Assembly (NCBI GenBank): GCA_902384585.1
Contig: CABMCJ010000002.1
Coordinates: 156,179 to 220,178 of the forward strand
Source of the DNA: Candidatus Anstonella stagnisolia
Lineage (GTDB): Archaea; Micrarchaeota; Micrarchaeia; Anstonellales; Anstonellaceae
Reading direction: 5' to 3'
Length of the DNA: 64,000 nucleotides
Shown here: in pieces, positions 1-64,000 of the stretch
Layout of the letters: each line of letters starts with the position of its first letter
Numbering within the stretch: the first letter of the stretch is position 1
Position numbers and translations under genes: made by a program
The notes under the pieces: model-generated
Database searches by the model: none
The model's input: only the letters and a program-made list of their open reading frames with translations
What the model was told of the DNA's origin: nothing

Positions 1-132
1 TCCTGCGGAAGCTGCGGCATGAGGGCGAAAAAGGCGGCGCAAAAAATAAACAGGAGTGCGACGTAGCCGCACACCCATTTCCAGAACTCCCTTATGGGAT
101 ACCAGCCAAAGCTTGCCCTTATCAGGCTGACG
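1..132 (-). CDS. N-terminal fragment of a third paralog of the polytopic membrane-protein family seen at 145-1930; it continues past the window start
   Basis: The minus-strand reading from an ATG near 132 gives MDYVSLIRASFGWYPIRELWKWVCGYVALLF, collinear with the MDIDAGIRYAYGALKEKK and MDFTESLKYSLSALKEKK N-termini of the two downstream paralogs. It is not in the ORF track because it is truncated. Confidence 0.4.
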
Positions 133-144
133 TAGTCCATTTGC

Positions 145-1053
145 TCACTTCTTTTTGCCCGTTTTTGCGCCTGGGAGGATGCTCTTGTAGATGAATGCAT
201 AGAGATACGCTTCCGCGCCTATCCAGAGTGCGGAAACAAGCATGCACAGCACAAATACTGCAAGGGCAGCCAGGACTGCAACGCCGGCTATTGTTGAAGA
301 GCCCAGGAGCGGCCCGAACGCCGATGCCGCAAACACGGCTGCGAATATGAGGGCAAGGGCGAGCGCAACAACTGCAACAAAACCGGACAGCGTGAACATG
401 AGCCTTGCCCCAAAGATTGTGAGCGATTTGTGCCACGTGAGCGCCCAGGATTTCTGCGAGCATGCGCCCATTTCAATTTTAGGGTTGCAGAGCGCGAGTT
501 GCGCCATCAGGGAAAGCCGCACGCCGTTGTATATCCATGCGATTATGAGCGCGAACAATGAGCAAAAGAAACAGCCGTATATTATGATTTGAACCGGCCC
601 TGGGCCGCCCATTAAGCCCGGCTGGCCCATAAGTAGGCGCGAATTTGCGGCGTTGAGGGCAAAAAGTATTATGCCCGCCAAGCCTATGAAAAACGGGACG
701 TAGAGGAGGAGCAGTTTCTTTGCCCTCCAGAAAAACAGCGTGTGCAGGCCAGCGGTTATGAGAGCAAGCAGTGCGTGCGCATAAAGCCCGGCGGAATATT
801 TGGCAGCAGTGAGCTTTTCAGACGCAAGCCTAAAATGCAGGAACTTGAGCAGGAAATAGGTTGTTGCAAGCGCCATCAGGATTGTGATTGCATAGCGCGA
901 AACTTTCTGGGCATCTCCGGAAAGCAATGCCATTGCGGCAACTGAAAGGGCCTGCAACGCCATCATCGCGATTGCAAGCAGGGCAAAATCAAGGTAGTGT
1001 TTTTTCTCCTTGAGCGCGCCGTATGCGTACCTTATTCCCGCGTCTATGTCCAT
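145..1053 (-). CDS. Polytopic membrane protein of unknown function (paralog A of a tandem family)
   Basis: 302 aa and highly hydrophobic. It shares the N-terminal ALKEKK motif, a FFWR-KKLLLLY motif and a C-x(6-7)-G-x-CSQ-x-SW loop with ORF 1055-1930. Confidence 0.6.
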   Translation of the reverse strand: MDIDAGIRYAYGALKEKKHYLDFALLAIAMMALQALSVAAMALLSGDAQKVSRYAITILMALATTYFLLKFLHFRLASEKLTAAKYSAGLYAHALLALITAGLHTLFFWRAKKLLLLYVPFFIGLAGIILFALNAANSRLLMGQPGLMGGPGPVQIIIYGCFFCSLFALIIAWIYNGVRLSLMAQLALCNPKIEMGACSQKSWALTWHKSLTIFGARLMFTLSGFVAVVALALALIFAAVFAASAFGPLLGSSTIAGVAVLAALAVFVLCMLVSALWIGAEAYLYAFIYKSILPGAKTGKKK

Positions 1054-1054
1054 T

Positions 1055-1930
1055 TTATCGCCTCGTTATTTTTTTGCCTTTTTTTCTTTTGGTGCCTTTC
1101 CCAGGCTGCTTTTTTGCGCCATTCAGGTTTTTGTAAATGTACACAAGTAGGAACGCGTGCATTGCGTAGAAAGGGGCGCTTAGTGCCCCGTCAAGGGCGC
1201 GCTGCATTAGCTGGTTTGGGAAAACCAGCGCGAACACGCAGCTTATGAGCACAATCGGGATTCCGGCGCATATTGTAAAGCATATTACGTATGCGAGTAT
1301 TGCGAGGAACTTGTTGTGCGTCGCATCCCACGAGCCCTGCGAGCAAAGCCCGAGGTCTTTTTGGGGGGCGCACAGTTTTATAAGGGGCATGAAGCACAGG
1401 CGGTAGGAATGGAACACGTACATGAGCATGAGCGCAAGCAGGCCGGTTATGATGAACAGCAGGCCAGGGAGTGCGCCTTCAAGCGCCATTTTTGCCTTTA
1501 GGGGGCCTGAGGAGGCTGAAACGCCCGCACTCGCGGGGAGTGAGCTGAAAAGCAGGATTGCGCCAATTATTGGGACAAGGTAAAGAAGGAGCAGTTTTTT
1601 GTCCCTCCAGAAAAAAAACACGTGCAGCATCTGCATGAAAATTGAGGACATGTAGCGGAGGTAAAGCTCGTGCGTGTATTTCCCTTTTGCGAGCCTTTCC
1701 ACTGACAGTTTGTAGTGGATGAATTTGCCCGCAAAATACCAGAGTATGAATGCAAAGAGGAAAGTGAAGAGCAGCACAAGGGAGGGCACTGCGTATATGC
1801 AAAGGTAAAGGAGCGCGCAAACCGCCATGAAAACGAGGTAAGTTGGGTAGAGCTTTTTTTCCTTAAGGGCAGAGAGGGAATATTTTAGGCTTTCCGTAAA
1901 ATCCATGCCGCCACTGCTGCTGCCCTCCAC
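1055..1930 (-). CDS. Polytopic membrane protein of unknown function (paralog B of a tandem family)
   Basis: 291 aa with the same conserved motifs as 145-1053 (SALKEKKLY, FFWRDKKLLLLY, CAPQKDLGLCSQGSWDATHNKF). Only a 1-nt gap separates it from paralog A. Confidence 0.6.
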   Translation of the reverse strand: MEGSSSGGMDFTESLKYSLSALKEKKLYPTYLVFMAVCALLYLCIYAVPSLVLLFTFLFAFILWYFAGKFIHYKLSVERLAKGKYTHELYLRYMSSIFMQMLHVFFFWRDKKLLLLYLVPIIGAILLFSSLPASAGVSASSGPLKAKMALEGALPGLLFIITGLLALMLMYVFHSYRLCFMPLIKLCAPQKDLGLCSQGSWDATHNKFLAILAYVICFTICAGIPIVLISCVFALVFPNQLMQRALDGALSAPFYAMHAFLLVYIYKNLNGAKKQPGKGTKRKKGKKITRR

Positions 1931-2011
1931 GTTAAAAAGTCGGATATAAGCGTTAAAAAGCTTCCCTAAAGGAGCTTCCCTAAAGGCTGCTTGTGCGCGC
2001 CTTAAAGCGCC

Positions 2012-3148
2012 CTAAAACTGCTGCTCCCACATGCGCTTTGCAAGGGGTCCCTCGTGCATGAAGTCCCTTATGCTTTCTTTTGCGGCTTCCCGTTTCTCCT
2101 TGTGCGCTGCAAGGAACGTGTTTATCTTTTCTATGAGGGCTGCCTTCATTTCGCCGCTAAGGAGCGCCCCGCTTTTGTAGTCGTCATGCAGTTTTTGCAG
2201 CTTCTTGTCGCTTGGTTCAAAGAAAATTTTTAGCCACTGGAACGGAACATCTATGTCGGGATTGCCGCCAAGCTTGCGGTGCTCCTCCATGCTGCTCTTC
2301 CCCCCTGAGAATGCGTATTTGTTTATCTTGTTTTTCACTGCTTTTGCGTCGTCGGAGAGCCAGATTGCGCTGTCCGCTGCACTTGAGCTCATTTTCCCCT
2401 CAGTGCCTGAAAGGGGCGGGAGGAACTTGCTGTGTATTGCGGCTGTCTTGAAATATCCAAGTGACTCTGCGATGTCGCGCTGTATTCTCCAGTATGGGTC
2501 CTGGTCTATTGCGGATGGGATAAGGCAGCGCTTTTTCTCAAAGAAAGTGGGCACTATTTGGTACGCTGGATAGAAAGTGAGCCCTATGTTGGAGGAGTCG
2601 GTGAAGCCGAAAACAGCCTTTGCGGTGCTCATTGTTGTTTTCCTTGCGGTTTTTAGGAGAAGAGGGTAGACGTTCTTTATGTATTCGGAGTCCTTGAAGA
2701 TGAAAGTGCGCTTTGGGTCAAAGCCCGCTGCAATTATGTCAAGGATGTTTTCGTGCGAATATTTTTGGGTGTCCTCCCATTGCATGCCTTGCTTTACAAG
2801 GAACTTTTCATCGTCCGTGATTTGGATGTAGAGGTTGCACTTGAATTTGTCCTGGAGCCATTTTGTGAAAACGAGCGGGACTAAGTGCCCGATGTGCATG
2901 GGACCGCTTGGGCCCCTTCCTGTGTAAAGGAAAAAGCCCTTGCCTTTCTCGTGCTCGTCAAGTGCCAAATCCATGTCCCTGTGCGAAAAGAAATAGTCGC
3001 GCGAAAGCATTGGGTGCAATTCGCCTGCGCTTTTTTGGATGCGCTCCTTGAGTGCGGGGGAAATCTTCTTTGTGCCAAACTGCATAATGAGCTTGTCGTA
3101 GTCTATTGCGCCGCTTACGTCCCAGGGGGTTACGTTGAAATCCGCCAT
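2012..3148 (-). CDS. trpS: Tryptophanyl-tRNA synthetase (archaeal/eukaryotic type)
   Basis: 378 aa with the class I HIGH-region variant (GPSGPMHIGHLVP) and a KMSSS (KMSKS-like) motif. The overall archaeal TrpRS layout is recognisable. Confidence 0.9.
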   Translation of the reverse strand: MADFNVTPWDVSGAIDYDKLIMQFGTKKISPALKERIQKSAGELHPMLSRDYFFSHRDMDLALDEHEKGKGFFLYTGRGPSGPMHIGHLVPLVFTKWLQDKFKCNLYIQITDDEKFLVKQGMQWEDTQKYSHENILDIIAAGFDPKRTFIFKDSEYIKNVYPLLLKTARKTTMSTAKAVFGFTDSSNIGLTFYPAYQIVPTFFEKKRCLIPSAIDQDPYWRIQRDIAESLGYFKTAAIHSKFLPPLSGTEGKMSSSAADSAIWLSDDAKAVKNKINKYAFSGGKSSMEEHRKLGGNPDIDVPFQWLKIFFEPSDKKLQKLHDDYKSGALLSGEMKAALIEKINTFLAAHKEKREAAKESIRDFMHEGPLAKRMWEQQF

Positions 3149-4032
3149 CAGAATTCCTCTTTGCGAAGTTTTTTTGATTTTTTTGAGGCAGTGGGAGGTT
3201 GTTCTGGTTGAGGGCTTGCCTTTGCTTGCGGCTTTTTCTGCTGCGGAACTTGCTCCTGCTGCGCGCCTGCCCTTGCCTTTTGCTGCGCGGGTGCCTGATC
3301 GTGCTGCGCATATTGCTGCTCTTCCCCAAACCCTGCAAGGGAAAAGCCGGATGCATCAAGCTTTGCCTCAAATGCGCCATGCTGGTGCGCGCAGCCGCGC
3401 AGCTTTACTACCTCTATTGCGCGCACCCTTCGCCCGTCCGCGGTGCGCTCAAATGTGAGATGGATAAGGCCGTCAGAGAAGGACTCTATTCCTGAGGAGG
3501 AGCGCGGGACGCTGCTGTTCGCGGAAATGTCCTCCGCAGTCACCATTATTGTCACGTTCCATTTCCTCAAAGCCTGCACGAGCTTCATCAGGTTGCGCAT
3601 GCGCTCGTCGGATTCCGGGAAAAGGACTGCGAAAGGCGTAATGGAGTCTATTGCAACGCGCTTTATGTCAAGGGAATCTATGAGGTCGCGTATTGCGCCC
3701 TCCTGCTCTATGAAATGCTCAAGCTCGTTGTGGGGGTATTCTATGAAAACGAACTTCTTTTGTTGCTCAAGCTCGGGAAGGTCCCAGCCGAAGGGAAGCG
3801 CGTTTGCAAAAAAATTGCCTTTTTGCTGGTCAAAGGAGATGAGGAGCCCGTTCTCGCCCTCCTCGATGCCGTTTACGAGGAACTGGAGCGCAAAGGTTGT
3901 CCTGCCCGAGCCGGTCGGGCCTATTACGGAGCATATGCTGCTTCGATTAAAGCCCCCGCCTGTGAGCTCGTCAAGCCCCGGAATTCCGCTTTTCACTTTT
4001 GCAGAGAGGATTTTTGCCATTGTTCCACTCAT
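3148..4032 (-). CDS. KaiC-like / RecA-superfamily ATPase with a Q/A/P-rich C-terminal tail
   Basis: GIPGLDELTGGGF, then Walker A GPTGSGRTTFALQF, is the KaiC/RadA-type domain. The last ~70 aa are low-complexity Q/A/P/K-rich. Confidence 0.75.
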   Translation of the reverse strand: MSGTMAKILSAKVKSGIPGLDELTGGGFNRSSICSVIGPTGSGRTTFALQFLVNGIEEGENGLLISFDQQKGNFFANALPFGWDLPELEQQKKFVFIEYPHNELEHFIEQEGAIRDLIDSLDIKRVAIDSITPFAVLFPESDERMRNLMKLVQALRKWNVTIMVTAEDISANSSVPRSSSGIESFSDGLIHLTFERTADGRRVRAIEVVKLRGCAHQHGAFEAKLDASGFSLAGFGEEQQYAQHDQAPAQQKARAGAQQEQVPQQKKPQAKASPQPEQPPTASKKSKKLRKEEF

Positions 4033-4520
4033 TTCTGTTTTTTCCTTTCAAGCAAATTCTTCCCAAGCGCCATGCGCTGCTCAAGCTTCCTTGAGTAAAG
4101 GGCGTTCTCCTCTGGGGTGAGCCCTTTTTGCATAAGTATGCTTGCGAATTGCGATGAGAGTTGCGCAACTGAGAGGAGCGCCTCCTGAAGCTCGCCCAAT
4201 GAGAGTTTTACCTCGTGCGGGCGCAGTATCTCTATCCCGATTGGGGAATATTGGGCGCAAATCCTTGTGAAGGAGGGCAGGTCTTTTATGAGCATCTTCA
4301 CTTCCGCGGATGCGGAAAATAGGTCGTCGTGCACGATTGGCTTGTCAATGTCGCCAAGCGCGTATATCACGCCGTCTTCCTTTGTGAGCTTTGCAATGAA
4401 GCCCACCATTATGTTCTTCACTGCTTCCTCTGAGGAGGCGTGCATGTCAAAGTATAAGAGGCACAGATAGCCGCCGTCCTCTATTGCCTCGTTTGTAATC
4501 TCGTCAACTGATTTTGCCAT
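4029..4520 (-). CDS. Hypothetical protein, possible partner of the KaiC-like ATPase
   Basis: The ORF overlaps the KaiC-like gene by 4 nt. The start is chosen at the MAKSVDEITNE methionine (4520) so it does not overlap hisIE. I recognise no motif. Confidence 0.45.
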   Translation of the reverse strand: MAKSVDEITNEAIEDGGYLCLLYFDMHASSEEAVKNIMVGFIAKLTKEDGVIYALGDIDKPIVHDDLFSASAEVKMLIKDLPSFTRICAQYSPIGIEILRPHEVKLSLGELQEALLSVAQLSSQFASILMQKGLTPEENALYSRKLEQRMALGKNLLERKKQK

Positions 4521-4575
4521 AAGAACACTCTCGTAAGTAGGATGCGGAATTGAGCTTTTTAAGGATTTGTTTCTT

Positions 4576-5190
4576 TTAGGGCTTGTTGCGCCTTGCAAGC
4601 TCCCTGTTTATGTCCCCTATGCTTATTCCTGCTGCGTATGCAAGCGCAAGAGTGTGGTAGAGCAGGTCTGCAGCTTCCCATGTGATGTCCTTTTTGCCCT
4701 TCTCTTGAACTGCCTCTATGAGCTCTTCGGACTCCTCGCGCACCTTTGAAATGGAAAGGGACTTGCTGCGCAGGAGTTTGGCAGTATATGAGCCGGCAGG
4801 TGCGTTCTTTTTTCTTTCCTCTATGAGCTGCGCTAGCGAGAGCAGGGTGAAATCAGGCTCGCCAAAGCAGGCTTTTTCCCCAGTGTGGCATGCGACGCCC
4901 TTTTGCTTCACAGTGAAGAGAAGAGCGTCAGAATCACAGTCCTTTTTCACAGAGAGCACTTGCTGCGTATTGCCGCTTTGCTCGCCTTTTTTCCAGAGGC
5001 GCTTTCTGCTCCTGCTAAAGTAGTGCATAAAACCGGTCGTGAGGGTGAGAAGGAGGGCGCGCTTATCCATGAAGGCGACCATAAGAACGTCCTTTGCGCT
5101 GTTTTGAACTACTGCTGCAGCTAGCCCGTTGCATTTTGAAAAATCAACGGAATTTGCAAATTTTTCTGCTGCGGTTTTTGAGAATTTCAT
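4576..5190 (-). CDS. hisIE: Bifunctional phosphoribosyl-AMP cyclohydrolase / phosphoribosyl-ATP pyrophosphatase
   Basis: The N-terminal HisI signature is VVQ...VLMVAFMDKRAL...GEQSGNTQ. The C-terminal HisE-like helical region is EESEELIEA...DITWEAADLLYHTLAL. Confidence 0.85.
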   Translation of the reverse strand: MKFSKTAAEKFANSVDFSKCNGLAAAVVQNSAKDVLMVAFMDKRALLLTLTTGFMHYFSRSRKRLWKKGEQSGNTQQVLSVKKDCDSDALLFTVKQKGVACHTGEKACFGEPDFTLLSLAQLIEERKKNAPAGSYTAKLLRSKSLSISKVREESEELIEAVQEKGKKDITWEAADLLYHTLALAYAAGISIGDINRELARRNKP

Positions 5191-5202
5191 GGTTTTGCCC
5201 GC

Positions 5203-5952
5203 TTACCTGACTGCTATTTTCAAGCTCTTTAAGCCTTTTTTGAGTTTTTCCACTGTTGTTTCTTTCCTGTGGAGAATTCCTGCGAGAAGCGCGGCATCCG
5301 CGCCGCTTTTGAGGACTTTTGCAATATCGCGTGCGCTGCCCGCGCCGCCGGATGCGATTACTGGGATATTGACTGCGCGGGAGACTGCTGCATTCAGCCC
5401 AACGTCATACCCGGAATTTGAGCCGTCCTTGTCCATGCTTGTGAGAAGGATTTCGCCCGCGCCAAGGGAAGCTGCCTTCTTTGCCCAGGAGATTGCGTCT
5501 ATTCCTGTATCTTTTCTTCCCCCGTATGTGAAAACAGTCCAGCTATTTTGGGAGCGTTTTGCGTCTATTGCTACCACGACTGCCTGCGAGCCGAATTTCC
5601 TTGCGATTTTGGAGATGAGTGCGGGGTTTTCGACTGCGGCAGTATTTATGGAAATTTTGTCCGCGCCGTTTTGGAGGATTTCGCCTGCATCAGAGGGCGT
5701 GCGTATGCCCCCGCCCACTGTGAAGGGGATGAAGATCTCCTGTGCAACCGCGCGTGTGAGGCGCTTTATTGTGCCACGCCCCTGCGCGGAAGCTGCAATA
5801 TCGAGGAACACCAGCTCGTCCGCGCCTTCCCTGTAGTATTTTTTTGCAAGGGAGAGCGCATCCCCTGCGTACGCTAGGCGCTTGAAGGATTTTCCTTTCA
5901 CGACCTTGCCGCCCTTAACGTCAAGGCAGGGGATTATGCGCTTAAGTTGCAT
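5203..5952 (-). CDS. hisF: Imidazole glycerol phosphate synthase, cyclase subunit
   Basis: LKRIIPCLDVKGGKVVKG...FTVGGGIR...GADKISINTAAV are the canonical HisF TIM-barrel motifs. Confidence 0.9.
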   Translation of the reverse strand: MQLKRIIPCLDVKGGKVVKGKSFKRLAYAGDALSLAKKYYREGADELVFLDIAASAQGRGTIKRLTRAVAQEIFIPFTVGGGIRTPSDAGEILQNGADKISINTAAVENPALISKIARKFGSQAVVVAIDAKRSQNSWTVFTYGGRKDTGIDAISWAKKAASLGAGEILLTSMDKDGSNSGYDVGLNAAVSRAVNIPVIASGGAGSARDIAKVLKSGADAALLAGILHRKETTVEKLKKGLKSLKIAVR

Positions 5953-5954
5953 AT

Positions 5955-6653
5955 CTAACGACCCGCTTCAATTGCCTCTTTCAGACTTATTTTTCCTGTG
6001 TAAAGCGCCTTTCCTATTATGCAGCCGTCAGCGCCCGCTTTCTTTACAGCGCGCACGTCCTCAAGGGAGGAGATGCCACCGGAGATAAAGAGCTTTTTTG
6101 AAACTGTTTTCCTCATTTGCTTTATTGCATCTGTGTCTGGGCCTTCAAGCATCCCATCGCGCGCAATGGAAGTGAATATTATGCGGCTGCAGAAGGGCTG
6201 TGCGGTTTTTGCGAATTCATAAGCATCGATTCCGGTATCCTTGAGCCAGCCGTTCGTGGAGATTTTCCCATCCCGCGCATCTATTGCGATTGCGATTTTT
6301 TTCGCGAATGGCTTAAGCGAAGAAAGGAACTTTTCGTCGTTCACTGCCGCGCTTGAGATAATGGGCGTTGCGGCTAGGGAGAGTATTTTATTCACGCTCT
6401 CGATTGTGCGTATGCCTCCCCCTATTTGCATCAGGCAGATGTAGCTGAGCTGGTCTAGGATGTCGAAGTTAGTGAGATTCCCGTTTTTTGCGCCTTCCAA
6501 ATCAACAACGTGCACAAGCTTCGCACCCTGGGACACGAACTCGCGCGCGGTTTCTGCGGGCGAATCCGAATACTCTTTTGCGCTTGTGTAGTCCCCTTGC
6601 GTAAGCCTTACGCATTTTTTCCTCAGGAGGTCTATTGCCGGTATTACTTGCAT
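5955..6653 (-). CDS. hisA: ProFAR isomerase
   Basis: MQVIPAIDL...VHVVDLEGAK...GGGIRT...GADGCIIGKALY is the HisA pattern. The start is taken at the second Met so it does not overlap hisH. Confidence 0.9.
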   Translation of the reverse strand: MQVIPAIDLLRKKCVRLTQGDYTSAKEYSDSPAETAREFVSQGAKLVHVVDLEGAKNGNLTNFDILDQLSYICLMQIGGGIRTIESVNKILSLAATPIISSAAVNDEKFLSSLKPFAKKIAIAIDARDGKISTNGWLKDTGIDAYEFAKTAQPFCSRIIFTSIARDGMLEGPDTDAIKQMRKTVSKKLFISGGISSLEDVRAVKKAGADGCIIGKALYTGKISLKEAIEAGR

Positions 6654-6654
6654 A

Positions 6655-7317
6655 TTATGCACCTTTTGCACGCGCGCTTGCCCGCATTTGCTGCACGCTG
6701 CTTGCCAGTTCTGCCTGCCGCTTTTTTGCCTGTGTGGCTATTTTCACGAAGTTGCTCAAAAGCTTAAGCCCGCACGCGCCGCTTTTCTCCGGGTGGAACT
6801 GCACCGCAAAGAGGTTTTCGCGCTCTAGCGATGCAACGAAATTCTCTTTGCCTGCTTTTGAGAACGAACTTGCATTTTCGCTTTCCTTTATTGCGTAGGA
6901 GTGGCAGAAATAGAAAATCGGGGAACGTATGCCGGAAAAAAGCCTTCCTTTGCGCACTTTCACTTCCCGCCAGCCAACATTGGGAAGCTTTTTGCATTTG
7001 AGCCTGCGCACCTTTCCTGAAAAAATTCCAAGCGCGCTTCCCCTTGCCTCTTCGCTCTCTTCAAAGAGGAGCTGCATGCCCAAACAGATGCCAAGAAAGG
7101 GCTTTTTTGAGATTGAATCCAAAATTGGCTTTCGCAGTTTTGCGAGCCTCTTTGCACATGAAAAAGAACCGACGCCCGGAAGGACTATTGCATCCGCTTT
7201 TTGCAAATCTTTTCCTGTTTTTGCAATGGAAACGTCCGCCCTGCATTTTCTTAGTGCATTCGCTGCGCTGCCGATGTTGCCTGCACCGTAATCTATTATT
7301 GCAATTTTGAGTTCCAT
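6655..7317 (-). CDS. hisH: Imidazole glycerol phosphate synthase, glutamine amidotransferase subunit
   Basis: IAIIDYGAGN...GVGSF...GICLGMQLLFE...VQFHPEKSG is the class I GATase catalytic triad context. Confidence 0.9.
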   Translation of the reverse strand: MELKIAIIDYGAGNIGSAANALRKCRADVSIAKTGKDLQKADAIVLPGVGSFSCAKRLAKLRKPILDSISKKPFLGICLGMQLLFEESEEARGSALGIFSGKVRRLKCKKLPNVGWREVKVRKGRLFSGIRSPIFYFCHSYAIKESENASSFSKAGKENFVASLERENLFAVQFHPEKSGACGLKLLSNFVKIATQAKKRQAELASSVQQMRASARAKGA

Positions 7318-7324
7318 TTTATCA

Positions 7325-8161
7325 CTATTTTACTATCCTCTCTATATCGAGCAAGAGAATGTCGCTTGCGCCCGCTTGCTTGAGGTTGTAGATGAGCGAA
7401 TTTATGCCCCTGCGCTGCACAACGGAGTGCAGGGCAAACATCCCTTTTGCAGCAAGTGGCATCATGGTGGGCGATTTCATGCCTCCAAGCAAATTCGCAA
7501 CCGCCTCGAGGTTTTTCTCCTGCACGTTGAGCATTAGGTATGCCTTTTCCTCTGCGAGAAGAACGCCCTTTATGGAAAGTGCGAGCTCTTCGGTTTTTTG
7601 CCGCGAGGCATCGGAGCATATGAGCACTGCCTGGGAATCCATTATTTTTTCAAGTTCGCACAGGTTGTTGAGCGCAAGTGTTGAGCCCGTGCTCACTTGG
7701 TCTATTATTGCGTCTGCAATTCCAAGATAGGGAGTGAGCTCTGTTGCGCCCGCAACCTTGAGTATTTTTACGCTCATGCGTTTTGAGGCAAAAAAAGAAG
7801 AGGCGATTTTGGGAAGCCGCGTTGCGATTGTCTTTCCCCCAAGGGATTGGAGGGTTGCGCCTTTTTTTGAAGCAAGCGAGATGCGGCATTTCCCAAAGCC
7901 AAGCGGGCAAAGCTGCTGCACTTTTGCGCCCGCTTCCGCTATCATGTCGGAGCCTGTTATGCCGCAGTCCGCTGCCCCGCTCTCCACGTACTTGGGAACG
8001 TCGTCTGCGCGCGCAAAGAGGATTGTGCATGAGCCATCCGCGCTTTTTACAAAGAGGGAGCCGTTGGACTCCTCTATTTCAATCCCTGCTGCGCGAAGCA
8101 GCGCTAAGGAAGGCTCGCGCAGCCTGCCTTTGTTTGGTATTGCTATTTTCAACGTGTTCAT
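7325..8161 (-). CDS. hisG: ATP phosphoribosyltransferase (long form)
   Basis: LKIAIPNKGRL...GSDMI...ATRLPKIA is HisG-like; 278 aa. Confidence 0.85.
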   Translation of the reverse strand: MNTLKIAIPNKGRLREPSLALLRAAGIEIEESNGSLFVKSADGSCTILFARADDVPKYVESGAADCGITGSDMIAEAGAKVQQLCPLGFGKCRISLASKKGATLQSLGGKTIATRLPKIASSFFASKRMSVKILKVAGATELTPYLGIADAIIDQVSTGSTLALNNLCELEKIMDSQAVLICSDASRQKTEELALSIKGVLLAEEKAYLMLNVQEKNLEAVANLLGGMKSPTMMPLAAKGMFALHSVVQRRGINSLIYNLKQAGASDILLLDIERIVK

Positions 8162-8198
8162 TCTATCACCTTGCTTTGCGCATTGCGCAAGCGCATTT

Positions 8199-8792
8199 TC
8201 ATATCATCCCTTTTGTACTCGGAATTTTGCCCTCTGCATTCTTGCTTACGCTAACTGCCTGCGAAAGGGCTTTTGCAAAGCCCTTGAAAATCCCCTCGCA
8301 CTTGTGGTGGTCGTTCCCATCGTAGAGATTGCGTATGTGCAAATTGCATCTTGCGCCCTGCACAAAGCCTGCAAAGAACTCCTTTATGAGGTCGGACTGG
8401 AGCTCTCCTATGAATTCGCGCTCAAACCTTGCATCAAAGTTAAGGTATGCCCTTCCTCCGAAGTCAAGTGCGATGCACGAAAGCGTTTCATCCATAGGGT
8501 ATGCAAAGAGAAAGGAGCCTGCGCGGGAAATACCTTTTTTGTCCCCTAGGGCTTGCGAAAAGGCACTGCCAAGCGCTATCCCTACATCCTCTACAAGGTG
8601 GTGCTGGTCCACCTCAAGGTCCCCTTTTGCAACTAGGGTGAGGTCGAATAAGCCGTGCTTTGCAAAGGAGAGAAGCATGTGGTCAAAGAAGCCGATGCCG
8701 GTTTGCACGCTTGCATCGCCCTTGCCGTCCAGGTTAAGCTTAAGGGAAATCTGCGTCTCTTTTGTATTCCTTTCTATTTTTGAAATTCTCAT
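8199..8792 (-). CDS. hisB: Imidazoleglycerol-phosphate dehydratase
   Basis: MRISKIERNTKETQISL...GIGFFDHML...HHLVEDVGIALG are the IGPD motifs. The start is trimmed to the Met at 8792, which overlaps the hisC stop by 4 nt. Confidence 0.9.
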   Translation of the reverse strand: MRISKIERNTKETQISLKLNLDGKGDASVQTGIGFFDHMLLSFAKHGLFDLTLVAKGDLEVDQHHLVEDVGIALGSAFSQALGDKKGISRAGSFLFAYPMDETLSCIALDFGGRAYLNFDARFEREFIGELQSDLIKEFFAGFVQGARCNLHIRNLYDGNDHHKCEGIFKGFAKALSQAVSVSKNAEGKIPSTKGMI

Positions 8793-10537
8793 ATTAGCAC
8801 CCCGAGTATTTCGTCTGTTTTTCGCAAGTTCCAGTTTCCTTTCACATTCTTGTTCGCAACCATTGCAACTGGAACCCCTGCTGCATTGCACGCTCGCTCA
8901 TCTGAAATGCTGTCCCCTATGTAAAGCGGGGAGGAATAGCCAAGCTCTGCGAGCCTCTTTTTCGCAAGCAGGATTGGGGCGGGCGATGGCTTTTCCTGCG
9001 CACAGTCCTCCTGGCATACAATGCACTCCTCAAGGAAATATGCGCCCCATTTGTTTGCATCAAGCGCATATTGGAGCTCTTCGCGCGGGCGGCTTGTCAC
9101 TATTCCAAGCGCAAAACCCATATTTTGGAGCGACTGGAGCGTGCTCTCTTTTATGAGGGGCGTTTCAAGGGAGCGGAGCGAGAAATAGTTTGCGTTGAAT
9201 GCGTTGCGCAATTGGGAATAGAGAGCGGTTTGCTTTTCTTCTTGGGAAAGCGGTTTTGCGGATTGCAGGTTTTTCCCAGCAAGTGAAACAATCCTGTAAG
9301 TTGCGTCCCATTCGTTGTTGAAGCCGTATACACCTTTTATTGTGAGGACATCTTTCATTGAGACGCGCGCTGTTTCGCCTGTTTTTCCAAAATATTCGTT
9401 TGCGGTTTTTTCTATTGAGAAAAGGTATGAGCGCGAAACGTCAAGAAGAACGCCGTCCACGTCAAATAGGATGCTGTCAAATTTTGAGGGGGAGCGGATA
9501 AGCTTGCGGAGGGCTGCAAGCAGAAGGTTGTTTTCCTTCCTTGTTCCAACGCTTATGCGAAGCGTGTTTGGAATGCCTTTCACGCTTGAGCGGTCGCGCA
9601 CGAGTATCCTGAATTTCTCCTCAAGCTCGCGCTGCAGAAGGGTTGCGCTTTTTGTGCCTGCAGGCGGGCGCACTAGGATGAAATTAGTTATAGATGGGCA
9701 AACAGAAAATCCGAGGGATACTAGTTCTTTTGAAAGCCGTGACCTTTCCTTTGAAATCTTTTGCACATTTTTTTCCATTAGGGATTGTTTTTTCAGGGCT
9801 GCAAGCGCAATTTGCACGTTTGGGGAACTTATGTTGTAGGGAAGGCGCACGCGAAGCATGAATGAGAGGAGCGCTGGATTTGAGATTGCGTACCCTATGC
9901 GCACGCCTGCCAAGCCCCATGCCTTTGAGAGCGTGCGGCACACGAGCAAATTGGGGTATTTTTCAATTAGCTGGACTGCGCTTTTTCCGCCGAACTCTAT
10001 GTATGCCTCGTCCACAAAAACTATTGCGTTTGCATTTTTTGCGATTTCCTCTATCTCGCCCAAATCCGTTTCTGCCCCAAGCGGGCTGTTTGGGGAAACT
10101 ATGAAAATCATTTTTGTGCGCGCATCCGCTGCTGCAAGAACTGCGTCTGCATCAAGGGAAAAGTTTGCGAATGTGCCTTCAAGGGAAACTTTTTTCACTT
10201 GCGCACCGTTTGCAAGCGCGCATATCCCGTACATAGAGTAGCCTGGCTCAACGCAAAGTACGTTGTCTCCGGCACCGGCGAATGTGCGCACTGCAATGTC
10301 AATTATTTCGTCAGAGCCGTTTCCAACAAGCACATTTTCCGCCTTGCATTTGGAATATTTCGCAAGCGCTGCGCGAAGTTCCTTGTAGTCAGTATCCGGG
10401 TAGCGGTTAAGCTTTCCGGAGATTGCATACGGGCTCTCGTTGAAATCAAGGAGCACGCTGCCCATGTTGCGGGGGTATTCGTAGCTTGCGCGCAAAATTT
10501 GCGGGCGCACGAGTGAGGTTAGTTGTTTTGTGCCCAT
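8789..10537 (-). CDS. hisC: Histidinol-phosphate aminotransferase fused to a C-terminal HAD-superfamily phosphatase domain
   Basis: The N-terminal ~350 aa is a class II aminotransferase (HisC-like; TLSKAWGLAGVRIGY PLP-lysine context). The C-terminal ~220 aa carries HAD motifs I (FDVDGVL), II (GIVTS), III (K in EKPSPAP) and IV (IGDSISD). Confidence 0.8.
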   Translation of the reverse strand: MGTKQLTSLVRPQILRASYEYPRNMGSVLLDFNESPYAISGKLNRYPDTDYKELRAALAKYSKCKAENVLVGNGSDEIIDIAVRTFAGAGDNVLCVEPGYSMYGICALANGAQVKKVSLEGTFANFSLDADAVLAAADARTKMIFIVSPNSPLGAETDLGEIEEIAKNANAIVFVDEAYIEFGGKSAVQLIEKYPNLLVCRTLSKAWGLAGVRIGYAISNPALLSFMLRVRLPYNISSPNVQIALAALKKQSLMEKNVQKISKERSRLSKELVSLGFSVCPSITNFILVRPPAGTKSATLLQRELEEKFRILVRDRSSVKGIPNTLRISVGTRKENNLLLAALRKLIRSPSKFDSILFDVDGVLLDVSRSYLFSIEKTANEYFGKTGETARVSMKDVLTIKGVYGFNNEWDATYRIVSLAGKNLQSAKPLSQEEKQTALYSQLRNAFNANYFSLRSLETPLIKESTLQSLQNMGFALGIVTSRPREELQYALDANKWGAYFLEECIVCQEDCAQEKPSPAPILLAKKRLAELGYSSPLYIGDSISDERACNAAGVPVAMVANKNVKGNWNLRKTDEILGVLI

Positions 10538-10541
10538 AATA

Positions 10542-11819
10542 TCACTTTTTTATTCTTTCAAGCGCACTTTTTGCGTGCGCCTGCAACCCTTCTGCATTTG
10601 CAATTTCCGCGGTATTTTCCGCAAGCGTTGCAAGCCCGCTTTTTTTCACTTCTATTATTTCCACTGTTTTCATGAAGGAGGAAACTGACAAGCCGCCTGC
10701 GAACTTTGCGCTCCCGCCTGTTGGGAGCACGTGGTTTGAGCCAACGCAGTAGTCCCCGAATGCCTCGCAGGAGTTTTCCCCTACAAAAATTGCGCCAGCG
10801 TAGCGGATGAGGGGGAGGAGCTTGTTTGCACTTTTCAGCTGGATTTCAAGGTGTTCGGGTGCGAACTCGTTTGAGAAATCCACTATTTGCTGCAAGTCCT
10901 CAAAGTTTGCAGTAACTAAAATCAAATTTTGCAGGGACTTTTGCAATATTGTGCTCCTTGAAAGCGTTTTTGCCTGCGAAGATGCCTCTTTTCTTATCTC
11001 TGCTGCCATTTCTTCCTTGCATATCACAACCGCAATGGAATCCTCGCCGTGCTCAAGCTGTGCGAGGCAGTCTGCTGCGATTGTTCGCGCATTCGCACTT
11101 TCATCCGCAATTATGAGCACTTCGGTGGGTCCCGCAAGCATGTCTATGTCGCAGGTTTCGCTGCGCACCTGCCGTTTTGCCTCTGTTACATAGGAATTGC
11201 CGGGCCCGACTATTTTTTGAACTTTTGGAACAGTTTGCGTTCCGTATGCCATTGCCGCGATTGCCTGAGCGCCGCCTATTGCATAAACTTCTTTTATGCC
11301 GCAAATTGCGCACGCTGCAAGCACTGCGTCCGAAGGGGAAGGGGAGCAGAGGATGAGCTTTTCGACACCAGCAACCTGTGCGGGGATTGCGCACATAAGA
11401 ACTGTGGATGGGTAGGCTGCTTTTCCCCCTGGGGCGTATATCCCCGCGCTTTTTATGGGAACTGTTCTTTGCGTTATTTTTGCATAGGCGTTGTCTATTG
11501 TTTTTTCTTTTGGAACGGACTTAGTGCACGTTTCCCGTATGTTTTTTGCCGCAAACTGGAGGGCGGATAGAAGCTTAGGAGGAATGCATTCTTTTGCGCA
11601 TTTTATTTCGTCTTGGCTTATGCGCATTTCCGGTATGGATTGTATGCCTCCGAACTTGCGCTCATAGAAGAGGATTCCCTCGTCTCCTTGGGACTTCACG
11701 CGCGAGAGGATTTCGCTCACGCTGGCATCAACGCCCTGCATTTTAGCATTTTTGCGAAGGGATGCGGGGTTGCATTCGGATAGTTTGTATTCTAGTGCCA
11801 TGTTAAACACGCTCTGCAT
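10542..11819 (-). CDS. hisD: Histidinol dehydrogenase
   Basis: AGIYAPGGKAAYPSTVLM...GIKEVYAIGGAQAIAAMAYGT...IVGPGNSYVTEAKR is the HisD signature. The start is placed at an internal Met; the ORF extends to 11873. Confidence 0.9.
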   Translation of the reverse strand: MQSVFNMALEYKLSECNPASLRKNAKMQGVDASVSEILSRVKSQGDEGILFYERKFGGIQSIPEMRISQDEIKCAKECIPPKLLSALQFAAKNIRETCTKSVPKEKTIDNAYAKITQRTVPIKSAGIYAPGGKAAYPSTVLMCAIPAQVAGVEKLILCSPSPSDAVLAACAICGIKEVYAIGGAQAIAAMAYGTQTVPKVQKIVGPGNSYVTEAKRQVRSETCDIDMLAGPTEVLIIADESANARTIAADCLAQLEHGEDSIAVVICKEEMAAEIRKEASSQAKTLSRSTILQKSLQNLILVTANFEDLQQIVDFSNEFAPEHLEIQLKSANKLLPLIRYAGAIFVGENSCEAFGDYCVGSNHVLPTGGSAKFAGGLSVSSFMKTVEIIEVKKSGLATLAENTAEIANAEGLQAHAKSALERIKK

Positions 11820-11947
11820 GGAAGGGCGTGGGTGCCCTACTGATGAAGAAGGACTTTCTCTGCTGTATCCCACATTTTTCCCATATGCCCATTTTATGGG
11901 GAAACAGGTATTTAAAGCTATCGCTTTGGCGGCGAAAGAAAAACAAA

Positions 11948-12352
11948 CTAGAGCTTCTTTATCTGGACGCTTTTTGCAAGCCTTTGGGAGAGAAGGAGTT
12001 TCTCAAGCGCTGCGGGCGATTTTTTGCATGAGGAGAAATCAAGGAGCGCCTCGTAAGTTGCGGACTGCCCGCGCATGCGGCTTGAGGACTCGCTCCAGAT
12101 AAGGTCTGCGCCCTCTTTTGCAAGGAGAAGGAGGATTTTGGAAAGAGTTCCGGGGGAATCAGACATTTCGAGGCGCAAATGGTGCAGCTCCTCGCCCATT
12201 GCGGCAAAGGGGACTACTGAAATTGTTTTTTTCTCATCGTCAAGGAGGAGAAGGACGTTTGAGTTGGACTTGAGGTTGAGCATTTCGCGAAAAGATGCCG
12301 GGACTATTAGGCGTCCGCGCTCGTCTATGCGTCCAACTGAATTTTTTGCCAT
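11948..12352 (-). CDS. AbrB/SpoVT-type DNA-binding domain fused to an ACT domain (putative regulator)
   Basis: VGRIDERGRLIVPASFREMLNL is a swapped-hairpin AbrB/MazE-like N-terminus. The C-terminal LRLEMSDSPGTLSKILLLLAKEGADLIWSES is ACT-like. Confidence 0.55.
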   Translation of the reverse strand: MAKNSVGRIDERGRLIVPASFREMLNLKSNSNVLLLLDDEKKTISVVPFAAMGEELHHLRLEMSDSPGTLSKILLLLAKEGADLIWSESSSRMRGQSATYEALLDFSSCKKSPAALEKLLLSQRLAKSVQIKKL

Positions 12353-12391
12353 ATGTTCACTTTTTTGCCAAGAGCGCAACCTTCTTCGCCC

Positions 12392-13666
12392 TTAGTGCGA
12401 TTTCTTGCCTTGGAGTTTCTTTATTGCCTCTTCTATTGAGCACAATTCCTCGTCGCCGCTTTTCAAGTCACGAAGCGTGAGCTTTTTCGCAGCCTTTTCC
12501 TTTTCCCCTACGATTGCAATATATGCAACACCGCTTGCGTTTGCATAGTCAAACTGCTTTCTCAAATTTCTCTCAAGCAAATCAAGCTCGCAATTTATGC
12601 CTTTTTGGCGAAGTGCCCATGCGATTTCAACTGCATATTCAAAAAATTCAGGCTTTGCGTTTGCGATAAAGAGCTGCGCGACTGCGGAAGTTGCACCCTC
12701 GGATTTCTTTTTCTCCTCAAGGAGCGCAATCAGGCGCTCTATCCCAAGGGAAATCCCTACTGCGGGGGAGGGAACGCCGTACGTGCCCACCATATTGTCG
12801 TATCTGCCGCCGCCTGCAACTGAACCGATTTCTTCGGATGCGGAAATTTCAAACACGCTTCCTGTGTAGTAGTCAAGCCCGCGCACCAAGGAAAGGGAAA
12901 TTTCAGGCTCAAAGCTGTAAAGTTTGCACGCATTTACAACTGCCTCAAGCTCGTTTGCGCCCTCTGTTGCGAAATCGCCGAGGGTTTTTTTCACAAAGGA
13001 AATTGTTTTTTCGTTTGTGCCGGAGAAGGAGATGAATTTCTCTATTTCGGATGCAGCTTTTTCGGAAATGCCCTTCATTATCATTTCTTCCTTTATTTTT
13101 TCAAGTGTCTGCTTTCCGACCTTGTCAAGCGCGCGGAACATTGCGTTTTGCTTTTCTTGGGGAATGCCTGTTTTTTGAGCAAGAGCGTTGAGAACCTTGC
13201 GGTTGTTGAGCATTAGTTTGGGTGCGGGAAAGCCGAGCTTGAAGAGTGCGAATTTTGCGCACGCGAGAAGCTCTGCCTCGCAGCGGGGGGAAGTGGAACC
13301 TACTACATCTATGTCTGCCTGGAAGAATTCCCTAAAGCGCCCTTTTTGCGGCTCCTCGCGCCTCCATACTGGCGCAATGCAATAGCGCTTGAAGGGAAGC
13401 GGGAAAGAATTTGAAGCGACAACGCGCGAAAGCGGGACTGTGAGGTCAAAGCGCAGGCCCATTCCGCCCTCTATTTGGAATATTTGCCCTTCTATCTCGT
13501 CCCCGCCTTTTTTCTGGAGCACTTCGAGTTTCTCTATTGCGGGCGTTGCGAGCGGGAGGTAGCCAAAAGAGCGGAAAACCCCTTCTATTTTTTGCATTGT
13601 GTCCAAGCGCACGTTCATTTGCGCCGGAAGGAAATCGCGCATTCCTTTTGGTACTGTATAGTCCAT
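12392..13666 (-). CDS. hisS: Histidyl-tRNA synthetase
   Basis: Class II aaRS motifs (MRDFLP, FRYE-like FDLTVPLSRVV, GGGRYD) plus a C-terminal anticodon-binding domain, which makes it HisRS rather than HisZ. Confidence 0.85.
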   Translation of the reverse strand: MDYTVPKGMRDFLPAQMNVRLDTMQKIEGVFRSFGYLPLATPAIEKLEVLQKKGGDEIEGQIFQIEGGMGLRFDLTVPLSRVVASNSFPLPFKRYCIAPVWRREEPQKGRFREFFQADIDVVGSTSPRCEAELLACAKFALFKLGFPAPKLMLNNRKVLNALAQKTGIPQEKQNAMFRALDKVGKQTLEKIKEEMIMKGISEKAASEIEKFISFSGTNEKTISFVKKTLGDFATEGANELEAVVNACKLYSFEPEISLSLVRGLDYYTGSVFEISASEEIGSVAGGGRYDNMVGTYGVPSPAVGISLGIERLIALLEEKKKSEGATSAVAQLFIANAKPEFFEYAVEIAWALRQKGINCELDLLERNLRKQFDYANASGVAYIAIVGEKEKAAKKLTLRDLKSGDEELCSIEEAIKKLQGKKSH

Positions 13667-13674
13667 TTGCACAC

Positions 13675-14013
13675 CTATTGGAGGAAGGGTTCTATCCATT
13701 TTTTCAGCGCATCCTTGCTGGAGCCGCCCACGCGCGTAGTGATGGGCTTTCCATCCTTGAAGAGCATAAGCGTTGGGATGCTTGAGATGCCGAACTGGGA
13801 GGAGAGCTCCTGTTGCTCGTCCACGTTCACTTTTTTTATCTCAAGCTTTCCGGAAAGTTCCTTTGAGAGGGTTTCCATTGTGGGCATGAGCATTTTGCAC
13901 GGGCCGCACCAAGGTGCCCAGAAATCAACAAGCACAACGCCTTTTGAGGTTGCCTTTGAGAATGTGTCTTTTGTAAGCTCTTCCATATTTTCACCTACCC
14001 ATCTTTTGCCCAC
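13675..14013 (-). CDS. trxA: Thioredoxin
   Basis: WAPWCGPCKM is the active-site motif; 112 aa. Confidence 0.85.
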   Translation of the reverse strand: MGKRWVGENMEELTKDTFSKATSKGVVLVDFWAPWCGPCKMLMPTMETLSKELSGKLEIKKVNVDEQQELSSQFGISSIPTLMLFKDGKPITTRVGGSSKDALKKWIEPFLQ

Positions 14014-14031
14014 AAGGAATTAAAATGAGTG

Positions 14032-14502
14032 CTACTCTGGGGCTGGCGCGAGTTCGCTGAAGTATTCCTTGAATTTTTGCGTTGTGCGCACGGACTTTGA
14101 GCGCCCTGCGCGCTTTTGCTCCACAAAGCCCTTTTCAACAAGCTCTGCGACGTCATTGTATATTGTGCTTCCGAGCTTGCGGAAGAGCTCGCGCTTTGTA
14201 ATGCCGTTGAACTTGTTTATGTAGGCAAGCGTCTTGAGCGCGTGGCGGCTTATTTCCGCCTCTTTTGCAAATTCCTTTGCGACTTGCGCGTATTCGCCCC
14301 TAAGAGTCATGTAGTATTTGCCGTCCTCGCACACCACTTTTACGGAACTGCCGAATTTTTCGTATTCGGACATTAACTCCTTTACTTTTGTGTCCACGTA
14401 GCCGGGCGCTGCGACTTTGATGAGTTTTCCAATCTCCATCGCCGTAAGCGAGCGGGAGCTCATGAAAAGCGCGGCTTCAATTGTTTTTAGCTGTTCGTCC
14501 AT
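14032..14502 (-). CDS. scpB: Segregation and condensation protein B-like (winged helix)
   Basis: The IEAALFMSSRSLT N-terminus is typical of ScpB. The protein is a tandem winged helix and sits next to an ScpA-like gene. Confidence 0.65.
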   Translation of the reverse strand: MDEQLKTIEAALFMSSRSLTAMEIGKLIKVAAPGYVDTKVKELMSEYEKFGSSVKVVCEDGKYYMTLRGEYAQVAKEFAKEAEISRHALKTLAYINKFNGITKRELFRKLGSTIYNDVAELVEKGFVEQKRAGRSKSVRTTQKFKEYFSELAPAPE

Positions 14503-14514
14503 GGGAACACCAGG

Positions 14515-15459
14515 TTATGAGGTTTTGCCTTTCTTTGCTGCGATGCTTTTTATTTTTTCAGCAGATGCTGTTTTTTCAACTTGAATGTTAAAGCTTTTTA
14601 GGGGTTCGCTTTTTATCTCTTTTTTGGCTTCTTTTGCCTTGCCGTTAGTGTCTTTGAGGCGTATGAAAATCTCCTGAAAGAAATCCTCCTGGCGCAGTAC
14701 TATCTTTTCATCCTGCACAAGGTGGAGAAGCGGGAGGAAGGTGTATATCACGCCTTCGGGACTCTTTCCAGATACCAGATTTGAAAAGAGGACATACCCC
14801 TCGGCATCAGATTTTGCACCCGTGCAGATGTTATCGTACACCTGCTTCATTTTCTCCTCTATGTCAAACTCCGGGAGCTGGATGTTCATTATTTGGGGCA
14901 CTTTTATTTCGGATGCCTTTGTTTCGCGCTTCTTTTCAGCCTGCATTGCCTCTTCCATTGCGCCCACGAGCTCCTCAAGGGTTACGGGGCGGCGTGGCGG
15001 GATGCGGCTCTTGAGTTCAAGCGCATCTATTGTGAGGGGCTGCCCCTCGTCCACTTCGCCCATGTACTCTTCGAGAGTTGCCTGCGGGCTCTCCTCTGCG
15101 ACGGTGAAGGAATCGGACTTGAAGCGAAGCAGGATGGAAGCTGCGAGAATTATGTTTGCTGGGACGCGCAGGTCCTCCAATTTGAGCGTTTGTATTTTCT
15201 TTATGTAGCCGTGCGTGAGCTTGGAAATGTCTATGTTCCACGGGTCAAGCTTTTGCGCATGCACCATTTCGTAAAGCATTTCCTTCCAGGTAGGCACCTG
15301 TATCATTTTTTCTATGTTCACGTCCTTTGCATCTGCCTCAAAAGAAGCGCTTATGCGCGCTGTTTCGGCTTCCTCGCCCGCCTCGAAATTCTCCTCCTCG
15401 TCTTCGGATTGGAGCTTTGACTGGGAGATATCTTTCTTGGAAGCGGTCGCCTGCCTCAT
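14515..15459 (-). CDS. scpA: Segregation and condensation protein A-like (kleisin)
   Basis: Acidic N-terminus, ScpA-like central region (LDPWNIDISKLTHGYIKKI) and adjacency to scpB. Confidence 0.6.
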   Translation of the reverse strand: MRQATASKKDISQSKLQSEDEEENFEAGEEAETARISASFEADAKDVNIEKMIQVPTWKEMLYEMVHAQKLDPWNIDISKLTHGYIKKIQTLKLEDLRVPANIILAASILLRFKSDSFTVAEESPQATLEEYMGEVDEGQPLTIDALELKSRIPPRRPVTLEELVGAMEEAMQAEKKRETKASEIKVPQIMNIQLPEFDIEEKMKQVYDNICTGAKSDAEGYVLFSNLVSGKSPEGVIYTFLPLLHLVQDEKIVLRQEDFFQEIFIRLKDTNGKAKEAKKEIKSEPLKSFNIQVEKTASAEKIKSIAAKKGKTS

Positions 15460-15515
15460 GGGACGTTTATCTCGTATGTTATTTTTATAGGTTGCTGGTG
15501 GCTTCCTTGTGGGGC

Positions 15516-16319
15516 TTACTGTGGATAGCCGGGGTTTTCGTACAAAAGGCGGATTTCCCCTGCGGAAAGCGGGCGGTTGAAAATCATCACTTCGTCTATT
15601 GTGCCGTTGAAGTTGTAATCGCCGGTAGCGCTGCCGGAGTATGTGCCTATGTAGATTGTGGCTGCACCGGAGCCGGTGTCTGCTTCCCTTGTGGAATTGC
15701 CAGCAATTGAGGCTTCGTTCCCATTAAAGTAGAATTTTGGCATGTCCCAGGAGGTGTCCTCAACTATTGCGACATGCTGCCAAACGCCGTTAGTGAGCCC
15801 GGTGGAAGTATAGGTGCGCCAGTTAGTTGCGCCATAATAGTAGTACCTTAGGACGTTTGAGGATTTGTCCATCCAGTATTGGGTGCCCTTGTCCAAAACT
15901 GCACCGCGCTGGTTGTCCGTGGGTTTTATCCATGCGATTAATGTCCTTGTGGCGGGCAGGCTCAATCCGTTTCCGCACGATACGTAATCGTCCGCGCCGT
16001 CGTATTCCAGGGCATAGTTGCTTTTTCCAGAAGTCCAAGTTGGGGAGCGCGTAGCATTCGCGCTGAACGTGCAATTTGCGCCGCCTTTGCTGTCTATGGA
16101 AGTTGTGCCGCCATTTTCATCGAATTTCCAATATGCGACCAAGCCCTGCAAAAGGTCTGGGTATTCCATTAACGCTATGCTGAACTGTATGTCCGACTGC
16201 TGGTTTTTTGCGTCCTTTGCGCTTTCAATCGGCCAGAAAAGGACTATGGACACCATTAGGGCTACGAAAAGGATTGCCCCAAGAATAACCAGATACTCCG
16301 TAGCTCCTTGCGCTTTCAT
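15516..16319 (-). CDS. Archaeal type IV pilin-like protein (class III signal peptide) with a LamG/ConA-like lectin-fold domain
   Basis: The start is trimmed to MKAQGATEYLVILGAILFVALMVSIV, a prepilin-like signal with a hydrophobic helix. A LamG-type motif set follows (LVAYWKFDENGG ... GTIDEVMIFNRPLSAGEI). It is a paralog of 44775-45611. Confidence 0.65.
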   Translation of the reverse strand: MKAQGATEYLVILGAILFVALMVSIVLFWPIESAKDAKNQQSDIQFSIALMEYPDLLQGLVAYWKFDENGGTTSIDSKGGANCTFSANATRSPTWTSGKSNYALEYDGADDYVSCGNGLSLPATRTLIAWIKPTDNQRGAVLDKGTQYWMDKSSNVLRYYYYGATNWRTYTSTGLTNGVWQHVAIVEDTSWDMPKFYFNGNEASIAGNSTREADTGSGAATIYIGTYSGSATGDYNFNGTIDEVMIFNRPLSAGEIRLLYENPGYPQ

Positions 16320-16362
16320 GGGAATTCTTCTATAACAAACAAGAAAAAGGTTTGCGGGGCGT

Positions 16363-17547
16363 TTATGCGCCCTTTTGCGAATGCAGGTGCACGATTGGGA
16401 TTTGCACCCCTGCAGCCTTTGAGAACTGCTTCGCCTTTTTCTCAACAAGGGTGCAGAGCGCGGAGTCGGAATAGAGCACAAAGTCCTCGCCTATGCTTGT
16501 GGAAAGGAGCGCGTGCTCAAGGGCATGGAAGCGGTGGTGGAAATGCATTTGCGAGCGGGTTGCGAGCTCCTGCGCAGTAAGGCCGTATATGCCGGAATTT
16601 TCGTGCGGGATTTTCAGGGAAATCGGGGTGATGGGCTCCATTTTATCAACGCACACTATATGCAAGGTGCCTGCGCCGGAGGGACTGGCTGCGGTTTTTG
16701 CTCCCTGTGCCTTGTCTTTTATTGGGAAGAATTTTGCTGCTGCCTCTGCAAGCGAATGCGGGCGGGGGGACTCCGGCTCTTTTGTGCGCAAATGCCTCTG
16801 CTCGTTGAGCTGGAAGAGAAGAGGGGGGGTGAGGCCTATTGGGTGCAAAAGTTCGGGCTGGGAAAAAAGCGAATCAGGCGTGCCGCTGAAAATATGCGCC
16901 CCGCGGTTGAGCACTATTACGTTGTCCGCCCATTCGTATGCGGTTTCCACGTCGTGCGTGGAAATCACGATTGTTTTTCCAAAATGGTTGAGCTCTTCGG
17001 AAAGTTCAAGGAGCTCGTGCACCATTTGAGAGTCAAGCCCTGCTGTTGGCTCGTCCATTATGAGGACTTGGGGATCCATTGCAAGCGCGCCTGCGAGCGC
17101 AACGCGCTTTTTCTGCCCAAAAGAGAGCTGCTGTGTGGGGCGCTCCCTGTATTCCTCCATCCCGACTGCTGCAAGGGACTCCTGCACTCGCCTTGAAACT
17201 TCGGCTGCAGGCAGGCCCATGTTGAGCGGCCCAAATGCGATGTCCTCCTCTACGGAAGGCGCGAAAATCTGGTCGTCGGGGTTTTGGAAAACAAGGGAGA
17301 TTTTTGAGCGGAGGAGCGAGAGGGATTTTGCATCGTAAGGGACGGGCTTCCCCTCAAAGAGCACCTCGCCTTCCTGCGCCTTGTGCACGCCGTTGAAATG
17401 TAGGAAGAGCGTGCTTTTTCCTGCGCCGTTTGGGCCAAGTATCACTGTTTTCTTCCCTTTTTCTATTGAGAGGGAGACGTTTGAAAGCGCGGCATTCCCT
17501 GCCTCGTAGGAGAAAGAAAGGTTTTTTGTTTGAAGTATTTGTTCCAT
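16363..17547 (-). CDS. nikO: ECF/ABC transporter ATPase component (NikO/CbiO) with a ~120-aa His-containing C-terminal extension
   Basis: Walker A GPNGAGKST, signature LSFGQKKRV and Walker B LIMDEPTAGLD. The C-terminal extension contains MHFHHRFHALEH. Confidence 0.85.
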   Translation of the reverse strand: MEQILQTKNLSFSYEAGNAALSNVSLSIEKGKKTVILGPNGAGKSTLFLHFNGVHKAQEGEVLFEGKPVPYDAKSLSLLRSKISLVFQNPDDQIFAPSVEEDIAFGPLNMGLPAAEVSRRVQESLAAVGMEEYRERPTQQLSFGQKKRVALAGALAMDPQVLIMDEPTAGLDSQMVHELLELSEELNHFGKTIVISTHDVETAYEWADNVIVLNRGAHIFSGTPDSLFSQPELLHPIGLTPPLLFQLNEQRHLRTKEPESPRPHSLAEAAAKFFPIKDKAQGAKTAASPSGAGTLHIVCVDKMEPITPISLKIPHENSGIYGLTAQELATRSQMHFHHRFHALEHALLSTSIGEDFVLYSDSALCTLVEKKAKQFSKAAGVQIPIVHLHSQKGA

Positions 17548-17548
17548 T

Positions 17549-18337
17549 TTACCAGCTCCAGAAATTCCCGATTATGTAAAGGAGGATGAGGGTGAGAAAA
17601 GGGAATGCGAACCAGAAGAAATTAATGGCTGCGGGCTTTTTGTATATGGGAAAAGAGCCGTTGTAGCCCCTGCTCTCAAGGGCCTCTGACGCCCTGCCCG
17701 CAAAATCAAGGCAGCGCAGGAACAGGCTGCCTGCTATTGTGCCGCTTGTGCGAATCGAATTTTTCATTCCCCTGAAGCCAAGGCGGCAGTCCGCTGCCAC
17801 AAACATTCCGGCTGCAAGCTCAAGGAGCATGAAGGAATAGCGGTAGATGAGGATGGTTATTTCAACTGCATAGGATGGGATTCGAAGCTGCAAAAGAGCT
17901 GCTGCGAAATGGGAAATCGGAGTGGAGGCTGCGAAAAATATGAGCACGAAAAAGCCTGCGAGCGAGCGCACGAGCACAAGGGAGGCCTTGGTTATGCCCT
18001 CAATGCTTGCGGCCAGTGTGAAGCCTGATGAAGAGACAGAGTATGCGGTTTCACCAGGGGTAACTATTGCAATCAGGAGCACGCCCGCAATTATCACCAT
18101 CGATGCGTTTAAGGCAAGCGCAATGAATATTTTTGGGAACTTGCCACGCGTGGAGTAAAGGAGAAGGGCAAGGGAGATTATGAGCACGAGAAGCGGCACA
18201 AGGATTGTTTTTGAAAGCAAAGAGCCGCACAAAAGCGATATGCACAGGAGAAGCTTCCCTAGAGGGGGCCAGTTTTTTGCAGCGCTTTCGTGCGCAAGTG
18301 GGTCAAGTCCGCTTCCTTTCATGCAATCGCCTTCCAT
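17549..18337 (-). CDS. nikQ: ECF transporter transmembrane (T) component, CbiQ/NikQ-like
   Basis: Polytopic membrane protein with a C-terminal ASEALESRGY motif characteristic of EcfT/CbiQ. It lies between the M/N and O genes. Confidence 0.7.
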   Translation of the reverse strand: MEGDCMKGSGLDPLAHESAAKNWPPLGKLLLCISLLCGSLLSKTILVPLLVLIISLALLLYSTRGKFPKIFIALALNASMVIIAGVLLIAIVTPGETAYSVSSSGFTLAASIEGITKASLVLVRSLAGFFVLIFFAASTPISHFAAALLQLRIPSYAVEITILIYRYSFMLLELAAGMFVAADCRLGFRGMKNSIRTSGTIAGSLFLRCLDFAGRASEALESRGYNGSFPIYKKPAAINFFWFAFPFLTLILLYIIGNFWSW

Positions 18338-18411
18338 TGAATCCGAAATACGGTCATTCCCATGCCCTTGCCTGCGCGCGCCAAAAGCCTGCTTGTTTCC
18401 ATATTGTAGCC

Positions 18412-18720
18412 TTAGTTTTTGTTCTCGCTTTTCCCTTTTTCGTACCCTATGAAGTAGCCGATTATGATGGCGCCTATTGAAGCCTGGAGCGCAAAAAGCA
18501 TGGACTCTGTTTCAGGCGGGGGTTTCCAGAAGGAAGAGAACCAGGGCTTGTAGTTTGGCGCCTGCTGCGCAATCAGGTCCCTGCCCGCATTGTCCGCACC
18601 GCCGAATTTTGCGTTGGGGTTGAGCAGGAAGGGAAGCGCAAAAAGGGCGAACATGAATGCCAATGCAAGCAGGTAGAGAAAACTGCGGTTTTTGAAAAGC
18701 GGGTTTTTGAAAAAATCCAT
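18412..18720 (-). CDS. nikN: Small two-TM component CbiN/NikN
   Basis: AKFGGADNAG...YKPWF...ESMLFALQASIGAIIIGY is the CbiN pattern. The start is trimmed to MDFFKNPLF. Confidence 0.7.
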   Translation of the reverse strand: MDFFKNPLFKNRSFLYLLALAFMFALFALPFLLNPNAKFGGADNAGRDLIAQQAPNYKPWFSSFWKPPPETESMLFALQASIGAIIIGYFIGYEKGKSENKN

Positions 18721-18724
18721 GGGC

Positions 18725-19456
18725 TCACTTCGTCTCAGGGGCATGTTTTGCGCCCCCGCCGCTTTCGTGCGCTTTTGCAGGCGCAGCATTTGCAAGCATG
18801 TCCTCGCCTATGAGGCTGCTTATTGCCTTTGGCTTGCTGCGAAGCAGGAAATCAAAGAACACAACAAAGAGCACGCCCTCGGCGATTGCTAGGGGCACTT
18901 GCGTGAGCGCAAACACTGTTGCGAACGTGAAGAAGGACGCGAGAAGGCTTGCACCGGGGTATGCGAGGGCAAGCTGCAGCGATGTCACGAGGTAGGTAAC
19001 CCAGTCCGAGAAGAGCGCTGCAAGGAAAACGCGCACAGTCCAGTGCAGCTTGAGCGGGCCGGTTGCCTTGAAAATTGCCCATGCAACAAGAGGGCCTGCG
19101 ATTCCCATTGAAAAAATGTCTGCGCCAAGGGTGGTTATGCCGCCATGCGCAAGGAGAACCGCCTGAAAAAGCAGCACTATGGAGGCAAGGAATGCGGCGA
19201 TTGCGGGGCCGTAGAGGATTGCCGCCATCCCTGTCCCTGTGGGGTGGGAGGACGAGCCTGTTACTGATGGGAGCTTAAGGGAAGAGAGCACAAAAATGAA
19301 CGCGCCGCTCACTGCAAGCAGTATTTTTTGCCTTGGGTCATTTCCCACAAGCTTCTTCACCCCCAGCATTCCCCATATCACAAAGGGTGCGCTAAGGAGG
19401 TACCAGAAGAGCGCCCATTCTAGGGGCAAAAATCCTTCCATAATGTGCATAGGCAC
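18725..19456 (-). CDS. nikM: ECF substrate-capture component CbiM/NikM
   Basis: The MPMHIMEGFLP N-terminus is the conserved CbiM/NikM MHIMEGxLP start; polytopic. Confidence 0.85.
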   Translation of the reverse strand: MPMHIMEGFLPLEWALFWYLLSAPFVIWGMLGVKKLVGNDPRQKILLAVSGAFIFVLSSLKLPSVTGSSSHPTGTGMAAILYGPAIAAFLASIVLLFQAVLLAHGGITTLGADIFSMGIAGPLVAWAIFKATGPLKLHWTVRVFLAALFSDWVTYLVTSLQLALAYPGASLLASFFTFATVFALTQVPLAIAEGVLFVVFFDFLLRSKPKAISSLIGEDMLANAAPAKAHESGGGAKHAPETK

Positions 19457-19473
19457 ACTTGGAGGAGAAGTAG

Positions 19474-19548
19474 TTATTAATACTTGTGTGAAAAGTTAAT
19501 AATGTAAAAAAGGCGTTTGCGCCGTGGGATGCCAAAAATCGTTATTAA
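19474..19548. promoter_or_regulatory. Candidate NikR operator: TTATTAA-N15-TTAATAA palindrome plus a third TTATTAA copy, in the nikM/nikR divergent intergenic region
   Basis: Half-sites at 19474-19480, 19496-19502 (inverted) and 19542-19548. They lie between divergent nikM (start 19456) and nikR (ATG 19562), in an AT-rich stretch. Confidence 0.35.
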
Positions 19549-19561
19549 GTGGGGTGGAAAT

Positions 19562-19948
19562 ATGACAAAAATATTGAGTTTTTCGCTTACGGACGAAGAA
19601 GCTGCGGAGCTTGAAGAGCTGCGCGAGGCAATGGGGATGGGAAGCCGCTCCGAAGTGCTGCGGGTTGCGCTTGCGAACTTGCGCGCGGACAAGAAGAGCC
19701 TTGAGGATGCGAAGGGCGACACGCACGCAATAATGCTGCTTGTGGGGAACCGCCACGCGGTTGATGCGAAACTGCACGACCTCAAGCATGAGTACGAGAA
19801 GAGCGTGCTCACGAGCATGCACAACGTGCTGCACGAGAAATGCATTGAGATGTGGCTTTTGCACGATGATGCGAAAAGGATTGCGCAGCTTGATGCGCTA
19901 CTTAGGAAAAACCGGCAGCTCACAACTGTGAAAACAATAGTATTCTGA
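19562..19948 (+). CDS. nikR: Nickel-responsive regulator NikR (ribbon-helix-helix plus C-terminal metal-binding domain)
   Basis: MTKILSFSLTDEEAAELEEL...SRSEVLRVAL is an RHH N-terminus. The C-terminal H/C-containing region (HAIMLLVGNRH...HEYEKS...HEKC) fits the NikR metal site. It is divergent from nikMNQO. Confidence 0.8.
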   Translation: MTKILSFSLTDEEAAELEELREAMGMGSRSEVLRVALANLRADKKSLEDAKGDTHAIMLLVGNRHAVDAKLHDLKHEYEKSVLTSMHNVLHEKCIEMWLLHDDAKRIAQLDALLRKNRQLTTVKTIVF

Positions 19949-19949
19949 G

Positions 19950-22649
19950 TTACTTGCGCTCCCCGTACTCCTGCATGAACTCGCCGTATTCGGCCAGGTC
20001 CTTTCTTGTGATGGAGGGGCGCCGTGAGCTTATGAGCGAGAGCATGTAGGAATTTGTGAGGCGCGCTTCCTTGCCTTTCAGGCCCGCGCGCACAAGGGAC
20101 ATTTTTGCCTCCTGGCAGATGGAGGAAATGTCTGCGCCTGAGAACCCGTCGGAGGCTGCTGCAAGCTTCTCGCAGTCCACCCCTGCGCCTTCCTGCCCTA
20201 AGTTCTGCGTGAATATTTGTTCCCTTGCAACAAGGTCGGGGGCAGGTATGTAAAGGATTTTGTCAAAGCGGCCAGGGCGAAGGAGCGCGGAATCTATCAT
20301 GGAAGGCTTGTTTGTTGCGCCTATGAGCATCACGTTCTTGAGCTCCTTTACGCCGTCAAGCTCCTGCAAAAGCTGCGTGAGCACGCCCGAAGAGGAATAT
20401 TCGCGGCTTGGCGCGAGGGCTTCTATTTCATCTATGAAAATGAGCGCGGGCGCCTGCTCGCGGGCGCGGTTGAAGGTTTCTTTTAGGATGTTAACAGAAC
20501 TCCCATATCCTTTTTTAGTAAGCTCTGCGCCTGAAAGGGAAAGGAATGTGGACTTAAGCTCGTTTGTTGCCGCGCGCACTATGAGGGTTTTGCCGCAGCC
20601 GGGCGGGCCAAAGAGAAGCAATCCCTTTGAGGGCTTTATCTTGAACTTCTTCATGAGCTCCTCGCCTTTGGGGGTGAGGGGGATTTCCATTGTTTCAAGC
20701 AGGGTTTGCTTTACTTTTTCCAATCCCGCAACGTCCGCCCAGCGCACTATGTCCTTGCTCTCTTCTGGCTTTTCCTCTACTTTGCCGCTTCTGCGCTCGA
20801 AATCAAGGCGGAACTTGTCGTAATCTTCGAGGGCATCTATTGAGGTTGAGGGGCGGATTGCCTTCAGGGCTGCGAGCAGCTGCTCCATGCGCACGGGTTC
20901 GACTTTTTTTGACTGCATCGCATCGCGCGCAGCCATGCGCGTTGCCTCTGTGCAAATGTTCTTTATGTCGGCGCCGGAATACCTCTCCGTCATTTTTCCA
21001 AGCTTCTCAAAATCTATCCCCTCCTCGTGCGGGACAGGGGACATGTGCACCTGGAAAATTTGCGCGCGCGCAGGCGCGTCTGGGAGGTGCATGTAAATTA
21101 TCTTGTCAAACCTCCCGGGGCGCATGAGCGCAGGGTCAAGCTGCTGCGGCACGTTTGTAGCGCCGATTACGATTACGTTTTTCTGGGACTTGAAGCCGTC
21201 AAGCTCCTCAAGGAACACGGAGAGGATGCGCGGCCCGACATCATCGTTGCTGTAGGAATCGCGCTTCTTCCCGATGGAGTCTATTTCGTCAAAGAAGAGC
21301 ACGCAGGGCGCCTGCTTGCGCGCCTTTTTGAAAATGTCGGACACGTTGCGCTCGGACTGGCCGTACCATTCTGAAAGCAGGTTTGAGCCTTTCACGTAGT
21401 AGAAGGGGATTTTGAGCTCTTTTGAGAGTGCGCGCATAAGGAGCGTTTTACCAGTGCCTGGCGGGCCGAAGAGCAGGATGCCATTCGGCGGCTTTATCCC
21501 GTACGCATATGCGATTTCCTTTTGCTTAAGGGGCGCAACAATGGACTCGGAGAGCTCGTTCTTCACGTCAGCATAGCCGCCTATTTCAGCCATGGACTCT
21601 GCGCCTGCGGAAGAAGAGAGGTCCGCCAAGCCCATTTCCTTGGACTTTGCATCGCGCATTATGGAATGCTCGCGCGTGAAGCTCATGTGGTGCTCCTCCA
21701 TGAAATATATCATGCCAAGGGAAAGCGCAAGGTAAAGGAACACTAGGGCATTGAAGGGGGCTGCCGGATAGATGAAGAATATCAGGAGGTTAACAATTGG
21801 AACGAGCGCGAGGGCTGCGCAGGAAATTGTCTGCTTGTACTTGTTCTCAAAGTGCGCTGGAAGGTATCCTATCAGGTAAAGCGCAACGCCCCAGGAAAGA
21901 AGCTGCAGGAATGCACTGTCGCGCAGGAAGAGAGTTATGATGTTCTGGGATACTTTTGGGAGTATTTTGTCCCCGAAATCGTTTATTATCTGGGCATTGA
22001 ACATTGAGGCAAGGGCGTTGCCAGCGGAAGAGAGCATGTCCGGGAAATCCACCGCGTTCAGTGAATTGCGGGAGAGCTCGCCAAGGGCTGGGCCGTAGTT
22101 TTCCTCAATGGAGGAAATCGGAAGGAAAGAGCCGTTCTCCGTGAGCCAAAGGGTGCACAGGAGCAGTATTATGAAAACTGCAGGGAGCGCGAGTGCGATT
22201 GATTTTTTTGAGCCTTCAACGAGCGCGCCCAATGCTAAGATGAGGAAAATGAAGCCTGAGAGAAGGGAGAAAGGGAAGGGCGCAAACGGCATGAAAATTA
22301 CGACTTGCAGGAACGCGATTATTTGCCAGTTTTCGTACATTTCAAAGAGCGTTGCCGCGAGGGGGAGCAGATAGAGCCACGCAAGGTGCGGGGACTGGTA
22401 TGCTATTGCAGGCAGCGTTGCAACCATTGAGAAGAGAAGCCCTGCAAAGCCTGCCTTGTAGGAGAGCGCTGCTGCGGCAAGTGCGATTATGGGGACGAAA
22501 TATACGGGGAAAAAGGGGAAAGTGAGGAGCGCGAAAAGCGCGCCGAAAAACACGAGCACAGAGCCCCACAGTTGTGAATCCTTTTGCGCGGATGCAACGA
22601 GTGCGCGGATGCGCATCTTGTCCATGTCCTTTAATGCAACTGCAGGCAT
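19950..22649 (-). CDS. Membrane-anchored tandem AAA+ ATPase (Cdc48/VCP-like D1-D2 behind a ~330-aa polytopic N-terminal membrane domain)
   Basis: Two complete AAA modules: D1 Walker A LLFGPPGTGKT, Walker B LFFDEIDS, SRH GATNVPQQLDPALMRPGRFD; D2 LLFGPPGCGKT, IFIDEIEA, GATNKPSMIDSALLRPGRFD. The N-terminal third is multi-TM and there is no protease domain. Confidence 0.8.
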   Translation of the reverse strand: MPAVALKDMDKMRIRALVASAQKDSQLWGSVLVFFGALFALLTFPFFPVYFVPIIALAAAALSYKAGFAGLLFSMVATLPAIAYQSPHLAWLYLLPLAATLFEMYENWQIIAFLQVVIFMPFAPFPFSLLSGFIFLILALGALVEGSKKSIALALPAVFIILLLCTLWLTENGSFLPISSIEENYGPALGELSRNSLNAVDFPDMLSSAGNALASMFNAQIINDFGDKILPKVSQNIITLFLRDSAFLQLLSWGVALYLIGYLPAHFENKYKQTISCAALALVPIVNLLIFFIYPAAPFNALVFLYLALSLGMIYFMEEHHMSFTREHSIMRDAKSKEMGLADLSSSAGAESMAEIGGYADVKNELSESIVAPLKQKEIAYAYGIKPPNGILLFGPPGTGKTLLMRALSKELKIPFYYVKGSNLLSEWYGQSERNVSDIFKKARKQAPCVLFFDEIDSIGKKRDSYSNDDVGPRILSVFLEELDGFKSQKNVIVIGATNVPQQLDPALMRPGRFDKIIYMHLPDAPARAQIFQVHMSPVPHEEGIDFEKLGKMTERYSGADIKNICTEATRMAARDAMQSKKVEPVRMEQLLAALKAIRPSTSIDALEDYDKFRLDFERRSGKVEEKPEESKDIVRWADVAGLEKVKQTLLETMEIPLTPKGEELMKKFKIKPSKGLLLFGPPGCGKTLIVRAATNELKSTFLSLSGAELTKKGYGSSVNILKETFNRAREQAPALIFIDEIEALAPSREYSSSGVLTQLLQELDGVKELKNVMLIGATNKPSMIDSALLRPGRFDKILYIPAPDLVAREQIFTQNLGQEGAGVDCEKLAAASDGFSGADISSICQEAKMSLVRAGLKGKEARLTNSYMLSLISSRRPSITRKDLAEYGEFMQEYGERK

Positions 22650-22801
22650 GGGAAACTAAGGGGAAGAAAAGTATATATAGCATCAGTAGGTAGGTGCGTT
22701 TTGCCGCTAAGCTTGCCGCAAGCGGCACGCATAAATAGTACTTAGTGCGCAGTATTTGCACTGAATAAATAATGAGGTGAAAAAAATGGAAACGGAAAGG
22801 G

Positions 22802-23056
22802 GTGGACTTTGCCAGGAGTGAGAGGAAGGTACTGAGAGTTTTAGCTACTTTTGAAAGTTTGACGCAGGGGGAAATTTCCGCGCTTGCGAAAATGCCGAAA
22901 AGGACGGTGCGGTTTGCGGTTTTGAAATTAAAGGAAAAGAGGATGCTTAGTGAATACCTTCACCTAGATGCAAGGATGAGCGCGTATTCTATAAAGGGAG
23001 CAAAAATTGGGGAGCGGATGCCTTCAGGCACTCCTGATGCGGGGCGGTTCCTATGA
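22802..23056 (+). CDS. Small winged-helix DNA-binding protein
   Basis: 84 aa with a GTG start per the ORF track. LTQGEISALAKMPKRTVRFAVLKLKEKRML is an HTH pattern. It overlaps the cysK start by 4 nt. Confidence 0.45.
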   Translation: MDFARSERKVLRVLATFESLTQGEISALAKMPKRTVRFAVLKLKEKRMLSEYLHLDARMSAYSIKGAKIGERMPSGTPDAGRFL

Positions 23057-23958
23057 AAGTCGCTCAAAACATTCTGGAGCTTATTGGGGAAACTCCTATG
23101 GTGAGAATAAACCGTCTTGCGCCTTCGCACGTAGAAATATACGCAAAGCTTGAGGGGCAAAATATCGGGGGAAGCGTAAAGGACAGGATTGCGCTTTCCA
23201 TGATAGAGGCTGCGGAAAGAGCGGGGGAGCTTGAGGGAAAAATCATCCTTGAGCCCACTTCTGGAAATACCGGAATCGGGCTTGCGATTGTTGCTGCTGC
23301 AAAGGGATATCCCTTAGTTGTGACAATGTCTGCAGGAGTGAGCGAGGAAAGGAAAAGGATGCTAAGGGCATTGGGCGCAACCGTAATTGAAACTGATGCG
23401 CTCAAGGGGACTGACGGGGCAATATTGAAGGCGCACGAAATTTATGAGAAGGAAAAGGGGAAATATTGGATGCCAAACCAGTTTGCAAATGTGAACAACC
23501 CGAGGGCGCACTATGAGGGAACTGCGCGGGAAATATTGGAGCAGGTGCCGGATTTGGACGTGTTTGTTGCGGGAATGGGCACGAGCGGGACGCTTATGGG
23601 AGTTTCAAGGAGGCTGCGCGAGCAGGAAAGAAAGATACGCATTATTGCAACCGAGCCGCAAATGGGGCACAAAATTCAGGGGTTAAAGAGCCTCAAGGAG
23701 GCGATTGTGCCGCAAATTTGGGAGGAGAAGGCGGTTGATGAACGGATAATCGTAAGTGACGCGGATGCATATGAGACTGCGCGGGAGCTCGCAAAAAAGG
23801 AGGGGATATTTGTGGGCATGAGTTCGGGAGGCGCGATGTGGGCTGCGCTTGAGGTTGCAAAGAAAATAAGGGGCGGGAAAATAGTCGTGATATTCCCTGA
23901 CAGGGGGGAGAAATACTTGAGCACTGCGCTCTTTGGGCAGCTCACTCCTGTGGCTTAA
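23053..23958 (+). CDS. cysK: Cysteine synthase / O-acetylserine sulfhydrylase (PLP-dependent)
   Basis: GGSVKDR (PLP lysine) and the TSGNTGIGLA glycine loop. It could equally be CysM or cystathionine beta-synthase-like. Confidence 0.85.
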   Translation: MKVAQNILELIGETPMVRINRLAPSHVEIYAKLEGQNIGGSVKDRIALSMIEAAERAGELEGKIILEPTSGNTGIGLAIVAAAKGYPLVVTMSAGVSEERKRMLRALGATVIETDALKGTDGAILKAHEIYEKEKGKYWMPNQFANVNNPRAHYEGTAREILEQVPDLDVFVAGMGTSGTLMGVSRRLREQERKIRIIATEPQMGHKIQGLKSLKEAIVPQIWEEKAVDERIIVSDADAYETARELAKKEGIFVGMSSGGAMWAALEVAKKIRGGKIVVIFPDRGEKYLSTALFGQLTPVA

Positions 23959-24655
23959 GCCAGTTTTTATCAAGATAGTCCCGCAAGCCTGTTTCAAGCT
24001 CTTCAAAGAGGGATATTTTTCTTGCATACTTTCGCGCACCTGCGTTTATTGCCCAGTGCAGCGGCCCGATGCGCAGAAGCGTGGTTGCGGACGTAATGCC
24101 TAGCGCCCCAGTCAATGCCGCGTTTGAAATCTCGTGCCTCACTGGGAGCCCGAAATATTTTAGCGCTCCCTTGAACCCTGATGCTACTGCGCTGGTTATG
24201 GGTTTCGTGAACTCAAAATCAAGGTTTGATTCCACTATTTTTGCCACTTCAGGAAGATTGCGCCCAAGGCAGATTGCAAGGACGGAAAATGCCGTGCCGC
24301 CTATTAAAAGGGTGCGCGCGAGCCACACTGCATTGCGCCTTCTTTTTTCCGGTGCCGCAATGATTTTTTCTGCAGCAGCATCAAGTGCGCTTTCAAGCGC
24401 AGCCTCCTGTTCTTTTCTGGTGCCCTTTTCGCCGGCTATTCCCCCAAGCGACTGCATCCTGTTTTCTTCCTTTCTTTCCGCTTTTGATGCGGCATCATAA
24501 AGCGACCTGAAAAATTGGCTTTGGAATCTTGTTTCCCATGCCTTGGGCTGGTTTGTTTTGGCGGAAACAGAGAATTTGGAGCTTTCTATAGCGGCTGACA
24601 GTTTGGGCTGTGAGGTTATCGGACTCATGGTTATCGTGATTATTAGTGTGTGCAA
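23942..24655 (-). CDS. Hypothetical protein
   Basis: 237-aa ORF with no motif I recognise. It overlaps the 3' end of cysK convergently by 17 nt. Confidence 0.35.
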   Translation of the reverse strand: MHTLIITITMSPITSQPKLSAAIESSKFSVSAKTNQPKAWETRFQSQFFRSLYDAASKAERKEENRMQSLGGIAGEKGTRKEQEAALESALDAAAEKIIAAPEKRRRNAVWLARTLLIGGTAFSVLAICLGRNLPEVAKIVESNLDFEFTKPITSAVASGFKGALKYFGLPVRHEISNAALTGALGITSATTLLRIGPLHWAINAGARKYARKISLFEELETGLRDYLDKNWLKPQE

Positions 24656-24672
24656 CTATTTAAAAATAAGTA

Positions 24673-25305
24673 TCATACTGGAACCCTTAGGAGCACGCCT
24701 ATTATGTAGCCTGCGATTGCAGCAAGCGTTCCAACTGCGAGCATCTCAAACCCGCTTGATTTCCAGTCGCCTATTGTCCATTTTGCCTTTAGTGCGCCTG
24801 TAAAGAAGAGCACGAGCATGGAGAGAAGTATGGATGCAATTGCTGCCTGCCATACCGGAAGCAGGAAGTAGGGGAAAAGCGGGATGAACGAACCAATCAT
24901 TGTGGAAACGCATACCTTGAGGGCCTTTGAAAAGGGGGCTGATGCCTCCTCTTCGTGGGAAAGGAGTTTTGAGCGCACGAGCGCGAGCTTTTTGGATGGG
25001 AGCGGGGAAATTTTTGAGAGGATTTTCTCTATATCGCTTCGCGTTAAGTCCGCTTCAAGCGCCCGCTTCTTTTCGCATGCGAGTGCGGCTTTTGTGGAAG
25101 TGTATGCGACCGCGCCCATTGAAATGCTCTCTGCGAACATTGCGGCTGCGCCGGATACTATAACGAGGGAGGGGTCTGCGGTTGCGCCCACTACGCCAAG
25201 GGAAAGCCCGAGCACGTTCACGAGGCCGTCCTGGCCGCCCAGGATTACGTCTTGGAGGTGGCGTGCGTTGTGTGAAGACATAAAACCAACCTGCGCAAAG
25301 CGCAT
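24673..25305 (-). CDS. VIT1/CCC1-family (DUF125) membrane transporter
   Basis: ILGGQDGLVNVLGLSLGV...AAMFAESISMGAVAY matches the VIT family motif. A C-terminal TM bundle follows. Confidence 0.65.
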   Translation of the reverse strand: MRFAQVGFMSSHNARHLQDVILGGQDGLVNVLGLSLGVVGATADPSLVIVSGAAAMFAESISMGAVAYTSTKAALACEKKRALEADLTRSDIEKILSKISPLPSKKLALVRSKLLSHEEEASAPFSKALKVCVSTMIGSFIPLFPYFLLPVWQAAIASILLSMLVLFFTGALKAKWTIGDWKSSGFEMLAVGTLAAIAGYIIGVLLRVPV

Positions 25306-25329
25306 TTTGTGCGCCCAGCCAATGTGCGC

Positions 25330-25959
25330 CTAGTCAAAATAGACTTTTTCCTCTCTCCAAGGGTATTTTGCCCACAGTATGTTGCGGTCAAGAAGCTGCA
25401 GGCCGTTGCGCGTTGCCTTGAGCTCTTTTGAGAAATATGCCTCGTACCTTCCCCCTACTTCGGAGTGGTAGGAGATTGAGATGAGCATTTTTGCGCCTTC
25501 CCTGCCCCCGAGCGCATTCTTTGCAAAAGAGGTTATGTCCTGCGTCCTTTCGTTGTTCCCGTTTGCAGAATCGCTCACGTCAAGGTGGTGGTCAAACACT
25601 TCGAGCTTTTTGCCCGCAAGCTCAAGCTCCATGCCAAGGTCGTATATCGGGTGCTTTATTGTCTTGTAGGAGAGCAGCAGGCGTTTTCCCTCGTACTCTA
25701 TTTTCCATATCAGGACTGGGCGCACTGCAAGCTCTGCAGCCGCAACGTCCTTTGTGCGCGAGGAGAGCACGTTCACGTATGCGAAGTACAGGAGGGAGAT
25801 TGTTGCGACTATGCCGATTGCCTGCAAAAGCACGTAGGACTGGTTGAAGGAGAGCGCGGAAACCATGTAGCCGTAAAGCACAAATGCAAGCAGGACAAGC
25901 AGCAGCGCAAGCGCAACGAAAATGTAGTTCGGCTTTGAAGCCAGCGGATGCCTTCCCAT
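25330..25959 (-). CDS. Hypothetical membrane-anchored protein
   Basis: Start trimmed to MGRHPL. Two N-terminal TM helices are followed by a soluble domain. No motif recognised. Confidence 0.4.
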   Translation of the reverse strand: MGRHPLASKPNYIFVALALLLVLLAFVLYGYMVSALSFNQSYVLLQAIGIVATISLLYFAYVNVLSSRTKDVAAAELAVRPVLIWKIEYEGKRLLLSYKTIKHPIYDLGMELELAGKKLEVFDHHLDVSDSANGNNERTQDITSFAKNALGGREGAKMLISISYHSEVGGRYEAYFSKELKATRNGLQLLDRNILWAKYPWREEKVYFD

Positions 25960-26001
25960 GCAGGCATTTGAGGTAGATATTTTAAATAGGTTGGGGAAAA
26001 T

Positions 26002-27042
26002 TTGGGTATGGGCAAAATACAATCAAGGAAGGAAGAGCACGTGAGGATATGCCTTGAAGAGGACGTGCAGTACGCGCGCGGGCCGGGCTTTTCGGACATT
26101 GAGTTTTTGCACAATTCCGTGCCTGAGCTTGACATGGGGAAAATTGACATTGGCACAAGCTTTTTCGGCAGGAAAATGGATGCGCCGCTCATAATAGACG
26201 GGATGACTGGGGGATACCCGAAGGCGAAAGAGATAAACAAGAGGCTTGCTGCTGCGGCTGCAGAGCACAACGTGCCATTTGGGCTGGGCAGCCAGCGCGC
26301 GATGGTGGAAAACCCCATTCTCACGCAAACCTATGCGGTGCGCGACGTTGCGCCGGATGTTTTCATAATAGGGAATATCGGGGCTGCGCAAATTGCGCAC
26401 TATCCAATTGCAAAGATAAAGAGCGCGCTTGAGGCAATTGATGCGAATGCGCTTGCGGTGCATTTGAATGCATTGCAGGAGGCAGTTCAGCCCGAGGGGG
26501 ACCGCAACTTCGAGGGAGTGCTGCACGCAATTTCAAGATTGTCGGATTCGCTCAAGATACCGATTATTGCAAAGGAGACGGGCGCGGGGATTTGTGCGGA
26601 CTCTGCGGTGCGCCTGAAGAACGCGGGAGTCCAAATGCTGAACGTTTCTGGAAGCGGGGGAACATCCTGGAGCAAAGTGGAATATTTGAGGGGAAAGCCT
26701 GTGGAAGGGTTTGAAGAATGGGGAATCCCGACTGTTGTGAGCATTGTTTCCTGCGCGCACCATCTTCCGCTAATTGCATCGGGAGGGGTGAGAAGCGGCT
26801 TGGATGCTGCCAAAGCAATTGCATTGGGGGCCAAAATGGCTGCTGGGGCGCATCCTTTCCTGGCTGCGAAAAATCCGGCGGACGAGATGGGGAAGTGGAA
26901 AATGCAATTAAGGACTGCGATGTTCCTTTCGGGATGTGCGAACCTTGAGAAATTGGGGAAGAGCCGCATATTCGTTACGGGAAGAACGAAGCAGCTTCTT
27001 GAATGCCTGCGCGTGGACGTAAGCGAGTATGCGATGCGGTAA
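26002..27042 (+). CDS. fni: Isopentenyl-diphosphate delta-isomerase, type 2 (FMN-dependent)
   Basis: RKEEHVRICLEE...FGRKMDAPLIIDGMTGG...GSQRAM...ASGGVRSGLDAAKAIALGA are the IDI-2 TIM-barrel motifs. Confidence 0.85.
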   Translation: MGMGKIQSRKEEHVRICLEEDVQYARGPGFSDIEFLHNSVPELDMGKIDIGTSFFGRKMDAPLIIDGMTGGYPKAKEINKRLAAAAAEHNVPFGLGSQRAMVENPILTQTYAVRDVAPDVFIIGNIGAAQIAHYPIAKIKSALEAIDANALAVHLNALQEAVQPEGDRNFEGVLHAISRLSDSLKIPIIAKETGAGICADSAVRLKNAGVQMLNVSGSGGTSWSKVEYLRGKPVEGFEEWGIPTVVSIVSCAHHLPLIASGGVRSGLDAAKAIALGAKMAAGAHPFLAAKNPADEMGKWKMQLRTAMFLSGCANLEKLGKSRIFVTGRTKQLLECLRVDVSEYAMR

Positions 27043-27052
27043 AAAGAGCCTG

Positions 27053-27259
27053 CTATGGTTGCCCGCACCTCTCCTCAGATGCGTTTGCCACGGGGTTGTC
27101 CATTATTGTGAATCTTTTTTTAAGGGGAAAATCATCGCGCTTGCAGCAGCCATCGCACTCGGCGTGCGGCGCGCTTTTGTGGTTCGCCACGTGCCTTTGC
27201 CTGTGTTCGCATAGGTAGCCGACTTCATTGTTCAAATCAACGTGTTTTATCCATTCCAT
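27053..27259 (-). CDS. Small Cys/His-rich hypothetical protein (uncertain)
   Basis: 68-aa ORF with C17, H19, H23, H27, H32, C35, C38, C39. It occupies a ~300-nt stretch between idi and the downstream promoter that is otherwise gene-free. Confidence 0.25.
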   Translation of the reverse strand: MEWIKHVDLNNEVGYLCEHRQRHVANHKSAPHAECDGCCKRDDFPLKKRFTIMDNPVANASEERCGQP

Positions 27260-27299
27260 ATTTCTCCCCTTATGGGCGGCAGGGCAAGCCAGCCTACTT

Positions 27300-27355
27300 G
27301 TTTTGCTAAGTATCCTAAGTATTTACTATTAATATCAAGTTTATAATTATATCAG
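27300..27355 (+). promoter_or_regulatory. AT-rich archaeal promoter (TATA-like TTTATAATTATAT) upstream of the small AbrB-like gene
   Basis: aagtatttactattaatatcaagtttataattatatcaggcATG: the TATA-like box sits ~25-30 nt before the ATG at 27358. Confidence 0.4.
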
Positions 27356-27357
27356 GC

Positions 27358-27555
27358 ATGGCAGAAAAAGACGAGAACCTTACAGTGAATGTGAAGAAAA
27401 TTGTCCCGTGGGCGACCGGCTATGCGATTTTCGTTACAAAGGAGGCAAAGGCGCTGGGCTGGGACAACAAGGATTACGTCATAATAACTTCTTCTGAGGA
27501 CAAGGAAGGCGGCAAGATAGAGATAAGAAGGGCGCCAATAAGCAGGAGGAAATAG
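27358..27555 (+). CDS. Small AbrB/MazE-like (swapped-hairpin) protein
   Basis: 65 aa. VKKIVPWATGYAIFVTKEAKALGW...GGKIEIRR resembles the AbrB/SpoVT looped-hinge fold. Confidence 0.45.
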   Translation: MAEKDENLTVNVKKIVPWATGYAIFVTKEAKALGWDNKDYVIITSSEDKEGGKIEIRRAPISRRK

Positions 27556-27625
27556 CTGCAGCTTTGCATTGGGCAAAACTGTGCTAAAATAGATAAATTA
27601 GACGTGTGAAATAGGTGCGGTCCCT

Positions 27626-29329
27626 ATGGAACTTTCGGAATCTATCCGCAAATGGACGCTAAAGAATTCGCATGACTACAAGCTTGCGATACCTGCGAAA
27701 ATAATTGGGAAAGTCATAGGGGAAGTGCCGCAAGCGAAAGCGGACATGAAGGGCACAATGGCGCTGATAAACGATGAAGCGAAAAGGGTGAATTCGCTGC
27801 CTCTTGAGCAGGTGGAGAAGGAGCTTGCTGCTTATTCTTTTGAAGAGAAGAAAGAGGAAAAGCGGGAAATCGAGCTTGAAGGAGCGGTTGCGGGCAAGGT
27901 TGTCACAAGGTTTGCGCCCGAGCCTTCGGGCTATCCGCACATAGGGCATGCAAAAGCGGCGTTCCTTGAGTACGTGCCTGTGCAGAGATACGGGGGCAAA
28001 ATGCTGCTGCGCTTTGATGATACAAACCCCGAGAAAGAGAAAGGGGAATTTGTGGATGCGATTAAGGAGGGGCTCGTGTGGCTTGGGATAAGCTGGCAGG
28101 AAGAGACCTACACATCGGATAGGATGGAAGAGTTCTACGGGTACATTGAGGAGCTTATGGTAAAGCACTGCGCATACGTGTGCACGTGCAATGCAGAGGA
28201 GATAAAGAAGAACAGGATGGGCATGAAGGAATGCGACTGCCGCGCGCGCGACGAGCAGGAGAACTTGCTTCTTTGGAAGAAAATGCTCACCGGAAAGCTT
28301 GCTGCGGGAGAGGCGGTTGTAAGGTACCACGGGGACATGCACGCGCAAAATACTGTGTTGAGGGACCCGACGCTTTTTCGCATAATAGAGGCAAGACACT
28401 ATAGGCAGGGGGAAAAATACAGGGTGTGGCCCTCGTACGATTTTGCCGCCCCAATAATGGATTCCCTTGAGGGAGTAACGCATGCAATGCGCTCAAAGGA
28501 ATATGAGTTAAGGGATGAACTGTACTTTCTCATTTTGAAAAAGCTGGAGCTGCGCGCACCCAGGCTCGTGGGATTTTCGCGCCTTGCAATAAAGGGTGCG
28601 CCTGTTTCAAAAAGGCTTATCACGCCGCTCATTGCAGATGGGAAAGTGAGCGGATATGATGACCCTAGGCTTCCCACGCTTGTTGCGCTTCGAAGACGCG
28701 GAATACAGCCGGAAGCGATAAGGGAATTCGTGCTCTCTTTTGGGCTTTCAAAAGTGGAGAGCGAGCCTGGCTGGGAAAAACTTTTGAACGAGAACAAGAA
28801 AATAATAGACCCGAAAAGCATGCGAAGGTATTTTGTGAAAAATCCGGTTTCGCTTAATGTGATGGGCGCTGTTGAGAGCATCAGGAAAGAGGCGCACATA
28901 CGCAACCATCCAACGCAGGACATGGGGGAGAGGGTTGTGCAAGCGGAGGGGAACTTTTGGATTTCAGGCACGGATGCTGCAAACTTGAAGCCGGATGAGA
29001 TTTTCAGGCTGAAAGATTTGTACAACGTGAAAGTTGCAAAAGTGGGGGACGGGATTGTGGGTGCGCATGCGGGGGAAGAAATGATTATGGGGAAGAAGTT
29101 CCAGTGGGTGAATGCAGCGGACTGCATAAAATGCGAAGTGCTTGTTGCAGGGGACTTGCTTATCGGGGAAAAATACAATGAGAACAGCCTGGGCGTAGAT
29201 GCGGGGCTGTGCGAGGGTGCATGCGCGCAGCTTGAAATCGGGGACATTGTGCAATTTGAAAGGTACGGGTTTGTAAAGCTGGATAAGAAAGAGGAAGGAA
29301 AACTCACATTTGTATTCGTGAGCGGATAA
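27626..29329 (+). CDS. gltX: Glutamyl-tRNA synthetase (archaeal type)
   Basis: RFAPEPSGYPHIGHAKAA is the HIGH region. The length and C-terminal anticodon-binding region are of the archaeal/eukaryotic type. Confidence 0.9.
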   Translation: MELSESIRKWTLKNSHDYKLAIPAKIIGKVIGEVPQAKADMKGTMALINDEAKRVNSLPLEQVEKELAAYSFEEKKEEKREIELEGAVAGKVVTRFAPEPSGYPHIGHAKAAFLEYVPVQRYGGKMLLRFDDTNPEKEKGEFVDAIKEGLVWLGISWQEETYTSDRMEEFYGYIEELMVKHCAYVCTCNAEEIKKNRMGMKECDCRARDEQENLLLWKKMLTGKLAAGEAVVRYHGDMHAQNTVLRDPTLFRIIEARHYRQGEKYRVWPSYDFAAPIMDSLEGVTHAMRSKEYELRDELYFLILKKLELRAPRLVGFSRLAIKGAPVSKRLITPLIADGKVSGYDDPRLPTLVALRRRGIQPEAIREFVLSFGLSKVESEPGWEKLLNENKKIIDPKSMRRYFVKNPVSLNVMGAVESIRKEAHIRNHPTQDMGERVVQAEGNFWISGTDAANLKPDEIFRLKDLYNVKVAKVGDGIVGAHAGEEMIMGKKFQWVNAADCIKCEVLVAGDLLIGEKYNENSLGVDAGLCEGACAQLEIGDIVQFERYGFVKLDKKEEGKLTFVFVSG

Positions 29330-29368
29330 GCACAAAGGAATAAAAAGGGCAGGCAGCCAAAAATATAT

Positions 29369-30382
29369 GTGATATATATGGCTTTGTCCCAACTACCACA
29401 AAAATTCGCAGATGCACCGAAAACAATAAGCGGGCTCGGCGAGATTTGCGTTGCTACTTATAAGGATGAAAAAAGCGGGAAAACGTACGGGCAGAGGCTT
29501 CTTGTGAAAAACGCAGATGGAGAATTCTATGATTACCGCATGTTCAGCAACCCCAAAAATGAAAAGGCATGGCTTAGCGCCGAGGAATGGTGGAACAAGG
29601 TAGGGCTGGACAAGAGAAAATATTCTGTTGAGATAAAATCGCTGAGCGAATCGGGCATAAGCATTGCAAAGGTGGATGCAGGGACTGCTGCTGCAGGGCA
29701 GAAAAACATTGAGAGGGTGCAGACAGGCATTGATGGGATGAGGATTACCGACCTGCGGTACAAATGCGGGATTTTCCGCGACCTTTATAGGCAGGAGAAT
29801 GGGTACGCAGACCTTCTTGGAAGGGCAAAGGCGATAATAGAGAATGTTAACCAGTACGTGCAGATGTATAATGGGGTGAGGGAGCAAAAGATTACGGTGG
29901 CGGATTCGCTTGCGGTAATTGCAACAGAATCCCTAATCGACCCGAATGCAAAATCTCCCACTGGCTGCAAGAATTATGGGCAGTTTTCAACCCAAACTGC
30001 GGATTCGTTAAGGGACCCGGACGGGAATCGGATTTTCACTGAGAGGAAAGTCGGGAAAAGGGGATTGACGCTAAAGGACATTTGGGACCCTGAGAAAGCA
30101 GTGCATGCAACTGTCAATTATTTCACAGAACTGTACGATATGTATGGCGGCAACTATGGAAAGGCAGTGAAGGCATATAATATAGGGCCGGGCAAGGTAA
30201 GGAAAAAAGGCAATACTGGCGAGACAGACCACACCAGGCGCGCACGGGAATGGAGGAGGTTCTTCAAGGAGATAAACGTAGAGCGCCTCCTTGAGCCTGG
30301 AATGACGGTGGAGAAATTCATGCAGCAGCCTGAATTCGCAAACGTGTATGCAAGGCTTGAGCAGCAGTACAAGCGCGCATAA
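29369..30382 (+). CDS. Protein with a family-1 lytic transglycosylase (SLT) domain
   Basis: All three SLT motifs appear in order: E-S (VIATESLIDPNAKSPTG), the Gly/Gln motif (GCKNYGQFSTQTADSL), and AYN-x-GPG (GGNYGKAVKAYNIGPGKV). No N-terminal signal peptide is evident. Confidence 0.65.
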   Translation: MIYMALSQLPQKFADAPKTISGLGEICVATYKDEKSGKTYGQRLLVKNADGEFYDYRMFSNPKNEKAWLSAEEWWNKVGLDKRKYSVEIKSLSESGISIAKVDAGTAAAGQKNIERVQTGIDGMRITDLRYKCGIFRDLYRQENGYADLLGRAKAIIENVNQYVQMYNGVREQKITVADSLAVIATESLIDPNAKSPTGCKNYGQFSTQTADSLRDPDGNRIFTERKVGKRGLTLKDIWDPEKAVHATVNYFTELYDMYGGNYGKAVKAYNIGPGKVRKKGNTGETDHTRRAREWRRFFKEINVERLLEPGMTVEKFMQQPEFANVYARLEQQYKRA

Positions 30383-30417
30383 AGCCTCTTTTTATTTTCT
30401 TCTTCTGATATCTTTTC

Positions 30418-32547
30418 ATGCTGGATGAATTTTCCCCTAAAGTTTTCATTGAGAAGGAGAGCAGTGCGTCTTTTGGGGAGTGCGCAATTGACGAGAGGCT
30501 CAAGTTCGCGCTCTCAAACAGGGGCATAAGCAGGCTGTATGCGCACCAGTGCGAAGCGATTGGGAAAATTGGGGAAGGGAAAAACATTGTGATTGTTGCG
30601 CCCACTGCATCGGGAAAAACTGAGAGTTACATGCTGCCCGCTGTGCTTGCTGCGCTGCGCGGGGAGAATGTGCTTGTTGTGTATCCCACAAAGGCGCTTT
30701 CACGCGACCAGCTTGCAAGATGGAGGGAATTTTCCCTTCTTGGAGTGCGCGCGGAAATATTTGACGGGGACACGAGCGACTACTGGAGGGAGAAGATAAA
30801 GGGAAGCCCTCCGCAGGTGCTAATTACGAACTTTGACATGCTGCACTTTTTACTTATGCAAAGCAGGAATTTGTCGCCCTTTTGGAAAAACCTGAGAATG
30901 GTGGTGGTGGACGAGCTGCACACATACTCCGGAGTATTGGGGGCGCACGTTTCAAACATTGTGTGGAGGCTCAAAAGAGTGTGCGAAAAGCACCAGAATG
31001 CAAAAAAACTGCAGTTTGTGTGCTGCTCCGCGACAATTGCGAATGCGCAGGAATTTGCAAATGCGATTTTTGAGGAGGAATTTGAGGGCGTGCAGGCATC
31101 CGGGGCGCCAAAGCCGTATGTCGAGCACTATGTTGTAAATCCGGGGGATGAGAGCTACACTACAACCGCGCTAAAAGTTGTGAAGGAGCTTGGGAAAAAA
31201 ACGCTTCTTTTTGGGAATTCGCACGCGGTTGTGGAGCGCCTCGGCGTGATGGCGGGGGACATGGGGCTTTCACTTGCTGTGTATAGGGCTGGGCTGGAAA
31301 TGCGGGAGAGAAAAGAGATAGAGGAGGAGTTTCGTTCTGGAAAAGTGAAAATACTTGCAACAACAAGCGCGCTTGAGCTTGGGATAGACATTGGGAGCGT
31401 GGATGCGGTTGTGCTCGCGGGCTTTCCTGGGACTATTACAAGGTTTAGGCAGAGGGTGGGGAGGGCGGGAAGAAAGGGGCAGAAGGCATATGCGGTTTAT
31501 ATTGCGCGGGACAATCCGCTGGACCAGTATTTTGCAGAATCTCCGGAAAGATATTTGGAAGGGGAACCGGAGAGGTGCTTTGTGAACCCCTACAATGAGG
31601 CGGTTTCGCAGGCGCATGTAATATGCGCAAGCAGGGACTTTCCGCTTGCAGACTCTGAGCTCTCTGGGAAAAGGCGGGAGCGCGCAAGCGAATTGCTGCA
31701 AAAAGGGATGCTAAAGCGCTGGGGAAGCAGGCTTATTCCCTCGAAAGATGCGCTGCGCTTTGTAAAGGAGAGCGGGATACGAAGCGAAGCAGAGCCGGTT
31801 GAGATTGTGGATGCGAATACGGGTCGGAAAATGGGTGAGAGGGAAGAGCACATGGCGATAAGGGAGCTGCACCCTGGAGCGATTTATTTGCACGGGGGGG
31901 TGCATTATAGGGGAGTGGAATTTGATGCAAAGGGAAAGATTGCAAAAATTGCGCGGGATGCAAGCGCAAAGGGGTATTATACGAGCGCGCTGCACCAAAA
32001 GGAATACGAGGCGCTTGAAACTATTAAGGAGCGGGAAGTTTTCGGAAGGACGCTTTATTTTGGGAGGATGCATATAAGGGACACGGTGGAGGGGTATGCG
32101 CTCAAGGATGTGTACACGCAGGAAACCGTTGCGAAACATCCCCTTGCGCAGGAACTTGTGCACGAGTTTGATACGCTGGGAATTTGGCTGGATTTTGAGG
32201 GCGAGGCGCATATTGGGAACTTTGCAGACGGGCTGCACGCACTTGAACACGTGAGCATTTCCATGATGCCTGCGATTTGCGGGAGCGACCCTGCGGAAAT
32301 TGGGGGGATTTCTTATCCGAGCGGTGCAATGGCAGTTTATGAGGGGGTTGCATTTGGGAACGGGGCAACCGCGCAGATATTTGAGAAGTATGAGAAAGTT
32401 ATGGAGATGAGTGCGGACAGGCTGGAGAAATGTGCGTGCGAAAAAGGATGCCCTAAGTGCATATTTTCCCCGATGTGCGGGAACAACAATAGGTATTTGG
32501 ACAAGGAGGCTGGGCTTAAGATTGCAAAGGAAGTCCTGAAAAACTAG
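30418..32547 (+). CDS. DEAD/DEAH-box helicase with C-terminal DUF1998 zinc module (MrfA/YprA-like)
   Basis: Motif I VAPTASGKTES, motif II VVDELHTYSG, helicase C-domain motifs, and the C-terminal CACEKGCPKCIFSPMCGNNNRYLDKEAG hallmark of DUF1998. Confidence 0.8.
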   Translation: MLDEFSPKVFIEKESSASFGECAIDERLKFALSNRGISRLYAHQCEAIGKIGEGKNIVIVAPTASGKTESYMLPAVLAALRGENVLVVYPTKALSRDQLARWREFSLLGVRAEIFDGDTSDYWREKIKGSPPQVLITNFDMLHFLLMQSRNLSPFWKNLRMVVVDELHTYSGVLGAHVSNIVWRLKRVCEKHQNAKKLQFVCCSATIANAQEFANAIFEEEFEGVQASGAPKPYVEHYVVNPGDESYTTTALKVVKELGKKTLLFGNSHAVVERLGVMAGDMGLSLAVYRAGLEMRERKEIEEEFRSGKVKILATTSALELGIDIGSVDAVVLAGFPGTITRFRQRVGRAGRKGQKAYAVYIARDNPLDQYFAESPERYLEGEPERCFVNPYNEAVSQAHVICASRDFPLADSELSGKRRERASELLQKGMLKRWGSRLIPSKDALRFVKESGIRSEAEPVEIVDANTGRKMGEREEHMAIRELHPGAIYLHGGVHYRGVEFDAKGKIAKIARDASAKGYYTSALHQKEYEALETIKEREVFGRTLYFGRMHIRDTVEGYALKDVYTQETVAKHPLAQELVHEFDTLGIWLDFEGEAHIGNFADGLHALEHVSISMMPAICGSDPAEIGGISYPSGAMAVYEGVAFGNGATAQIFEKYEKVMEMSADRLEKCACEKGCPKCIFSPMCGNNNRYLDKEAGLKIAKEVLKN

Positions 32548-33191
32548 CCTGAGCCGTCGGTTTCGTTCAGCGAGCCGAACATCTGGAGAGATTTTGTTGG
32601 GTTGATTTTTTCAAACAATGTGCGAAGCTCATTCAGCTTTTCGCGTATGCCATCCAGCCCGTATGCGCGCGCGATTTCCATTGCAGAGATGTACCTTCCG
32701 CGCCGTATTTCAGTAGTTGCTGCATCATGTGCGCGGCCACGCACCGCAGCATCATCAAGCTTGAAATGCCGCGCCAGCTCGTGCACAAGCTCGTCGTCGT
32801 TTGTTAGTATGCAGCAGTATATTGCGGCTTTTGAAAGTTCAATTTCCAGTTCAGTGGGCTTTTCGCGGGCTGGCGGGCGCATTTTTATTATGCTGTGATT
32901 TAGTGAAAAGCCAAGCTTGGAGAGAGCATTGTCGCGAAGTTTCATGTATTTTAGGATGCTGGGCTTTGCGCTTTCCCGCGCGTGCGCACGCATTGCGCCC
33001 AGAAGACTGAAGCTTTCCTTTTTTTTATTCTCTTTTGCAAGATGCTGCGCAACCTGCAGGCGGTCTGTCATAGGGAGCATGCTTATGAAACTGGCAAAAG
33101 AATCAGGGCGTGGGGGTTTCTTGGGGGCAGGAAGATAGAGAGTAGACATTCCTATGCCTGTGAGTTGTAAAACGTTTATTCGGGCTGCCAT
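32544..33191 (-). CDS. Hypothetical protein
   Basis: 215-aa ORF convergent on the helicase with a 4-nt overlap. No motif recognised. Confidence 0.35.
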   Translation of the reverse strand: MAARINVLQLTGIGMSTLYLPAPKKPPRPDSFASFISMLPMTDRLQVAQHLAKENKKKESFSLLGAMRAHARESAKPSILKYMKLRDNALSKLGFSLNHSIIKMRPPAREKPTELEIELSKAAIYCCILTNDDELVHELARHFKLDDAAVRGRAHDAATTEIRRGRYISAMEIARAYGLDGIREKLNELRTLFEKINPTKSLQMFGSLNETDGSG

Positions 33192-33220
33192 ATGGACACC
33201 AAAAGGTGATATAGGCCAGA

Positions 33221-33706
33221 TTAAGCCTTCTTGCTTGCTTCTGCGATTATCACGACGTCTGCTGTGTTGCGCAGCGCGACTGAAAAGCCGGGTTCTGCGC
33301 CGATTACGATTGTCTCTTTCCCAAGTTCCTTTGCCTTTACGAGCACGGGGCGGAAATCAATGTCGCGCGTCATGAGCGCGATTGCGTGTATGTGGGGGTT
33401 GAACACCTGCTCCATTGCCTCAACTGCCATTGTAACGTCTACGTCGCCGGTTGTTATTTTGGGCTCAAAGCCCTGGTTCACCATTGCCTCTATGAGCTTG
33501 TCGGATGCGTACTGGTCAAGGAAAATGCGAGCGACCTTTATTGTGCCGTGCTTTTCAACCTCGTGGCGCACCTTTTGCAAATCAAGGTTCATCTCGCGCC
33601 TTATCACGTTGGGGCCGTCTATGAGAAGCGCGACGTTCCTGCCTTCCACGTTCTTTTGCTTGAACATTGTCTTGAGGTTTTTTAGCTGCTCGAACATATC
33701 CATCAC
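33221..33706 (-). CDS. NYN/LabA-like (PIN-fold) domain protein, putative RNase
   Basis: VALLIDGPNV ... TTGDVDVTMAVEAM ... ALMTRDIDFRPV is the NYN/LabA acidic-residue pattern. Confidence 0.7.
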   Translation of the reverse strand: MMDMFEQLKNLKTMFKQKNVEGRNVALLIDGPNVIRREMNLDLQKVRHEVEKHGTIKVARIFLDQYASDKLIEAMVNQGFEPKITTGDVDVTMAVEAMEQVFNPHIHAIALMTRDIDFRPVLVKAKELGKETIVIGAEPGFSVALRNTADVVIIAEASKKA

Positions 33707-33714
33707 TTATGCTT

Positions 33715-34452
33715 TCATTTTATGCTGAAAAATTCCAATGCGTTCTTTGTGGTGCGCTCCTGCGCCTCTTTTTCAGGCATTGAAAGCGCGTCGGAAACCA
33801 TCCTTATGCTTTCCTGCACCGCAAGGGGCGTTTTCCCTATGTAGGGCGCGTCTGTTTCGCACACTATATTATGGGCGCCTGCTAATTTAATTGCTTGCTT
33901 TCTCTCCTTGGAGCGAAGGGGAGGAAGGGAGAGGAGCGCGCCCAATTCCAGAAGCCTTTTTGTGTGCTCCTGCTTTCCACCGTAGCAGTGCATCATTATG
34001 GATTTTGGCTGCTGCTGCGCAAGCACATCTATGACTTCGTCCATTGAGTTGCGCGAGTGTATTACAACCGGAAGGGAGAGCTTTTTTGCAAGGGAGAGCA
34101 TGGAGAGAAAGCATCCCATCTGCCTGTCCTTTTCTTCCTGCGTTTTCGCCCAGTGGTAGTCAAGCCCGATTTCGCCGATTGCAACAAGCTTGCCGGGAGA
34201 GATTTTTGAACACGCAACTATGAACTCTTCTGCCTTTTGCACTTCGGCGTTCACGTCTTCGAATTTCATTGCTTCCTGCGGCGCGATTCCTAGGCAGCAG
34301 AAAACGTTCGGGTTTTCTTTTGCGATTTCAAAGTTTTCAATGCTGCTCTTGTGGGAATAGCCGCACGTAATGTGCAGGAAATCCGGCTGCTGTGCTGGCG
34401 AATACTCCTTCATGCTCTCTAGGTGGCAGTGTGAATCGCAAATGGAAAACAT
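33715..34452 (-). CDS. TatD-family metal-dependent hydrolase/DNase
   Basis: The start is trimmed to MFSICDSHCHLE, the TatD HxH motif. TatD-like downstream motifs follow (VVIHSRNS, HCYGG, ETDAPY). Confidence 0.75.
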   Translation of the reverse strand: MFSICDSHCHLESMKEYSPAQQPDFLHITCGYSHKSSIENFEIAKENPNVFCCLGIAPQEAMKFEDVNAEVQKAEEFIVACSKISPGKLVAIGEIGLDYHWAKTQEEKDRQMGCFLSMLSLAKKLSLPVVIHSRNSMDEVIDVLAQQQPKSIMMHCYGGKQEHTKRLLELGALLSLPPLRSKERKQAIKLAGAHNIVCETDAPYIGKTPLAVQESIRMVSDALSMPEKEAQERTTKNALEFFSIK

Positions 34453-34579
34453 ATGGGAAATATGGGCGTCCGAGATATATATTCGTTTGTTTGGCATTTG
34501 AAAGGAAGATGGAAGCAAAGCGCCAAACAAAAGCGAAATGGTTTTTAAGCGCGTGGCGGAAAGAGAACTTGGTGATGCT

Positions 34580-36097
34580 ATGAAAAAATTGCTATTGGTA
34601 TTTGCGCTCGTCGCAGTGCTTGGGATTGCATTCATGCAGTTGGGATTTGCGCAGGAAGGCGCAAAATCATCGGTATCCGTGGATGCGCCCGTGAAAACTG
34701 TGATGTTGTATTCAAACGGGATGAGCTACGTTGTAAGGGAAGGGGCGTACGACTCGCAGGCGCAGGATGCGTACGTGAAGGTCCTTGGGATTGGAAATGG
34801 CGCAGTTTTCTCCAGCATGCAGATGGCGATGGGAGGGGAGGATGCGTACATGCAGAGGTTCTTTGACAGGGATGTGAACGTAACGAAAAAGGAAGTTAAA
34901 TCCGTGACCCTTCTTGAGCTTCTTAATGCGAGCATGAACCAGACTGTTGCGCTTAATACAAGCAATGGGATGAAAAGCGGCATCCTTGTGCATGCGGACG
35001 AGAATGCGGTGTGGCTTGAGAACGCCGGAATGCTTAATGTTGTGCAGCTTGGCGACATCACTGGCGTGAAGTCCGCCAGCAGCCAGTATGCAAAAGAGTA
35101 CTCTTGGAACGAAACCCAGAGGGAAAGGGGGGTGGAAGGGATATTTTACGGCATTGGAAATGGGAAAAAGCCGCTCTCGGTGAGCTACCTCTCAAGCGGC
35201 GCATCCTGGACTCCAGTAACGTATGCGTACGTGGGAGGGCAGGATGCAGGGAGCGCGGATTTGAAGCTCTATGCAACGCTCCAAAACAACGGGGGGGAGG
35301 GATGGGACGGGATTTCTGCAAAAGTGGTTGTGGGATACCCGCACATTTCTTACAATGCGCCTTATCCAAGGCCGTATTATGCTGAGAGTGCAATGAAGGT
35401 AAGCGCTGCAGGGGTGCCTGCATATGACAGCGGCACTTCGAACGCGGCACAGTTCTCGCAAAGCGGGGAGTATTATGTGTATACGATTGCAAAGCCCGTG
35501 AGCCTTGCGGACGGGGAACAGGCAAAGTATGAGCTATCTTCGGGAAGCGTGCAGTACCAGAAGGAAAACGTGTGGGAAACATACTGGGCATACCCGCAAA
35601 AGGTGCTTGTGTTCAACAACACGCTGCAGAGGCCGATTGCGGCAGGCCTTGTGAAAGTGTATGAGAACGGCATGTTTGCAGGGGAGGCGAGCGTGGATTA
35701 CATCCCTGCAGGCAAAAAAGCCGAAGTGCAGTATGCAGACGTTGCGGATGTGAGCGCAAAGAAGGCGGTTGAACAGGCTACCGAGAAATCTGGGTCGAAT
35801 GCGCAGGTAACAACCTACAGCGTGAACATGACGCTTGAGAACTTTGGCACGCAAAGCACAAAAATAAAGGCAATAGATACGATGTACTCGGGGGACAAGG
35901 TGGAATTCGTTTCCTCAAACGTGCAGCCGGAGAAACTTGGGGAGAACCGGCTCCAGTGGAGGGTGGACGTTCCGGCTGGCGGGAAAGTTGTCGTGAGTTA
36001 CACGTACAGGATAACGAACTACTACAACACGCCTGTGTATTATGGGGTGCCAACCGTGGGCAGCGTTGGTGCTGCTGAAAGCGCACCTTCAAAATAA
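34580..36097 (+). CDS. Secreted protein of unknown function (signal peptide; possibly DUF4139-like)
   Basis: The start is trimmed to MKKLLLVFALVAVLGIAFMQLGFAQE, a signal peptide. The rest is ~500 aa and beta-rich. The DUF4139 assignment is a guess from overall pattern only. Confidence 0.5.
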   Translation: MKKLLLVFALVAVLGIAFMQLGFAQEGAKSSVSVDAPVKTVMLYSNGMSYVVREGAYDSQAQDAYVKVLGIGNGAVFSSMQMAMGGEDAYMQRFFDRDVNVTKKEVKSVTLLELLNASMNQTVALNTSNGMKSGILVHADENAVWLENAGMLNVVQLGDITGVKSASSQYAKEYSWNETQRERGVEGIFYGIGNGKKPLSVSYLSSGASWTPVTYAYVGGQDAGSADLKLYATLQNNGGEGWDGISAKVVVGYPHISYNAPYPRPYYAESAMKVSAAGVPAYDSGTSNAAQFSQSGEYYVYTIAKPVSLADGEQAKYELSSGSVQYQKENVWETYWAYPQKVLVFNNTLQRPIAAGLVKVYENGMFAGEASVDYIPAGKKAEVQYADVADVSAKKAVEQATEKSGSNAQVTTYSVNMTLENFGTQSTKIKAIDTMYSGDKVEFVSSNVQPEKLGENRLQWRVDVPAGGKVVVSYTYRITNYYNTPVYYGVPTVGSVGAAESAPSK

Positions 36098-36099
36098 GC

Positions 36100-36166
36100 C
36101 CATTTTCTTTTATTTTACTGCGGGCGCCCTCTTTTACTTTTTTATTTTTTCAATGTTTTTCTTTTT
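36100..36166. terminator. Bidirectional T-rich terminator region between convergent genes
   Basis: Multiple oligo-T tracts (ttttcttttattttac...cttttacttttttattttttcaatgtttttctttttttatttt) lie between the stop of 34580-36097 (+) and the stop of the MFS gene (-). Confidence 0.35.
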
Positions 36167-37339
36167 TTATTTTACTTTGGAGAATAGTGCAACTGCCGCA
36201 AATGCTGCAAGAGATGCGGACGTGAAGAATGCGATTGCGGGGCCAAATGCAGCCCAGAGGAAGCCAAGAAGGAGGTTTGCGGGAAGGTATGCGGCCCCTA
36301 CTGCACTATTGTATGCGCCAAGCGCAATCCCCCTTGACTTGTCCTTTACCATGCCGGAAATGTATGCCTTGTTCACGGATTCGTCTGCTGAAACGAAAAT
36401 CCCGTAGAATGCAAAGAGTAGTGCGATTTGCCACCATTGGGTGAGGGAGGCAAAGCCGATGCATATGAGCGCATAGAGCACAAACGAGCAGATTATTGTG
36501 TTCTTCTTGCCGAACTTGTCTGCGAGCGCGCCTATAGGGACTGATGCGAGCGCGTACACGATATTGTAGAGAAGGTAGAGGAGGAGGATGTTTGCGTCTG
36601 TAATACCGAGGTCGTGCGCGCGAAGTATGAGGAGCGCGAAGCTGAAATATGCGAGCGAAAAAATGCAGGAGATGAGCACAAAGCTGCGGTAGTTTGGAGT
36701 GAGAAGCTTAAGGGACTGCCAGAATCCTGCCCTTTTTTTCTGCGGCAGAACTTTCTTTTTTGGCTCGCGCACCAAGAGTGCGATTAGAGCTACTGCGATG
36801 AATGCGGGAAGGATTGCGAACGTGAAAACCGTGCGGTATGCGCTTTCTGTGTCCCCAAGGGAGGAGAGGATGAGGTATGCGATTGCAGGGCCTGCGATTG
36901 CGCCCAATGTGTCAAGCATGCGGTGCAGCCCGAATGCCTTTGCGCGGGATGCCTCGTCTGTGGAGCCTGCTATTATTGCGTCGCGCGGGGAGGAGCGTAT
37001 GCTTTTTCCCAAGCGCTCAAAGCCGCGCAGGAATAGGAACTGCGGCCATATTGAGGCAAATGCAATTCCCATTTTCGTGAGCGCGGAAAGCCCGTAGCCT
37101 GCGAGCACGAACTGCTTCCTGCTCTTGCGCGAATCCGAGAAATATCCCACGAAAATGTCAAGGAGCGAAGAAATGCTGTCTGCGATTCCCTCTATGAGCC
37201 CTATTATCTGCGAGCCAACGCCAAGAAAACGCGAAAGGAAAATTGGAAGGAGCGGGAAAATCATTTCGCTTGAAACGTCCGTGAAAAAGCTCACCAGCCC
37301 GAGGGAAAGAACGTTGCGGTTTAGCCAGCTTTTTGCCAT
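36167..37339 (-). CDS. MFS-family transporter
   Basis: 390 aa with about 12 TM segments and MFS-like loop motifs (GYFSDSRKSRKQF, LGKSIRSSPRDAII). Confidence 0.75.
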   Translation of the reverse strand: MAKSWLNRNVLSLGLVSFFTDVSSEMIFPLLPIFLSRFLGVGSQIIGLIEGIADSISSLLDIFVGYFSDSRKSRKQFVLAGYGLSALTKMGIAFASIWPQFLFLRGFERLGKSIRSSPRDAIIAGSTDEASRAKAFGLHRMLDTLGAIAGPAIAYLILSSLGDTESAYRTVFTFAILPAFIAVALIALLVREPKKKVLPQKKRAGFWQSLKLLTPNYRSFVLISCIFSLAYFSFALLILRAHDLGITDANILLLYLLYNIVYALASVPIGALADKFGKKNTIICSFVLYALICIGFASLTQWWQIALLFAFYGIFVSADESVNKAYISGMVKDKSRGIALGAYNSAVGAAYLPANLLLGFLWAAFGPAIAFFTSASLAAFAAVALFSKVK

Positions 37340-37400
37340 ATGAGAGAAACAGTTGGAGCATTTTTATTAGTTGGTGCCAAAAGAATGGAACGGGGAGGGC

Positions 37401-38726
37401 ATGAAACTAACGCTTTTTGGAGGGGCAGGGGAAATCGGGGGGAACAAAATACTCCTTGAGGAGGGCAAAAGCCGTATTTTCCTTGATTTTGGGCAGTCTT
37501 TCACGCTCCTGGATGAGTATTTTGTGCCTGAGAGCTATCTTTCCCCGCGCGAGAGATTTGGGCTCAAGGACTATTTTGAGTTCGGGCTTATCCCGCAGAT
37601 TCCGGGCCTGTATTCAAAGGAGGCAGTGGAGCATACTTCGCTGGGATATTCTTCGCCCGCATTTGATGCGGTCTTCATCACGCACGCGCACAACGACCAT
37701 GTTGCGCACCTTCCCTATTTGCACAAGGAAATACCAATTTACATGGGGGAGACTACGAAAAAAATACTGGACTCAACGGCAGAAATGACAACGCAGAAGT
37801 ATTTTGATGAGGAGAATATTGTGCGCACTTTTAGGAGCGGGAATGAGATTGAAGTTGGGGAGTTCAAAGTCGTGCCCGTGCATGTGGACCACTCTGTGCC
37901 GGGCGCATACGGATTCTTGGTGGAGGGGAAGAGCGGAAGGGTTGCGTATACTGGAGACATTAGAAAGCACGGGCAGCGCGCGGACATGAGCGAGGAATTT
38001 GTGAAAAAGGCTGAGGAGTTTGAGCCGGATGTGCTCATCATAGAGGGAACGCGGGTTGGCGGGGATTCGCGCAAAAACCACACTGAAAAATTCGTTGAGG
38101 AGGAAAGCGCAAAGGTTGCGCAAAATGCAAAGGGAATTGTAGTTGGGATGCGCTATCCAAAAGACCTTGACAGGTTCAGGACGTTTTACAATATTGCAAA
38201 GGAGAGCGGAAGGAAGCTTGTAATCTCCACGAAAACTGCGCATCTTTTGCAGGTGCTTGGGGGGGACAGCATTGGATTGCCAGACCCGTTCAATGATGAA
38301 AACATTGAGGTGTATTGCAGGAAAATGAAAATGTACAAGAAATTTGAGAAAGAGAACATGGAGAAGTGCGCCACTTTTGAACAGGTAAGGGAAATGCAAA
38401 AAGAGTGCGTATTTGAGCTGGACTTTTACTATCTTACTGAGCTTGTAGATGTGAAGCCTGTCGGAGGAGAATTGATACACTCCATGAGCGAGCCATTTGA
38501 GGAGGAGCCGCTCTCTAAAATTGCAGATGGGGTGCTGAAAAATTGGTGCACGCACTTTAAGCTCAATTCGCACCAGCTGCACGCATCAGGGCATGCAAGC
38601 GAGCAGGAGATATTTGGCATTATTGGGGAAATAAAGCCCAAGAAAGTAATTCCTGTGCACACTAAAAAGCCGGAGTTGTTTCCCAAATGCGCGCAGCTTA
38701 AGAAAGGGGAGAGCCTGGAAATTTAA
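37401..38726 (+). CDS. rnj: Beta-CASP metallo-beta-lactamase ribonuclease (archaeal RNase J-like)
   Basis: MKLTLFGGAGEIGGN ... FITHAHNDHVAHLPY is the MBL HxHxDH motif. Beta-CASP C-terminal motifs follow; about 440 aa. Confidence 0.8.
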   Translation: MKLTLFGGAGEIGGNKILLEEGKSRIFLDFGQSFTLLDEYFVPESYLSPRERFGLKDYFEFGLIPQIPGLYSKEAVEHTSLGYSSPAFDAVFITHAHNDHVAHLPYLHKEIPIYMGETTKKILDSTAEMTTQKYFDEENIVRTFRSGNEIEVGEFKVVPVHVDHSVPGAYGFLVEGKSGRVAYTGDIRKHGQRADMSEEFVKKAEEFEPDVLIIEGTRVGGDSRKNHTEKFVEEESAKVAQNAKGIVVGMRYPKDLDRFRTFYNIAKESGRKLVISTKTAHLLQVLGGDSIGLPDPFNDENIEVYCRKMKMYKKFEKENMEKCATFEQVREMQKECVFELDFYYLTELVDVKPVGGELIHSMSEPFEEEPLSKIADGVLKNWCTHFKLNSHQLHASGHASEQEIFGIIGEIKPKKVIPVHTKKPELFPKCAQLKKGESLEI

Positions 38727-39025
38727 ATCGCTTTTTCTTTTTTTAGCAGGCACATTTTCCTTTTGGACCCGCCCTTTGCGGAATAGCCGCCAAGGGAGCC
38801 GTCGCTTCGTATTACGCGATGGCAGGGGATTTTGGGCGCAAAGGGGTTCTTTGCAAGCGCATTTGCGACTGCGCGGGAGGAGTTGGGCTTGCCTATTTCT
38901 TTTGCGATTTGTTTGTAGGTGCGTATTTGGCCTCGCGGGATTTTTGCGCATGCGCGCAGTACCTTCCACTGGAAAGGGGTGAGGAGGGCGGTTTTGCCCC
39001 TAAAAGAAACCTTGCGCAATGCCAT
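38723..39025 (-). CDS. ogt: Methylated-DNA-protein-cysteine methyltransferase, DNA-binding/active-site domain only
   Basis: The IPCHRVI active-site motif sits in a 100-aa protein. The N-terminal MGMT domain is absent. Confidence 0.8.
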   Translation of the reverse strand: MALRKVSFRGKTALLTPFQWKVLRACAKIPRGQIRTYKQIAKEIGKPNSSRAVANALAKNPFAPKIPCHRVIRSDGSLGGYSAKGGSKRKMCLLKKEKAI

Positions 39026-39033
39026 GCACGCAC

Positions 39034-40200
39034 CTAATCGTATGTCACGAACGTGACATCCACTTCCTTTTCGTAGCCGGATGAGCTTATCACCATGCCA
39101 AGCGCATTTGCCTTTGCGATTGCATCGTTGAGGGCTTTCTGGTCGCTTGAGTTGAGCGTGGAAATTGTTGTGACTTTTTTCGTCACAGTTTTGGGAGTTG
39201 CTGGGACCGCGTTTTTGTCAGCAGGCTGCTGCGGGCGGTACATTGTCGTGCTCATTACTGTTGAGCGCGCATTGAGCACGCTGATGCTGCGCGTGACGCT
39301 TGTGTAGCCGTCCTTGCGAAGCTCGATTGTGTATTTTGCGGGTGAGAGCTGCAGGGTTGCAGGGGTGGTACCGTAATTCCTTCCGCCTATGTATATTGCA
39401 GCGCCGTCAGGGTTGGATGTTATTGTGAGGTTGCCCATCTGCGGTGCCTGGGGGATGCGTTCAAGCGTAACATTGATGAGCGCGGTTTCGCCTGCGCGTA
39501 TTTGGGCATTTGCAGTGTAGTTGTAGTAGCCTGTTTTTGTGAGAAGCACGGAGTGCCGCCCTTCCGAGAGGTTTTGCACGGTAAGGGGCGTTGTGCCTTT
39601 TGCGGAATTGTCAACAAACGCGCTTGCGCGAAGAGGGAAGGATTCTATGCGCAGCGACCCTGTCGGGGCGCGAAGCGCAAATCGCTGAGTGATATTGTCA
39701 CCTGCCCGAAGCGTTACGTTTGCGGATGCGGGAAGGTAGCCGTTCTTTGAGACAAATATTGTGTAGGTGCCTGCAGGCATTACTGCTGCGCGCGGCGTTG
39801 TGCCATATGAGGTTCCCCTTATTGTAATTTGCGCGCCCGAGGGGTCGCTGAGTATGTTTATTGTGCCTGTTGCGCGAAGGGTTACATTCACAGTAATGGT
39901 ATTGTTTACTGGAACCACTATGTTGGAAAATTCAGGGTAATAGCCGTCCTTTGTTATCCTTAGCTGGTAGGTGCCGGAGAGCACGCGGTCAAGGGAAAAA
40001 GGAGTGTGCCCGTCGCCGCCTTGTATTGCTGGCTGGTGCGCAACGTTTCCATCGCGAGTGAAAACTTCCACGCGGGCATCTGAGGGAAGTGTGTTTACGC
40101 GAAGAGAGCCGTAGTTTGCGGCGCGTGCGTTTATGCCAACATCCGCAAACGAAAGCGAAAGGAGCGCGAGCGCGCACAGCAGGAATATTGCGTTTTTCAT
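39034..40200 (-). CDS. Secreted protein with four tandem PEGA-like domains
   Basis: Signal peptide MKNAIFLLCALALLSLSFA. It is followed by four ~85-aa repeats of the pattern (I/V)xSxPxGAxIxIxGxxxGTTP...GxYxIxxxKxGY. A Thr/Ser-rich tail follows. Confidence 0.65.
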   Translation of the reverse strand: MKNAIFLLCALALLSLSFADVGINARAANYGSLRVNTLPSDARVEVFTRDGNVAHQPAIQGGDGHTPFSLDRVLSGTYQLRITKDGYYPEFSNIVVPVNNTITVNVTLRATGTINILSDPSGAQITIRGTSYGTTPRAAVMPAGTYTIFVSKNGYLPASANVTLRAGDNITQRFALRAPTGSLRIESFPLRASAFVDNSAKGTTPLTVQNLSEGRHSVLLTKTGYYNYTANAQIRAGETALINVTLERIPQAPQMGNLTITSNPDGAAIYIGGRNYGTTPATLQLSPAKYTIELRKDGYTSVTRSISVLNARSTVMSTTMYRPQQPADKNAVPATPKTVTKKVTTISTLNSSDQKALNDAIAKANALGMVISSSGYEKEVDVTFVTYD

Positions 40201-40240
40201 TTTGCCACCCCGGCTGCAGGCTTGGTTTTGCAGGATTAGT

Positions 40241-41194
40241 TTATTTCTTGAGCACTAGGAACTGCGCAAGGAGCGCCTCTATCTGTATTGTTTCGTTTGC
40301 GCCTTCCACGAGGCGGAAGTTGTATTCGCCGATTTTATCAACAAGCGCGACTTTTGAGGCTTCGGGAATTTTCAGGGAATCAACTTCGCGGAACATCTGT
40401 ATGAGCACGTCCTCTCCGGACATCCCGTAGCTTATCATGAGGTCGCGCAAATGCTTGCGCGCATCTATGAACTTCCCTTCAAGGGCTGCGTTCATCATCT
40501 GGGAAATTTCCTTGGGATGCGCGCGGCTTGCATTCTTGAAAATTTCCTCTTCCGTGATGTGCGAGCCTGCCATTGCCGCACCTTGGAGCGCATTGAGGGC
40601 CTTGCGCATATCACCTTCGGACACGTATATGAGCGCAGCGATTGCCTTTTCGTCCACCTTGAGGTTTTCGGTTTTTGCAACGCGTTCTATAAGCCCCTTC
40701 ACATCCTCCTCTTGGAGGGGCTGGAAGCGGAAAACAGAGCATCTGCTTTGGAGCGGCTCAATTATTTTTGAGGAGTAGTTTGCGCCAAGCACGAAACGCG
40801 TTACTGAGGCATACATTTCCATTGTGCGCCTTAGCGCATGCTGCGCGTCGGACGTGAGCGCGTCCGCCTCGTCAAGGAAGATTATCTTAAACGGCACCTG
40901 CACAAGCGCGATTGTGCGCGCAAAGTCCTTTATTTTGCCCCGCACAACATCTATTCCGCGCTCGTCGGATGCATTGAGCTCAAGCACGCTCTCGTTGTAG
41001 TGCTCGCCGAAAATGTCGTGCGCGAGAGCGAGAGTTGCGGTTGTTTTTCCTATTCCGGGCGGCCCTGCAAAAAGAAGGTTCGGCATGTTGCGCGCCTTAA
41101 CGTAACCTTTTAGCGAAGAAACGATGTTCTTTTGCCCTATTATGTCGTCCAGCGTTTTCGGGCGGTACTTCTCTGTCCAGGGAATAAGCTCCAT
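40241..41194 (-). CDS. rfcS: Replication factor C small subunit
   Basis: PWTEKYRPKTLDDIIGQ, Walker A GPPGIGKTT, DEAD-like FLDEADALT, and the SRC motif (PLQSRCSVFRF). Confidence 0.9.
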   Translation of the reverse strand: MELIPWTEKYRPKTLDDIIGQKNIVSSLKGYVKARNMPNLLFAGPPGIGKTTATLALAHDIFGEHYNESVLELNASDERGIDVVRGKIKDFARTIALVQVPFKIIFLDEADALTSDAQHALRRTMEMYASVTRFVLGANYSSKIIEPLQSRCSVFRFQPLQEEDVKGLIERVAKTENLKVDEKAIAALIYVSEGDMRKALNALQGAAMAGSHITEEEIFKNASRAHPKEISQMMNAALEGKFIDARKHLRDLMISYGMSGEDVLIQMFREVDSLKIPEASKVALVDKIGEYNFRLVEGANETIQIEALLAQFLVLKK

Positions 41195-41330
41195 AAAACC
41201 ACTATTTTCTTTCTCTCAAGATTCTTTCTCTCCCGTTGGAGTATGGGGGACAAATATTAAATAACCTTTAGAAGCCTAAGAGAAACGTTAGATTTAGGAC
41301 AACGCCCTCGCCTAAAGGCGCGGGTAGAAA

Positions 41331-44300
41331 GTGATGAGAGGCATACCGCGCCTTTACCCGCCAGAGGCGGGCTTGGGCGCGGGCGTTGGTGGTATTTTGC
41401 ACGAACAGGTAAAGCTTGAAAAGGAAATTTTGGGATTCTGGGATTCACAAAAAATTTACGAAAAGATAAAGATGCAGAATGAGGCAGGCACGCCTTTCTA
41501 CTTTTGCGATGGGCCCCCGTATGCAACCGGGCAGATACACCCGGGAACTGCGTGGAACAAGTGCCTAAAGGATGCGGTGTGCAGGTATAAACGGGCGTGC
41601 GGGTTTAATGTGCGCGCGCAGCCGGGGTACGACACCCACGGGCTTCCTATCGAGGTGAAAGTGGAGCAGGAAATGAAACTTAAGCACAAGGGCGAAATTG
41701 AGACTGTTGGCGTTGAGAAATTCGTGCAGCGCTGCAAATTCTTTGCAAGCGAGCACATGGGAGTTATGGGAAAGCAGTTTTTCCGCTGCGGCGTGTGGAT
41801 GGACTGGGATAAGCCTTACATTACATACAAGGACGAGTACATAAGCAAGAGTTGGGGAACTATAAAAGCTGCGCATGAGAAGGGAGTGCTGCAGCAGGGG
41901 AACTATGTTGTCCCTTATTGCACGCGCTGCGAAACAACGCTTGCAAACTATGAGTTGGAATACGGGGAGCAGGATGACCCGTCCCTTTATGTGAAATTCA
42001 AGGTGAAGGGAACTGAAAACGAGTACCTTGTGATATGGACCACTACGCCCTGGACGCTTGTGTCCAATATGGCAGTCATGGTGCACCCCACGCATTTGTA
42101 CGTGAAGGTGCAGGTGGGCGGGGAAATTCTTATTGTTGCAAAAGAGAGGATGGATGCGGTAATGGCATTTTTCCCGACTACAAGTGCGACTGTGCTTGGG
42201 GAGCTTAGCGGCAAAAAGCTTGAGGGAACAAAATACGAGCATCCGCTTGCTGGGAAAATTTCAAAGGAGTATGACAGGAAAGTCATATTGTCGGATGAGT
42301 ATGTGACGCTTGAGGATGGAAGCGGGCTTGTGCATTGCGCGCCAGGGCATGGGCCTGAGGACTTTATTGTGGGAAGAAGGTTTGGGATTGAAGTTTATTC
42401 GCCAATAAACAATGAGGGGAAATTCACAAAGGATGCGGGCGCGTACGCAGGGATTGCTGCACGCGAGGCTAACCCAAAAATAATTGAGGACCTTGAGGCA
42501 TGCGGCGCGCTTATACACGCGGGAAAAGTGAGGCACAGATATCCGCACTGCTGGAGATGCAAAACTCCGCTTATATTCATGGCAACTCCGCAGTGGTTCA
42601 TTACAATTTCGAAATTCCGCGAAAGGATGCATGAGGAAATTGCAAATGTTAAATGGAAGCCGGACTTTGCGCTCACGCGCTTTTCGGACTTTGTTAGCAA
42701 CGCGCCGGACTGGTGCATTTCAAGGCAGAGGTATTGGGGGATTCCGCTTCCGATTTGGAAGTGCGAGAAGTGCGTTGAAATGCGCGTGCTGGGTTCGCGG
42801 GAAGAGCTTCCGGTGCAGCCAAAAGAGCTTCACCGCCCGTACATTGATGAGATAAAGCTGGAGTGCAAGTGCGGTGGGAAAATGAGCCGCGTAAGCGACA
42901 TACTGGACGTTTGGTTTGATTCGGGAAATGCAGTGTGGGCATCGCTTTCCAAAGAGGACAAGGTGAATCCGGCTTACACGGACTTTATTGTGGAGGGCAA
43001 GGACCAGACAAGGGGATGGTTTTATTCGCTTCTTGGGTGCGGCATTGTGGTGAACAACCAGGCGCCTTACAAGACTGTTCTCATGCACGGCTTCTTTGTT
43101 GATGATAAGGGAGAAAAGATGAGCAAGTCCGTGGGGAATTTTGTGCCACTTGAGGAAGTCGTGGACAAGTACGGTGCGGATGCTTTCAGGCTTTGGAGCC
43201 TTTCAAACACTATATGGGACGACCTGCGCTTTAGCTGGATGGAAATAAAGGAGGCGCACCGCACGCTTGGGATATTGTACAATTTAGAGGCGTTCATGGA
43301 GCGCTTTTACGTGCACCCGAAAAAGGAAATGCAAAAGGACGCGCTTGAGATTGAGGACAAGTGGATGCTTTCGCGCCTTGAGAGCGTGAAGAAAATTGCT
43401 ACAGAAGCGTATGAGGAGTACGAGCCCAACAGGGCTGCAAAAGCGCTTCGGGAATTCCTTGTGGAAGACGTGAGCCGCTTTTACATGAAGCTTGCGAAAG
43501 AGAGGATGGACGGGAAGGGGGCGCATGTTGTGCACTCTGTGCTGTACAAGTGCATGCTGGAGGCGCACATAATGCTCATGCCCATTATACCTTTCATGTG
43601 CGAGCACAACTACCAGAAATTCTTCAAGAAATACGAGAAGCGCGAATCACTTGCGCTTTTTGCATGGCCCAAAGAGGAGCCAAGCGTGCAGGATGCGCTC
43701 CTTGAGAGGCAGATGGAAATTGCAAAAGGAGTAATAGCAGCTACGAGTGCTGCAAGGATGGCTGGGAACATAAAATTGAGATGGCCGCTTGAGGAAGTTA
43801 CGATTGTGTGCTCGGAGACTGAAATTTCAAATGCGGCTGAGAGGCTTAGCGGCATCATAGAGGCGATGTGCAATTTGCACAAAATAAAAATCGCACAGAA
43901 AATCGAGTCTTCTTTCTCCCTTGTTGTGAACAAGGCAAAAGTGGGCGCAAAGTTCAAGCAGGAAAGCGCTGCTGCATATGAAGCGATAAGCAAATTGTCC
44001 GCAGAAGAGGTTCAGAAATGGATTTCAGAGGGAGCTGGAAAAGGCGAGAAGCTCCTTGCGGATGGGAAATACGAGGTTGAGCGCGAAATGGTGAGTGTTG
44101 TGGAGAGCGCGAAAGACCGTGCGATTGCGCCATTTGACGGCGGGAAAGTTTACCTTAAGACAAAAATAAGCGAGGAGCTTTATGCGCAGGCAATGGTAAG
44201 GGAAGCGGCGCGCAGGGTGCAGATGCTGAGAAAAGAAATGGGGCTCGTGGAAGGGGACAAGGTGCATCTTTTCATAGAGGCGGACAAGGAGCTTGAGAAA

Positions 44301-44438
44301 ATACTGCACGCGCAAAAACCATCGCTCATGATGGAAGTGAATGCGCAGGAAATAGAGTTTGGAAAGCACGGGAAGGGAAAAGGAAATGAGTATGAGATTG
44401 AGGAGAGCAAGCTGAAGATTTGGGTTGAAAAGAAATGA
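41331..44438 (+). CDS. ileS: Isoleucyl-tRNA synthetase
   Basis: PPYATGQIHPGTAWNK is the HIGH-type region, KMSKSVGN is the KMSKS motif, and CP1 editing domain motifs are present; about 1030 aa. The exact start is uncertain, because the first ~25 aa of the ORF look like a non-native extension. Confidence 0.9.
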   Translation: MMRGIPRLYPPEAGLGAGVGGILHEQVKLEKEILGFWDSQKIYEKIKMQNEAGTPFYFCDGPPYATGQIHPGTAWNKCLKDAVCRYKRACGFNVRAQPGYDTHGLPIEVKVEQEMKLKHKGEIETVGVEKFVQRCKFFASEHMGVMGKQFFRCGVWMDWDKPYITYKDEYISKSWGTIKAAHEKGVLQQGNYVVPYCTRCETTLANYELEYGEQDDPSLYVKFKVKGTENEYLVIWTTTPWTLVSNMAVMVHPTHLYVKVQVGGEILIVAKERMDAVMAFFPTTSATVLGELSGKKLEGTKYEHPLAGKISKEYDRKVILSDEYVTLEDGSGLVHCAPGHGPEDFIVGRRFGIEVYSPINNEGKFTKDAGAYAGIAAREANPKIIEDLEACGALIHAGKVRHRYPHCWRCKTPLIFMATPQWFITISKFRERMHEEIANVKWKPDFALTRFSDFVSNAPDWCISRQRYWGIPLPIWKCEKCVEMRVLGSREELPVQPKELHRPYIDEIKLECKCGGKMSRVSDILDVWFDSGNAVWASLSKEDKVNPAYTDFIVEGKDQTRGWFYSLLGCGIVVNNQAPYKTVLMHGFFVDDKGEKMSKSVGNFVPLEEVVDKYGADAFRLWSLSNTIWDDLRFSWMEIKEAHRTLGILYNLEAFMERFYVHPKKEMQKDALEIEDKWMLSRLESVKKIATEAYEEYEPNRAAKALREFLVEDVSRFYMKLAKERMDGKGAHVVHSVLYKCMLEAHIMLMPIIPFMCEHNYQKFFKKYEKRESLALFAWPKEEPSVQDALLERQMEIAKGVIAATSAARMAGNIKLRWPLEEVTIVCSETEISNAAERLSGIIEAMCNLHKIKIAQKIESSFSLVVNKAKVGAKFKQESAAAYEAISKLSAEEVQKWISEGAGKGEKLLADGKYEVEREMVSVVESAKDRAIAPFDGGKVYLKTKISEELYAQAMVREAARRVQMLRKEMGLVEGDKVHLFIEADKELEKILHAQKPSLMMEVNAQEIEFGKHGKGKGNEYEIEESKLKIWVEKK

Positions 44439-44554
44439 AAAAAGACGGCCCAATTCCACTAGAGGTAAAAGACGGCAAGGTTACGAGATGGGTATGCAGG
44501 TGCGGCAAGTCCTTAAAATTGCCTGAGTGCGACTGGACTTGCACAAAAAAATAG
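44435..44554 (+). CDS. 39-aa CDGSH-like zinc-finger mini-ORF (all-Cys variant), not in the ORF track
   Basis: The ATG overlaps the ileS TGA (ATGA). It translates to MKKDGPIPLEVKDGKVTRWVCRCGKSLKLPECDWTCTKK. C-x-C-x2-S-x3-P-x-C-D-W-T-C mimics the CDGSH motif with Cys in place of His. It ends at a TAG that is in frame with the next gene. Confidence 0.4.
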   Translation: MKKDGPIPLEVKDGKVTRWVCRCGKSLKLPECDWTCTKK

Positions 44555-44563
44555 GTGGTTTGT

Positions 44564-44764
44564 ATGGCGCGCATTGTAGAGAAAACTGCTAACGAGCCTG
44601 CGGAAATAAAGCTGGGCGACGGGAAGTCCGTGTGGATTTGCCAGTGCGGTCTTTCAGGCAACCAGCCGTATTGCGACGGGTCGCACAATAAAACGCTTAG
44701 TGAGGAAAAGGGGAAAACCTACAAGTATCTTCCCGATGGGACAAGAGTGGAAGTAAAGAAGTAG
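44564..44764 (+). CDS. CDGSH iron-sulfur domain protein
   Basis: WICQCGLSGNQPYCDGSHNK is the canonical C-x-C-x2-S-x3-P-x-C-D-G-S-H motif. The start is taken at ATG (MARIVEK). The track ORF starts at GTG 44555, directly after the TAG. Confidence 0.7.
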   Translation: MARIVEKTANEPAEIKLGDGKSVWICQCGLSGNQPYCDGSHNKTLSEEKGKTYKYLPDGTRVEVKK

Positions 44765-44774
44765 GGTGCGCTAA

Positions 44775-45611
44775 TTAGGGGTAGCCGGGATTTTGATAAA
44801 GAAGCTGTATTTCGCCATCCGAAAGCACGCGGTGGTATATCTGGACTTCGTCTATGCTTCCATCAACGTAAAAACTGTTTATAACGCTTGGAATTTGAAG
44901 CACAGTTCCCTGGAATGAGTCTACATTGGCATTTGTAGTGGAACCTATCAGGGCGCCATTAACATACAGGCTGGCGGTCTTTGTAGCCTTATTGAAAGTT
45001 CCAGTAAGCATATACCATTGGCCGGCAACAAGCGTTGCACCGGGAGTTTCTGCATAAGTTCCTGAATTTTTAGCTACAGTAAAATATACGGTGCTTGTCC
45101 AACGTTTTGTCCAGAGTGCCCATCCGGCAACCTGCGGTACGTCACTTGAGAAGTAAGTTCCAGAAGAGATGGGTATGCTGTAGATGCTTGTAAAACTATC
45201 GAATTTGACAAACATATTTACGGTTAGGTCGGTCGCATCAGAAATTATCGCACTGGGGCTATTTACGCTGCAATATTGGGACGTGCTAGCGGTGTGCAAC
45301 GCATTTCCGCTTTTTCCGCTTGCCCAAGTGCCGGAGAAAGTGCAGGTATACCCGCCTCTGTTATCTGCGGCTGATGCACCGCTTCCCTCGTCAAATTTAA
45401 AGTATGCAACAAGCCCCTGCAAAAGATCCGGGTATTGCATTGCGGCTATTTTGAATTTCGTGTCTGTCTGGGATTTCTTTGTGTCTTTTGTTGTGCCAGT
45501 TGGCCAGACAAGAAGCGCGACGCAAATAAGGGCTATTCCTAGGACTACGCTCATAAGAACTAAATATTCCGTAGCTCCTTGCGCTTTTTTAGTTTGTGTT
45601 ATGCCCGCCAC
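44775..45611 (-). CDS. Archaeal type IV pilin-like protein with LamG/ConA-like domain (paralog 2)
   Basis: MAGITQTKKAQGATEYLVLMSVVLGIALICVALLV is a class-III-type signal. The conserved blocks QYPDLLQGLVAYFKFDEGSG and GSIDEVQIYHRVLSDGEIQLLYQNPGYP are shared with 15516-16319. Confidence 0.65.
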   Translation of the reverse strand: MAGITQTKKAQGATEYLVLMSVVLGIALICVALLVWPTGTTKDTKKSQTDTKFKIAAMQYPDLLQGLVAYFKFDEGSGASAADNRGGYTCTFSGTWASGKSGNALHTASTSQYCSVNSPSAIISDATDLTVNMFVKFDSFTSIYSIPISSGTYFSSDVPQVAGWALWTKRWTSTVYFTVAKNSGTYAETPGATLVAGQWYMLTGTFNKATKTASLYVNGALIGSTTNANVDSFQGTVLQIPSVINSFYVDGSIDEVQIYHRVLSDGEIQLLYQNPGYP

Positions 45612-45698
45612 GCAACCTTATGCCATCACCCGCCTTAAAAATATTTATGCTTGGTGAAAGCTGCTTCGCTAGAGGTTCCAAAATCTGAAAAAGAAGCC

Positions 45699-45881
45699 TT
45701 AATTTATCTTCTTGAATTTCTTGCGCGCCGGAAGGCTTGTCCAGCAGCCCTTGCAAATTACGATGCGAGTTGTCTTTTCGTGCCTCTTTGCGGACTTTAC
45801 GCAGGCAAAGCATACTGCTTTTGAGCAGCCCATGCATTTTTCAAGGGCGTGCACTTGGCTTGAACATCTTTCACATATCAT
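45699..45881 (-). CDS. Small Cys-rich zinc-ribbon-like protein
   Basis: 60 aa with C-x2-C ... C-x2-C ... C-x2-C ... C-x2-C (MICERCSS...CMGCSKAVCFACV...ICKGCW). Confidence 0.4.
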   Translation of the reverse strand: MICERCSSQVHALEKCMGCSKAVCFACVKSAKRHEKTTRIVICKGCWTSLPARKKFKKIN

Positions 45882-45967
45882 TAGATAACCTCAGTTAAGT
45901 GTATATGAGGTAATATTGGTTAAAACGGTTTAAATAGGTTGCGATTGTAAAGGAAAATTGTGGTGTT

Positions 45968-47224
45968 ATGCCTTTCATAACTTCTGTTTTTGCAAGAGAG
46001 ATACTGGATTCGCGGGGATATCCTACTGTGGAGGCGGAAGTTCGCGCGGACGGCTTTTTTGGGAGGGCTGCTGCACCTTCGGGTGCGTCTACAGGAACCC
46101 TTGAAGCGCTTGAACTGCGCGATGGCGGGCAGAGATATGGGGGAAAGGGCGTGCTGCGGGCTGTTTCCAATGTGAATGGGCAGATTGCGCAGGCGCTTGA
46201 GGGAACTGAGGTATTGGAGCAAAACGTAGTGGATGGAAAGCTTGTTTCGCTTGATGGGACTTCCAATAAGGGAAGGTTGGGCGCAAATGCGACTACTGCG
46301 GTCTCGCTTGCGTGCGCGCAGTGCGCTGCAAACTCGAAAGGAATTGGACTTTATGCGCTTCTTGGAGGGAATGTTCTTCCGCTTCCGTTTATGAATGTAC
46401 TGAATGGGGGGAAGCACGCGGGAAACGGGGTTGCTGTGCAGGAATTCATGATTGTGCCGCACGGGTTTTCAAAATTTTCGGAAGGCTTGCAGGCTGGAAG
46501 TGAAATATATCACACACTTGGGAAGAAAATTGCGATTAAGTATGGGAAAGCAGCAACCGGAGTAGGGGACGAGGGGGGATATGCGCCTGCTGTGAAGAAA
46601 ACTGAGGATGCGCTGGAATTGCTTGTTGCATCCATAGAAGATTGCGGGTATGGAAAGAAAGTTTCCCTTGCAATTGATGCTGCCGCAAGCTCTTTTTACG
46701 AGGGGAAAAAATATTCGGTTGATGGGAAAAAACTTGATGCAGGAAAATTGCTGGAGAAATACGTTTCGCTCACTAAAAAATATCCCATTGTGAGCATTGA
46801 GGACCCGTTTTTTGAGCAGGATTTTGAGAATTTTGCGCACCTGAGGAAAAAGCTTGCAGGAAAAGTGCAAATTGTGTCTGATGATTTGACTGTTACGAAC
46901 ACGAAAATAATTTCAAGGGCGATAAAGGAGAAATGCATGAGCGCACTTCTTCTTAAGGTGAACCAGATTGGGACGCTTTCGGAAGCGCTTGAGGCTGCTG
47001 CGATGTGCAGGAAAGCTGGGTTGGGCGTAATGGTGTCGCACCGCTCTGGGGAAACAGAAGATACTGCGATTGCGGACATTGCGGTCGGGATAGGTTGCGG
47101 GCAGATAAAAACAGGCTCGCTTGCAAGAAGCGAGAGAGTTGCGAAGTACAATAGGCTCCTGAGAATAGAGGAGGAGCTGGGAAATAAGGGCAAATTCGCA
47201 GGCACAAGCGGCTTGAAATTCTAG
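45968..47224 (+). CDS. eno: Enolase
   Basis: ILDSRGYPTVE, GASTGTLEA, metal-binding SHRSGETED, and the LLLKVNQIGTLSEA signature. Confidence 0.9.
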   Translation: MPFITSVFAREILDSRGYPTVEAEVRADGFFGRAAAPSGASTGTLEALELRDGGQRYGGKGVLRAVSNVNGQIAQALEGTEVLEQNVVDGKLVSLDGTSNKGRLGANATTAVSLACAQCAANSKGIGLYALLGGNVLPLPFMNVLNGGKHAGNGVAVQEFMIVPHGFSKFSEGLQAGSEIYHTLGKKIAIKYGKAATGVGDEGGYAPAVKKTEDALELLVASIEDCGYGKKVSLAIDAAASSFYEGKKYSVDGKKLDAGKLLEKYVSLTKKYPIVSIEDPFFEQDFENFAHLRKKLAGKVQIVSDDLTVTNTKIISRAIKEKCMSALLLKVNQIGTLSEALEAAAMCRKAGLGVMVSHRSGETEDTAIADIAVGIGCGQIKTGSLARSERVAKYNRLLRIEEELGNKGKFAGTSGLKF

Positions 47225-47358
47225 TGCCCCACCCGGGTGCGAAAAGCAGGGAAAACGCCAATTCTTTAAATACTTTTGTATTCATATATGTATATTAGTT
47301 TTGCACGCTCTTTAGATGTCAAATTTTAATGCTAAACTAAATACCAAAGGTGAGAAAT

Positions 47359-49011
47359 ATGGGAAAAAACTTGGAAGGACAACAAATTTTAGTGCTGCCT
47401 GAGGGCTCAAACAGAGTTATAGGCAGGGACGCGCAGCGCTCAAACATCGCAGTCGCGTACGCGGTTGCAAACATTGTGAGGACGACATTGGGACCAAAGG
47501 GAATGGACAAAATGCTTGTGTCCGAGATGGGCGACATTGTAATTACAAACGACGGGGCAACGATATTGGAAGAGATGAACGTTGAGCACCCGGCTGCAAA
47601 AATACTTGTAGAGGTTGCAAAGACGCAGGACAAGGAAGTCGGGGACGGCACAACGACCGCGGCAATGCTTGCGGGAATGCTCCTTAAGAAAGCCGGAGAC
47701 TTGCTTGACCAGGACATACACGCATCCACGATTGTGAACGGGTATTCGATGGCGGCAAAGAAGACCGAAGAGGTGCTTGCAAAAATAAGCAGGCCGATTT
47801 CAATTGAGGATAAGGCAACGCTCCTGAAAATCGCGGCTATTTCAATGGGCTCAAAATCCGTTGGAGTGGGAACTGCAAAAGACACACTCGCAGGGATGGT
47901 GGTGTCCGCAGTAACGCAGGTTGCCGAGAAAAAAGACGGCAAATACGTTGTGGACCACGAACTCATCAAGATAGAGAAGAAGGCGGGCGGGGAAATCGCA
48001 GACACCACGCTCATAAAGGGCGTGCTTGTGGACAAGGAAATTGTGCACCAGAACATGCCAAAGGCAATAAAGAACGCAAAGCTTGCGCTTCTTGACTGCG
48101 CGCTTGAGATTGAGAAGACTGAAGTGGATGCAAAAATTGAGATTACATCCCCAGACCAGATGCAGTCCTTCCTGGAGCAGGAAGAGAAAATGCTCAAGGA
48201 CATGGTGGAGAAGATTTCAAAGACAGGCGCGAACGTCGTATTCTGCCAGAAGGGCATTGATGATGTTGCGCAGCACTTCCTTGCGAAAAAGGGAATTTCT
48301 GCAGTTCGCAGGGTAAAGAAATCCGACATGGAGAAGCTCTCAAGGGCGACTGGCGCGAAAATCGCAACAACTCTTGATGACCTTGCCCCAACAGACCTTG
48401 GAAGCGCAGGGGACGTTGTGGAGCGCTCTATTGCGGGCGAAAAGATGGTATTTGTTGAAAACTGCAAGGACCCAAAGAGCGTCACAATATTTGTGCGCGC
48501 ATCAACCGACCACGTTGTGTCCGAAGGGGAACGCGCAATAGTGGACGCGATTGGGGCAGTATCCTCTGCAATAGAGGACGGCAGGTACGTAACCGGCGGC
48601 GGCTCTGCGGAAATGGAAATCGCAGCGCAGCTCACCAAGTACGCAACCGAAATAGGCGGCCGCGAGCAGCTTGCAATAATAGCATTTGCAGAGGCGCTTG
48701 AAATCGTGCCGCGCACGCTTGCCGAGAACACGGGCATGGATGCAATAGACACGCTTGTGTCGCTTCGCTCAAAGCACAAGAAAGAGGACGGCGCGCACTT
48801 TGGCGTGGACGTGTACAAGGCAGAAGTTGCAGACATGGACAAGCTCGGCGTTATTGAGCCTTCGAAAGTGAAAAAGCAGGCAATCGCATCAGGCTTTGAG
48901 GCTGCAAAGATGCTTCTAAGGATTGATGACATGATTGCGTCCAAGGGCAAGTCGGGCGGAATGCCACCGGGCGGGCCTGGAGGCATGGGCGGAATGGGCG
49001 GGGACTACTAG
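47359..49011 (+). CDS. ths: Thermosome subunit (group II chaperonin)
   Basis: GQQILVLPEG...TLGPKGMDKMLV...GDGTTTA ATP-binding motif, plus a C-terminal GGMPPGGPGGMGGMGGDY tail. The start is trimmed to MGKNLEG. Confidence 0.9.
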   Translation: MGKNLEGQQILVLPEGSNRVIGRDAQRSNIAVAYAVANIVRTTLGPKGMDKMLVSEMGDIVITNDGATILEEMNVEHPAAKILVEVAKTQDKEVGDGTTTAAMLAGMLLKKAGDLLDQDIHASTIVNGYSMAAKKTEEVLAKISRPISIEDKATLLKIAAISMGSKSVGVGTAKDTLAGMVVSAVTQVAEKKDGKYVVDHELIKIEKKAGGEIADTTLIKGVLVDKEIVHQNMPKAIKNAKLALLDCALEIEKTEVDAKIEITSPDQMQSFLEQEEKMLKDMVEKISKTGANVVFCQKGIDDVAQHFLAKKGISAVRRVKKSDMEKLSRATGAKIATTLDDLAPTDLGSAGDVVERSIAGEKMVFVENCKDPKSVTIFVRASTDHVVSEGERAIVDAIGAVSSAIEDGRYVTGGGSAEMEIAAQLTKYATEIGGREQLAIIAFAEALEIVPRTLAENTGMDAIDTLVSLRSKHKKEDGAHFGVDVYKAEVADMDKLGVIEPSKVKKQAIASGFEAAKMLLRIDDMIASKGKSGGMPPGGPGGMGGMGGDY

Positions 49012-49014
49012 AGT

Positions 49015-49055
49015 CTCCTTCTTCTTTTTTCTTTATTTATTTTTCCCATTTTATT
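49015..49055. terminator. T-rich intergenic terminator region between convergent ths and 49051-49938
   Basis: tctccttcttcttttttctttatttatttttcccattttattcttcttttg lies immediately after the thermosome stop. Confidence 0.35.
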
Positions 49056-49938
49056 CTTCTTTTGAAATGCAAACTGCCTTCCAGCCTGGGCTGGACTGTA
49101 CTGGGGCGGCAGCAACCGAAAACATGTTATGCTCCGAGTGTAAAATGCCATTTTCCCCATCATTCGCAAGTATTGTGTTCCTTCTTAGGGATAGCGCTTT
49201 TAGCTGGTAATTGTCAAGGCGGAACGCGGATACCAATGTTACTGAATCTTCCATAGGCATTAGAGGCTTGGTCCCTACATCTCCACACACGCGGTGTTCA
49301 ACGTTTATTCCATTTGGCAGGGGCAGCATTGGAAATGGTTTCTGCAAATGCACCAATTCTTCCGTCCTCTCCTGCCAGATTATTTTGCGTTTGGAGCACA
49401 TGCTTATGCTGGGCCCGAATTCTCTCAGCACCACGCGATCCCAGTCAGTAAGAAGCCGTTTCGGTGAAGAAAGCAGTTGGGAAGATGAGAAAAAATAACC
49501 GGTGTTTGAAGCTTCCATGTAGTTTTGACTTGTTTCCATTATGCTCAGGCAGCACGCCATCCATACATCTTCGGCAAGCACGCGCATAAGTGAGTTTATG
49601 CCATCCAGCGCCTGCTCGGATGTTATTGAATACCTGTATCTGAACGCATCCTCTGAAAAAAGAACGATAGAGGGGGTTGGGATACCGGTTTTGCCGGCAT
49701 TGTCAAGGACTTTTCTTGAGATGCCAAGCAGGATGATTTTTGCATCTTCAAGGCCCAATTTGTTTGCCCTCGGGCAGTAGACGTCCAGGAGGGGCGTTTG
49801 CCTGCCAGATGGCGTTTGCATGGCTGCCATCGGAAGTTGCGCTGGCTTGAAGAATGGATAGAACATGCAGTATTTATGGTAAAAAGAGCTTATAAATGTT
49901 ATATTTACTCCAATTTTTTCTCCCAAAATGCCCTGCAC
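49051..49938 (-). CDS. Hypothetical protein (Trp/Cys-containing), downstream partner of the radical SAM gene
   Basis: 295-aa ORF overlapping the radical SAM gene's 3' end by ~34 nt on the same strand. No motif recognised. Confidence 0.4.
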   Translation of the reverse strand: MQGILGEKIGVNITFISSFYHKYCMFYPFFKPAQLPMAAMQTPSGRQTPLLDVYCPRANKLGLEDAKIILLGISRKVLDNAGKTGIPTPSIVLFSEDAFRYRYSITSEQALDGINSLMRVLAEDVWMACCLSIMETSQNYMEASNTGYFFSSSQLLSSPKRLLTDWDRVVLREFGPSISMCSKRKIIWQERTEELVHLQKPFPMLPLPNGINVEHRVCGDVGTKPLMPMEDSVTLVSAFRLDNYQLKALSLRRNTILANDGENGILHSEHNMFSVAAAPVQSSPGWKAVCISKEE

Positions 49939-50960
49939 AGACAGCCGCCAAGTTCCTCGCTCTTCTTTCTCATTTCACTGAAATATCCATTGTGGAAAAT
50001 GTGGAACAAATCTTTTACATTGCCTTGTTCATCCAGTATTGAATCCTCTTCCCTTGGAGGGATTGCAATGCCGGGCGTGAGCATTGAACCTTTTACAATG
50101 AGTTCTGTGGATTGCCTTTTTTCGCAGTATTCACCGCCGCTTGCGAAAATTTTGCTTAGGGTTTTGTGCTGCGCCGCTGTGAGCAGCAAGTCGTACCTGC
50201 CTTGCGCCCTGCCTGCAAGTATTATGGGCTCCACATATGCATAAATGTCCAGTTCCTTCGCAATTGGAAGCACATTTTCAACTACGTCTTTGTAGTTTTC
50301 CCTTGAAACCATCACTTGAATCCCAACGCGCTCTTTTCCGAGCGCTTCAAGCAGTCTCACAAGCGCAAGCGGAACGCTTTTCCCCCCTATTTTTCCATAG
50401 GGGTAGTTTTTTGGTTTAACTCTAACCATTTCTGCTGCCTTTCTCTGGAAGGAATGCCAGAATTTTACGTAAAAATGGAGTTGGGGGAAAGTGCCGGCAA
50501 CATTGCACACCAGTTCATCTGGAGAAATGCCGAATACGCTTTTGCTTAGTTTATTGCTGTGGAAAATTGAGCCGTCTGTGAAAACAACGGCGGGTATTTT
50601 ACAGTCTGCCTGGTATTGCATTATTTTCCAAAAGTCTCTTAGCAGTGTAAGCTCGCCCTCACCGGGCCAGTATGTAACCTGCGCGCCCATGCCATTTACC
50701 TGCTGGATTACGCTTATTGCCTGCGCTGCGCTTAGTACGCCATCTGCACTGCCAAAAGTGTAGCAAATCGAACAATTGAAATCACATCTGCCATCGCCAA
50801 AGAGAAAAGTAAGGCGATTTAATGAGCCTTCCTTGAGCTTCTCTGCTTCAAGAATTTTTCCTGCCTCAAAGAGCTTGTCTATTTCACGGTTTCTTGCCGC
50901 GAGGATTGTTTTTTCTAATTGGGAGGCGATAAGCACTGGGAAGAGCTTTTTCGTTATCAT
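49905..50960 (-). CDS. Radical SAM enzyme of unknown specificity
   Basis: CDFNCSIC is the CxxxCxxC motif. It is followed by the glycine-rich SAM-binding motif WPGEGELTLL (GGEP-like). The start is trimmed to MITKKLFPVL, approximate to +/-2 nt. No SPASM-type Cys cluster is obvious. Confidence 0.7.
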   Translation of the reverse strand: MITKKLFPVLIASQLEKTILAARNREIDKLFEAGKILEAEKLKEGSLNRLTFLFGDGRCDFNCSICYTFGSADGVLSAAQAISVIQQVNGMGAQVTYWPGEGELTLLRDFWKIMQYQADCKIPAVVFTDGSIFHSNKLSKSVFGISPDELVCNVAGTFPQLHFYVKFWHSFQRKAAEMVRVKPKNYPYGKIGGKSVPLALVRLLEALGKERVGIQVMVSRENYKDVVENVLPIAKELDIYAYVEPIILAGRAQGRYDLLLTAAQHKTLSKIFASGGEYCEKRQSTELIVKGSMLTPGIAIPPREEDSILDEQGNVKDLFHIFHNGYFSEMRKKSEELGGCLCRAFWEKKLE

Positions 50961-51068
50961 GTATGGCACCTTAGTGCCACTATTGGAGCATTTTAGGTAT
51001 AATAAAGAAAGTATGTATTTTTGCCTCAAAACAAAAATATAATAAAGATTTATTTGGAAATAGAGCAT

Positions 51069-52031
51069 ATGGAGATAGAATTAGATCAAAAAGACAAGAG
51101 GATAGTGCAGGAGCTTGAGGGGAACGCGCGGCAAAGCTCAATGCAAATAGCAAGGAAAGTCGGGCTGAGCAAGGATGCTGTGAATTACCGCATAAAAAAC
51201 ATGGAGCAAAGGGGCATAATACGAGGATATTATGCGCTCTTGAACTTGCCAAACCTTGGGTATTGCACTTACAAGCTCATGGCGTCTTTCCAGAATGCGA
51301 CCTCAAAAACAGAGGAGGAAATTGTATCTTACCTTAAGGGGCGCGGGCACGTTGGATGGGTGGTGAGCTGCGACGGGGTTTACAACCTGATGGTGATATG
51401 CTGGCTTAGGAACGAATCCGCTTTCCAGCGCTTTCTCACTGACTTTCTCAAGAGGTATGCGAAATACCTGCGCACGCGGGAAACCCTTGTGATTAGCGAA
51501 AACCATGCGTGCCGCAAGGCATACCTTTTTGGGGAGGAGCAGGATGGGTCCCCTGATACTCATTATGGCGGGGAGGCTGCAAGCCTTGCGGATGAGACGG
51601 ATTGCAGGATAATTTCCATTCTTGCGGACAATGCGCGCATTTCCCTCAAAGAGATAGCTGGGAAGGTTGGGTTGAGTCCGGAAGCTGTTGCATACCGGAT
51701 GAAGCAGCTTGAGAAAAAGAACGTGGTGCAGGCCTATTTGCCTTCCGTGAATACGCGGCTTCTTGGGTATCAGTACTATAATGTCCTTTTTCGGCTCAAG
51801 CAGTTTGACAACCTTGGGAAAATGTTCCTGCATTTCAAGCGCCATCCGAACATAATATATTTCGTGCGCTATATCGGTGGGTTTGACGTTGGGATTGATT
51901 TGGAAGTGCGGAGCACGGACGAGTTGCGGGCAATTCTTACGAACATAAGGGATACGTTTAGTGCGGACATTGAGAGCTATACGTCCGTGCTCATTTACCA
52001 GGAGCACAAGCTTTCGTATTTCCCGAAGTAG
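51069..52031 (+). CDS. Tandem Lrp/AsnC-family regulator (two HTH + RAM modules in one polypeptide)
   Basis: Module 1 is LDQKDKRIVQELEGNARQSSMQIARKVGLSKDAVNYRIKNMEQRGIIRGYYALLN. Module 2 is ETDCRIISILADNARISLKEIAGKVGLSPEAVAYRMKQLEKKNVVQAY. Each is followed by a RAM-like beta-alpha-beta region. Confidence 0.75.
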   Translation: MEIELDQKDKRIVQELEGNARQSSMQIARKVGLSKDAVNYRIKNMEQRGIIRGYYALLNLPNLGYCTYKLMASFQNATSKTEEEIVSYLKGRGHVGWVVSCDGVYNLMVICWLRNESAFQRFLTDFLKRYAKYLRTRETLVISENHACRKAYLFGEEQDGSPDTHYGGEAASLADETDCRIISILADNARISLKEIAGKVGLSPEAVAYRMKQLEKKNVVQAYLPSVNTRLLGYQYYNVLFRLKQFDNLGKMFLHFKRHPNIIYFVRYIGGFDVGIDLEVRSTDELRAILTNIRDTFSADIESYTSVLIYQEHKLSYFPK

Positions 52032-52063
52032 GCTCCGCTATGCACTTCAAAAATAAAGAAAAA

Positions 52064-53104
52064 CTAGCGGCTCATGAACGCCTTTAGCCTCTCTACTGTA
52101 ATTTCTTTTGCATAATCGGTGTGCATTATTTGTTTTACAAACCTGATTATGTCAGATGTAGAGATGCCCTCTGCTGCCGCCTTTCCGAGGGCATACATGA
52201 GTTTTTGGGTGGCAGTTTGCATTGTCATGTCGCCGCCGGAAATTGCACCAAGCTTTAGCGGCTCTGCTCCTACGGCGTATATGCCCATGTCCGCTGCACC
52301 CTTTGAGCATTGGGTGACAACTACGATGGGCTTGTTCAGGCGCGTTGCCTGCTCTATGCCGCCATAGTAGGTTTCAGGAATATTTCCTGCTCCAAACCCT
52401 ACAAAAACAAAGCCATGGATGTTCTCCTGCTTTACCTGGTCGGAAAATGTATCTATGCTTATGCCTGACATTGGATATACGAATGCGATTTTGGTGTCGA
52501 ACTCTGTGAACAACCTTGTTTCGCCGTTGAATCTTGCTATCCTATTGTCGCATGGCTCTACGGTTATTCCTATTTTTCCTACAGGTGGCGTTCTTGGGGA
52601 GAAAAATGCGTTTAGCCCCTCTTCGTCATCCTTTACTGTTCTTGGGCCCCTGAAAACACCATTGCCAAATGCTATGAGGACTTCGCCGTAGTCCTGTGTG
52701 GCAGTTCTTATTGCGGCAGAAAGGTTGCTTTTGCCGTCTGTCCTTTCCTCGTATATTGATATTTGGGAACCCGTCAGAACGACTGGTTTTCCTAGCCCTT
52801 GCAGCATGAATGTAAGCGAAGCAGCAGTATCTGCCATTGTATCTGTACCGTGAACAATTACGAAACCGTCAAACTCATGGGCTCTTTTGTAAATCATTGT
52901 TGCGAGTGATGCGCGTTGGTCAGTAAGCATGTTTGTGCTGTCTATAAGTTTGGGCAGGCGTTCAACCTGAACGTCCGCGAACTTACGTATGCCCCTTACC
53001 ATCGGAGTGATGGTTTTTTCCGTCGGCCTGAAAATGCCGTCGCGACCCCTTTTTTGCGCGATTGTACCGCCGGTTTCTATAACTAGTACTCGTGGTTTGT
53101 TCAT
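52064..53104 (-). CDS. L-asparaginase (type I family)
   Basis: VLVIETGGTIA ... GFVIVHGTDTMADTAA is the asparaginase threonine-active-site signature. At 346 aa it is shorter than GatD. Confidence 0.8.
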   Translation of the reverse strand: MNKPRVLVIETGGTIAQKRGRDGIFRPTEKTITPMVRGIRKFADVQVERLPKLIDSTNMLTDQRASLATMIYKRAHEFDGFVIVHGTDTMADTAASLTFMLQGLGKPVVLTGSQISIYEERTDGKSNLSAAIRTATQDYGEVLIAFGNGVFRGPRTVKDDEEGLNAFFSPRTPPVGKIGITVEPCDNRIARFNGETRLFTEFDTKIAFVYPMSGISIDTFSDQVKQENIHGFVFVGFGAGNIPETYYGGIEQATRLNKPIVVVTQCSKGAADMGIYAVGAEPLKLGAISGGDMTMQTATQKLMYALGKAAAEGISTSDIIRFVKQIMHTDYAKEITVERLKAFMSR

Positions 53105-53304
53105 GGTGTTTATTATGGTAGATGATGTTTATAAATGTGTATGTTTATGGGATGCTGCTCCCGCTAGGGAAGCTTAAAATTTTGAAAAACCGCTAGCGCT
53201 TCCGCTAAGGATTTCAAAAATAAATCTCTTTTCCGTCTTATTTTCAGGCGCAGAGCTTGCGCTATGCACAATGAAAAATAAAAAGTGAAAAAAGAGCGAC
53301 TTGC

Positions 53305-56300
53305 TTTAAACCGGACTGGGTATGGTGCATTAGTAGAGGCGGGCTGAAAGCCTCGCTTGCGCTTAGCTCTTACACCCCCTCCCTATCAAGGTCGTCTAAT
53401 ACGACCGCACATTCCATCTAGTTTTGAGATCCGCTTCGACCTTAGATGCTTTCAGGTCTTATCGGATAGCGCGTGGCTGCCCAGCGATGCTTTGCACAAC
53501 TGGTACACTAGAGGCGCCGATTCCAAGTTCCTCTCGTACTCATGGAAGCTTGCTCTCAAATGGAAACACTCCTAGGAGATACTACCGAACTGTCTCGCGA
53601 CGTTCTGAACCCAGCTCATGTAGGTCTTTAATGGATGAACAACCCAACCTTTGGCGGCTCCTGCACCGCCAGGATGACCTAAGCCGACAGCGATGTACCA
53701 AACCGCGGGGTCGATATGTACTACGAACGCCGATGACATTTTTGATAGGATTCTTTAGGAAACTTTCCTGAAGACCGATAACTAAAATCTCTGCCACCGG
53801 CGAAAGTATGGGTACTCTCGCCCGCGACGAGCCTGTTACCCCCGGGGTAGCTTGTCTGACAGCTTGGACCCTCATCAAAAAGGTACCAAGGTTCGTTAAG
53901 CCCGACTTTCGTCTCTGCATTCCACGCTTTTAGGAATACAGTCAGTCCAGCATTTGTCTTTAACCCTTACCGGCGCATTTCTGACGCGCCTAAGCTGAAC
54001 ATTGGGCACCCTTGTTTCCTTATCGAGGGCGTACCGCCCCAGCCAAACTATCCACCTGACGCTGTCCCAATTAAGGTAAGCAATACAAAAACTGCTGAAT
54101 GGTGTTACAATTTCGCCTATTTGCACCCCGAGAGGTGCAACATGACGGCTCCCATTTACGCTCCGCAGCAGTCCTCGTATTACAACATCAGGCTATAGTA
54201 AAGCTCCACGGGGTCTTCGTTTCCCCCTAGAAGTCCTCTGCATACTCACAGAGTAGTAGGTTCACCAGGTCCCAGCTAGGGACAGTGGGAAGCTCGTTAT
54301 GCCATTCATGCAAGCCACCAATTAAGCGGCGAGGTATTACGCTACCTTAAGAGGGTCAGAGTTACCCCCGCTCTTTGCTGGCGCTTATTCCCATTGAAAT
54401 GGGCGTTCACGTACCAGTAGTGAGCAGGCATCGCCCGCAATACAAATCGTTTCCGATTAGCTGCGAGCTGTGTTTTTGATAAACAGTCGACCTCCCCTAG
54501 TCACTGCGACCTGCAGTTCTTTTAAACCGCAGGCATAGCTTCTTCCGAAGTTACGCTACTATTTTGCCGAGTTCCCTTAGCTGAGTTACCCTGTCACGCC
54601 TTGGCTTGTTATGCCAGCAGCACCTGTAATAGTTCTAGGTACGATTGTGCGAAATCGGATTTGTTTTCTTTTCATGGGCTCCGGGAATTGGCTGAACCTT
54701 TCAGCCTTCCCGCTATTATGCTGCTTCTCCTCACAATGAGTCTCCACAGCATTGCGACGGTTAACGAGGGTCTCCCCACGTCAGCCTATCCCAAAGCGTC
54801 AAAAACAAACCTTGTGTTGCCACGTCTATTCGCACAGGAGCGGAATTTTAACCGCTTTCCCTTTTGGCCGGTTGGAATTACCATCGGCCTTAGGATCGCC
54901 TTACTCTTGGCTGAAGAACATTGCCAAGAAACCCGTGTGCTATGCGGCGTCCAGGATTCTTGCCTGGATATGCTGTTACTAATACCAAGATATTCATAAC
55001 TGGCCGGTCCACAGGACGTCACCGCCCTGCTTCTAGCCAACCAGTTCGCCCCCCTACCAAACCCTTCTTTACGAAGGATCTCGGTGGTTTCGGTACAAAG
55101 CTTAGCCCCGATCATCTTCGGAATCCGTGATCTAGACTGGTCCGCTATTACGCGTTGTTTAAAGGATGGCTGCTTCTAAGCCTACCTTCCAGCTGTTTTA
55201 GACCAGAGATGCCTTGTAGATTCGCACTTAGCTTTGATTTAGGGACCTTAACCACTGTTCCGGCCTTTCCCGTAATGACCCACTAGCTTACCCAGTGGAA
55301 TCCGACTGCCGACTTCTGCGATGAACATAGATTCGGAGTTTGACAACCAGGTGATCCCTTTCGGAACCGCTCCCAGTAATCAGTGCTCTACCCTATGCTC
55401 CATCTCCATCGACGCTGTCCTGAGGGACATTTCGAGGGGAACCCGCTATTGCCAAGTTCGATTGGACTATCACCCCTATGCGTAGGTCACCCGAACAGAA
55501 TATACTAGCATCGGTTGCGGGCTTCCACCAGCCGTCAGGCCGGCTTCACCCTGCCCACGCATAGATCACATTGGCTTCAGGTCTGAGGAGTGTGACTGCT
55601 CGCATTTTCACACGAAGTGCCTCCCTTGCGGTGCGCACAATCGCTTTCGCTTCGGCTTTCGCCTCGCCACACAACTTCAACTCCTTGGCTCTTGCTTCGA
55701 GAAGAACGATACGATGCCGGTATTCCTCCTTCCACCGCATTCTCGCGAATGCAGCGTTGGGGAGTAGTCATTCCTTTCACACCGTATCAAATTGTCACCA
55801 TTCAGTTTGAGGCTCTTTGAACTCCCCTTCCGGGGTCCTTTTCAGCGTTCGCTCGCGCTACTAATTCGCTATCGGTCTCAATATCGTATTTAGAGTTGGC
55901 AATTGATACTGCCGCTTTCATGCCCCATACTCGAGGAGCACTACTCTTTTTGCTTCAGTCCGCACAATTTTGCCTACGAGGCTGTAACTCCCTTTGGCGC
56001 TGCTTTCCAGCAGCTTCGGCTCCTTGTACGGATATCCGCCCCACATCCGCCGCGCATTGCTGCGCGGTTGTTCAGGACGCTCTCCTTGGTTTTCAGTCGC
56101 CTTACTCACCAAATGCCTATTGGTCTCTTTTCTCTCCCGCTACTAGAATCTTTTAATTCACGGGGCTTTTGCGCACTACTGCGCGTCGCACTACCTTCGG
56201 ATCACAGGCTGCCTGCGCCTACCCGAAGCGTTTCGCCGCTTGCCGCGGTGCCTAAATCTTTTGAGCCCAGCCATCCACTGAATGGCGTAACATACATACC

Positions 56301-56600
56301 CTTATCCGTAAGTTTGCAAGTCGCTCTTCGTCCGCATGAGATTCTTCCAAAACTGGCGAGGTACTGCATGCATCGGCATGCGTTTCGCGTCATCATTTTG
56401 GGGAATGTTGCCCTCCCTTTCGGAAGGCGTCCGTTCTTGAAAAAATCAAGAGCCGGTGACTGAATTTCTTCGGTCAGTAACACTAAGAAGTGTTAATTTT
56501 TCAAAAACCCTTTCCTTCCATTGTCGCCACGAAGGCGGTGGAATACATTAAGGGTTAATCAATTCATCGCAAGCAGCATAGATGCCACCGCTGATGTCGG
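53305..56600 (-). rRNA. rrl: 23S (large subunit) rRNA gene; boundaries approximate
   Basis: The reverse complement contains universally conserved LSU segments, e.g. GAGCTGGGTTCAGAACGTCGTGAGACAGTTCGG (revcomp of 53583-53620 region), GTACGAGAGGAAC and GAAAGCATCTAAG near the 3' end. The region is ORF-poor and GC-even. The 5' end is placed just downstream of a TTTATAAA promoter box on the minus strand. Confidence 0.85.
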
Positions 56601-56627
56601 CAATCATTCCCGCCGAAGGTTCGTGGC

Positions 56628-56641
56628 AGTTATTAAAGCGT
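56628..56641 (-). promoter_or_regulatory. Putative rRNA promoter TATA box (TTTATAAA on minus strand)
   Basis: Plus-strand gatgtttataaagg reads CCTTTATAAACATC on the minus strand, the classical archaeal rRNA TATA. It sits immediately upstream of the rRNA 5' leader. Confidence 0.4.
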
Positions 56642-56709
56642 AAGATGTTTATAAAGGTATCGGGAGATTTTTGGGGCAGAAAGTCCTTTTCTGAAAAACG
56701 TTGGGATGT

Positions 56710-57084
56710 TTATTTTTTAGAGCTTACATTAATGTTTTGCAATCGATTCAAAACTTCCATTTTACTTGGGTATATTTCGCCATTATGCAAGGCATCTGAA
56801 GCCTCTTTCTTATTTATTACGTCCATAATGCTTAGATCTAGTCGGATGAGATTTTGAAGAATTTCTGATTTGGAAGAAATTTTGTACATTCGTGCTCTGC
56901 TGATTTTTCGTGTTATTGTTATGATTCCGAAATCTTCCAGATTTTTTAGTATTTCATCTGCTTGCTTCCAGCTGACTCCGCAGTATCTGGATACATCTGC
57001 CTTGGAAAAATCTACTTCTGGTTCTAGTACTAAATATTCCAGTACACGTATTGTTGCTGCGTTAGGTATAAACGTGGATATCAT
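56710..57084 (-). CDS. Winged-helix transcription regulator, low-GC gene
   Basis: IRVLEYLVLEPEVDFSKADVSRYCGVSWKQADEILKNLEDFGII is a TrmB/ArsR-like wHTH with a C-terminal helical region. Codon usage is AT-rich, unlike the surrounding genes. Confidence 0.5.
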   Translation of the reverse strand: MISTFIPNAATIRVLEYLVLEPEVDFSKADVSRYCGVSWKQADEILKNLEDFGIITITRKISRARMYKISSKSEILQNLIRLDLSIMDVINKKEASDALHNGEIYPSKMEVLNRLQNINVSSKK

Positions 57085-57660
57085 GTTTATTTCTCCTTAA
57101 TGCCCGTAAAAATAAAAAAGGAAGTTGTGGGGAGGTTCAAGTTTAGCACGTGAGGTTATACATAGTTAAAGTTTATAAATATATGTGCTGTTCTGACAGA
57201 TATATTTATATGGTTTGTTGATATTATTATTTCGCACAGGACAGGCTAAAGGAAGTTGTTGGGGGGTGGGTTCAAGACAGCATACTTCCTAGCGACTTGT
57301 GTAGGAGGAAAAAATGGAATTGAGAAAAATAATGGACGGAGATTGCGTGTCCATACTTCGCCGTTTGTACCTAAAAGGCGCAGTAAGGCAAGGACGAGGA
57401 GTCTGCCTGAGTGACCTATTACGCCCTGTATACGGACCAAAATGGGGACAATATAGGAATACTGTTGAAATGCTCTGGTGAATGGCACAATAGAAGCTGA
57501 AGGCAGTAGGTTTAGTCTTTGGGTATAAAACAAATGGAGTGCAACTCTACATAATAAACCCGAATATGATAGTAGAAATTCGTTCGATGATCGGCGTATA
57601 AAGTGCGCCGATTTTTTCTTTTTTCGATAATCAGAGCAGGTAAAGATATGAGGTGATGAA

Positions 57661-57894
57661 GTGGTAAATTTCAGAAAAACAAGTTTGGACATAATAGATC
57701 TCGGAAAAATGATAATTGTTGCTGTACTCATGGTAGTAGTAGTTTATACTGTCATTTCGAATTTATTGAGCCAAGTTGTGGGCCAATTTCCAGGACAGAT
57801 AGCAGGGGGAATCATTAGTCTGGGGTCGCTTTATTACTATGCTGTAAAAACAAAAATTAAACAAGAGATTGATGACTGGTTAAAAAAGCAGTAA
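57661..57894 (+). CDS. Small two-TM membrane protein (AT-rich island)
   Basis: 77-aa ORF. Hydrophobic stretches are MIIVAVLMVVVVYTVISNLL and IAGGIISLGSLYYYAV. A hairpin plus T-run (atcggcg...cgccgatttttt) precedes it at ~57590-57625. Confidence 0.35.
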   Translation: MVNFRKTSLDIIDLGKMIIVAVLMVVVVYTVISNLLSQVVGQFPGQIAGGIISLGSLYYYAVKTKIKQEIDDWLKKQ

Positions 57895-57907
57895 GCACAA
57901 TGCGACT

Positions 57908-58264
57908 TCATATCGCCATTTCCATCTCAATCTTCTTCGCCTTCGTGATTGGCTTTAGCCGAACCCGCCCGTTGTGCTTGGTTTCCTCAAAGGTGAGAAG
58001 CCCGAATTCCGAAAGGAGTTTCGCATCCACGGTGATGCTTTTGAAGTCGCGCTTGAGGAGCTTGGAGAGCGCGTAAAGGGATTTTGGCTTCTGGTTTTTA
58101 ACGGTGCTAAGAAGGCGCATGCGCTGCGCCGTTAGCACCTTGCGGAAATCCTCTATTGAATTGAAGTATATTATGTAATCCTCTTTTTGGGGAATGCTGT
58201 GTTCCACTGCGTAGATTGTCTCTTTGCGCACGCTTTCCCAGTCTTTTATTATGATTTTTGCCAT
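57908..58264 (-). CDS. Putative HTH partner (antitoxin-like) of a two-gene cassette
   Basis: Start trimmed to MAKIIIKDW. It is a basic ~118-aa protein (KSLYALSKLLKRDFKSITVDAKLL). Its start lies 9 nt downstream of the stop of 58274-58573. Confidence 0.4.
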   Translation of the reverse strand: MAKIIIKDWESVRKETIYAVEHSIPQKEDYIIYFNSIEDFRKVLTAQRMRLLSTVKNQKPKSLYALSKLLKRDFKSITVDAKLLSEFGLLTFEETKHNGRVRLKPITKAKKIEMEMAI

Positions 58265-58273
58265 CCAAACCAC

Positions 58274-58573
58274 CTATTGCTTCAGCCCTATTTTTTTCTC
58301 ATATTCGGATTTTAGCTCGTCAAATTTTGCAAATGCCTGCTTCCAATCATAATCAACTTCATATTTTCTTTCCCCTATGTGCACGTGCGGCTGCCCGTGG
58401 GAATTTTCCACTGCGAACAGGGTTTCGTAAGCCCCGCTTTCTTCCACATAGCGCAGGTAACGGAACGTGTACATCACGCCATCCTTGTACCTCGTGTCGT
58501 CAAGCTCAATTACTTGCACCACTACCCTGTCCTTATTGGGCTGCTCAAATTTGAAGTCCCTGATTGTTTGCAT
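58274..58573 (-). CDS. Putative toxin-like protein (TumE/DUF6516-like pattern) of a two-gene cassette
   Basis: Start trimmed to MQTIRDFKFEQ. ...YTFRYLRYVEESGAYETLFAVENSHGQPHVHIGERKYEV is a conserved H-x-H-containing core reminiscent of the DUF6516/TumE family. The assignment is tentative. Confidence 0.35.
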   Translation of the reverse strand: MQTIRDFKFEQPNKDRVVVQVIELDDTRYKDGVMYTFRYLRYVEESGAYETLFAVENSHGQPHVHIGERKYEVDYDWKQAFAKFDELKSEYEKKIGLKQ

Positions 58574-58603
58574 GCGAAACGCCTTCGCGCACGCCTGCAA
58601 CAG

Positions 58604-58626
58604 TATATGGTATGCGATACCATATA
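58604..58626. promoter_or_regulatory. Perfect 10-bp inverted repeat TATATGGTAT-gcg-ATACCATATA upstream of the TA-like cassette (candidate autoregulatory operator)
   Basis: The perfect palindrome is seen directly at 58604-58626. It is ~30 nt upstream of the cassette start (58573), in the divergent intergenic region shared with pirin. Confidence 0.45.
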
Positions 58627-58757
58627 TATAATGGTTGCGGCACTCGCGCAAGGAAAAGGCGGAAAACGCAATAAAAACATTTGGAAGGTAACTTTCCTGT
58701 GGGTTTGCACGCCGCTTATTCATATACGCTTAAATAATACCTAAGAGAAATATGTAT

Positions 58758-59465
58758 ATGAAAATCTCAGTGCAACGCTCGGAGCAGAGAGGAAAAGCCG
58801 ACCATGGATGGCTGCACACAAAGCACAGCTTCAGCTTTGCGGACTACAACAACCCAAGGCGAGTGGGGTTTGGGAAACTCAAGGTAATTAACGAGGATGT
58901 AATAGAGGCAGGGCACGGGTTTGGGATGCATCCGCACACAAATATGGAAGTGATTACGATTATACTGGAAGGCTCACTTGAGCACAAGGACAGCGCGGGA
59001 AATGTGAGCGGAATTTCAGCAGGCAGCATACAAAGGATGAGTGTGGGAAGCGGCATCATGCATTCGGAATACAATTCTTCCAAAACAGAACCTGTGCATT
59101 TGCTGCAAATATGGGTTGAACCAAGGCAGATGAACATACCGCCAAACTATGAGCAAAAGGAAATAGAGCAGGAAAGGATGAGGAACAAATTGCTCACCGT
59201 ATTGTCCGGAAAGCGCATGAAGGGCGCGCTCCTCATAAACCAGGATGCGATTTTTAGGATGGGAAAGCTGGATGCTGGAGTGAAAGCGTCGTGCGAGGCA
59301 AGGCAGGACCGCGGGAGCTATGTATTTGTGATAAGCGGGAAAGTGAAAGTGGGAGAAGAACTATTGGAAACAGGTGATGCTGCGGAAATCCTTGAGGCGC
59401 AAAAAATCACAGTTGAAGCGCTTGAGGAGTCGCACGTTCTTGTAATGGAAGTCCCGATGGAATAA
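58758..59465 (+). CDS. Pirin-family cupin protein
   Basis: HGFGMHPHTNMEVITIILEGSLEHKDSAGN is the pirin N-terminal cupin metal site (H-x-H...H...E). Confidence 0.8.
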   Translation: MKISVQRSEQRGKADHGWLHTKHSFSFADYNNPRRVGFGKLKVINEDVIEAGHGFGMHPHTNMEVITIILEGSLEHKDSAGNVSGISAGSIQRMSVGSGIMHSEYNSSKTEPVHLLQIWVEPRQMNIPPNYEQKEIEQERMRNKLLTVLSGKRMKGALLINQDAIFRMGKLDAGVKASCEARQDRGSYVFVISGKVKVGEELLETGDAAEILEAQKITVEALEESHVLVMEVPME

Positions 59466-59466
59466 G

Positions 59467-60375
59467 TTAAGCCTTTCCGAGAAGATGCAGCATGAGCGCT
59501 TTTTGAACGTGCAGCCTGTTTTCTGCCTCTGCATAAATTGTGGATTGCGGGCCGTCTATTACGTCCGAGGTTACTTCTTTTCCTCTGTAAGCCGGAAGGT
59601 CGTGCATGAAGATTGCGTCTTTTTTTGCGGCGTGCATTGTGGCGGAATTCACTTGGAAGGGAAGGAAGAGTTGCATTCTTTTTTCTTTTTCCTCTTCTTG
59701 GCCCATTGAAACCCATGTGTCCGTGTATATTATGTCCGCGTCTTTTGCGGCTGAAAGAAGGTCGTGGGAAATTTTCACGGTGGAATGCGATTGCGCAAAT
59801 TTGAGATATTCTTTATTCACTGCGCATTCTTGCGGGCATGCGAGAGTAATGTCCATTCCTTCTAGTGCGCATGCACCCATGAGCGCGTTTGCGACATTGA
59901 AGCCGCAGTCGCCTGCAAATACGAATTTTGCGCCTGGGAAAAGCTTTCCGTTTTCCTTCATTGTGAGGAGAGCTGCGAGTGCCTGGCAGGGGTGGTCTAG
60001 GTCTGTGAGCGCATTTATTACGGGAGTGGAAGTTGCATTTGCAAGCTCCTCCAAGTCCGTGTGTTTGTGCAAGCGGGCTGCGATTATGTCGCAATAGCTG
60101 CCGAGGATTGCGCCTGTGTCTGAGAAAGGCTCGCCTCTTGAGAGCTGGGAAACTGAGGAGCTAAGCACTGTTGTCTGGCCGCCAAGCTGCGCCATTCCGA
60201 TTTGGAAAGATGCAAGAGTGCGCGTGGAGGGCTTTTCCATTAGGAGCGCAAGGGTTTTTCCTGCGAGGGAGAAATTTATTTTTCCACTTTTGTGCTCTTC
60301 CTTGAGCTTTGCAGCAAGCTGCAAAATTGAATGCAATTTTTCTTTGCTTATGTCGGTTATTTTTAGAAAATCCAT
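59467..60375 (-). CDS. argF: Ornithine carbamoyltransferase
   Basis: STRT(L) carbamoyl-phosphate motif, HPCQ, and the OTC-specific D-x-W-V-SMG motif (TDTWVSMGQEE). A related transcarbamylase specificity cannot be excluded. Confidence 0.8.
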   Translation of the reverse strand: MDFLKITDISKEKLHSILQLAAKLKEEHKSGKINFSLAGKTLALLMEKPSTRTLASFQIGMAQLGGQTTVLSSSVSQLSRGEPFSDTGAILGSYCDIIAARLHKHTDLEELANATSTPVINALTDLDHPCQALAALLTMKENGKLFPGAKFVFAGDCGFNVANALMGACALEGMDITLACPQECAVNKEYLKFAQSHSTVKISHDLLSAAKDADIIYTDTWVSMGQEEEKEKRMQLFLPFQVNSATMHAAKKDAIFMHDLPAYRGKEVTSDVIDGPQSTIYAEAENRLHVQKALMLHLLGKA

Positions 60376-60387
60376 AAGAAACGCCTG

Positions 60388-61239
60388 TTAATTCTTCACC
60401 ATCTTGGCTGCGTGCTGCACAATCTTTTTTGCAATGTCGATGCCCGATGCTTTTTGGCAGCCTGCGAATTCTGGGGTGGAGTTCACTTCCACTACGAGCA
60501 AGCCTTCTGGGGACTCTATCAAATCTATACCGAGGATTTGCTCGCCTCCAAAGAGAGAGGAAACTTTTGAGCAAATTTCAGAAAGCTCATTTGAAATTGG
60601 GCACGGGCTCACGCACGAGCCAAGGTGGTGGTTTGTCCTAAAGTCCCCATTTTCGCTCGTTCTGTAAATTGCGGCTGCAATCTCGTTCCCGCACACGAAG
60701 GCGCGTATGTCCCTTCCGGGCTTTTCTATGTACTGTTGCGTGTAGTATACCTTGTGCATGGGATTGGAAAGGTGCTCCTTGTATTCGAGCACTGCGCGCG
60801 CCGCATCCGAATCGTTTATTTTGTGCACAAGCCTTCCCCAGCTCCCTATTACGGGCTTTATCACGCAGGGGTAGGAGAGCGAGTCCATTGCGCTTTGCGC
60901 CATCTGGGAGGAAAAGGAAAGCATTGTTTTGGGTGAGGGGATGCCTGCCTTTGCAAGGTGCATGGAGCAGAGCGCCTTGTCGCCGCAAATTCTTATTGTT
61001 GCTGCGGAATTTATTGCGGTCTTTTGCAAGTATTCCATGTACTCGGAAACGTACAGGCTGTGCGAGTGGGAAATCGAGCGCATCAGGATGCAGTCTGGGA
61101 AATGCGCGGCATTTTCCCCAAGAGAGAGCTGCAGCTCGTTGTCGTTTATTTTTGCAAGCAGAATTCCTTCCTCTGTTGCCGCCCGCATGAGCTCTTTTGT
61201 CTCGAAGCTTATCTGGGAGTATACTAGTCCAAGTTCCAT
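60388..61239 (-). CDS. RimK/LysX-type ATP-grasp ligase
   Basis: CVIKPVIGSWGRLV plus C-terminal ATP-grasp motifs (LGIDLIESPEGLLVVEVNSTPEF). At 283 aa it is the size of archaeal LysX/ArgX. Confidence 0.7.
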   Translation of the reverse strand: MELGLVYSQISFETKELMRAATEEGILLAKINDNELQLSLGENAAHFPDCILMRSISHSHSLYVSEYMEYLQKTAINSAATIRICGDKALCSMHLAKAGIPSPKTMLSFSSQMAQSAMDSLSYPCVIKPVIGSWGRLVHKINDSDAARAVLEYKEHLSNPMHKVYYTQQYIEKPGRDIRAFVCGNEIAAAIYRTSENGDFRTNHHLGSCVSPCPISNELSEICSKVSSLFGGEQILGIDLIESPEGLLVVEVNSTPEFAGCQKASGIDIAKKIVQHAAKMVKN

Positions 61240-61352
61240 ATATATCGTGGACTTCCTTGTGCAGGGAAAAGGGCTTTTAAATAGCGCTCAGAATTGAATA
61301 AAAATTGAGCAGGATGTTTAATTTTAAACATTTGCATCCAAAGTAGGCTGGA

Positions 61353-61955
61353 GTGAGAAAAATGCCGAACTACGCATCGGAAATAAGGATGTATCTCAAG
61401 CAAAGGCCGATTCTTCTTCGCTACCTCAAGGAAGGCGCGATAAACTGCAGCAGCCTTGCAAGGGATATTGCAAGGGAGATTTACGGGGATAAAAAGGCAG
61501 AAGTTGCGGTAAGGGCTGCGCTTTTAAGGGAGGCGCAAAGAGGTGGGAGCTATGAAAAATCCGAAGAGGCTGCGGTGCGCGTTATCAGGGGCAGCACGCT
61601 GGAAGTGAGGACTGGGTTGTGCGTTGTGCTCTCAAAAAAGCCAGTAAACGTGCCCGTTGTGATTATTTCAACGAGCAAGAGCGGCATAATGTCCTTGGTG
61701 GAAGAGGGATATGCGGGAAAAATAAGGGAGTGCGACAAAGTGATACGCAACATGGACATGATTGCGATTTGTTCTGGGAAAAATATTGAGAACACGCCTG
61801 GAGTTGTATCTCTTATTTTGAATACGCTTGCGCAGGAGGGAATAAATGTTCCGGAGATTACCTCGTGCCACTATGATACGCTGCTTGTTGTGAATTCACA
61901 TGATACGCAAAAGGTTTTCGGGATTTTGCGCGAGATGATAAGGGGCAGGAATTAG
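61353..61955 (+). CDS. ACT-domain pair protein (aspartokinase-regulatory-like)
   Basis: The C-terminal MDMIAICSGKNIENTPGVVSLILNTLAQEGINVPEITSCHYDTLLVV is ACT-like. A second ACT-like module lies N-terminally. Confidence 0.5.
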   Translation: MRKMPNYASEIRMYLKQRPILLRYLKEGAINCSSLARDIAREIYGDKKAEVAVRAALLREAQRGGSYEKSEEAAVRVIRGSTLEVRTGLCVVLSKKPVNVPVVIISTSKSGIMSLVEEGYAGKIRECDKVIRNMDMIAICSGKNIENTPGVVSLILNTLAQEGINVPEITSCHYDTLLVVNSHDTQKVFGILREMIRGRN

Positions 61956-62992
61956 GAAATGCGGAATTTCAGGATTGCCGCAAAGCCGCCGAAATTTGAA
62001 AGCTGCTTGCCTGGCTCTCCTTCCTCGGAAAAAATGAGGATTTTCACTTTCTTTTTCTCTGCAAGCTCAAGGAGGGTTTCTATTTCCTTTTTTGTGCGAA
62101 GCAGTTCGTCAAGCACAAGAAGCTGGGAGGCTGCGGAAAGTTCAAGAGCGCTCTTTACTGGGGCAAGACCGTATGCGCAAAGCCCATCATCCTTGTGCAA
62201 GTGGAGAAGGAAATCCTCAAGCAATTTCGCTTCCTGCTCTATTCTTTGTTCGCCTGCGACCTTGGAAACTACTCCCTTCTTGAGGAGCTCGTTTATGCCT
62301 GTTTTCTCTGCGTAAGAGCAGTTTTCCCACACTATTTTGGGAAGAAGAGGGGAATGCTTTCTTTCAAGCATTTTCTTGAGGTTCTCTTTTGCAAAGCCGG
62401 GACCGGCTACAATGAGTTTTTCCACCTTGTAGCTCTCAAGTTTTTTTTCTATTTCAGAGAAATATTTCTGCTGCTTTTCCTCGTATTTCTCGTCGCGCTT
62501 GCTTGCGGAATTCTCAAGCTCAAATTCGTATGCGACACCGTAGCCGCGAAGCGTTGCGAAGACTGCCTTTTCCTCATCCATCGCGCACAGCGCGATTTTG
62601 GGGCGCTTGCCCTCGGAAACTGCCTCTTCAAGGCGTTTTAGCTGGTGAGCTTTCCAAGTTTTTATTATGGAAAAGGGATAATGCAACTCCAAATCTATTG
62701 TGTGGTAGCTGCCTGCCTGTACGAATTCCTCTGGGGTGCCTGATTTTATTTTGCCGCTCACGCGAAGCCGATTTGTGAGCTTTGCGAACTCCACGCGCTC
62801 AACTGCAAGCTCCAAGTTCACTTCTTTTTTTTCTCCGGAATCGTCCGACCCTTCTACTTTGAAGCGCCTCCAGCTCTTTGCGCGAAGCACATCCCCTTCC
62901 TGGAGAATTCTCTCAACGTGCCAGAGGTCCTCTAGGGACTCGCATGTGAGTTTTATCTCTCCGGTTGCATAATCTTTCTTGAGGATGCGCAT
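61952..62992 (-). CDS. pelA: Pelota/Dom34 (mRNA surveillance, ribosome rescue)
   Basis: The MRILKKDYATGEIKL N-terminus, a central eRF1-like domain and the C-terminal LLFSEEGEPGKQL segment fit archaeal Pelota. Confidence 0.85.
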   Translation of the reverse strand: MRILKKDYATGEIKLTCESLEDLWHVERILQEGDVLRAKSWRRFKVEGSDDSGEKKEVNLELAVERVEFAKLTNRLRVSGKIKSGTPEEFVQAGSYHTIDLELHYPFSIIKTWKAHQLKRLEEAVSEGKRPKIALCAMDEEKAVFATLRGYGVAYEFELENSASKRDEKYEEKQQKYFSEIEKKLESYKVEKLIVAGPGFAKENLKKMLERKHSPLLPKIVWENCSYAEKTGINELLKKGVVSKVAGEQRIEQEAKLLEDFLLHLHKDDGLCAYGLAPVKSALELSAASQLLVLDELLRTKKEIETLLELAEKKKVKILIFSEEGEPGKQLSNFGGFAAILKFRIS

Positions 62993-63042
62993 GGAGGTAT
63001 TTTTCCTGCGGTGTTTTTAATTGCAGCGCGAGAAATAGATGC

Positions 63043-64000
63043 ATGTCAAGGATAGCGATTATAGACAAGGACAAGTGCACGCGCGAGAAGTGCGGATACA
63101 TATGCGTCAAAGTATGCCCTGGGGTGCTCATGGGGGACGAGACGGTTGTAATAGACAGCGAGGGCTGGCCGTTAATATCCGAGGAGCTTTGCACTGGGTG
63201 CGGGATATGCCCGAAAAAATGCCCGGTGGATGCAATTACGATAATTAACCTTGCGCAGGAGGTTGGGTGCCCTGTGCATTCGTATGGGGTAAATTCGTTT
63301 AGGCTGTATGGAAGGATGCCGCTTCCGCAGCAGGGAGTGGCGGGGTTCATTGGGAAGAACGGAATTGGGAAGAGCACTGCAATGAAAATGCTTGCGGGCA
63401 CCTTGCAAGCGAATTTTGGAAAAGTTGAGGCTGCGGAATTTAAGGGGCAGTACAAGCAGTCTGTTGAGGAAAGGCACTATTTCGAGAAGCTCGCATCGAA
63501 AAAAACAAAAGTGAGCTACAAGCCGCAAAACATAGACAAGATTGCGGAGGCGTTTTCTGGAAGCGTAAAGGAACTTTTGGAGAAGCTGGATGAGCGGAAA
63601 ATGCTTGGGAAATATGCAAAAATGCTTTCAATAGAAGGCATACTTGAGAGGCCTGTGAAGAACATTTCTGGAGGGGAATTGCAGCGCGTTGCGCTTGCGG
63701 GGGCGCTTTGCAAGGATGCGCAAATTTACTATTTTGACGAGCCTTCAAGCTACCTTGACATTGGGCAGAGATTGGTTGTTGCAAAACTTTTGAGGGAGCT
63801 TGCAAAAGAAAAGCAGGTATTTGTAATAGAGCATGACCTTGCTCTTTTTGACTATCTTACGGACTATGTGTACGTATTTTACGGGCAGGAGAATGCGTAC
63901 GGGGTTATGTCGGGCGTGAAAGCATCCAAAGCTGGCGTGGGCGAATTTTTGGGCGGGTACTTGAAGGCGGAAAATATGCGCTTTAGGAAAGAGGAGATAC
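63043..64000 (+). CDS. abce1: ABCE1 / RNase L inhibitor-like ABC ATPase (ribosome recycling factor), 3'-truncated by window end
   Basis: MSRIAIIDKDKCTREKCGYICVKVCPG ... CTGCGICPKKCPV are two 4Fe-4S ferredoxin motifs. Walker A GKNGIGKST follows, then signature LSGGELQRV and Walker B IYYFDEPSSYLD. It is not in the ORF track because no stop falls within the window. Confidence 0.85.
   Translation, partial: MSRIAIIDKDKCTREKCGYICVKVCPGVLMGDETVVIDSEGWPLISEELCTGCGICPKKCPVDAITIINLAQEVGCPVHSYGVNSFRLYGRMPLPQQGVAGFIGKNGIGKSTAMKMLAGTLQANFGKVEAAEFKGQYKQSVEERHYFEKLASKKTKVSYKPQNIDKIAEAFSGSVKELLEKLDERKMLGKYAKMLSIEGILERPVKNISGGELQRVALAGALCKDAQIYYFDEPSSYLDIGQRLVVAKLLRELAKEKQVFVIEHDLALFDYLTDYVYVFYGQENAYGVMSGVKASKAGVGEFLGGYLKAENMRFRKEEI

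Follow-up and report, generated by a model that had tools for sequence, protein, structure and literature searches.

The Bacillus subtilis proteins AbrB, Abh and SpoVT share an N-terminal swapped-hairpin DNA-binding domain, which is followed by a multimerisation or sensor domain (a GAF domain in SpoVT). They are usually repressors, and the sites recognised are pairs of TGGNA (PMC3025583). In the sites bound by AbrB and Abh, A/T-rich spacers separate the two members of a pair, which may be inverted (TNCCA-WWWW-TGGNA) or in tandem (PMC3025583). An AbrB-like fold is also present in MraZ, which has two tandem UPF0040/AbrB-like halves in about 150 aa and no sensor; it regulates the operon that encodes it by way of direct repeats close to the promoter. 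In E. coli these are TGGGN repeats. The combination of a small dimeric DNA-binding domain with an ACT-fold sensor is represented by NikR (RHH plus ACT-like), which senses nickel, and the archaeal Lrp/AsnC-type regulators (HTH plus RAM, ACT-like) follow the same logic. The MraZ of Mollicutes binds direct repeats of AAAGTG[T/G] (PMC8475190).

In the reviews and comparative studies consulted, regulation of histidine biosynthesis is described for bacteria only, where it is exerted by attenuators, T-boxes and HisR (PMC9413887, PMC10138114). HisR is a TrpR-family histidine repressor of Firmicutes and others; its gene often opens the his operon, and the protein has a site upstream of that gene (PMC9413887). 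In hisL-type attenuators the operon mRNA opens with a short ORF that contains codons for the end product of the pathway; in the leader peptides proposed for Deinococcus deserti, which are leaderless, the ORF begins at the first base of the transcript and has only two regulatory codons (PMC4007540). In the literature searched, no regulator of the his operon described for archaea was found.

Here we analyse a 64,000-nucleotide stretch of DNA from Candidatus Anstonella stagnisolia (called the window), in which a gene for a 134-aa protein with an AbrB-type N-terminus and an ACT-type C-terminus stands directly before the his operon. When compared to AbrB, Abh and SpoVT, the motif found near the gene is similar, whereas the protein differs in its ACT C-terminus, its archaeal TATA-dependent promoters and an apparent regulon that is small and metabolic instead of global. 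When compared to MraZ, it has one half and an ACT domain, and NikR and the Lrp/AsnC-type regulators differ from it in the fold of the DNA-binding domain. HisR, which recognises a 20-bp palindrome and is bacterial only, is alike in predicted role but unrelated in fold and motif. The same length and two-domain layout are found in the family model PRK08577, which carries no function.

Results

The initial annotation had placed the gene between hisS and hisD, and the gene calls of the window bear this out; that the gene is real is agreed upon by its ORF, its translation and its full-length homologues. Table 1 lists the features of the locus. Translated from the minus-strand ORF, the protein starts with MAKNSVGRIDERGRLIVPASFREML, and the peptide cited in the initial annotation corresponds to residues 6-25. 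A TTG at 12379 would add nine residues, but alignments with the homologues and with the PRK08577 model begin at the ATG at 12352. The closest homologues, 85-99% identical (E 1e-67 to 1e-74), stem from assemblies of Candidatus Micrarchaeota, in line with a DPANN archaeon as the source of the window.

The genes trx and hisS, the AbrB-ACT gene and the hisD operon all lie on the same strand. The stop codon of hisS is separated from the ATG of the AbrB-ACT gene by 39 nt, no TATA box was read within this gap, and the two genes are probably co-transcribed. The hisD ORF as listed extends over 10542-11873, and its true ATG is most likely the one at 11801 because the frame-breaking indels relative to a relative of 90% identity fall upstream of that position. 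The remainder of the his operon after hisD covers 4576..10537, with gene order and Pfam calls identical in the relatives.

Table 1. Positions of genes, domains and candidate control elements in the window.
Feature	Position	Strand	Evidence or remark
Thioredoxin gene (trx)	13675-13986	minus	ATG 13986; upstream of hisS
hisS (histidyl-tRNA synthetase)	12392..13699	minus	PF13393 and PF03129
AbrB-ACT gene, 134 aa	11948..12352	minus	ATG 12352, stop codon 11948-11950; ORF and translation
AbrB/SpoVT-type (swapped-hairpin) DNA-binding domain, residues 1-50	12203..12352	minus	TIGR01439 and family profile
ACT domain, residues 55-134 (beta-alpha-beta-beta-alpha-beta)	11951..12190	minus	AF2, Foldseek and family profile
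hisD (histidinol dehydrogenase), first enzyme gene of the operon	10542..11801	minus	PF00815, E 1e-145
hisC-HAD fusion	8789-10537	minus	Pfam; hisC exceeds TIGR01141 cut-off
hisB	8199-8792	minus	Pfam, tblastn
hisG	7325-8161	minus	Pfam, tblastn
hisH	6655-7317	minus	Pfam, tblastn
hisA	5955-6671	minus	Pfam, tblastn
hisF	5203-5952	minus	Pfam, tblastn
hisIE	4576-5190	minus	Pfam, tblastn
TATA box of the hisD-operon promoter, TTTAAATA	11909..11916	minus	Conserved in six lineages; predicted function
Candidate operator, CCCCATAAAATGGGCATATGGGAAAAATGTGGGA	11868..11901	minus	CCCA/TGGG inverted pair and TGGGA-N6-TGGGA direct repeats; predicted binding
Mini-ORF, MGKMWDTAEKVLLHQ followed by a stop, apparently leaderless	11837..11884	minus	Starts inside the operator; His codon CAT 11843-11845
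Spacer from mini-ORF stop to hisD ATG	11802..11836	minus	Predicted hairpins GGGC..GCCC and CACGC..GCGUG over SD-like GCGTG
TATA-like element, ATTTTAATT	14018-14026	minus	Upstream of the second site; thioredoxin ATG at 13986 on the far side
Second operator-like site, GTGGGCAAAAGATGGGT	13997..14013	minus	Heads the trx-hisS-regulator run
Third operator-like site, TGGGGAAAATTTGGGTATGGGC	25992..26013	plus	Weaker; between TATA box and ATG (26008) of type-2 IPP isomerase

Taken alone, the window protein gives low scores with most domain models. It passes the cut-off of TIGR01439, the AbrB family (30.0 bits versus 28.3), and stays under the Pfam gathering scores of PF04014 (18 bits versus 24.7), of PF01842 (13 bits versus 27) and of MraZ, its best N-terminal Pfam match being PF02381 (E 8e-4). 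Among its relatives, 40 of 47 match PF04014 and 36 of 47 match PF01842 at E<=0.01 (best 6e-12). Because the members of the family match both models, the domain assignment is secure, though the window protein alone scores low. A profile of the family gave the N-domains of AbrB, Abh and SpoVT in PDB for positions 1-50 (E about 1e-6), and the ACT domains of TPH, PAH, aspartokinase, AHAS and prephenate dehydratase for positions 53-129 (E 2e-6 to 1e-3).

An AlphaFold model of the monomer, built on a 42-sequence alignment, has a pLDDT of 88.6 and a beta-alpha-beta-beta-alpha-beta topology over residues 56-133 (E56-64, H69-79, E83-93, E97-105, H113-122 and E128-133, with pLDDT 90-96), preceded by N-terminal strands and a short helix with pLDDT 78-89. 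The top Foldseek matches are the ACT domains of PGDH, AF1403, PurU, homoserine dehydrogenase, aspartokinase, IlvN and PAH (E 4e-6 to 3e-3 to ACT domains), and SpoVT (2w1t) and NikR were also matched. The initial annotation had read an AbrB-type fold in the N-terminus and an ACT-like domain in the C-terminus, and had proposed a structure prediction as a check. The former reading agrees with TIGR01439, the profile matches in PDB and PF04014 in the relatives, and the latter with the AlphaFold topology, Foldseek and PF01842 in the relatives; the prediction recovered the ACT fold, with SpoVT and ACT domains among the Foldseek matches.

In the family alignments, D10, G13, R14, P18, R22 and the ACT-loop residue G68 are invariant or nearly so. 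R14 and R22, invariant in two of the three alignments and at >=90% (at least) in the third, align with R15 and R23 of AbrB, which are basic residues of the DNA-contacting loops. In the beta1-alpha1 loop of the ACT domain the pattern D65-x-x-G68-x-L70 (in fuller form D65-x-P-G68-x-L70) is conserved, with G68 present in at least 90% of the members. ACT-fold domains can also serve purely as oligomerisation modules. A derivation of this ACT domain from the histidine-binding C-terminal domain of HisG of the same genome was rejected, as no similarity was found (E 0.71). Identity with MraZ was also rejected, since there is a single N-terminal match to PF02381 (residues 9-28) and the remainder is ACT, and identity with HisR was rejected on the unrelated fold. 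A type II antitoxin of the MazE/VapB kind was set aside as well, the neighbours being hisS and hisD with no toxin in the contexts examined.

The window protein matches PRK08577 (NF006352; NCBIfam 'hypothetical protein', about 136 aa, archaeal) with E 2.7e-24, residues 8-134 being aligned with model positions 8-134 of 136. It is a divergent relative and no equivalog of this model, because its score of 85.8 bits falls under the equivalog cut-off of 140 bits. In a second sample all 42 relatives match PRK08577, with a best value of 3e-47. A word-indexed search with the single sequence returned four close relatives only, and the family became visible through an exhaustive search of representatives, which gave 89 clusters at E<=1e-3, nearly all of 125-140 aa and with full-length matches. 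It is spread over Micrarchaeota, Thermoprotei, several Asgard lineages, Nanoarchaeota and Aenigmarchaeota, and its members are annotated as 'hypothetical protein', 'AbrB family transcriptional regulator' or 'ACT domain-containing protein'. The literature searched contained no paper characterising PRK08577 or the AbrB plus ACT domain architecture. The initial annotation had not recognised the architecture as a characterised regulator, and this holds: it is catalogued as PRK08577, 'hypothetical protein', and no characterising paper was found.

The AbrB-ACT gene was found directly upstream of hisD in the window itself and in five lineages at 45-90% identity: L001, L016 and L026 (90% identity to the window protein), L007 (57%), L017 (58%), L018 (56%) and L011 (45%). 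The gene on its other side varies where it could be identified: hisS takes this place in the window and in L001, and a gene for an HhH-GPD glycosylase does so in L007. The other lineages have unannotated neighbours there, with hisS set apart from the gene or located elsewhere. In L018, hisS lies 465 nt upstream of the AbrB-ACT gene, and in L011 it lies 5 kb away on the opposite strand; adjacency to hisS is confined to the window's own clade and to a single further lineage. That hisD has remained the neighbour on one side despite the changes on the other speaks for selection on this linkage.

Other members have different surroundings. In L030 and L067 (48-51%), the AbrB-ACT gene is followed by two small unknown ORFs and then by the SAM synthetase gene (metK), with no his link. 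L013 (41%) has a partial gene and no hisD downstream. The more distant members without a his link include those on a Thermoprotei contig, in a 3.7-Mb genome and in a Nanoarchaeota genome, where the gene lies upstream of rpoH-rpoB. No toxin gene was found beside the AbrB-ACT gene in about 12 contexts examined. A locus search with a narrow alignment gave two new lineages and one false match, the bacterial L019, which was discarded. A scan of metagenomes with the DNA motif described below returned 55 loci, of which four were real (L026, L072, L030 and L067) and the rest were chance matches without related genes.

Between the AbrB-ACT gene and hisD, the spacer of the window has diverged from that of the 90% relative except for one block, GC-TTTAAATA-CCTGTTT-CCCCATAAAATGGGCATATGGGAAAAATGTGGGATAC. 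This block can also be aligned in L007, L017, L018 and L011, where it takes the form of the TATA box, about 8 nt, CCCA, 13-14 nt and then ATGGGnAAAAnnTGGGA, and it is the sole conserved part of the spacer in six lineages. The candidate operator within it begins about 7 nt past the TATA box and extends over the point where transcription of the hisD operon is expected to start. Its core is the pentamer TGGGN/CCCA(C), copies of which form an inverted pair as well as direct repeats at a distance of 11 bp. In the window, CCCCA-TAAAA-TGGGC is a form of TNCCA-WWWW-TGGNA, and the exact pattern TGGGAN6TGGGA occurs twice in the 64 kb against 0.26 occurrences expected. The motif fits recognition by AbrB-type domains, and the protein probably binds there.

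For the follow-up search the pattern was fixed as TGGG-N7-TGGG. Within 700 bp of the AbrB-ACT gene it was found 13 times against 0.99 expected (about 13-fold, Poisson P 6e-11), the expectation being taken from the rest of the sequences of the same nine loci; this enrichment is partly circular because the motif was first defined on hisD promoters, with the sites at the gene's own promoter exempt. All nine of the nine clade loci carry at least one match within this distance. In L007 and L017 the pattern covers the start codon of the regulator gene itself. Ahead of the AbrB-ACT gene there are CCCAC-N6-CCCAC and the palindrome TCCCACGTGGGA in L030, L067 and L012, and, as read by eye, a CCCA-N14-TGGG element after the TATA box in L018. 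In L015 the site TTCCCACTTAATTCCCAC comes just before the ribosome-binding site and ATG of the gene, and in L013 a site in reverse orientation directly follows the gene. Sites also precede the two further unknown ORFs upstream of metK in L030 and L067. Around the distant family members L008-L010 the motif was not found, so the candidate operator holds for the Micrarchaeota clade only.

From Table 1, two other operator-like sites exist in the window. The one upstream of trx is GTGGGACAAAGGTGGGT in the 90% relative, with an altered spacer. The hisS promoters of L011, L013 and L018 have degenerate sites at best, and control of hisS would therefore be lineage-specific. The third site precedes a gene for a type-2 IPP isomerase (TIGR02151, 371 bits, above the cut-off of 281), and this site is known from the window alone. 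In summary of the local pattern, the conserved motif is present at the promoter of the gene itself and at that of the adjacent operon, where it overlaps the expected transcription start; binding to it is predicted.

A short ORF begins within the conserved block as well, so part of the conservation of this block could have another cause. From the conserved ATG within the operator, this mini-ORF can be read in every his-linked lineage. It is MGKKWDTEEKLSPHQ in L001, and the residues before the stop are VLLHQQG in L026, PLLHH in L007, SVLHH in L017, VANHN in L018 (58 codons) and GFHRHN in L011. In seven of the seven his-linked loci one or two His codons are found among the last four, with a chance of 0.06-0.10 per lineage in shuffles. 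While the mini-ORF varies in length from 15 to 58 codons, the gap from its stop to the hisD ATG is 30-37 nt in six of the seven loci and 68 nt in L011. The corresponding ORFs at the non-his sites of L030 and L067 (MGKRWEY...) have no His. In each of the nine promoters 23-25 nt separate the TATA box from the ATG (24 nt in the window), and this spacing implies a leaderless start at the mini-ORF ATG. At the 5' end of the mini-ORF, Lys is always AAA, codon 4 is M, K, I or R, and the third base of Gly is free. Such codons are better explained by a DNA motif than by conservation of a peptide.

L007, L017 and L018 share an invariant stem, UUGCUGCC/GGCAGCGG, with variable loops; it begins 2-3 nt past the mini-ORF stop and takes in the first Gs of the GGUG ribosome-binding site. 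The window has other short stems. When compared with shuffles, folding of the leader RNA was not clearly better (weak z-scores) and gave no clear alternative pairing, the shared leader hairpin had no covariation, and Rfam returned no match for 11700-12450. We claim no RNA element here, since the folding is not clearly above the shuffles and the hairpin lacks covariation. The mini-ORF with its terminal His codons is a possible attenuator. It resembles the hisL-type and Deinococcus leaders in kind, but it has only one or two His codons right before the stop, is archaeal and has no clear terminator/antiterminator pair.

Discussion

The domain architecture, the linkage to hisD and the association of the motif with the gene are established, and comparative evidence gives good support to the architecture and to a role in local regulation. 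With moderate confidence, we favour the reading that the AbrB-ACT protein is a ligand-gated, autoregulated one-component repressor of the his operon, with histidine as the most likely ligand. That the protein binds DNA, that it represses and which ligand it takes are inferred along the following lines. The N-terminal AbrB-type domain would dimerise and bind TGGGN (CCCA) pentamers in pairs whose members are offset by about one helical turn, while the C-terminal ACT domains would pair across subunits, and a small ligand, most likely an amino acid, would alter the affinity for DNA. The protein is read as an autoregulated repressor because the site spans the region from the TATA box to the expected start. 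Archaeal repressors usually act in this manner, a protein at such a position blocking the recruitment of RNA polymerase. Bound in the interval that separates the TATA box from the first bases transcribed in the his operon, the AbrB-ACT protein would have the same effect, and from the second site, at the head of the trx-hisS-regulator unit, it would restrain the production of both itself and HisRS. Histidine would be the co-repressor. It is the best guess for the ligand because the his operon is the sole non-self target found across lineages and because the second site of the window would control hisS. The his operon and the unit with hisS are also the targets with the best support within the window.

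The initial annotation had proposed a ligand-gated regulator of the operon and had suggested looking at the co-occurrence of the gene with his genes. The idea of local regulation survives, through the hisD linkage and the motif, and co-occurrence holds for the hisD-linked subclade. Its extension to the whole family does not, as the wider family is found mostly away from his genes, like two lineages inside the clade, and sites also occur before non-his genes.

These last sites make a broader regulon with another signal a serious rival, since those of the IPP isomerase and of L030 and L067 precede non-his genes. The protein would then still be a ligand-gated AbrB-type regulator, but it would respond to general amino-acid or metabolic status, with his as one target among others and histidine not the ligand. 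Operator-like sites before thioredoxin and the type-2 IPP isomerase in the window, those before the unknown ORFs upstream of metK in L030 and L067, and the unrelated neighbours of members in other phyla all speak for it, as does the small number of regulators that DPANN genomes encode. On the other hand, the hisD promoter is the sole non-self target kept across five lineages, the site at the IPP isomerase is weaker and known from the window alone, and the trx site in the window would also control hisS and the regulator itself. On balance we regard this reading as possible but unlikely.

The mini-ORF may be combined with the favoured repressor in a control of two layers, in which the AbrB-ACT protein would sense free histidine and the mini-ORF the charging of His-tRNA. 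Pausing of the ribosome at the His codons would then open a hairpin over the hisD ribosome-binding site. We put this forward tentatively, as a reading with a rather low probability.

A control purely in cis seems improbable to us. It would consist of the His-codon mini-ORF and the hairpin, the conserved block would be promoter and mini-ORF start, and the AbrB-ACT protein would regulate only itself or be unrelated. The mini-ORFs ending in His codons in all seven his-linked leaders, the constant stop-to-hisD gap (30-37 nt in six of seven) despite the variable ORF length, a TATA-to-ATG spacing that fits a leaderless start, and the comparable mini-ORFs without His at non-his loci are all in line with it. 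However, the pentamer repeats also occur without a readable mini-ORF, namely in L013 (reverse), in L067 and L012 (palindrome) and in L015 (before the SD), and the pattern of conservation suits a DNA motif more than a peptide. Moreover, control in cis does not preclude control by a protein: E. coli has both TrpR and trpL.

It is very improbable that the protein is antitoxin-like or a non-regulatory protein of AbrB/MazE fold with the ACT fold as a dimerisation scaffold: PF04014 is named for MazE antitoxins and the C-terminal domain of B. subtilis AbrB is a multimerisation module only (PMC3025583), but about 12 contexts contain no adjoining toxin gene, the ACT-loop G68 is nearly invariant with D65 and L70 conserved, and an operator-like motif is associated with the gene.

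Conclusions

The AbrB-ACT protein is a good candidate for the first regulator of a histidine operon described in archaea, and the locus provides three defined elements for study: the 134-aa protein, the motif, which spans about 35 bp and is present at three promoters, and the short ORF of the leader. To our knowledge, no ribosome-mediated attenuation has been described so far in Archaea. If true, the mini-ORF reading would extend ribosome-sensed attenuation to this domain, and the two-layer reading would provide the first archaeal ribosome-mediated attenuation together with the first archaeal histidine regulator. DPANN archaea are mostly uncultured and have few recognisable regulators, and even if the ligand is other than histidine, the protein would still be a rare handle on gene regulation in this group. 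If the favoured repressor reading is true, it would give a first function to the AbrB-ACT family, which is present across several archaeal phyla and annotated there as 'hypothetical' or by domain name.

Fusion enzyme and possible leader peptide of the his genes

The features are collected in the table below. The conserved mini-ORF preceding hisD, with one or two terminal His codons, may be a histidine-sensing leader peptide. In the his-linked relatives, the regulator gene lies directly upstream of hisD. Of the seven his-linked leaders, six have 30-37 nt between the stop codon of this ORF and the hisD ATG, and L011 has 68 nt; in three lineages, a predicted hairpin downstream of the ORF overlaps the hisD ribosome-binding site.

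The hisC-HAD fusion is also present in L001, L007, L011, L017 and L018, with the hydrolase domain at about residues 355-560. Since HisB in the window is a dehydratase only, this domain may provide the missing histidinol-phosphate phosphatase, and two consecutive steps may thereby be united in one protein.

Features of the window and related loci (strand given for the window only).
Feature	Locus	Position	Strand	Remark
hisC-HAD fusion gene	window	8789-10537	-	aminotransferase for histidinol phosphate (TIGR01141 cut-off exceeded) with C-terminal HAD-type hydrolase domain
Mini-ORF	window	11837-11884	-	predicted leaderless; conserved start MGK[MKI]W[DE]..., His codons at end
Mini-ORF counterparts	L001	8468-8515
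	L007	6506-6580
	L017	7073-7147
	L018	6453-6629
	L011	6741-6791
TATA-like box and operator-like GTGGGCAAAAGATGGGT	window	13997-14026	-	immediately upstream of thioredoxin gene
ORF with signal-like sequence	window	15516-16481	-	…KAQGATEYLVILGAILFVALMV…, read by eye
Operator-like TGGGG-N6-TGGGT-A-TGGGC	window	25992-26013	+	between TATA box and type-2 IPP isomerase ATG
Type-2 IPP isomerase gene	window	26008-27042	+
Region after regulator gene	L067; L030 (same region)	5143-6160 (L067)		two small ORFs, third operator-like site
TATA box, operator-like site and short ORF	L013	6426-6500		after regulator gene

Operator-like sites at other genes

The thioredoxin gene heads the trx-hisS-regulator run, and the TATA-like box and operator-like element before it are kept in the 90% relative (L001). 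This candidate site implies that HisRS and the regulator would be jointly controlled.

In that relative, scpB and trx are separated by a gene for a ParE toxin with a small partner gene (L001 5652-6158), whereas the window (about 14013-14032) lacks the pair and the scpB-trx distance is only about 45 nt. These close strains differ here by the insertion or deletion of a toxin-antitoxin pair. The ORF located between scpA/scpB and the gene of a CbiO-like ABC ATPase carries a putative archaeal signal sequence of class III (type IV pilin-like), followed by a large putative extracellular domain.

In the non-his lineage L067/L030, the regulator gene precedes two small ORFs without a Pfam match (92 and 118 aa) and a third operator-like site of that locus; downstream of them all is the gene for an S-adenosylmethionine synthetase of bacterial type. 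In L013, likewise a non-his lineage, the regulator gene is followed by a TATA box and by CCCAC-N6-CCCAC in reverse orientation; 25 nt further on comes a 17-codon ORF, MSNDWLCICGFRAHSHC*, with two His in its final four codons.

If the operator-like site before the type-2 IPP isomerase is real, the regulon extends past histidine.

Follow-up and report, generated by a model that had tools for sequence, protein, structure and literature searches.

A small family of archaeal proteins, represented here by a 334-aa protein from Candidatus Anstonella stagnisolia (class Micrarchaeia, DPANN), joins an ~80-aa N-terminal module through a disordered linker to an MltC-like catalytic domain and a helical tail. 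On profile, motif, and fold comparisons, the catalytic domain truly belongs to the family-1 SLT-type lytic transglycosylases and has its predicted catalytic Glu. With evenly balanced confidence, we interpret this protein as cleaving bacterial peptidoglycan outside the archaeal cell, with the N-terminal module possibly serving in targeting, binding, or delivery. The gene was analyzed within a 64,000-nucleotide stretch of contig CABMCJ010000002.1 (hereafter “the window”), which is archaeal, including a complete archaeal 23S rRNA at 53311-56302. NCBI lists a 100% identical protein for Ca. Anstonella stagnisolia, already under the name ‘Transglycosylase SLT domain protein’. Among the archaea at its site, Ca. 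Anstonella ranked first in abundance at day 0 sampling, and host dependence in its order is thought to be lower than in other DPANN lineages (PMC8561730, PMC12892359). An open reading frame, from a GTG at 29369 to 30382 (+), encodes 337 aa; the gene likely starts at the ATG at 29378, which gives 334 aa and agrees with the NCBI gene model. The coding sequence and its parts are as follows:

29378..30382 (stop included), + strand: coding sequence of the SLT-domain protein (334 aa; dN/dS 0.145)
29405..29653, + strand: N-terminal module (residues ~10-92; a pair of long beta strands, then a helix and another strand)
29654..29797, + strand: variable linker (residues 93-140; pLDDT <50 at model residues 105-131)
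29798..30226, + strand: SLT/family-1 lytic transglycosylase catalytic domain (residues 141-283; from Pfam, Foldseek, and the family profile)
29927..29929, + strand: codon GAA of the predicted catalytic Glu184 (Glu187 in 337-aa numbering; from the ES alignment with Slt70 and from conservation)
30014..30103, + strand: insertion DPDGNRIF...WDPEKAV in the catalytic domain (conserved family-wide; modelled as a beta hairpin, 337-aa residues 226-235)
30227..30379, + strand: helical C-terminal tail (residues 284-334; motif RRFFKEINVERL...EKFMQQPEF; pLDDT 94-98; conserved family-wide)

An earlier sequence-only reading of this DNA had recognized an SLT domain in the genome of an archaeon outside the pseudomurein-containing methanogens and had proposed a profile search, which confirmed it: Pfam SLT (PF01464; CAZy GH23) matches residues 181-283 with 54 bits against a gathering cut-off of 21.3 bits (E 1.5e-14), far beyond chance. 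The three ordered motifs described at the time were likewise recovered, as ATES at 182-185 (334-aa numbering; Glu184-Ser185), NYGQFS at 199-204, which stands in place of G-L-M-Q with L and M replaced, and AYNIGPG at 266-272. When 74 sequences were aligned, the positions corresponding to E, S, G, Q, Y, N, and G each showed at least 90% conservation, including the Gln of motif II and the Gly three residues earlier (residue 199). In a phmmer search, the ES motif was aligned onto the ES motif of E. coli Slt70, in which the catalytic Glu is Glu478. Family-1 enzymes cleave the MurNAc-GlcNAc bond non-hydrolytically, yielding 1,6-anhydroMurNAc.

The AlphaFold model has a mean pLDDT of 86.9, mostly >90 over residues 140-337, and a Foldseek search of the PDB was led by Slt, Slt70, MltC, MltE, MltD, and MltF (probability 1.00), with the top 50 PDB matches all lytic transglycosylases or T7 gp16. 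The lysozyme-like fold and the conserved Glu on which the earlier proposal hinged were thus both found. Slt70 and MltE, which it had suggested as superposition targets, are indeed among these matches, but the family profile instead places MltC of E. coli (family 1B; PDB 4c5f, 9vi7; E 1e-10 and 1e-6) nearest among solved structures. MltC shares the ES, G..Q, and AYNxG motifs, along with an insertion between motifs II and III of the pattern G-x-x-(V/I)-F ... (F/W)-D-P-E-x-N/A-(I/V), in which GKDVF...LFDPEKNI of MltC (9vi7, 4c5f) aligns residue by residue with DGNRIF...IWDPEKAV here, although the overall identity is only ~20%. MltC is a lipoprotein with an N-terminal domain known as Pfam DUF3393, whereas the archaeal protein matches only SLT in Pfam, has neither lipobox nor signal peptide, and carries an unrelated N-terminal module. 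The best single-sequence PDB match, E. coli Slt70 (family 1A; PDB 1qsa, 1qte), has the same catalytic fold, with ES aligned to ES and AYNAGPG to AYNIGPG, but is a periplasmic protein of 618 residues with superhelical U and L domains, compared to 334 residues here. The NCBIfam Slt70 model PRK11619 reached 24 bits against a cut-off of 536 bits, over the catalytic domain only.

The N-terminal module, overlooked in the earlier reading, is common to 17 proteins and occurs once, or twice in P0044, with variable linkers. It includes the motif FYDYRM and three invariant residues (D52, W65, and W71), and its pLDDT is 79 when modelled alone and >90 inside the full model. Pfam matched nothing in residues 1-105, no PHROG match to the module was obtained, and Foldseek returned nothing significant for the module in the PDB (best E 0.53) or BFVD (best E 0.027). 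Linker length varies within the family, from about 40 to >200 residues, and the linker is the least conserved part of the protein (19% identity to P0003), while the tail is the best conserved relative to P0002 (86%).

Beyond SLT proteins, the module is also found at the N-terminus of another protein type, marked by a Cys/His motif (P0009 and P0172), and in one genome P0172 is encoded directly upstream of the SLT paralogue P0008. The C-terminal domain of P0009 and P0172 has conserved DCYTWF, GD.V, and HWG motifs, which can be aligned with the Cys and His motifs of E. coli MepS. In Pfam it reaches 14-16 bits for C92 (cut-off 27), with DUF6950 also sub-threshold; hhalign gives E 0.012 against MepS and 0.27 against YaeF, and a PDB sequence search with this domain found no relative. 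These alignments suggest that the paralogue is probably a papain-like (NlpC/P60-type) wall hydrolase, a weak assignment that we counted against a murein role for the family. The modularity itself, with the module present once or twice, variable linkers, and a second C-terminal domain, is typical of wall hydrolases and was counted in favor of that role.

The family is small, with ~17 clusters among 1.8 billion representatives and protein lengths of 320-540 aa. Bit scores of the seven closest members are 59-543, compared to ≤48 for the nearest non-family proteins. All members with readable context are on archaeal contigs amid housekeeping genes (Nop, TBP, L21e, L7Ae, aIF5B), and one is labelled Candidatus Micrarchaeia. 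A metagenome scan with the family recovered no true family loci beyond two that were already known, a family-alignment search of genome contigs yielded SLT genes from bacteria alone (Vibrio and others), and a word-indexed protein search found again only the closest family members, even with alignments as the query. Within the window, no further copy of the SLT domain or of the N-terminal module was found.

The SLT protein is 74% and 40% identical to its relatives, compared to 89-94% for the flanking genes, and the SLT gene evolves ~3× faster than its neighbors. Such fast divergence is expected of a gene involved in interaction or antagonism. The same rate, along with the lack of an export signal, could instead denote a decaying, non-functional leftover of an old transfer, a scenario to which we give almost no credence: relative to the 74%-identical orthologue, dN/dS is 0.145 and well below 1 throughout the gene, no relative has a broken reading frame, the catalytic motifs are conserved, and the fold is predicted confidently. 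The SLT gene is under purifying selection.

Downstream, as the earlier reading had pointed out, the gene adjoins a helicase with a domain formerly known as DUF1998:

30418..32547, + strand: DEXH helicase with an MrfA Zn-binding domain (Pfam DEAD, Helicase_C, and MZB PF09369, formerly DUF1998)

This helicase is 89-92% identical in relatives, and its PADLOC matches correspond to generic helicase cores. Related metagenomic contigs keep the order IDI2, GluRS, SLT, helicase, with GluRS, SLT, and helicase found together in three lineages, and other neighbors in the window include CDC48 and TatD. Distant family members adjoin PurL, CDC48, ribosomal proteins, or TBP rather than the helicase. Because neighbors differ in these distant members, we rejected a functional link between the SLT gene and the helicase, and their adjacency is probably incidental.

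Phage tail, internal-virion, and endolysin proteins often carry SLT domains; the SLT domain here is matched by endolysin and lytic-tail families of PHROG (E 1e-11 to 1e-14), and viral contigs contain SLT domains at ~30% identity. A recent gain from a phage, plasmid, or bacterium, or an origin as part of a provirus, was weighed and is very improbable. The GC content (0.487), GC3, and codon usage of the SLT gene are within the range of its housekeeping neighbors, it is flanked by GluRS, IDI2, and the helicase, integrase and virion genes are absent from the 20 kb on either side, and its synteny is retained across three lineages. In IMG/VR, only generic SLT-domain matches were obtained and the N-terminal module was on no viral contig, and the gap in bit scores between family and non-family proteins also argues against import. 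A provirus or mobile element was rejected on the grounds of native composition, absence of viral neighbors, and absence of viral contigs with the module. The gene is a resident chromosomal gene rather than a recent phage or plasmid import, and the lateral acquisition put forward earlier is not supported, at least as a recent event.

Crude Kyte-Doolittle hydropathy detects no N-terminal hydrophobic stretch in the 334-aa protein, and the earlier remark that there is no obvious signal peptide is therefore correct; the most hydrophobic 19-residue stretch (0.86) is the helix bearing the catalytic Glu. By the same crude measure, a signal peptide is absent in 16 of the 17 family members, and the 334-aa protein and 15 others also lack a transmembrane segment, which counts against an extracellular murein role. 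So does, in our weighing, the absence of secretion, pilus, or injection genes near the SLT gene. The exception is P0008, the N-terminus of which is a hydrophobic, signal-like stretch ending in LSSLSC, and may be a hint of extracellular location for the family. Phage virion transglycosylases (T7 gp16; PHROG 669, 2013, and 342), which match in fold and profile, are likewise leaderless and Sec-independent, but these SLT domains are within large virion proteins of phage genomes and not in a chromosomal gene amid housekeeping genes. A known signal peptide is found in only 32% of archaeal peptidoglycan-hydrolase homologues, and archaeal peptidoglycan hydrolases kill bacteria (PMC12352652).

In our preferred reading, the 334-aa modular enzyme would cut the beta-1,4 MurNAc-GlcNAc bond of bacterial peptidoglycan extracellularly, reaching its substrate by an export route other than a classical Sec or Tat signal. 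This cleavage could then serve in attack on, attachment to, or feeding on bacteria or wall debris. For the N-terminal module, which also occurs in the second, probably papain-like hydrolase, we envisage a role in targeting, binding, or delivery.

However, GH23/SLT folds can bind chitin-like glycans, and the substrate could thus differ from murein. An enzyme acting on a chitin-like GlcNAc polymer, an own-envelope glycan, or an archaeal-host glycan, which might operate at a host contact site or inside the cell on imported oligosaccharides, is possible but rather unlikely. It would take the missing signal peptide of 16 out of 17 members at face value, and would be in line with chito-oligosaccharide binding by family-1 transglycosylases (PDB 4hjy, 7lam, 8rhi). 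By alignment reading, the 334-aa protein and P0002 have His at a tail position where most of the family has Tyr, which favors a non-murein substrate and was counted against the murein role. On the other hand, the complete family-1 motif set (ES, G..Q, AYNxG) is retained, the closest structures are all murein enzymes, one member has a signal-like N-terminus, the Cys and His motifs of the paired paralogue align with those of a murein endopeptidase, and no cytoplasmic role is known for the lysozyme-like SLT fold. The hosts so far known for Micrarchaeota are archaea, either wall-less or with an S-layer, rather than bacteria (PMC12892359), which we counted both in favor of a non-murein glycan and against murein.

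In another rival to our preferred reading of peptidoglycan cleavage, the module would be more than a binding domain. By analogy with bacterial polymorphic toxins, it might be the trafficking domain of a leaderless effector system, handing SLT or Cys/His hydrolase ‘warheads’ to an as yet unrecognized export or contact-dependent delivery route, which we consider improbable. Several observations would fit such a system: one module occurs in fusion with either of two unrelated C-terminal domains, encoded side by side in one genome, hyper-divergent alleles are found at a fixed locus, and distant family members keep an N-terminal pentapeptide, M[LIF][IVC]FQ, with differing codons, which is missing from P0008, the sole member with a signal-like peptide. 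Yet neither the 334-aa protein nor its two closest relatives have the pentapeptide, and the genes beside family members include no candidate machinery. A plain substrate-binding module would account for the domain swaps too, and glycan binding fits the three invariant residues, of which two are Trp, at least as well. In its strongest form, the module would define Micrarchaeia-specific, leaderless, fast-evolving wall-degrading effectors (SLT and Cys/His) delivered to bacteria by a non-Sec route, an extension that we regard as quite doubtful.

Action on bacterial murein is plausible, and not a new idea for these organisms. DPANN lytic transglycosylases, including those of Micrarchaeota, were published between 2013 and 2022, and for SLT/GH23 domains in murein-less DPANN (Woesearchaeota, Pacearchaeota, and three Micrarchaeota genomes), bacterial-wall binding or degradation has been proposed (PMC8204110, PMC9723730, PMC5864196). 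Since the general idea is already in the literature, the gain here is a concrete, well-defined small archaeal family with its N-terminal module rather than a new concept. The SLT proteins of Woesearchaeota and Pacearchaeota (fam00969, PMC8204110) are up to 3,000 aa, predicted to be extracellular, and lineage-restricted, in contrast to the 334-aa, signal-less Micrarchaeia protein with its own N-terminal module, a comparison of size, lineage, and signal. With the transglycosylases of the three Micrarchaeota genomes of PMC5864196, the shared feature is the SLT/GH23 domain. Woldo and Danwoldo of Halogranum salarium also pair a catalytic domain with a binding module in an archaeal producer, and their bacterial target is experimentally shown (PMC12352652), but they have peptidase and glucosaminidase domains, PG_binding_1 modules, and Tat signals, whereas the protein here has SLT, an uncharacterised module, and no signal.

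This SLT family matters because little is understood of the lifestyle of the abundant DPANN archaea. A conserved, fast-diverging murein-type cleaver, possibly paired with a peptide-cleaving paralogue carrying the same module, would indicate direct Micrarchaeia-bacteria interactions; these could include antagonism, predation, or wall-debris recycling, besides interactions with archaeal hosts. If the effector reading were true, DPANN would gain a polymorphic-effector-like weapon or feeding tool against bacteria. The 334-aa protein is a small, tractable case for studying whether archaeal transglycosylase domains really cut murein and how leaderless wall hydrolases exit archaeal cells.

Around the gene, several short elements resemble expression signals:

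29337..29347, + strand: TATA-box-like conserved intergenic motif GGAATAAAAAG, ~30 nt 5' of the start codon
29369..29373, + strand: SD-like GTGAT, which includes the GTG used as start in the mechanical ORF list
30389..30398, + strand: T-tract TTTTTATTTT, right after the SLT stop codon and 20 nt 5' of the helicase ATG

The 11-mer GGAATAAAAAG is common to the GluRS-SLT spacers of the window and of the related loci L001 and L030/L031, and we infer it to be a putative promoter element. We also considered whether the conserved MLIFQ start of distant members was itself a mis-called promoter element, which we rejected because the codons vary between loci while the peptide is kept. The T-tract could be an archaeal oligo-T terminator or a TATA element of the helicase. 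In relatives, the SD-like site reads GGTGGT or GGTGAT, at an equal distance from their ATG.

The open reading frame at 29369..30382 (plus strand) encodes 337 aa counted from GTG. The gene probably starts instead at the ATG at 29378, which yields a 334-aa product, is the start in the NCBI gene model, and is preceded by GTGAT (GGTGAT or GGTGGT in relatives). This product matches 'Transglycosylase SLT domain protein [Candidatus Anstonella stagnisolia]' at 100% identity, i.e., the gene was already annotated as encoding an SLT-domain protein. Residues 181–283 match Pfam SLT (PF01464) with 54 bits (gathering score, 21.3), and the three motifs described in the sequence-only reading were recovered in the order ES, GQ, and AYNIGPG (334-aa numbering):

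Residues 182-185: ATES motif, SLT domain
Residues 199-204: NYGQFS motif, SLT domain
Residues 266-272: AYNIGPG motif, SLT domain

A phmmer comparison with PDB sequences aligned the ES and AYN motifs with their counterparts in E. coli Slt70, whose ES motif contains the catalytic Glu478. Across an alignment of 74 sequences, motif residues E, S, G, Q, Y, N, and G, including the Glu of the ES motif, were ≥90% conserved. The AlphaFold model derived from this alignment had a mean pLDDT of 86.9, with values <50 only at residues 1-9 and 105-131, and its best Foldseek matches in the PDB were peptidoglycan lytic transglycosylases (Slt, Slt70, MltC, MltE, MltD, MltF, LtgA) along with T7 gp16. The SLT domain is confirmed far beyond chance.

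When 1.84 billion cluster representatives were searched exhaustively with phmmer, only 140 matched at E ≤ 1e-3, 7 of them at E ≤ 1e-10. The N-terminal region was detected by a local HMM in 17 of the fetched proteins. The resulting family is characterized by an N-terminal module of ~80 residues (consensus ..Y....GK.Y.RLL.K..DGK.FDYRM.....W...E.W....GL., with D52, W65, and W71 of the 334-aa numbering invariant), a linker of highly variable length, an SLT domain carrying its own insertion (D..G..IF....D.EKNI), and a helical C-terminal tail (..FF.E..V..L....FM....Y). Among solved structures, the best relative of the family profile was MltC (9vi7, E 1e-10; 4c5f, E 1.3e-6), which outranked Slt and Slt70, and the GKDVF...LFDPEKNI stretch of MltC aligns with the family-specific insertion. 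The window protein lacks the N-terminal domain and lipobox of MltC as well as the superhelical domains of Slt70, and scored 24 bits with the NCBIfam Slt70 model (cut-off 536). It is predicted to be a family-1 enzyme whose catalytic domain resembles type 1B, outside every named transglycosylase subfamily.

One cluster member is labeled Candidatus Micrarchaeia, and its gene, carried by a 629-kb and a 1.1-Mb contig, sits between a group encoding TBP, L21e, and KsgA and the methionine aminopeptidase gene; other members adjoin Nop and PurL, or L7Ae, S28e, L24e, and aIF5B. Since these contexts are archaeal, and an IMG/VR scan with N-terminal-module and SLT patterns gave generic SLT matches only (~30% identity), the family looks like a lineage-specific, chromosomally inherited gene set rather than a mobile one. 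In Ca. Anstonella stagnisolia (class Micrarchaeia, DPANN group; PMC8561730), the neighbors are likewise ordinary housekeeping genes: a CDC48-type AAA ATPase, cysteine synthase, VIT1, type-2 IPP isomerase, and archaeal GluRS upstream, with a histidine biosynthesis cluster farther upstream; and a DEXH helicase, NYN, TatD, an MFS transporter, beta-CASP, RFC, IleRS, enolase, and thermosome downstream. The helicase, a neighbor already recognized from the sequence, carries the Zn-binding domain of MrfA (ex-DUF1998). Integrase, virion, plasmid, and secretion genes were not seen, and the SLT gene stays inside the range of its neighbors in GC (0.487), GC3 (0.558), and codon usage. Acquisition from a phage or plasmid, as suggested by the sequence-only reading, is together with the IMG/VR result very unlikely as a recent event. 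The SLT stop codon and the first helicase codon are separated by 35 nt (30383-30417) that include TTTTTATTTT at 30389-30398, which could be an oligo-T terminator of the SLT gene or the TATA element of the helicase, whose transcript would then be near-leaderless.

Next to relatives, this locus combines fixed gene order with rapid sequence change. The order IDI2-GluRS-SLT-helicase is retained in contigs bearing the relative P0002, and GluRS-SLT-helicase in those bearing P0003; a TATA-like stretch of 11 nt (GGAATAAAAAG) in the GluRS-SLT spacer upstream is also conserved. In the P0002 lineage, identity is 94% for GluRS, 91% for IDI2, and 92% for the helicase vs 74% for the SLT protein; in the P0003 lineage, it is 89% for the helicase vs 40% overall for the SLT protein (N-terminal module, 51%; catalytic domain, 38%). 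Seen as a locus (window 27626-32547 against L001 and L030), this is a hyper-divergent SLT protein, at 74% and 40%, enclosed by GluRS and helicase at 89–94%. Relative to P0002, dN/dS was 0.145 for the SLT gene (<0.2 in all segments) and 0.05–0.07 for the flanks, values that are approximate because dS is ~1. This is a functional gene under constraint, yet it diverges much faster than its surroundings, and with such ratios throughout its length a decaying relic is scarcely credible. Fast divergence would fit surface, interaction, or antagonism genes, in which this pattern is common.

The N-terminal module, modeled with a pLDDT of 79 alone and >90 inside the full model, is predicted to form two long strands, a short bridge, a helix, and a third strand. 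It is portable: it occurs twice in P0044, and in P0009 and P0172 it is joined to another C-terminal domain, not SLT. The gene for P0172 (a 440-aa 'hypothetical protein' of Ca. Micrarchaeia) lies directly upstream of the one for P0008, the SLT-bearing protein; the two are read in the same direction, both begin with the module, and both are on the Micrarchaeia genome contig L035:

8553-9875, plus strand: P0172 gene
10001-11563, plus strand: P0008 gene, adjacent

The Cys/His-motif domain of P0172 is orthologous to that of P0009, with conserved motifs NDCYTWF, VGD.V, and HWG. In hhalign, these align with the catalytic motifs (Cys and His) of MepS, the E. coli murein endopeptidase, at an E of only 0.012 (0.27 against YaeF), and both proteins have sub-threshold Peptidase_C92 matches in Pfam. 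As a lead rather than a result, this domain is a candidate papain-like wall peptidase.

A hydropathy scan identified the catalytic helix as the most hydrophobic stretch in 16 of the 17 members and found no recognizable signal in the window protein, as anticipated from its sequence. An N-terminal hydrophobic segment, KLLLTGVCAGLAISSLSC, was seen in P0008 and P0167 only; it resembles a signal or lipoprotein sequence, so that at least one family member is probably secreted. Several distant members open with the conserved pentapeptide M[LIF][IVC]FQ, and many terminate in GYLS or YLSGFDF (N- and C-termini of P0004, P0005, P0011, P0023, P0040, P0044, P0075). The pentapeptide codons lie at:

L032 (locus of a distant member), 136-150
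L033 (locus of a distant member), 946-960

These codons differ between the two loci, and the pentapeptide is therefore a protein-level feature; neither the window protein nor either of its two closest relatives has it. That the N-terminal module is a trafficking domain in a leaderless effector system seems improbable. A role inside the cell, or on another glycan, is somewhat less so, though still unlikely. Our favored reading, held with about even confidence, is that the protein would be a modular lytic transglycosylase acting on bacterial peptidoglycan outside the cell, for which the N-terminal module would supply targeting, binding, or delivery. The analysis establishes the fold, motifs, family, locus, and selection; the substrate, the location, and what the module does are inferred.

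The core of this finding is already known: reports of murein transglycosylase domains in DPANN archaea date from 2013 and 2015, and such domains were analyzed in large extracellular Woesearchaeota/Pacearchaeota proteins (PMC8204110) and taken as signs of predation on bacteria (PMC9723730). For three Micrarchaeota genomes, it was explicitly proposed that their lytic murein transglycosylase targets bacteria (PMC5864196). Archaeal peptidoglycan hydrolases, most of which have no known signal peptide, killed bacteria in experiments (PMC12352652). The gene goes unmentioned in the two papers that deal with Anstonella. What this analysis newly adds is a definition of the family, an undescribed N-terminal module that also occurs in a second protein resembling a hydrolase, an MltC-like subtype of catalytic domain, the lack of a leader, and a locus that is fixed yet hyper-divergent.

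Several other features were observed in the window:

7325-8161: HisG
8789-10537, minus strand: class I/II aminotransferase-HAD phosphatase domain fusion
10542-11873: HisD
15516-16481, 44775-45611, 39034-40200, minus strand: jointly, two Laminin_G_3 (concanavalin-A-like lectin) proteins and one combining four PEGA domains with CarboxypepD_reg domains
32544-33191, 23942-24655, 25330-26022, 49051-51068, minus strand: ORFs of 215-387 aa without Pfam match
47337-48986, minus strand: 549-aa ORF with ATG start
51021-52031, plus strand: 336-aa protein with two tandem AsnC/Lrp-type HTH and an AsnC ligand-binding domain
53311-56302, minus strand: complete archaeal 23S rRNA

The fusion, surrounded by the histidine biosynthesis cluster, may be a HisC-histidinol phosphatase fusion, and the Laminin_G_3 and PEGA proteins are candidate surface or adhesion proteins. 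The 549-aa ORF, wholly antisense to the thermosome gene (47350-49011, plus strand), is probably a compositional artefact. ORF 32544-33191 also had no NCBIfam, PHROG, or PADLOC match, and the 230-aa ORF of this Pfam-negative set is 81% conserved in L001. The predicted duplicated Lrp/AsnC regulator at 51021-52031 is overlapped by an opposite-strand alternative ORF (51303-52007). The 23S rRNA stands alone, with no 16S rRNA, 5S rRNA, or tRNA genes detected within the 64-kb window, and rRNA genes are thus apparently unlinked. Window GC is 49.9% vs 62.2% given for the Ca. Anstonella stagnisolia LFW-35 MAG (PMC8561730), a mismatch that could reflect a typo, another assembly, or a binning issue.

Follow-up and report, generated by a model that had tools for sequence, protein, structure and literature searches.

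A divergent gene pair of an uncharacterised radical SAM enzyme and a single-chain double-Lrp regulator in Candidatus Anstonella stagnisolia and related archaea

In a 64,000-nt stretch of the genome of Candidatus Anstonella stagnisolia (assembly GCA_902384585.1, contig CABMCJ010000002.1, positions 156,179–220,178 of the forward strand; hereafter the window), a radical SAM gene lies between a downstream ORF on the same strand and a regulatory gene on the opposite one. Which of these three genes belong together, and what would such a unit do? A sequence-only reading had proposed a radical SAM enzyme of no obvious family, co-translated with an overlapping partner and facing a metabolite-sensing regulator. 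All three ORFs exist, and that reading was partly confirmed in its observations and partly supported in its interpretation. The conserved unit is best explained, with about as much confidence as doubt, as a two-gene archaeal module consisting of a single-chain double-Lrp regulator divergent from a SPASM/twitch-related radical SAM enzyme, and the pair probably represents a small regulated pathway. The features of the locus are as follows.

49051..49938, minus strand: ORFan; 295 aa if started at GTG 49938, 271 aa if started at ATG 49866 (public annotation)
49905..50960 (stop codon included), minus strand: radical SAM enzyme, 351 aa, uncharacterised subfamily (21-sequence alignment, AF2, Foldseek)
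49935..50126, minus strand: C-terminal region with C279, C340 and C342, candidate 3-Cys twitch-like auxiliary site (alignment and AF2)
50652..50669, minus strand: WPGEGE, GGE-like motif for SAM binding, where strand beta2 ends
50763..50786, minus strand: codons of C59-x3-C63-x2-C66 (CDFNCSIC), radical SAM [4Fe-4S] motif
50961..51068, no strand: divergent intergenic control region, 108 nt (conserved spacing)
50964..50979, minus strand: putative hairpin TGGCAC-TAAG-GTGCCA, specific to the window, in the 5' leader of the radical SAM gene
50998..51008, minus strand: TATA-like box for the radical SAM gene, TTTATTATA, ~40 nt upstream of ATG 50960
51022..51036, minus strand: operator-like element TTTTGTTTTGAGGCA (= GTTTTGAGGCA) between the TATA boxes (conservation)
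51038..51048, plus strand: regulator-side TATA-like box, its centre ~27 nt upstream of ATG 51069
51069..52031, plus strand: single-chain double Lrp/AsnC regulator, 320 aa (profile and PDB searches)
51069..51518, plus strand: regulator module 1, residues ~1–150
51588..52028, plus strand: regulator module 2, residues ~174–320

The radical SAM gene is annotated by NCBI as encoding 387 aa from ATG 51068, where the mechanical ORF also begins. This start is probably 36 codons too long, since both the N-termini of homologues and the conservation of the intergenic DNA point to ATG 50960, the start that the sequence-only reading had assumed. Both core motifs previously reported on the minus-strand ORF ending at 49905, CDFNCSIC and WPGEGE, were borne out. 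CDFNCSICY occupies residues 59–67, and its three cysteines are invariant in an alignment of 21 sequences with 47 invariant columns; TYWPGxGE is invariant or nearly so across the family, strand beta2 being formed by residues 95–98 in the AF2 model. The window protein has the spacing CX3CX2C, while most family members have CX3CX3C (CNFxCPxYC). It deviates at nine of the 95 highly conserved columns, the conserved Trp preceding C59 among them, and as this is the largest number among the archaeal members, the activity of the window enzyme may be altered.

The absence of an obvious family for this protein, noted earlier, holds: the window protein had no Pfam match at E ≤ 0.1, PF04055 included, and in NCBIfam it scored 20 bits at best, against cut-offs of 265–650. 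PF04055 is passed by more distant relatives from the family profile (39–41 bits against a gathering threshold of 29.5, which is a database criterion and not a biochemical one). A search of the PDB with the radical SAM profile detected no solved relatives by sequence, the best hit (E 0.16) being to Fab chains. The AF2 model (mean pLDDT 89.7) contains six beta/alpha units forming a partial TIM barrel, and Foldseek gave 67 PDB matches at E ≤ 1e-3, the best 50 of which are all radical SAM enzymes. These include SuiB, CteB, SkfB, viperin, BlsE, anSME and MoaA (E 5e-9 to 2e-5), with TM scores of 0.45–0.57 across the radical SAM matches and 0.5–0.57 for the top ones. With the SPASM/twitch enzymes (SuiB, CteB, SkfB, anSME, MoaA and BlsE) the window protein has in common the cluster motif CX3CX2C, a GGE-like motif, the partial TIM-barrel core and a predicted C-terminal beta-hairpin-plus-helix extension bearing conserved Cys; viperin is a structural neighbour in the core only. 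It differs from them in an identity of only 11–15%, in the unusual CX3CX3C spacing of most of its family, in having three C-terminal Cys instead of the 7-Cys SPASM motif and in lacking an RRE domain. On these searches the protein is a member of no characterised or housekeeping family, and we regard it as a new, SPASM/twitch-related subfamily within a known kind. Viperin and prokaryotic viperin were rejected (PADLOC pVip 13.7 bits, E 0.008; no NCBIfam viperin match listed), as was a phage or defence origin, with nothing in PHROGs and only marginal generic viperin matches in PADLOC. About 23 close homologues were found among 5.8 billion proteins, patchily distributed over Micrarchaeota-like archaea (approximately 17 homologues) and a few bacteria; a scan of GTDB genomes with strict derived peptide patterns recovered only two loci. 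Literature searches on the organism together with radical SAM enzymes, on tandem Lrp regulators and on CX3CX3C returned nothing relevant.

The C-terminal region calls for a correction of the earlier statement that neither a SPASM nor a twitch Cys cluster is present. Its first half stands, as the 7-Cys SPASM motif (CX9-15GX4C...CX2CX5CX3C...C) is absent and, over the last 100 residues, conservation of Cys is confined to C279, C340 and C342. The first of these is invariant and the other two are at least 90% conserved, as is the sequence CxCR across the family, without a percentage; in the AF2 model, C279 precedes a hairpin (E286–290/E293–295) and C340xC342 follows helix 325–337. Enzymes of the twitch subgroup (MoaA, BtrN, SkfB) have an abridged C-terminal domain of a beta-hairpin and a helix, with 3–4 Cys and one auxiliary cluster. 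Judging from alignment and model, the three residues may hold an auxiliary cluster in a twitch-like layout, and the statement that there is none appears doubtful.

The divergent plus-strand gene had been described as two complete Lrp/AsnC modules in one chain, and so it proved. HTH_AsnC-type (E 4e-28) and HTH_24 (E 3.5e-30) each match it twice, the AsnC_trans_reg score of 32.5 exceeds the cut-off of 25, and residues 4–148 and 174–314 each align to full-length solved Lrp regulators. Compared with LrpA (1I1G), FL11/PH1519 (1RI7), Grp and Ptr1/Ptr2, either half comprises a complete HTH and RAM and aligns with them from end to end. Twenty-five solved Lrp regulators score 30–71 bits against the regulator profile, followed in 26th place by the NirD-like 4CH7 (24.7 bits). 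By these matches the protein is a genuine Lrp-type regulator. Some 40 double-Lrp orthologues were detected, NCBI names the regulator 'Ptr1', and the tandem architecture is widespread in DPANN archaea. Autoregulated Lrp genes typically lie at divergent promoters, as the window gene does. Unlike the archaeal Lrp/AsnC (FFRP) regulators named above, the window protein combines two modules in one 320-aa chain, for which no characterised example was found. Identity between the modules is only ~20%, and their HTHs differ in conservation (15 invariant columns in HTH1 and three in HTH2 of the orthologue alignment), which implies, as far as sequence can tell, an obligate asymmetric pseudo-dimer and not a symmetric homodimer.

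Between the two genes, the divergent spacer contains the two TATA-like boxes previously noted, which form a direct repeat, TATAATAAAGA, at 50998–51008 and 51038–51048. Its length is kept at ~96–108 nt in seven of eight archaeal loci and at about 60–108 nt over all eight. Related loci carry an aligned TATA, TTTCATATAA, on the radical SAM side, and TATATAAATA is kept at the position of the regulator-side box in all orthologous loci; from the geometry of that box relative to ATG 51069, the double-Lrp transcript is apparently leaderless. The operator-like element is situated in the window within an inverted repeat, TATTTTTG/CAAAAATA (51016–51023 and 51032–51039). It has a single exact site in the 64 kb, and a regulon search of the window found sites with three mismatches at chance level (8 found, 6.1 expected). 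The element is conserved upstream of the Lrp gene in seven of ten lineages, and its core, GWTTTRWGGCA, occurs once per locus and always upstream of the Lrp gene (L005, L010, L012, L019, L015 and L016).

In all eight archaeal loci whose upstream side is visible (the window, L005, L007, L010, L012, L017, L018 and L019), an orthologous double-Lrp gene (320 aa) is transcribed divergently from the radical SAM gene, and at a protein identity of 52–60% between the loci the remaining neighbours of the pair all differ. The proposed three-gene neighbourhood is therefore conserved in its regulator and radical SAM part, and the 295-aa ORF is absent from every related locus. A housekeeping assignment together with an unconserved neighbourhood, the outcome that would have told against the sequence-only reading, was not observed. 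The bacterial radical SAM homologues have no Lrp regulator. Double-Lrp orthologues with 49–58% identity also occur elsewhere, where no radical SAM gene adjoins them, next to a 147-aa protein of unknown function, a Haem_oxygenas_2/FTR1 pair or an 80-aa unknown, and at least two of them keep the upstream motif. The regulator thus faces the radical SAM gene, as had been proposed, and is not dedicated to it, and the motif may serve autoregulation or basal promoter function only.

The same observations bear on another explanation, according to which the adjacency is inherited synteny, the double-Lrp protein being a general autoregulated regulator of Micrarchaeota that leaves the radical SAM gene uncontrolled. 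The orthologues beside unrelated genes and the numbers of the two families (~40 regulator orthologues versus ~17 archaeal radical SAM homologues) speak for it. However, the divergent arrangement has been kept in eight of eight loci while all other neighbours were shuffled, and the conserved element sits between both TATA boxes, so its occupancy would affect both promoters. We consider inherited synteny rather unlikely.

Elsewhere, the radical SAM gene has further partners. Orthologous UbiE-like methyltransferase genes lie downstream of it in five of nine archaeal and three of three bacterial loci. In bacteria an MFS transporter gene then follows, giving the order radical SAM gene, methyltransferase, MFS, plus an ATP-grasp ligase-like gene, and proteins were found in which the radical SAM enzyme is fused to the methyltransferase (P0026) or to the MFS transporter (P0027). 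The window, L005, L018 and L019 represent the form without methyltransferase, and tblastn gave no methyltransferase match in the 64-kb window. Biosynthetic cassettes of the radical SAM, class I methyltransferase and MFS type include the blasticidin S cluster (BlsE, BlsL and BlsJ). Bacterial relatives of the window gene share this composition, and BlsE is a structural neighbour, whereas the other genes of such clusters are absent, the window itself has neither methyltransferase nor MFS, and BlsE shows no significant sequence-level relationship to the radical SAM protein.

The direct observations concern gene structures, motifs, fold, neighbours and fusions, together with how well the pair and the DNA element are conserved. 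From these we propose that the regulator of the two-gene module is an intramolecular Lrp pseudo-dimer whose two HTHs are not equivalent, and that it would bind the asymmetric element GTTTTGAGGCA between the two TATA boxes, the unequal conservation of the HTHs fitting a non-palindromic site. From there, responding to a small ligand, most likely amino-acid-like, at the RAM domains, it would control its own, apparently leaderless, transcript and that of the radical SAM gene. In the enzyme, the [4Fe-4S] cluster at C59/C63/C66 is predicted to cleave SAM, and a hydrogen atom would be abstracted from what is presumably a small and probably anionic metabolite; C279, C340 and C342 may hold an auxiliary cluster. 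In all bacterial relatives and about half of the archaeal ones, a UbiE-like methyltransferase, co-transcribed or fused, would receive the product, which in bacteria the MFS transporter would then export. More tentatively, the family as a whole could make, and in bacteria export, a methylated small molecule and have been exchanged horizontally between bacteria and genome-reduced Micrarchaeota, with an unprecedented CX3CX3C in most members and an archaeal switch that would be a new class of single-chain asymmetric Lrp regulator reading a non-palindromic operator.

Alternatively, the radical SAM enzyme, together with the methyltransferase in loci that have one, might be an RNA- or protein-modifying housekeeping enzyme. 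DPANN genomes, though small, retain many modification enzymes, the pairing of a radical SAM with a class I methyltransferase recalls tRNA hypermodification pathways, and peptide-modifying enzymes are among the structural neighbours. Yet no match of the radical SAM protein reached the cut-off of a tRNA- or rRNA-modification family, the RNA-binding domains PUA, THUMP and TRAM were not detected in it, its few close homologues are patchily distributed, and its gene is both fused to and in operon with MFS transporters. These points make a housekeeping modification enzyme improbable.

As to the downstream ORF, codon usage scores highest in its own frame among the six, although lower than in the neighbouring genes, and the ORF is probably a real lineage-specific gene. 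It matched only itself among 5.8 billion proteins, gave no tblastn match in related loci, and had no family matches in Pfam, NCBIfam, PHROGs or PADLOC; a single-sequence AF2 model (pLDDT 31) was uninformative. A degenerate UbiE-like methyltransferase was rejected (hhalign probability 0.2%, no tblastn signal, no Pfam or NCBIfam matches). The overlap of ~34 nt with the radical SAM gene, on which the idea of co-translation was based, arises only with the start at GTG 49938, upstream of which no Shine-Dalgarno sequence was found at a suitable distance; the publicly annotated ATG 49866 leaves a gap of 38 nt, in which a TATA-like TTTATAA precedes that ATG by 27 nt. Since the ORF plausibly has its own promoter, co-translation as a unit is unsupported, and from locus comparison the gene is placed outside the conserved module. 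A genuine translationally coupled partner confined to the window lineage would agree with the same-strand, directly downstream position, with the mechanical overlap and with the codon-usage score, but this is distinctly improbable for an ORFan that is missing from all related loci, does not resemble the methyltransferase and has the start-site geometry just described, the more so as L018 and L019 show the radical SAM gene standing alone.

The structural matches to SuiB, CteB and SkfB, all RiPP maturases and the best obtained, could suggest that the radical SAM enzyme acts on a small precursor peptide. This is very unlikely and was rejected: its N-terminal extension of only ~48 residues (two helices) is too short for an RRE domain, the 7-Cys SPASM motif is absent, no conserved short ORF adjoins the gene in bacterial loci, and the archaeal spacers of ~100 nt have no room for a precursor ORF. 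Solved siroheme decarboxylases belong to the AsnC family, and the enzyme of H. thermophilus is a fused two-module chain (PMC4835899); NirDL (4CZC/4CH7) has the same architecture in one chain of ~320–340 aa (PMC4835899). An alternative heme-type module with a NirDL-like siroheme decarboxylase and an AhbC/AhbD/NirJ-like radical SAM enzyme, at which these chains and weak NCBIfam matches might hint, is scarcely credible and was ruled out by NCBIfam cut-offs and PDB sequence/profile rankings: AhbA reaches 38.2 bits of 140, AhbB 24.5 of 125 and NirJ/AhbC/AhbD 16–20 of 500–650, the NirJ-type matches cover only the generic cluster-binding N-terminus (residues 58–139), both HTHs strongly match the canonical AsnC type, and true regulators outrank the NirD-like 4CH7/4CZC by up to 46 bits.

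If the two-gene module is what we propose, it offers a compact, experimentally tractable entry into radical SAM chemistry and tandem Lrp regulation. It would open an unexplored radical SAM branch that comes with genetic handles (a methyltransferase, a transporter and fusions to both) and in most of whose members the cluster-binding motif is longer by one residue, an odd feature, together with a DPANN-wide family of single-chain tandem Lrp proteins that could reveal Lrp-type recognition of non-palindromic sites. The practical value of the window is corrective: the publicly annotated radical SAM start is probably mistaken, the ORF once taken for a partner is an unrelated ORFan, and the partner that recurs elsewhere is missing. 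The window also has a peculiarity of its own in the radical SAM 5' leader, where the putative hairpin TGGCAC-TAAG-GTGCCA overlaps an SD-like AGGTG and appears in the alignment as an insertion relative to the other loci.

The interval 49051-52031 holds three ORFs, whose alternative gene models are listed here with a repeat found in the spacer.

49905-51068, minus strand: radical SAM ORF of the mechanical and NCBI model (ATG 51068, 387 aa)
49905-50960, minus strand: radical SAM gene, corrected (ATG 50960, 351 aa)
From ATG 51069: double-Lrp regulator (two Lrp/AsnC HTH-RAM modules in one chain), 320 aa, leaving a 108-nt divergent spacer
From GTG 49938 (295 aa) or from ATG 49866 (271 aa, public annotation): third ORF, referred to as the ORFan
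50964-50979, minus strand, radical SAM 5' leader: perfect 6-bp hairpin TGGCAC-TAAG-GTGCCA

Because all 20 aligned homologues start at the equivalent of M37 (MITKKLFP...) of the 387-aa model, and because the DNA upstream of this position aligns across species as non-coding, promoter-like sequence, we place the true radical SAM gene at 49905-50960. The same ATG 50960 had been chosen in the sequence-only reading, and the public model is probably 36 codons too long at the N-terminus; the extra stretch (50961-51068) would abut the start codon of the regulator.

The radical SAM protein carries CDFNCSICY (C59/C63/C66) and TYWPGEGE. Pfam searches gave zero matches, and NCBIfam yielded only 16-20-bit matches to NirJ, AhbC, AhbD and mycofactocin maturase (cut-offs 265-650), spanning residues 58-139. 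Among 5.8 billion proteins, 23 homologues were found, approximately 17 of them archaeal (51-61% identity) and four bacterial (36-44%), none with Pfam domains on record. Their alignment has 47 invariant columns, among them C59/C63/C66 and C279, and conservation is 90% or more for C340 and C342. The AlphaFold2 model built from this alignment (pLDDT 89.7, pTM 0.90) consists of six beta/alpha units, after which come a beta-hairpin (286-295) and helices. In a Foldseek comparison with the PDB, the best 50 of 67 matches at E<=1e-3 were all radical SAM enzymes, with SuiB, CteB, GDGT-MAS, SkfB, viperin, BlsE, EpeE, anSME and MoaA as top matches (E 5e-9 to 2e-5, TM 0.45-0.57, 11-15% identity); a profile search of PDB sequences with the radical SAM family found nothing. 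The motifs, the model, and the structure and family searches show it to be a genuine radical SAM enzyme from the SPASM/twitch-related part of the superfamily, outside any described family, in line with the earlier remark that it had no obvious one. That reading had also denied it a SPASM or a twitch cluster: the former holds, as only three C-terminal Cys are conserved, and the latter is doubtful, since C279, C340 and C342 are arranged in the model in a twitch-like manner around the hairpin and a helix, as a candidate auxiliary-cluster site.

A profile search of 1.84 billion representatives recovered 33 proteins at E<1e-30, and no relative reached an NCBIfam family cut-off. Most core members (P0002-P0027) have CNFxCPxYC, i.e. 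CX3CX3C with an inserted Pro; canonical CX3CX2C is kept by the window protein, P0008, P0012, P0014, P0028, P0040 and the outgroups. Of 95 highly conserved columns, the window protein departs from 9, including the Trp position two residues before C59, and no other archaeal member departs from as many; judged by its sequence, it is intact yet somewhat divergent. Two core-family fusions were found, one to a UbiE-like methyltransferase (P0026) and one to an MFS transporter (P0027). Two distant relatives (P0039, P0044) are fusions of the radical SAM part with a class II ligase domain resembling EpmA/LysRS, whose EpmA score of 150 bits falls short of the cut-off; this is a hint that the wider clade has an amino-acid chemistry, possibly related to lysine.

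The divergent pairing with the regulator, as proposed from the sequence alone, proved to be conserved: an orthologous double-Lrp gene lies upstream in all eight archaeal loci with a visible upstream side (the window, L005, L007, L010, L012, L017, L018 and L019). Identity of these regulators to that of the window is 55-61% where measured. The gap to the radical SAM gene is 96-108 nt in seven loci; the one called in L017 is 61 nt. Every other flanking gene differs among the eight. Directly downstream, an orthologous UbiE-like methyltransferase is found in five of nine archaeal loci (L007, L010, L012, L013 and L017) and is missing in the window (where the ORFan stands), L005 (a GT2-like gene), L018 and L019. 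This methyltransferase is of a generic class I type and comes closest to UbiE/MenG (92-103 bits vs a cut-off of 158). In three bacterial lineages the order is radical SAM, methyltransferase and MFS, without Lrp; two of the three also have a lipoprotein-like protein without assigned function, a GHKL protein resembling histidine kinases and an ATP-grasp protein whose C-terminus weakly matches L-amino-acid ligase. The methyltransferase and MFS partners and fusions elsewhere make small-molecule chemistry more likely than the modification of macromolecules.

Both halves of the regulator strongly match the AsnC-type HTH, the first half also passes the Pfam cut-off for the RAM domain, and residues 4-148 and 174-314 each align with full-length solved regulators (LrpA, FL11/PH1519, Grp, AsnC and M. 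tuberculosis LrpA), which bears out the two complete Lrp/AsnC modules read from the sequence. HTH1 is much better conserved than HTH2 (15 vs 3 invariant columns; mean column identity 0.79 vs 0.66). The NirD-like protein 4CH7/4CZC is a fused siroheme decarboxylase (PMC4835899); such an enzymatic role is rejected for the regulator, because this match ranks 26th at 24.7 bits and the AhbA and AhbB NCBIfam cut-offs are missed widely. Approximately 40 orthologues (49-61% identity) and some 30 further double-Lrp proteins (~30% identity), which form a second group labelled Nanoarchaeota or Pacearchaeota, indicate that the architecture is common in DPANN archaea.

Some orthologues have no radical SAM neighbour. 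One of these (L016, 3200-4966) adjoins a Haem_oxygenas_2-type iron enzyme, an FTR1 permease and VIT1, and another lies near a NifU/cysteine desulfurase cluster; there are hints here that the regulator may govern an iron or Fe-S-related regulon.

The two TATA-like boxes previously noted in a divergent region of about 110 nt correspond to a direct repeat, TATAATAAAGA, occurring twice in the 108-nt spacer (50998-51008 and 51038-51048), with an inverted repeat, TATTTTTG/CAAAAATA, between the copies. As the Lrp-proximal TATA is centred ~27 nt upstream of ATG 51069, it suggests a leaderless double-Lrp mRNA. On the radical SAM side, some 40 nt separate the TATA from ATG 50960, and an SD-like AGGTG falls within this stretch. 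The hairpin at 50964-50979 covers this AGGTG, is an insertion relative to the other loci restricted to this lineage, and might be a translational control element.

A block upstream of the Lrp gene, TATATAAATATTTYGWTTTRWGGCA, is conserved across species. The 11-mer GWTTTRWGGCA has exactly one copy per locus, always at this position, in the window, L005, L010, L012, L019, L015 and L016, is degenerate in L007 and L018, and is missing in L017. The 15-mer element GTTTTGAGGCA has one exact site in the 64-kb window, with near-matches at chance level. Because the 11-mer persists in two loci devoid of the radical SAM gene (L015 and L016), the conserved element is linked to the regulator gene; in loci that do have the radical SAM gene, it sits between both promoters. 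The main rival explanation is that the adjacency of the two genes reflects synteny without regulation. The best-supported model is that of a single-chain Lrp pseudo-dimer, which would be autoregulated and would also gate the divergent radical SAM gene.

Read from GTG 49938, the ORFan shares 34 nt with the 3' end of the radical SAM gene; read from ATG 49866, it is separated from that gene by 38 nt. In this gap, a TTTATAA has its centre 27 nt before ATG 49866, a TATA-to-ATG geometry that matches the regulator gene. Its frame is the best of six by codon usage, with a score (-0.02) weaker than those of the neighbours (+0.13, +0.15), and its single-sequence AlphaFold model is uninformative (pLDDT 31). 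No match was found in Pfam, NCBIfam, PHROGs or PADLOC, and kinship with the methyltransferase was rejected (hhalign probability 0.2% against the methyltransferase profile). The ORFan is probably a real, lineage-specific gene. The idea that it is co-translated as an operon partner of the radical SAM gene was not sustained: the protein database contains no match to it other than its own entry, tblastn detected no counterpart in the related loci, and the GTG is not preceded at a suitable distance by a Shine-Dalgarno sequence. Nothing in this analysis ties the two functionally.

The window is archaeal, with the following genes and ORFs around the pair.

53311-56302, minus strand: archaeal 23S rRNA gene
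47350-49011: thermosome gene
45968-47224: enolase gene
57908-58273 and 58274-58723: abutting ORF pair in a low-G+C stretch
44775-45611, minus strand: 278-aa ORF

The proteins encoded by the three ORFs show 100% identity to NCBI entries that carry the label Candidatus Anstonella stagnisolia. Candidatus Anstonella stagnisolia is a MAG of the Micrarchaeota (DPANN), and the G+C content of LFW-35 is given as 62.2% (PMC8561730). The window has ~50% G+C; either the published figure, the binning of the 236-kb contig or the database label is wrong. The 23S rRNA gene stands alone, with no 16S rRNA, 5S rRNA or tRNA gene detected in the 64 kb, so the rRNA genes are unlinked. Next to it, the stretch 56500-58750 is low in G+C (~42%) and contains only small ORFs (121-149 aa); it is possibly a small islet of mobile or toxin-antitoxin-like character. 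By eye, the N-terminus of the 278-aa ORF, QGATEYLVLMSVVLGIALI, resembles a class III (pilin-like) signal peptide of archaea, with a possible lectin-like domain after it.
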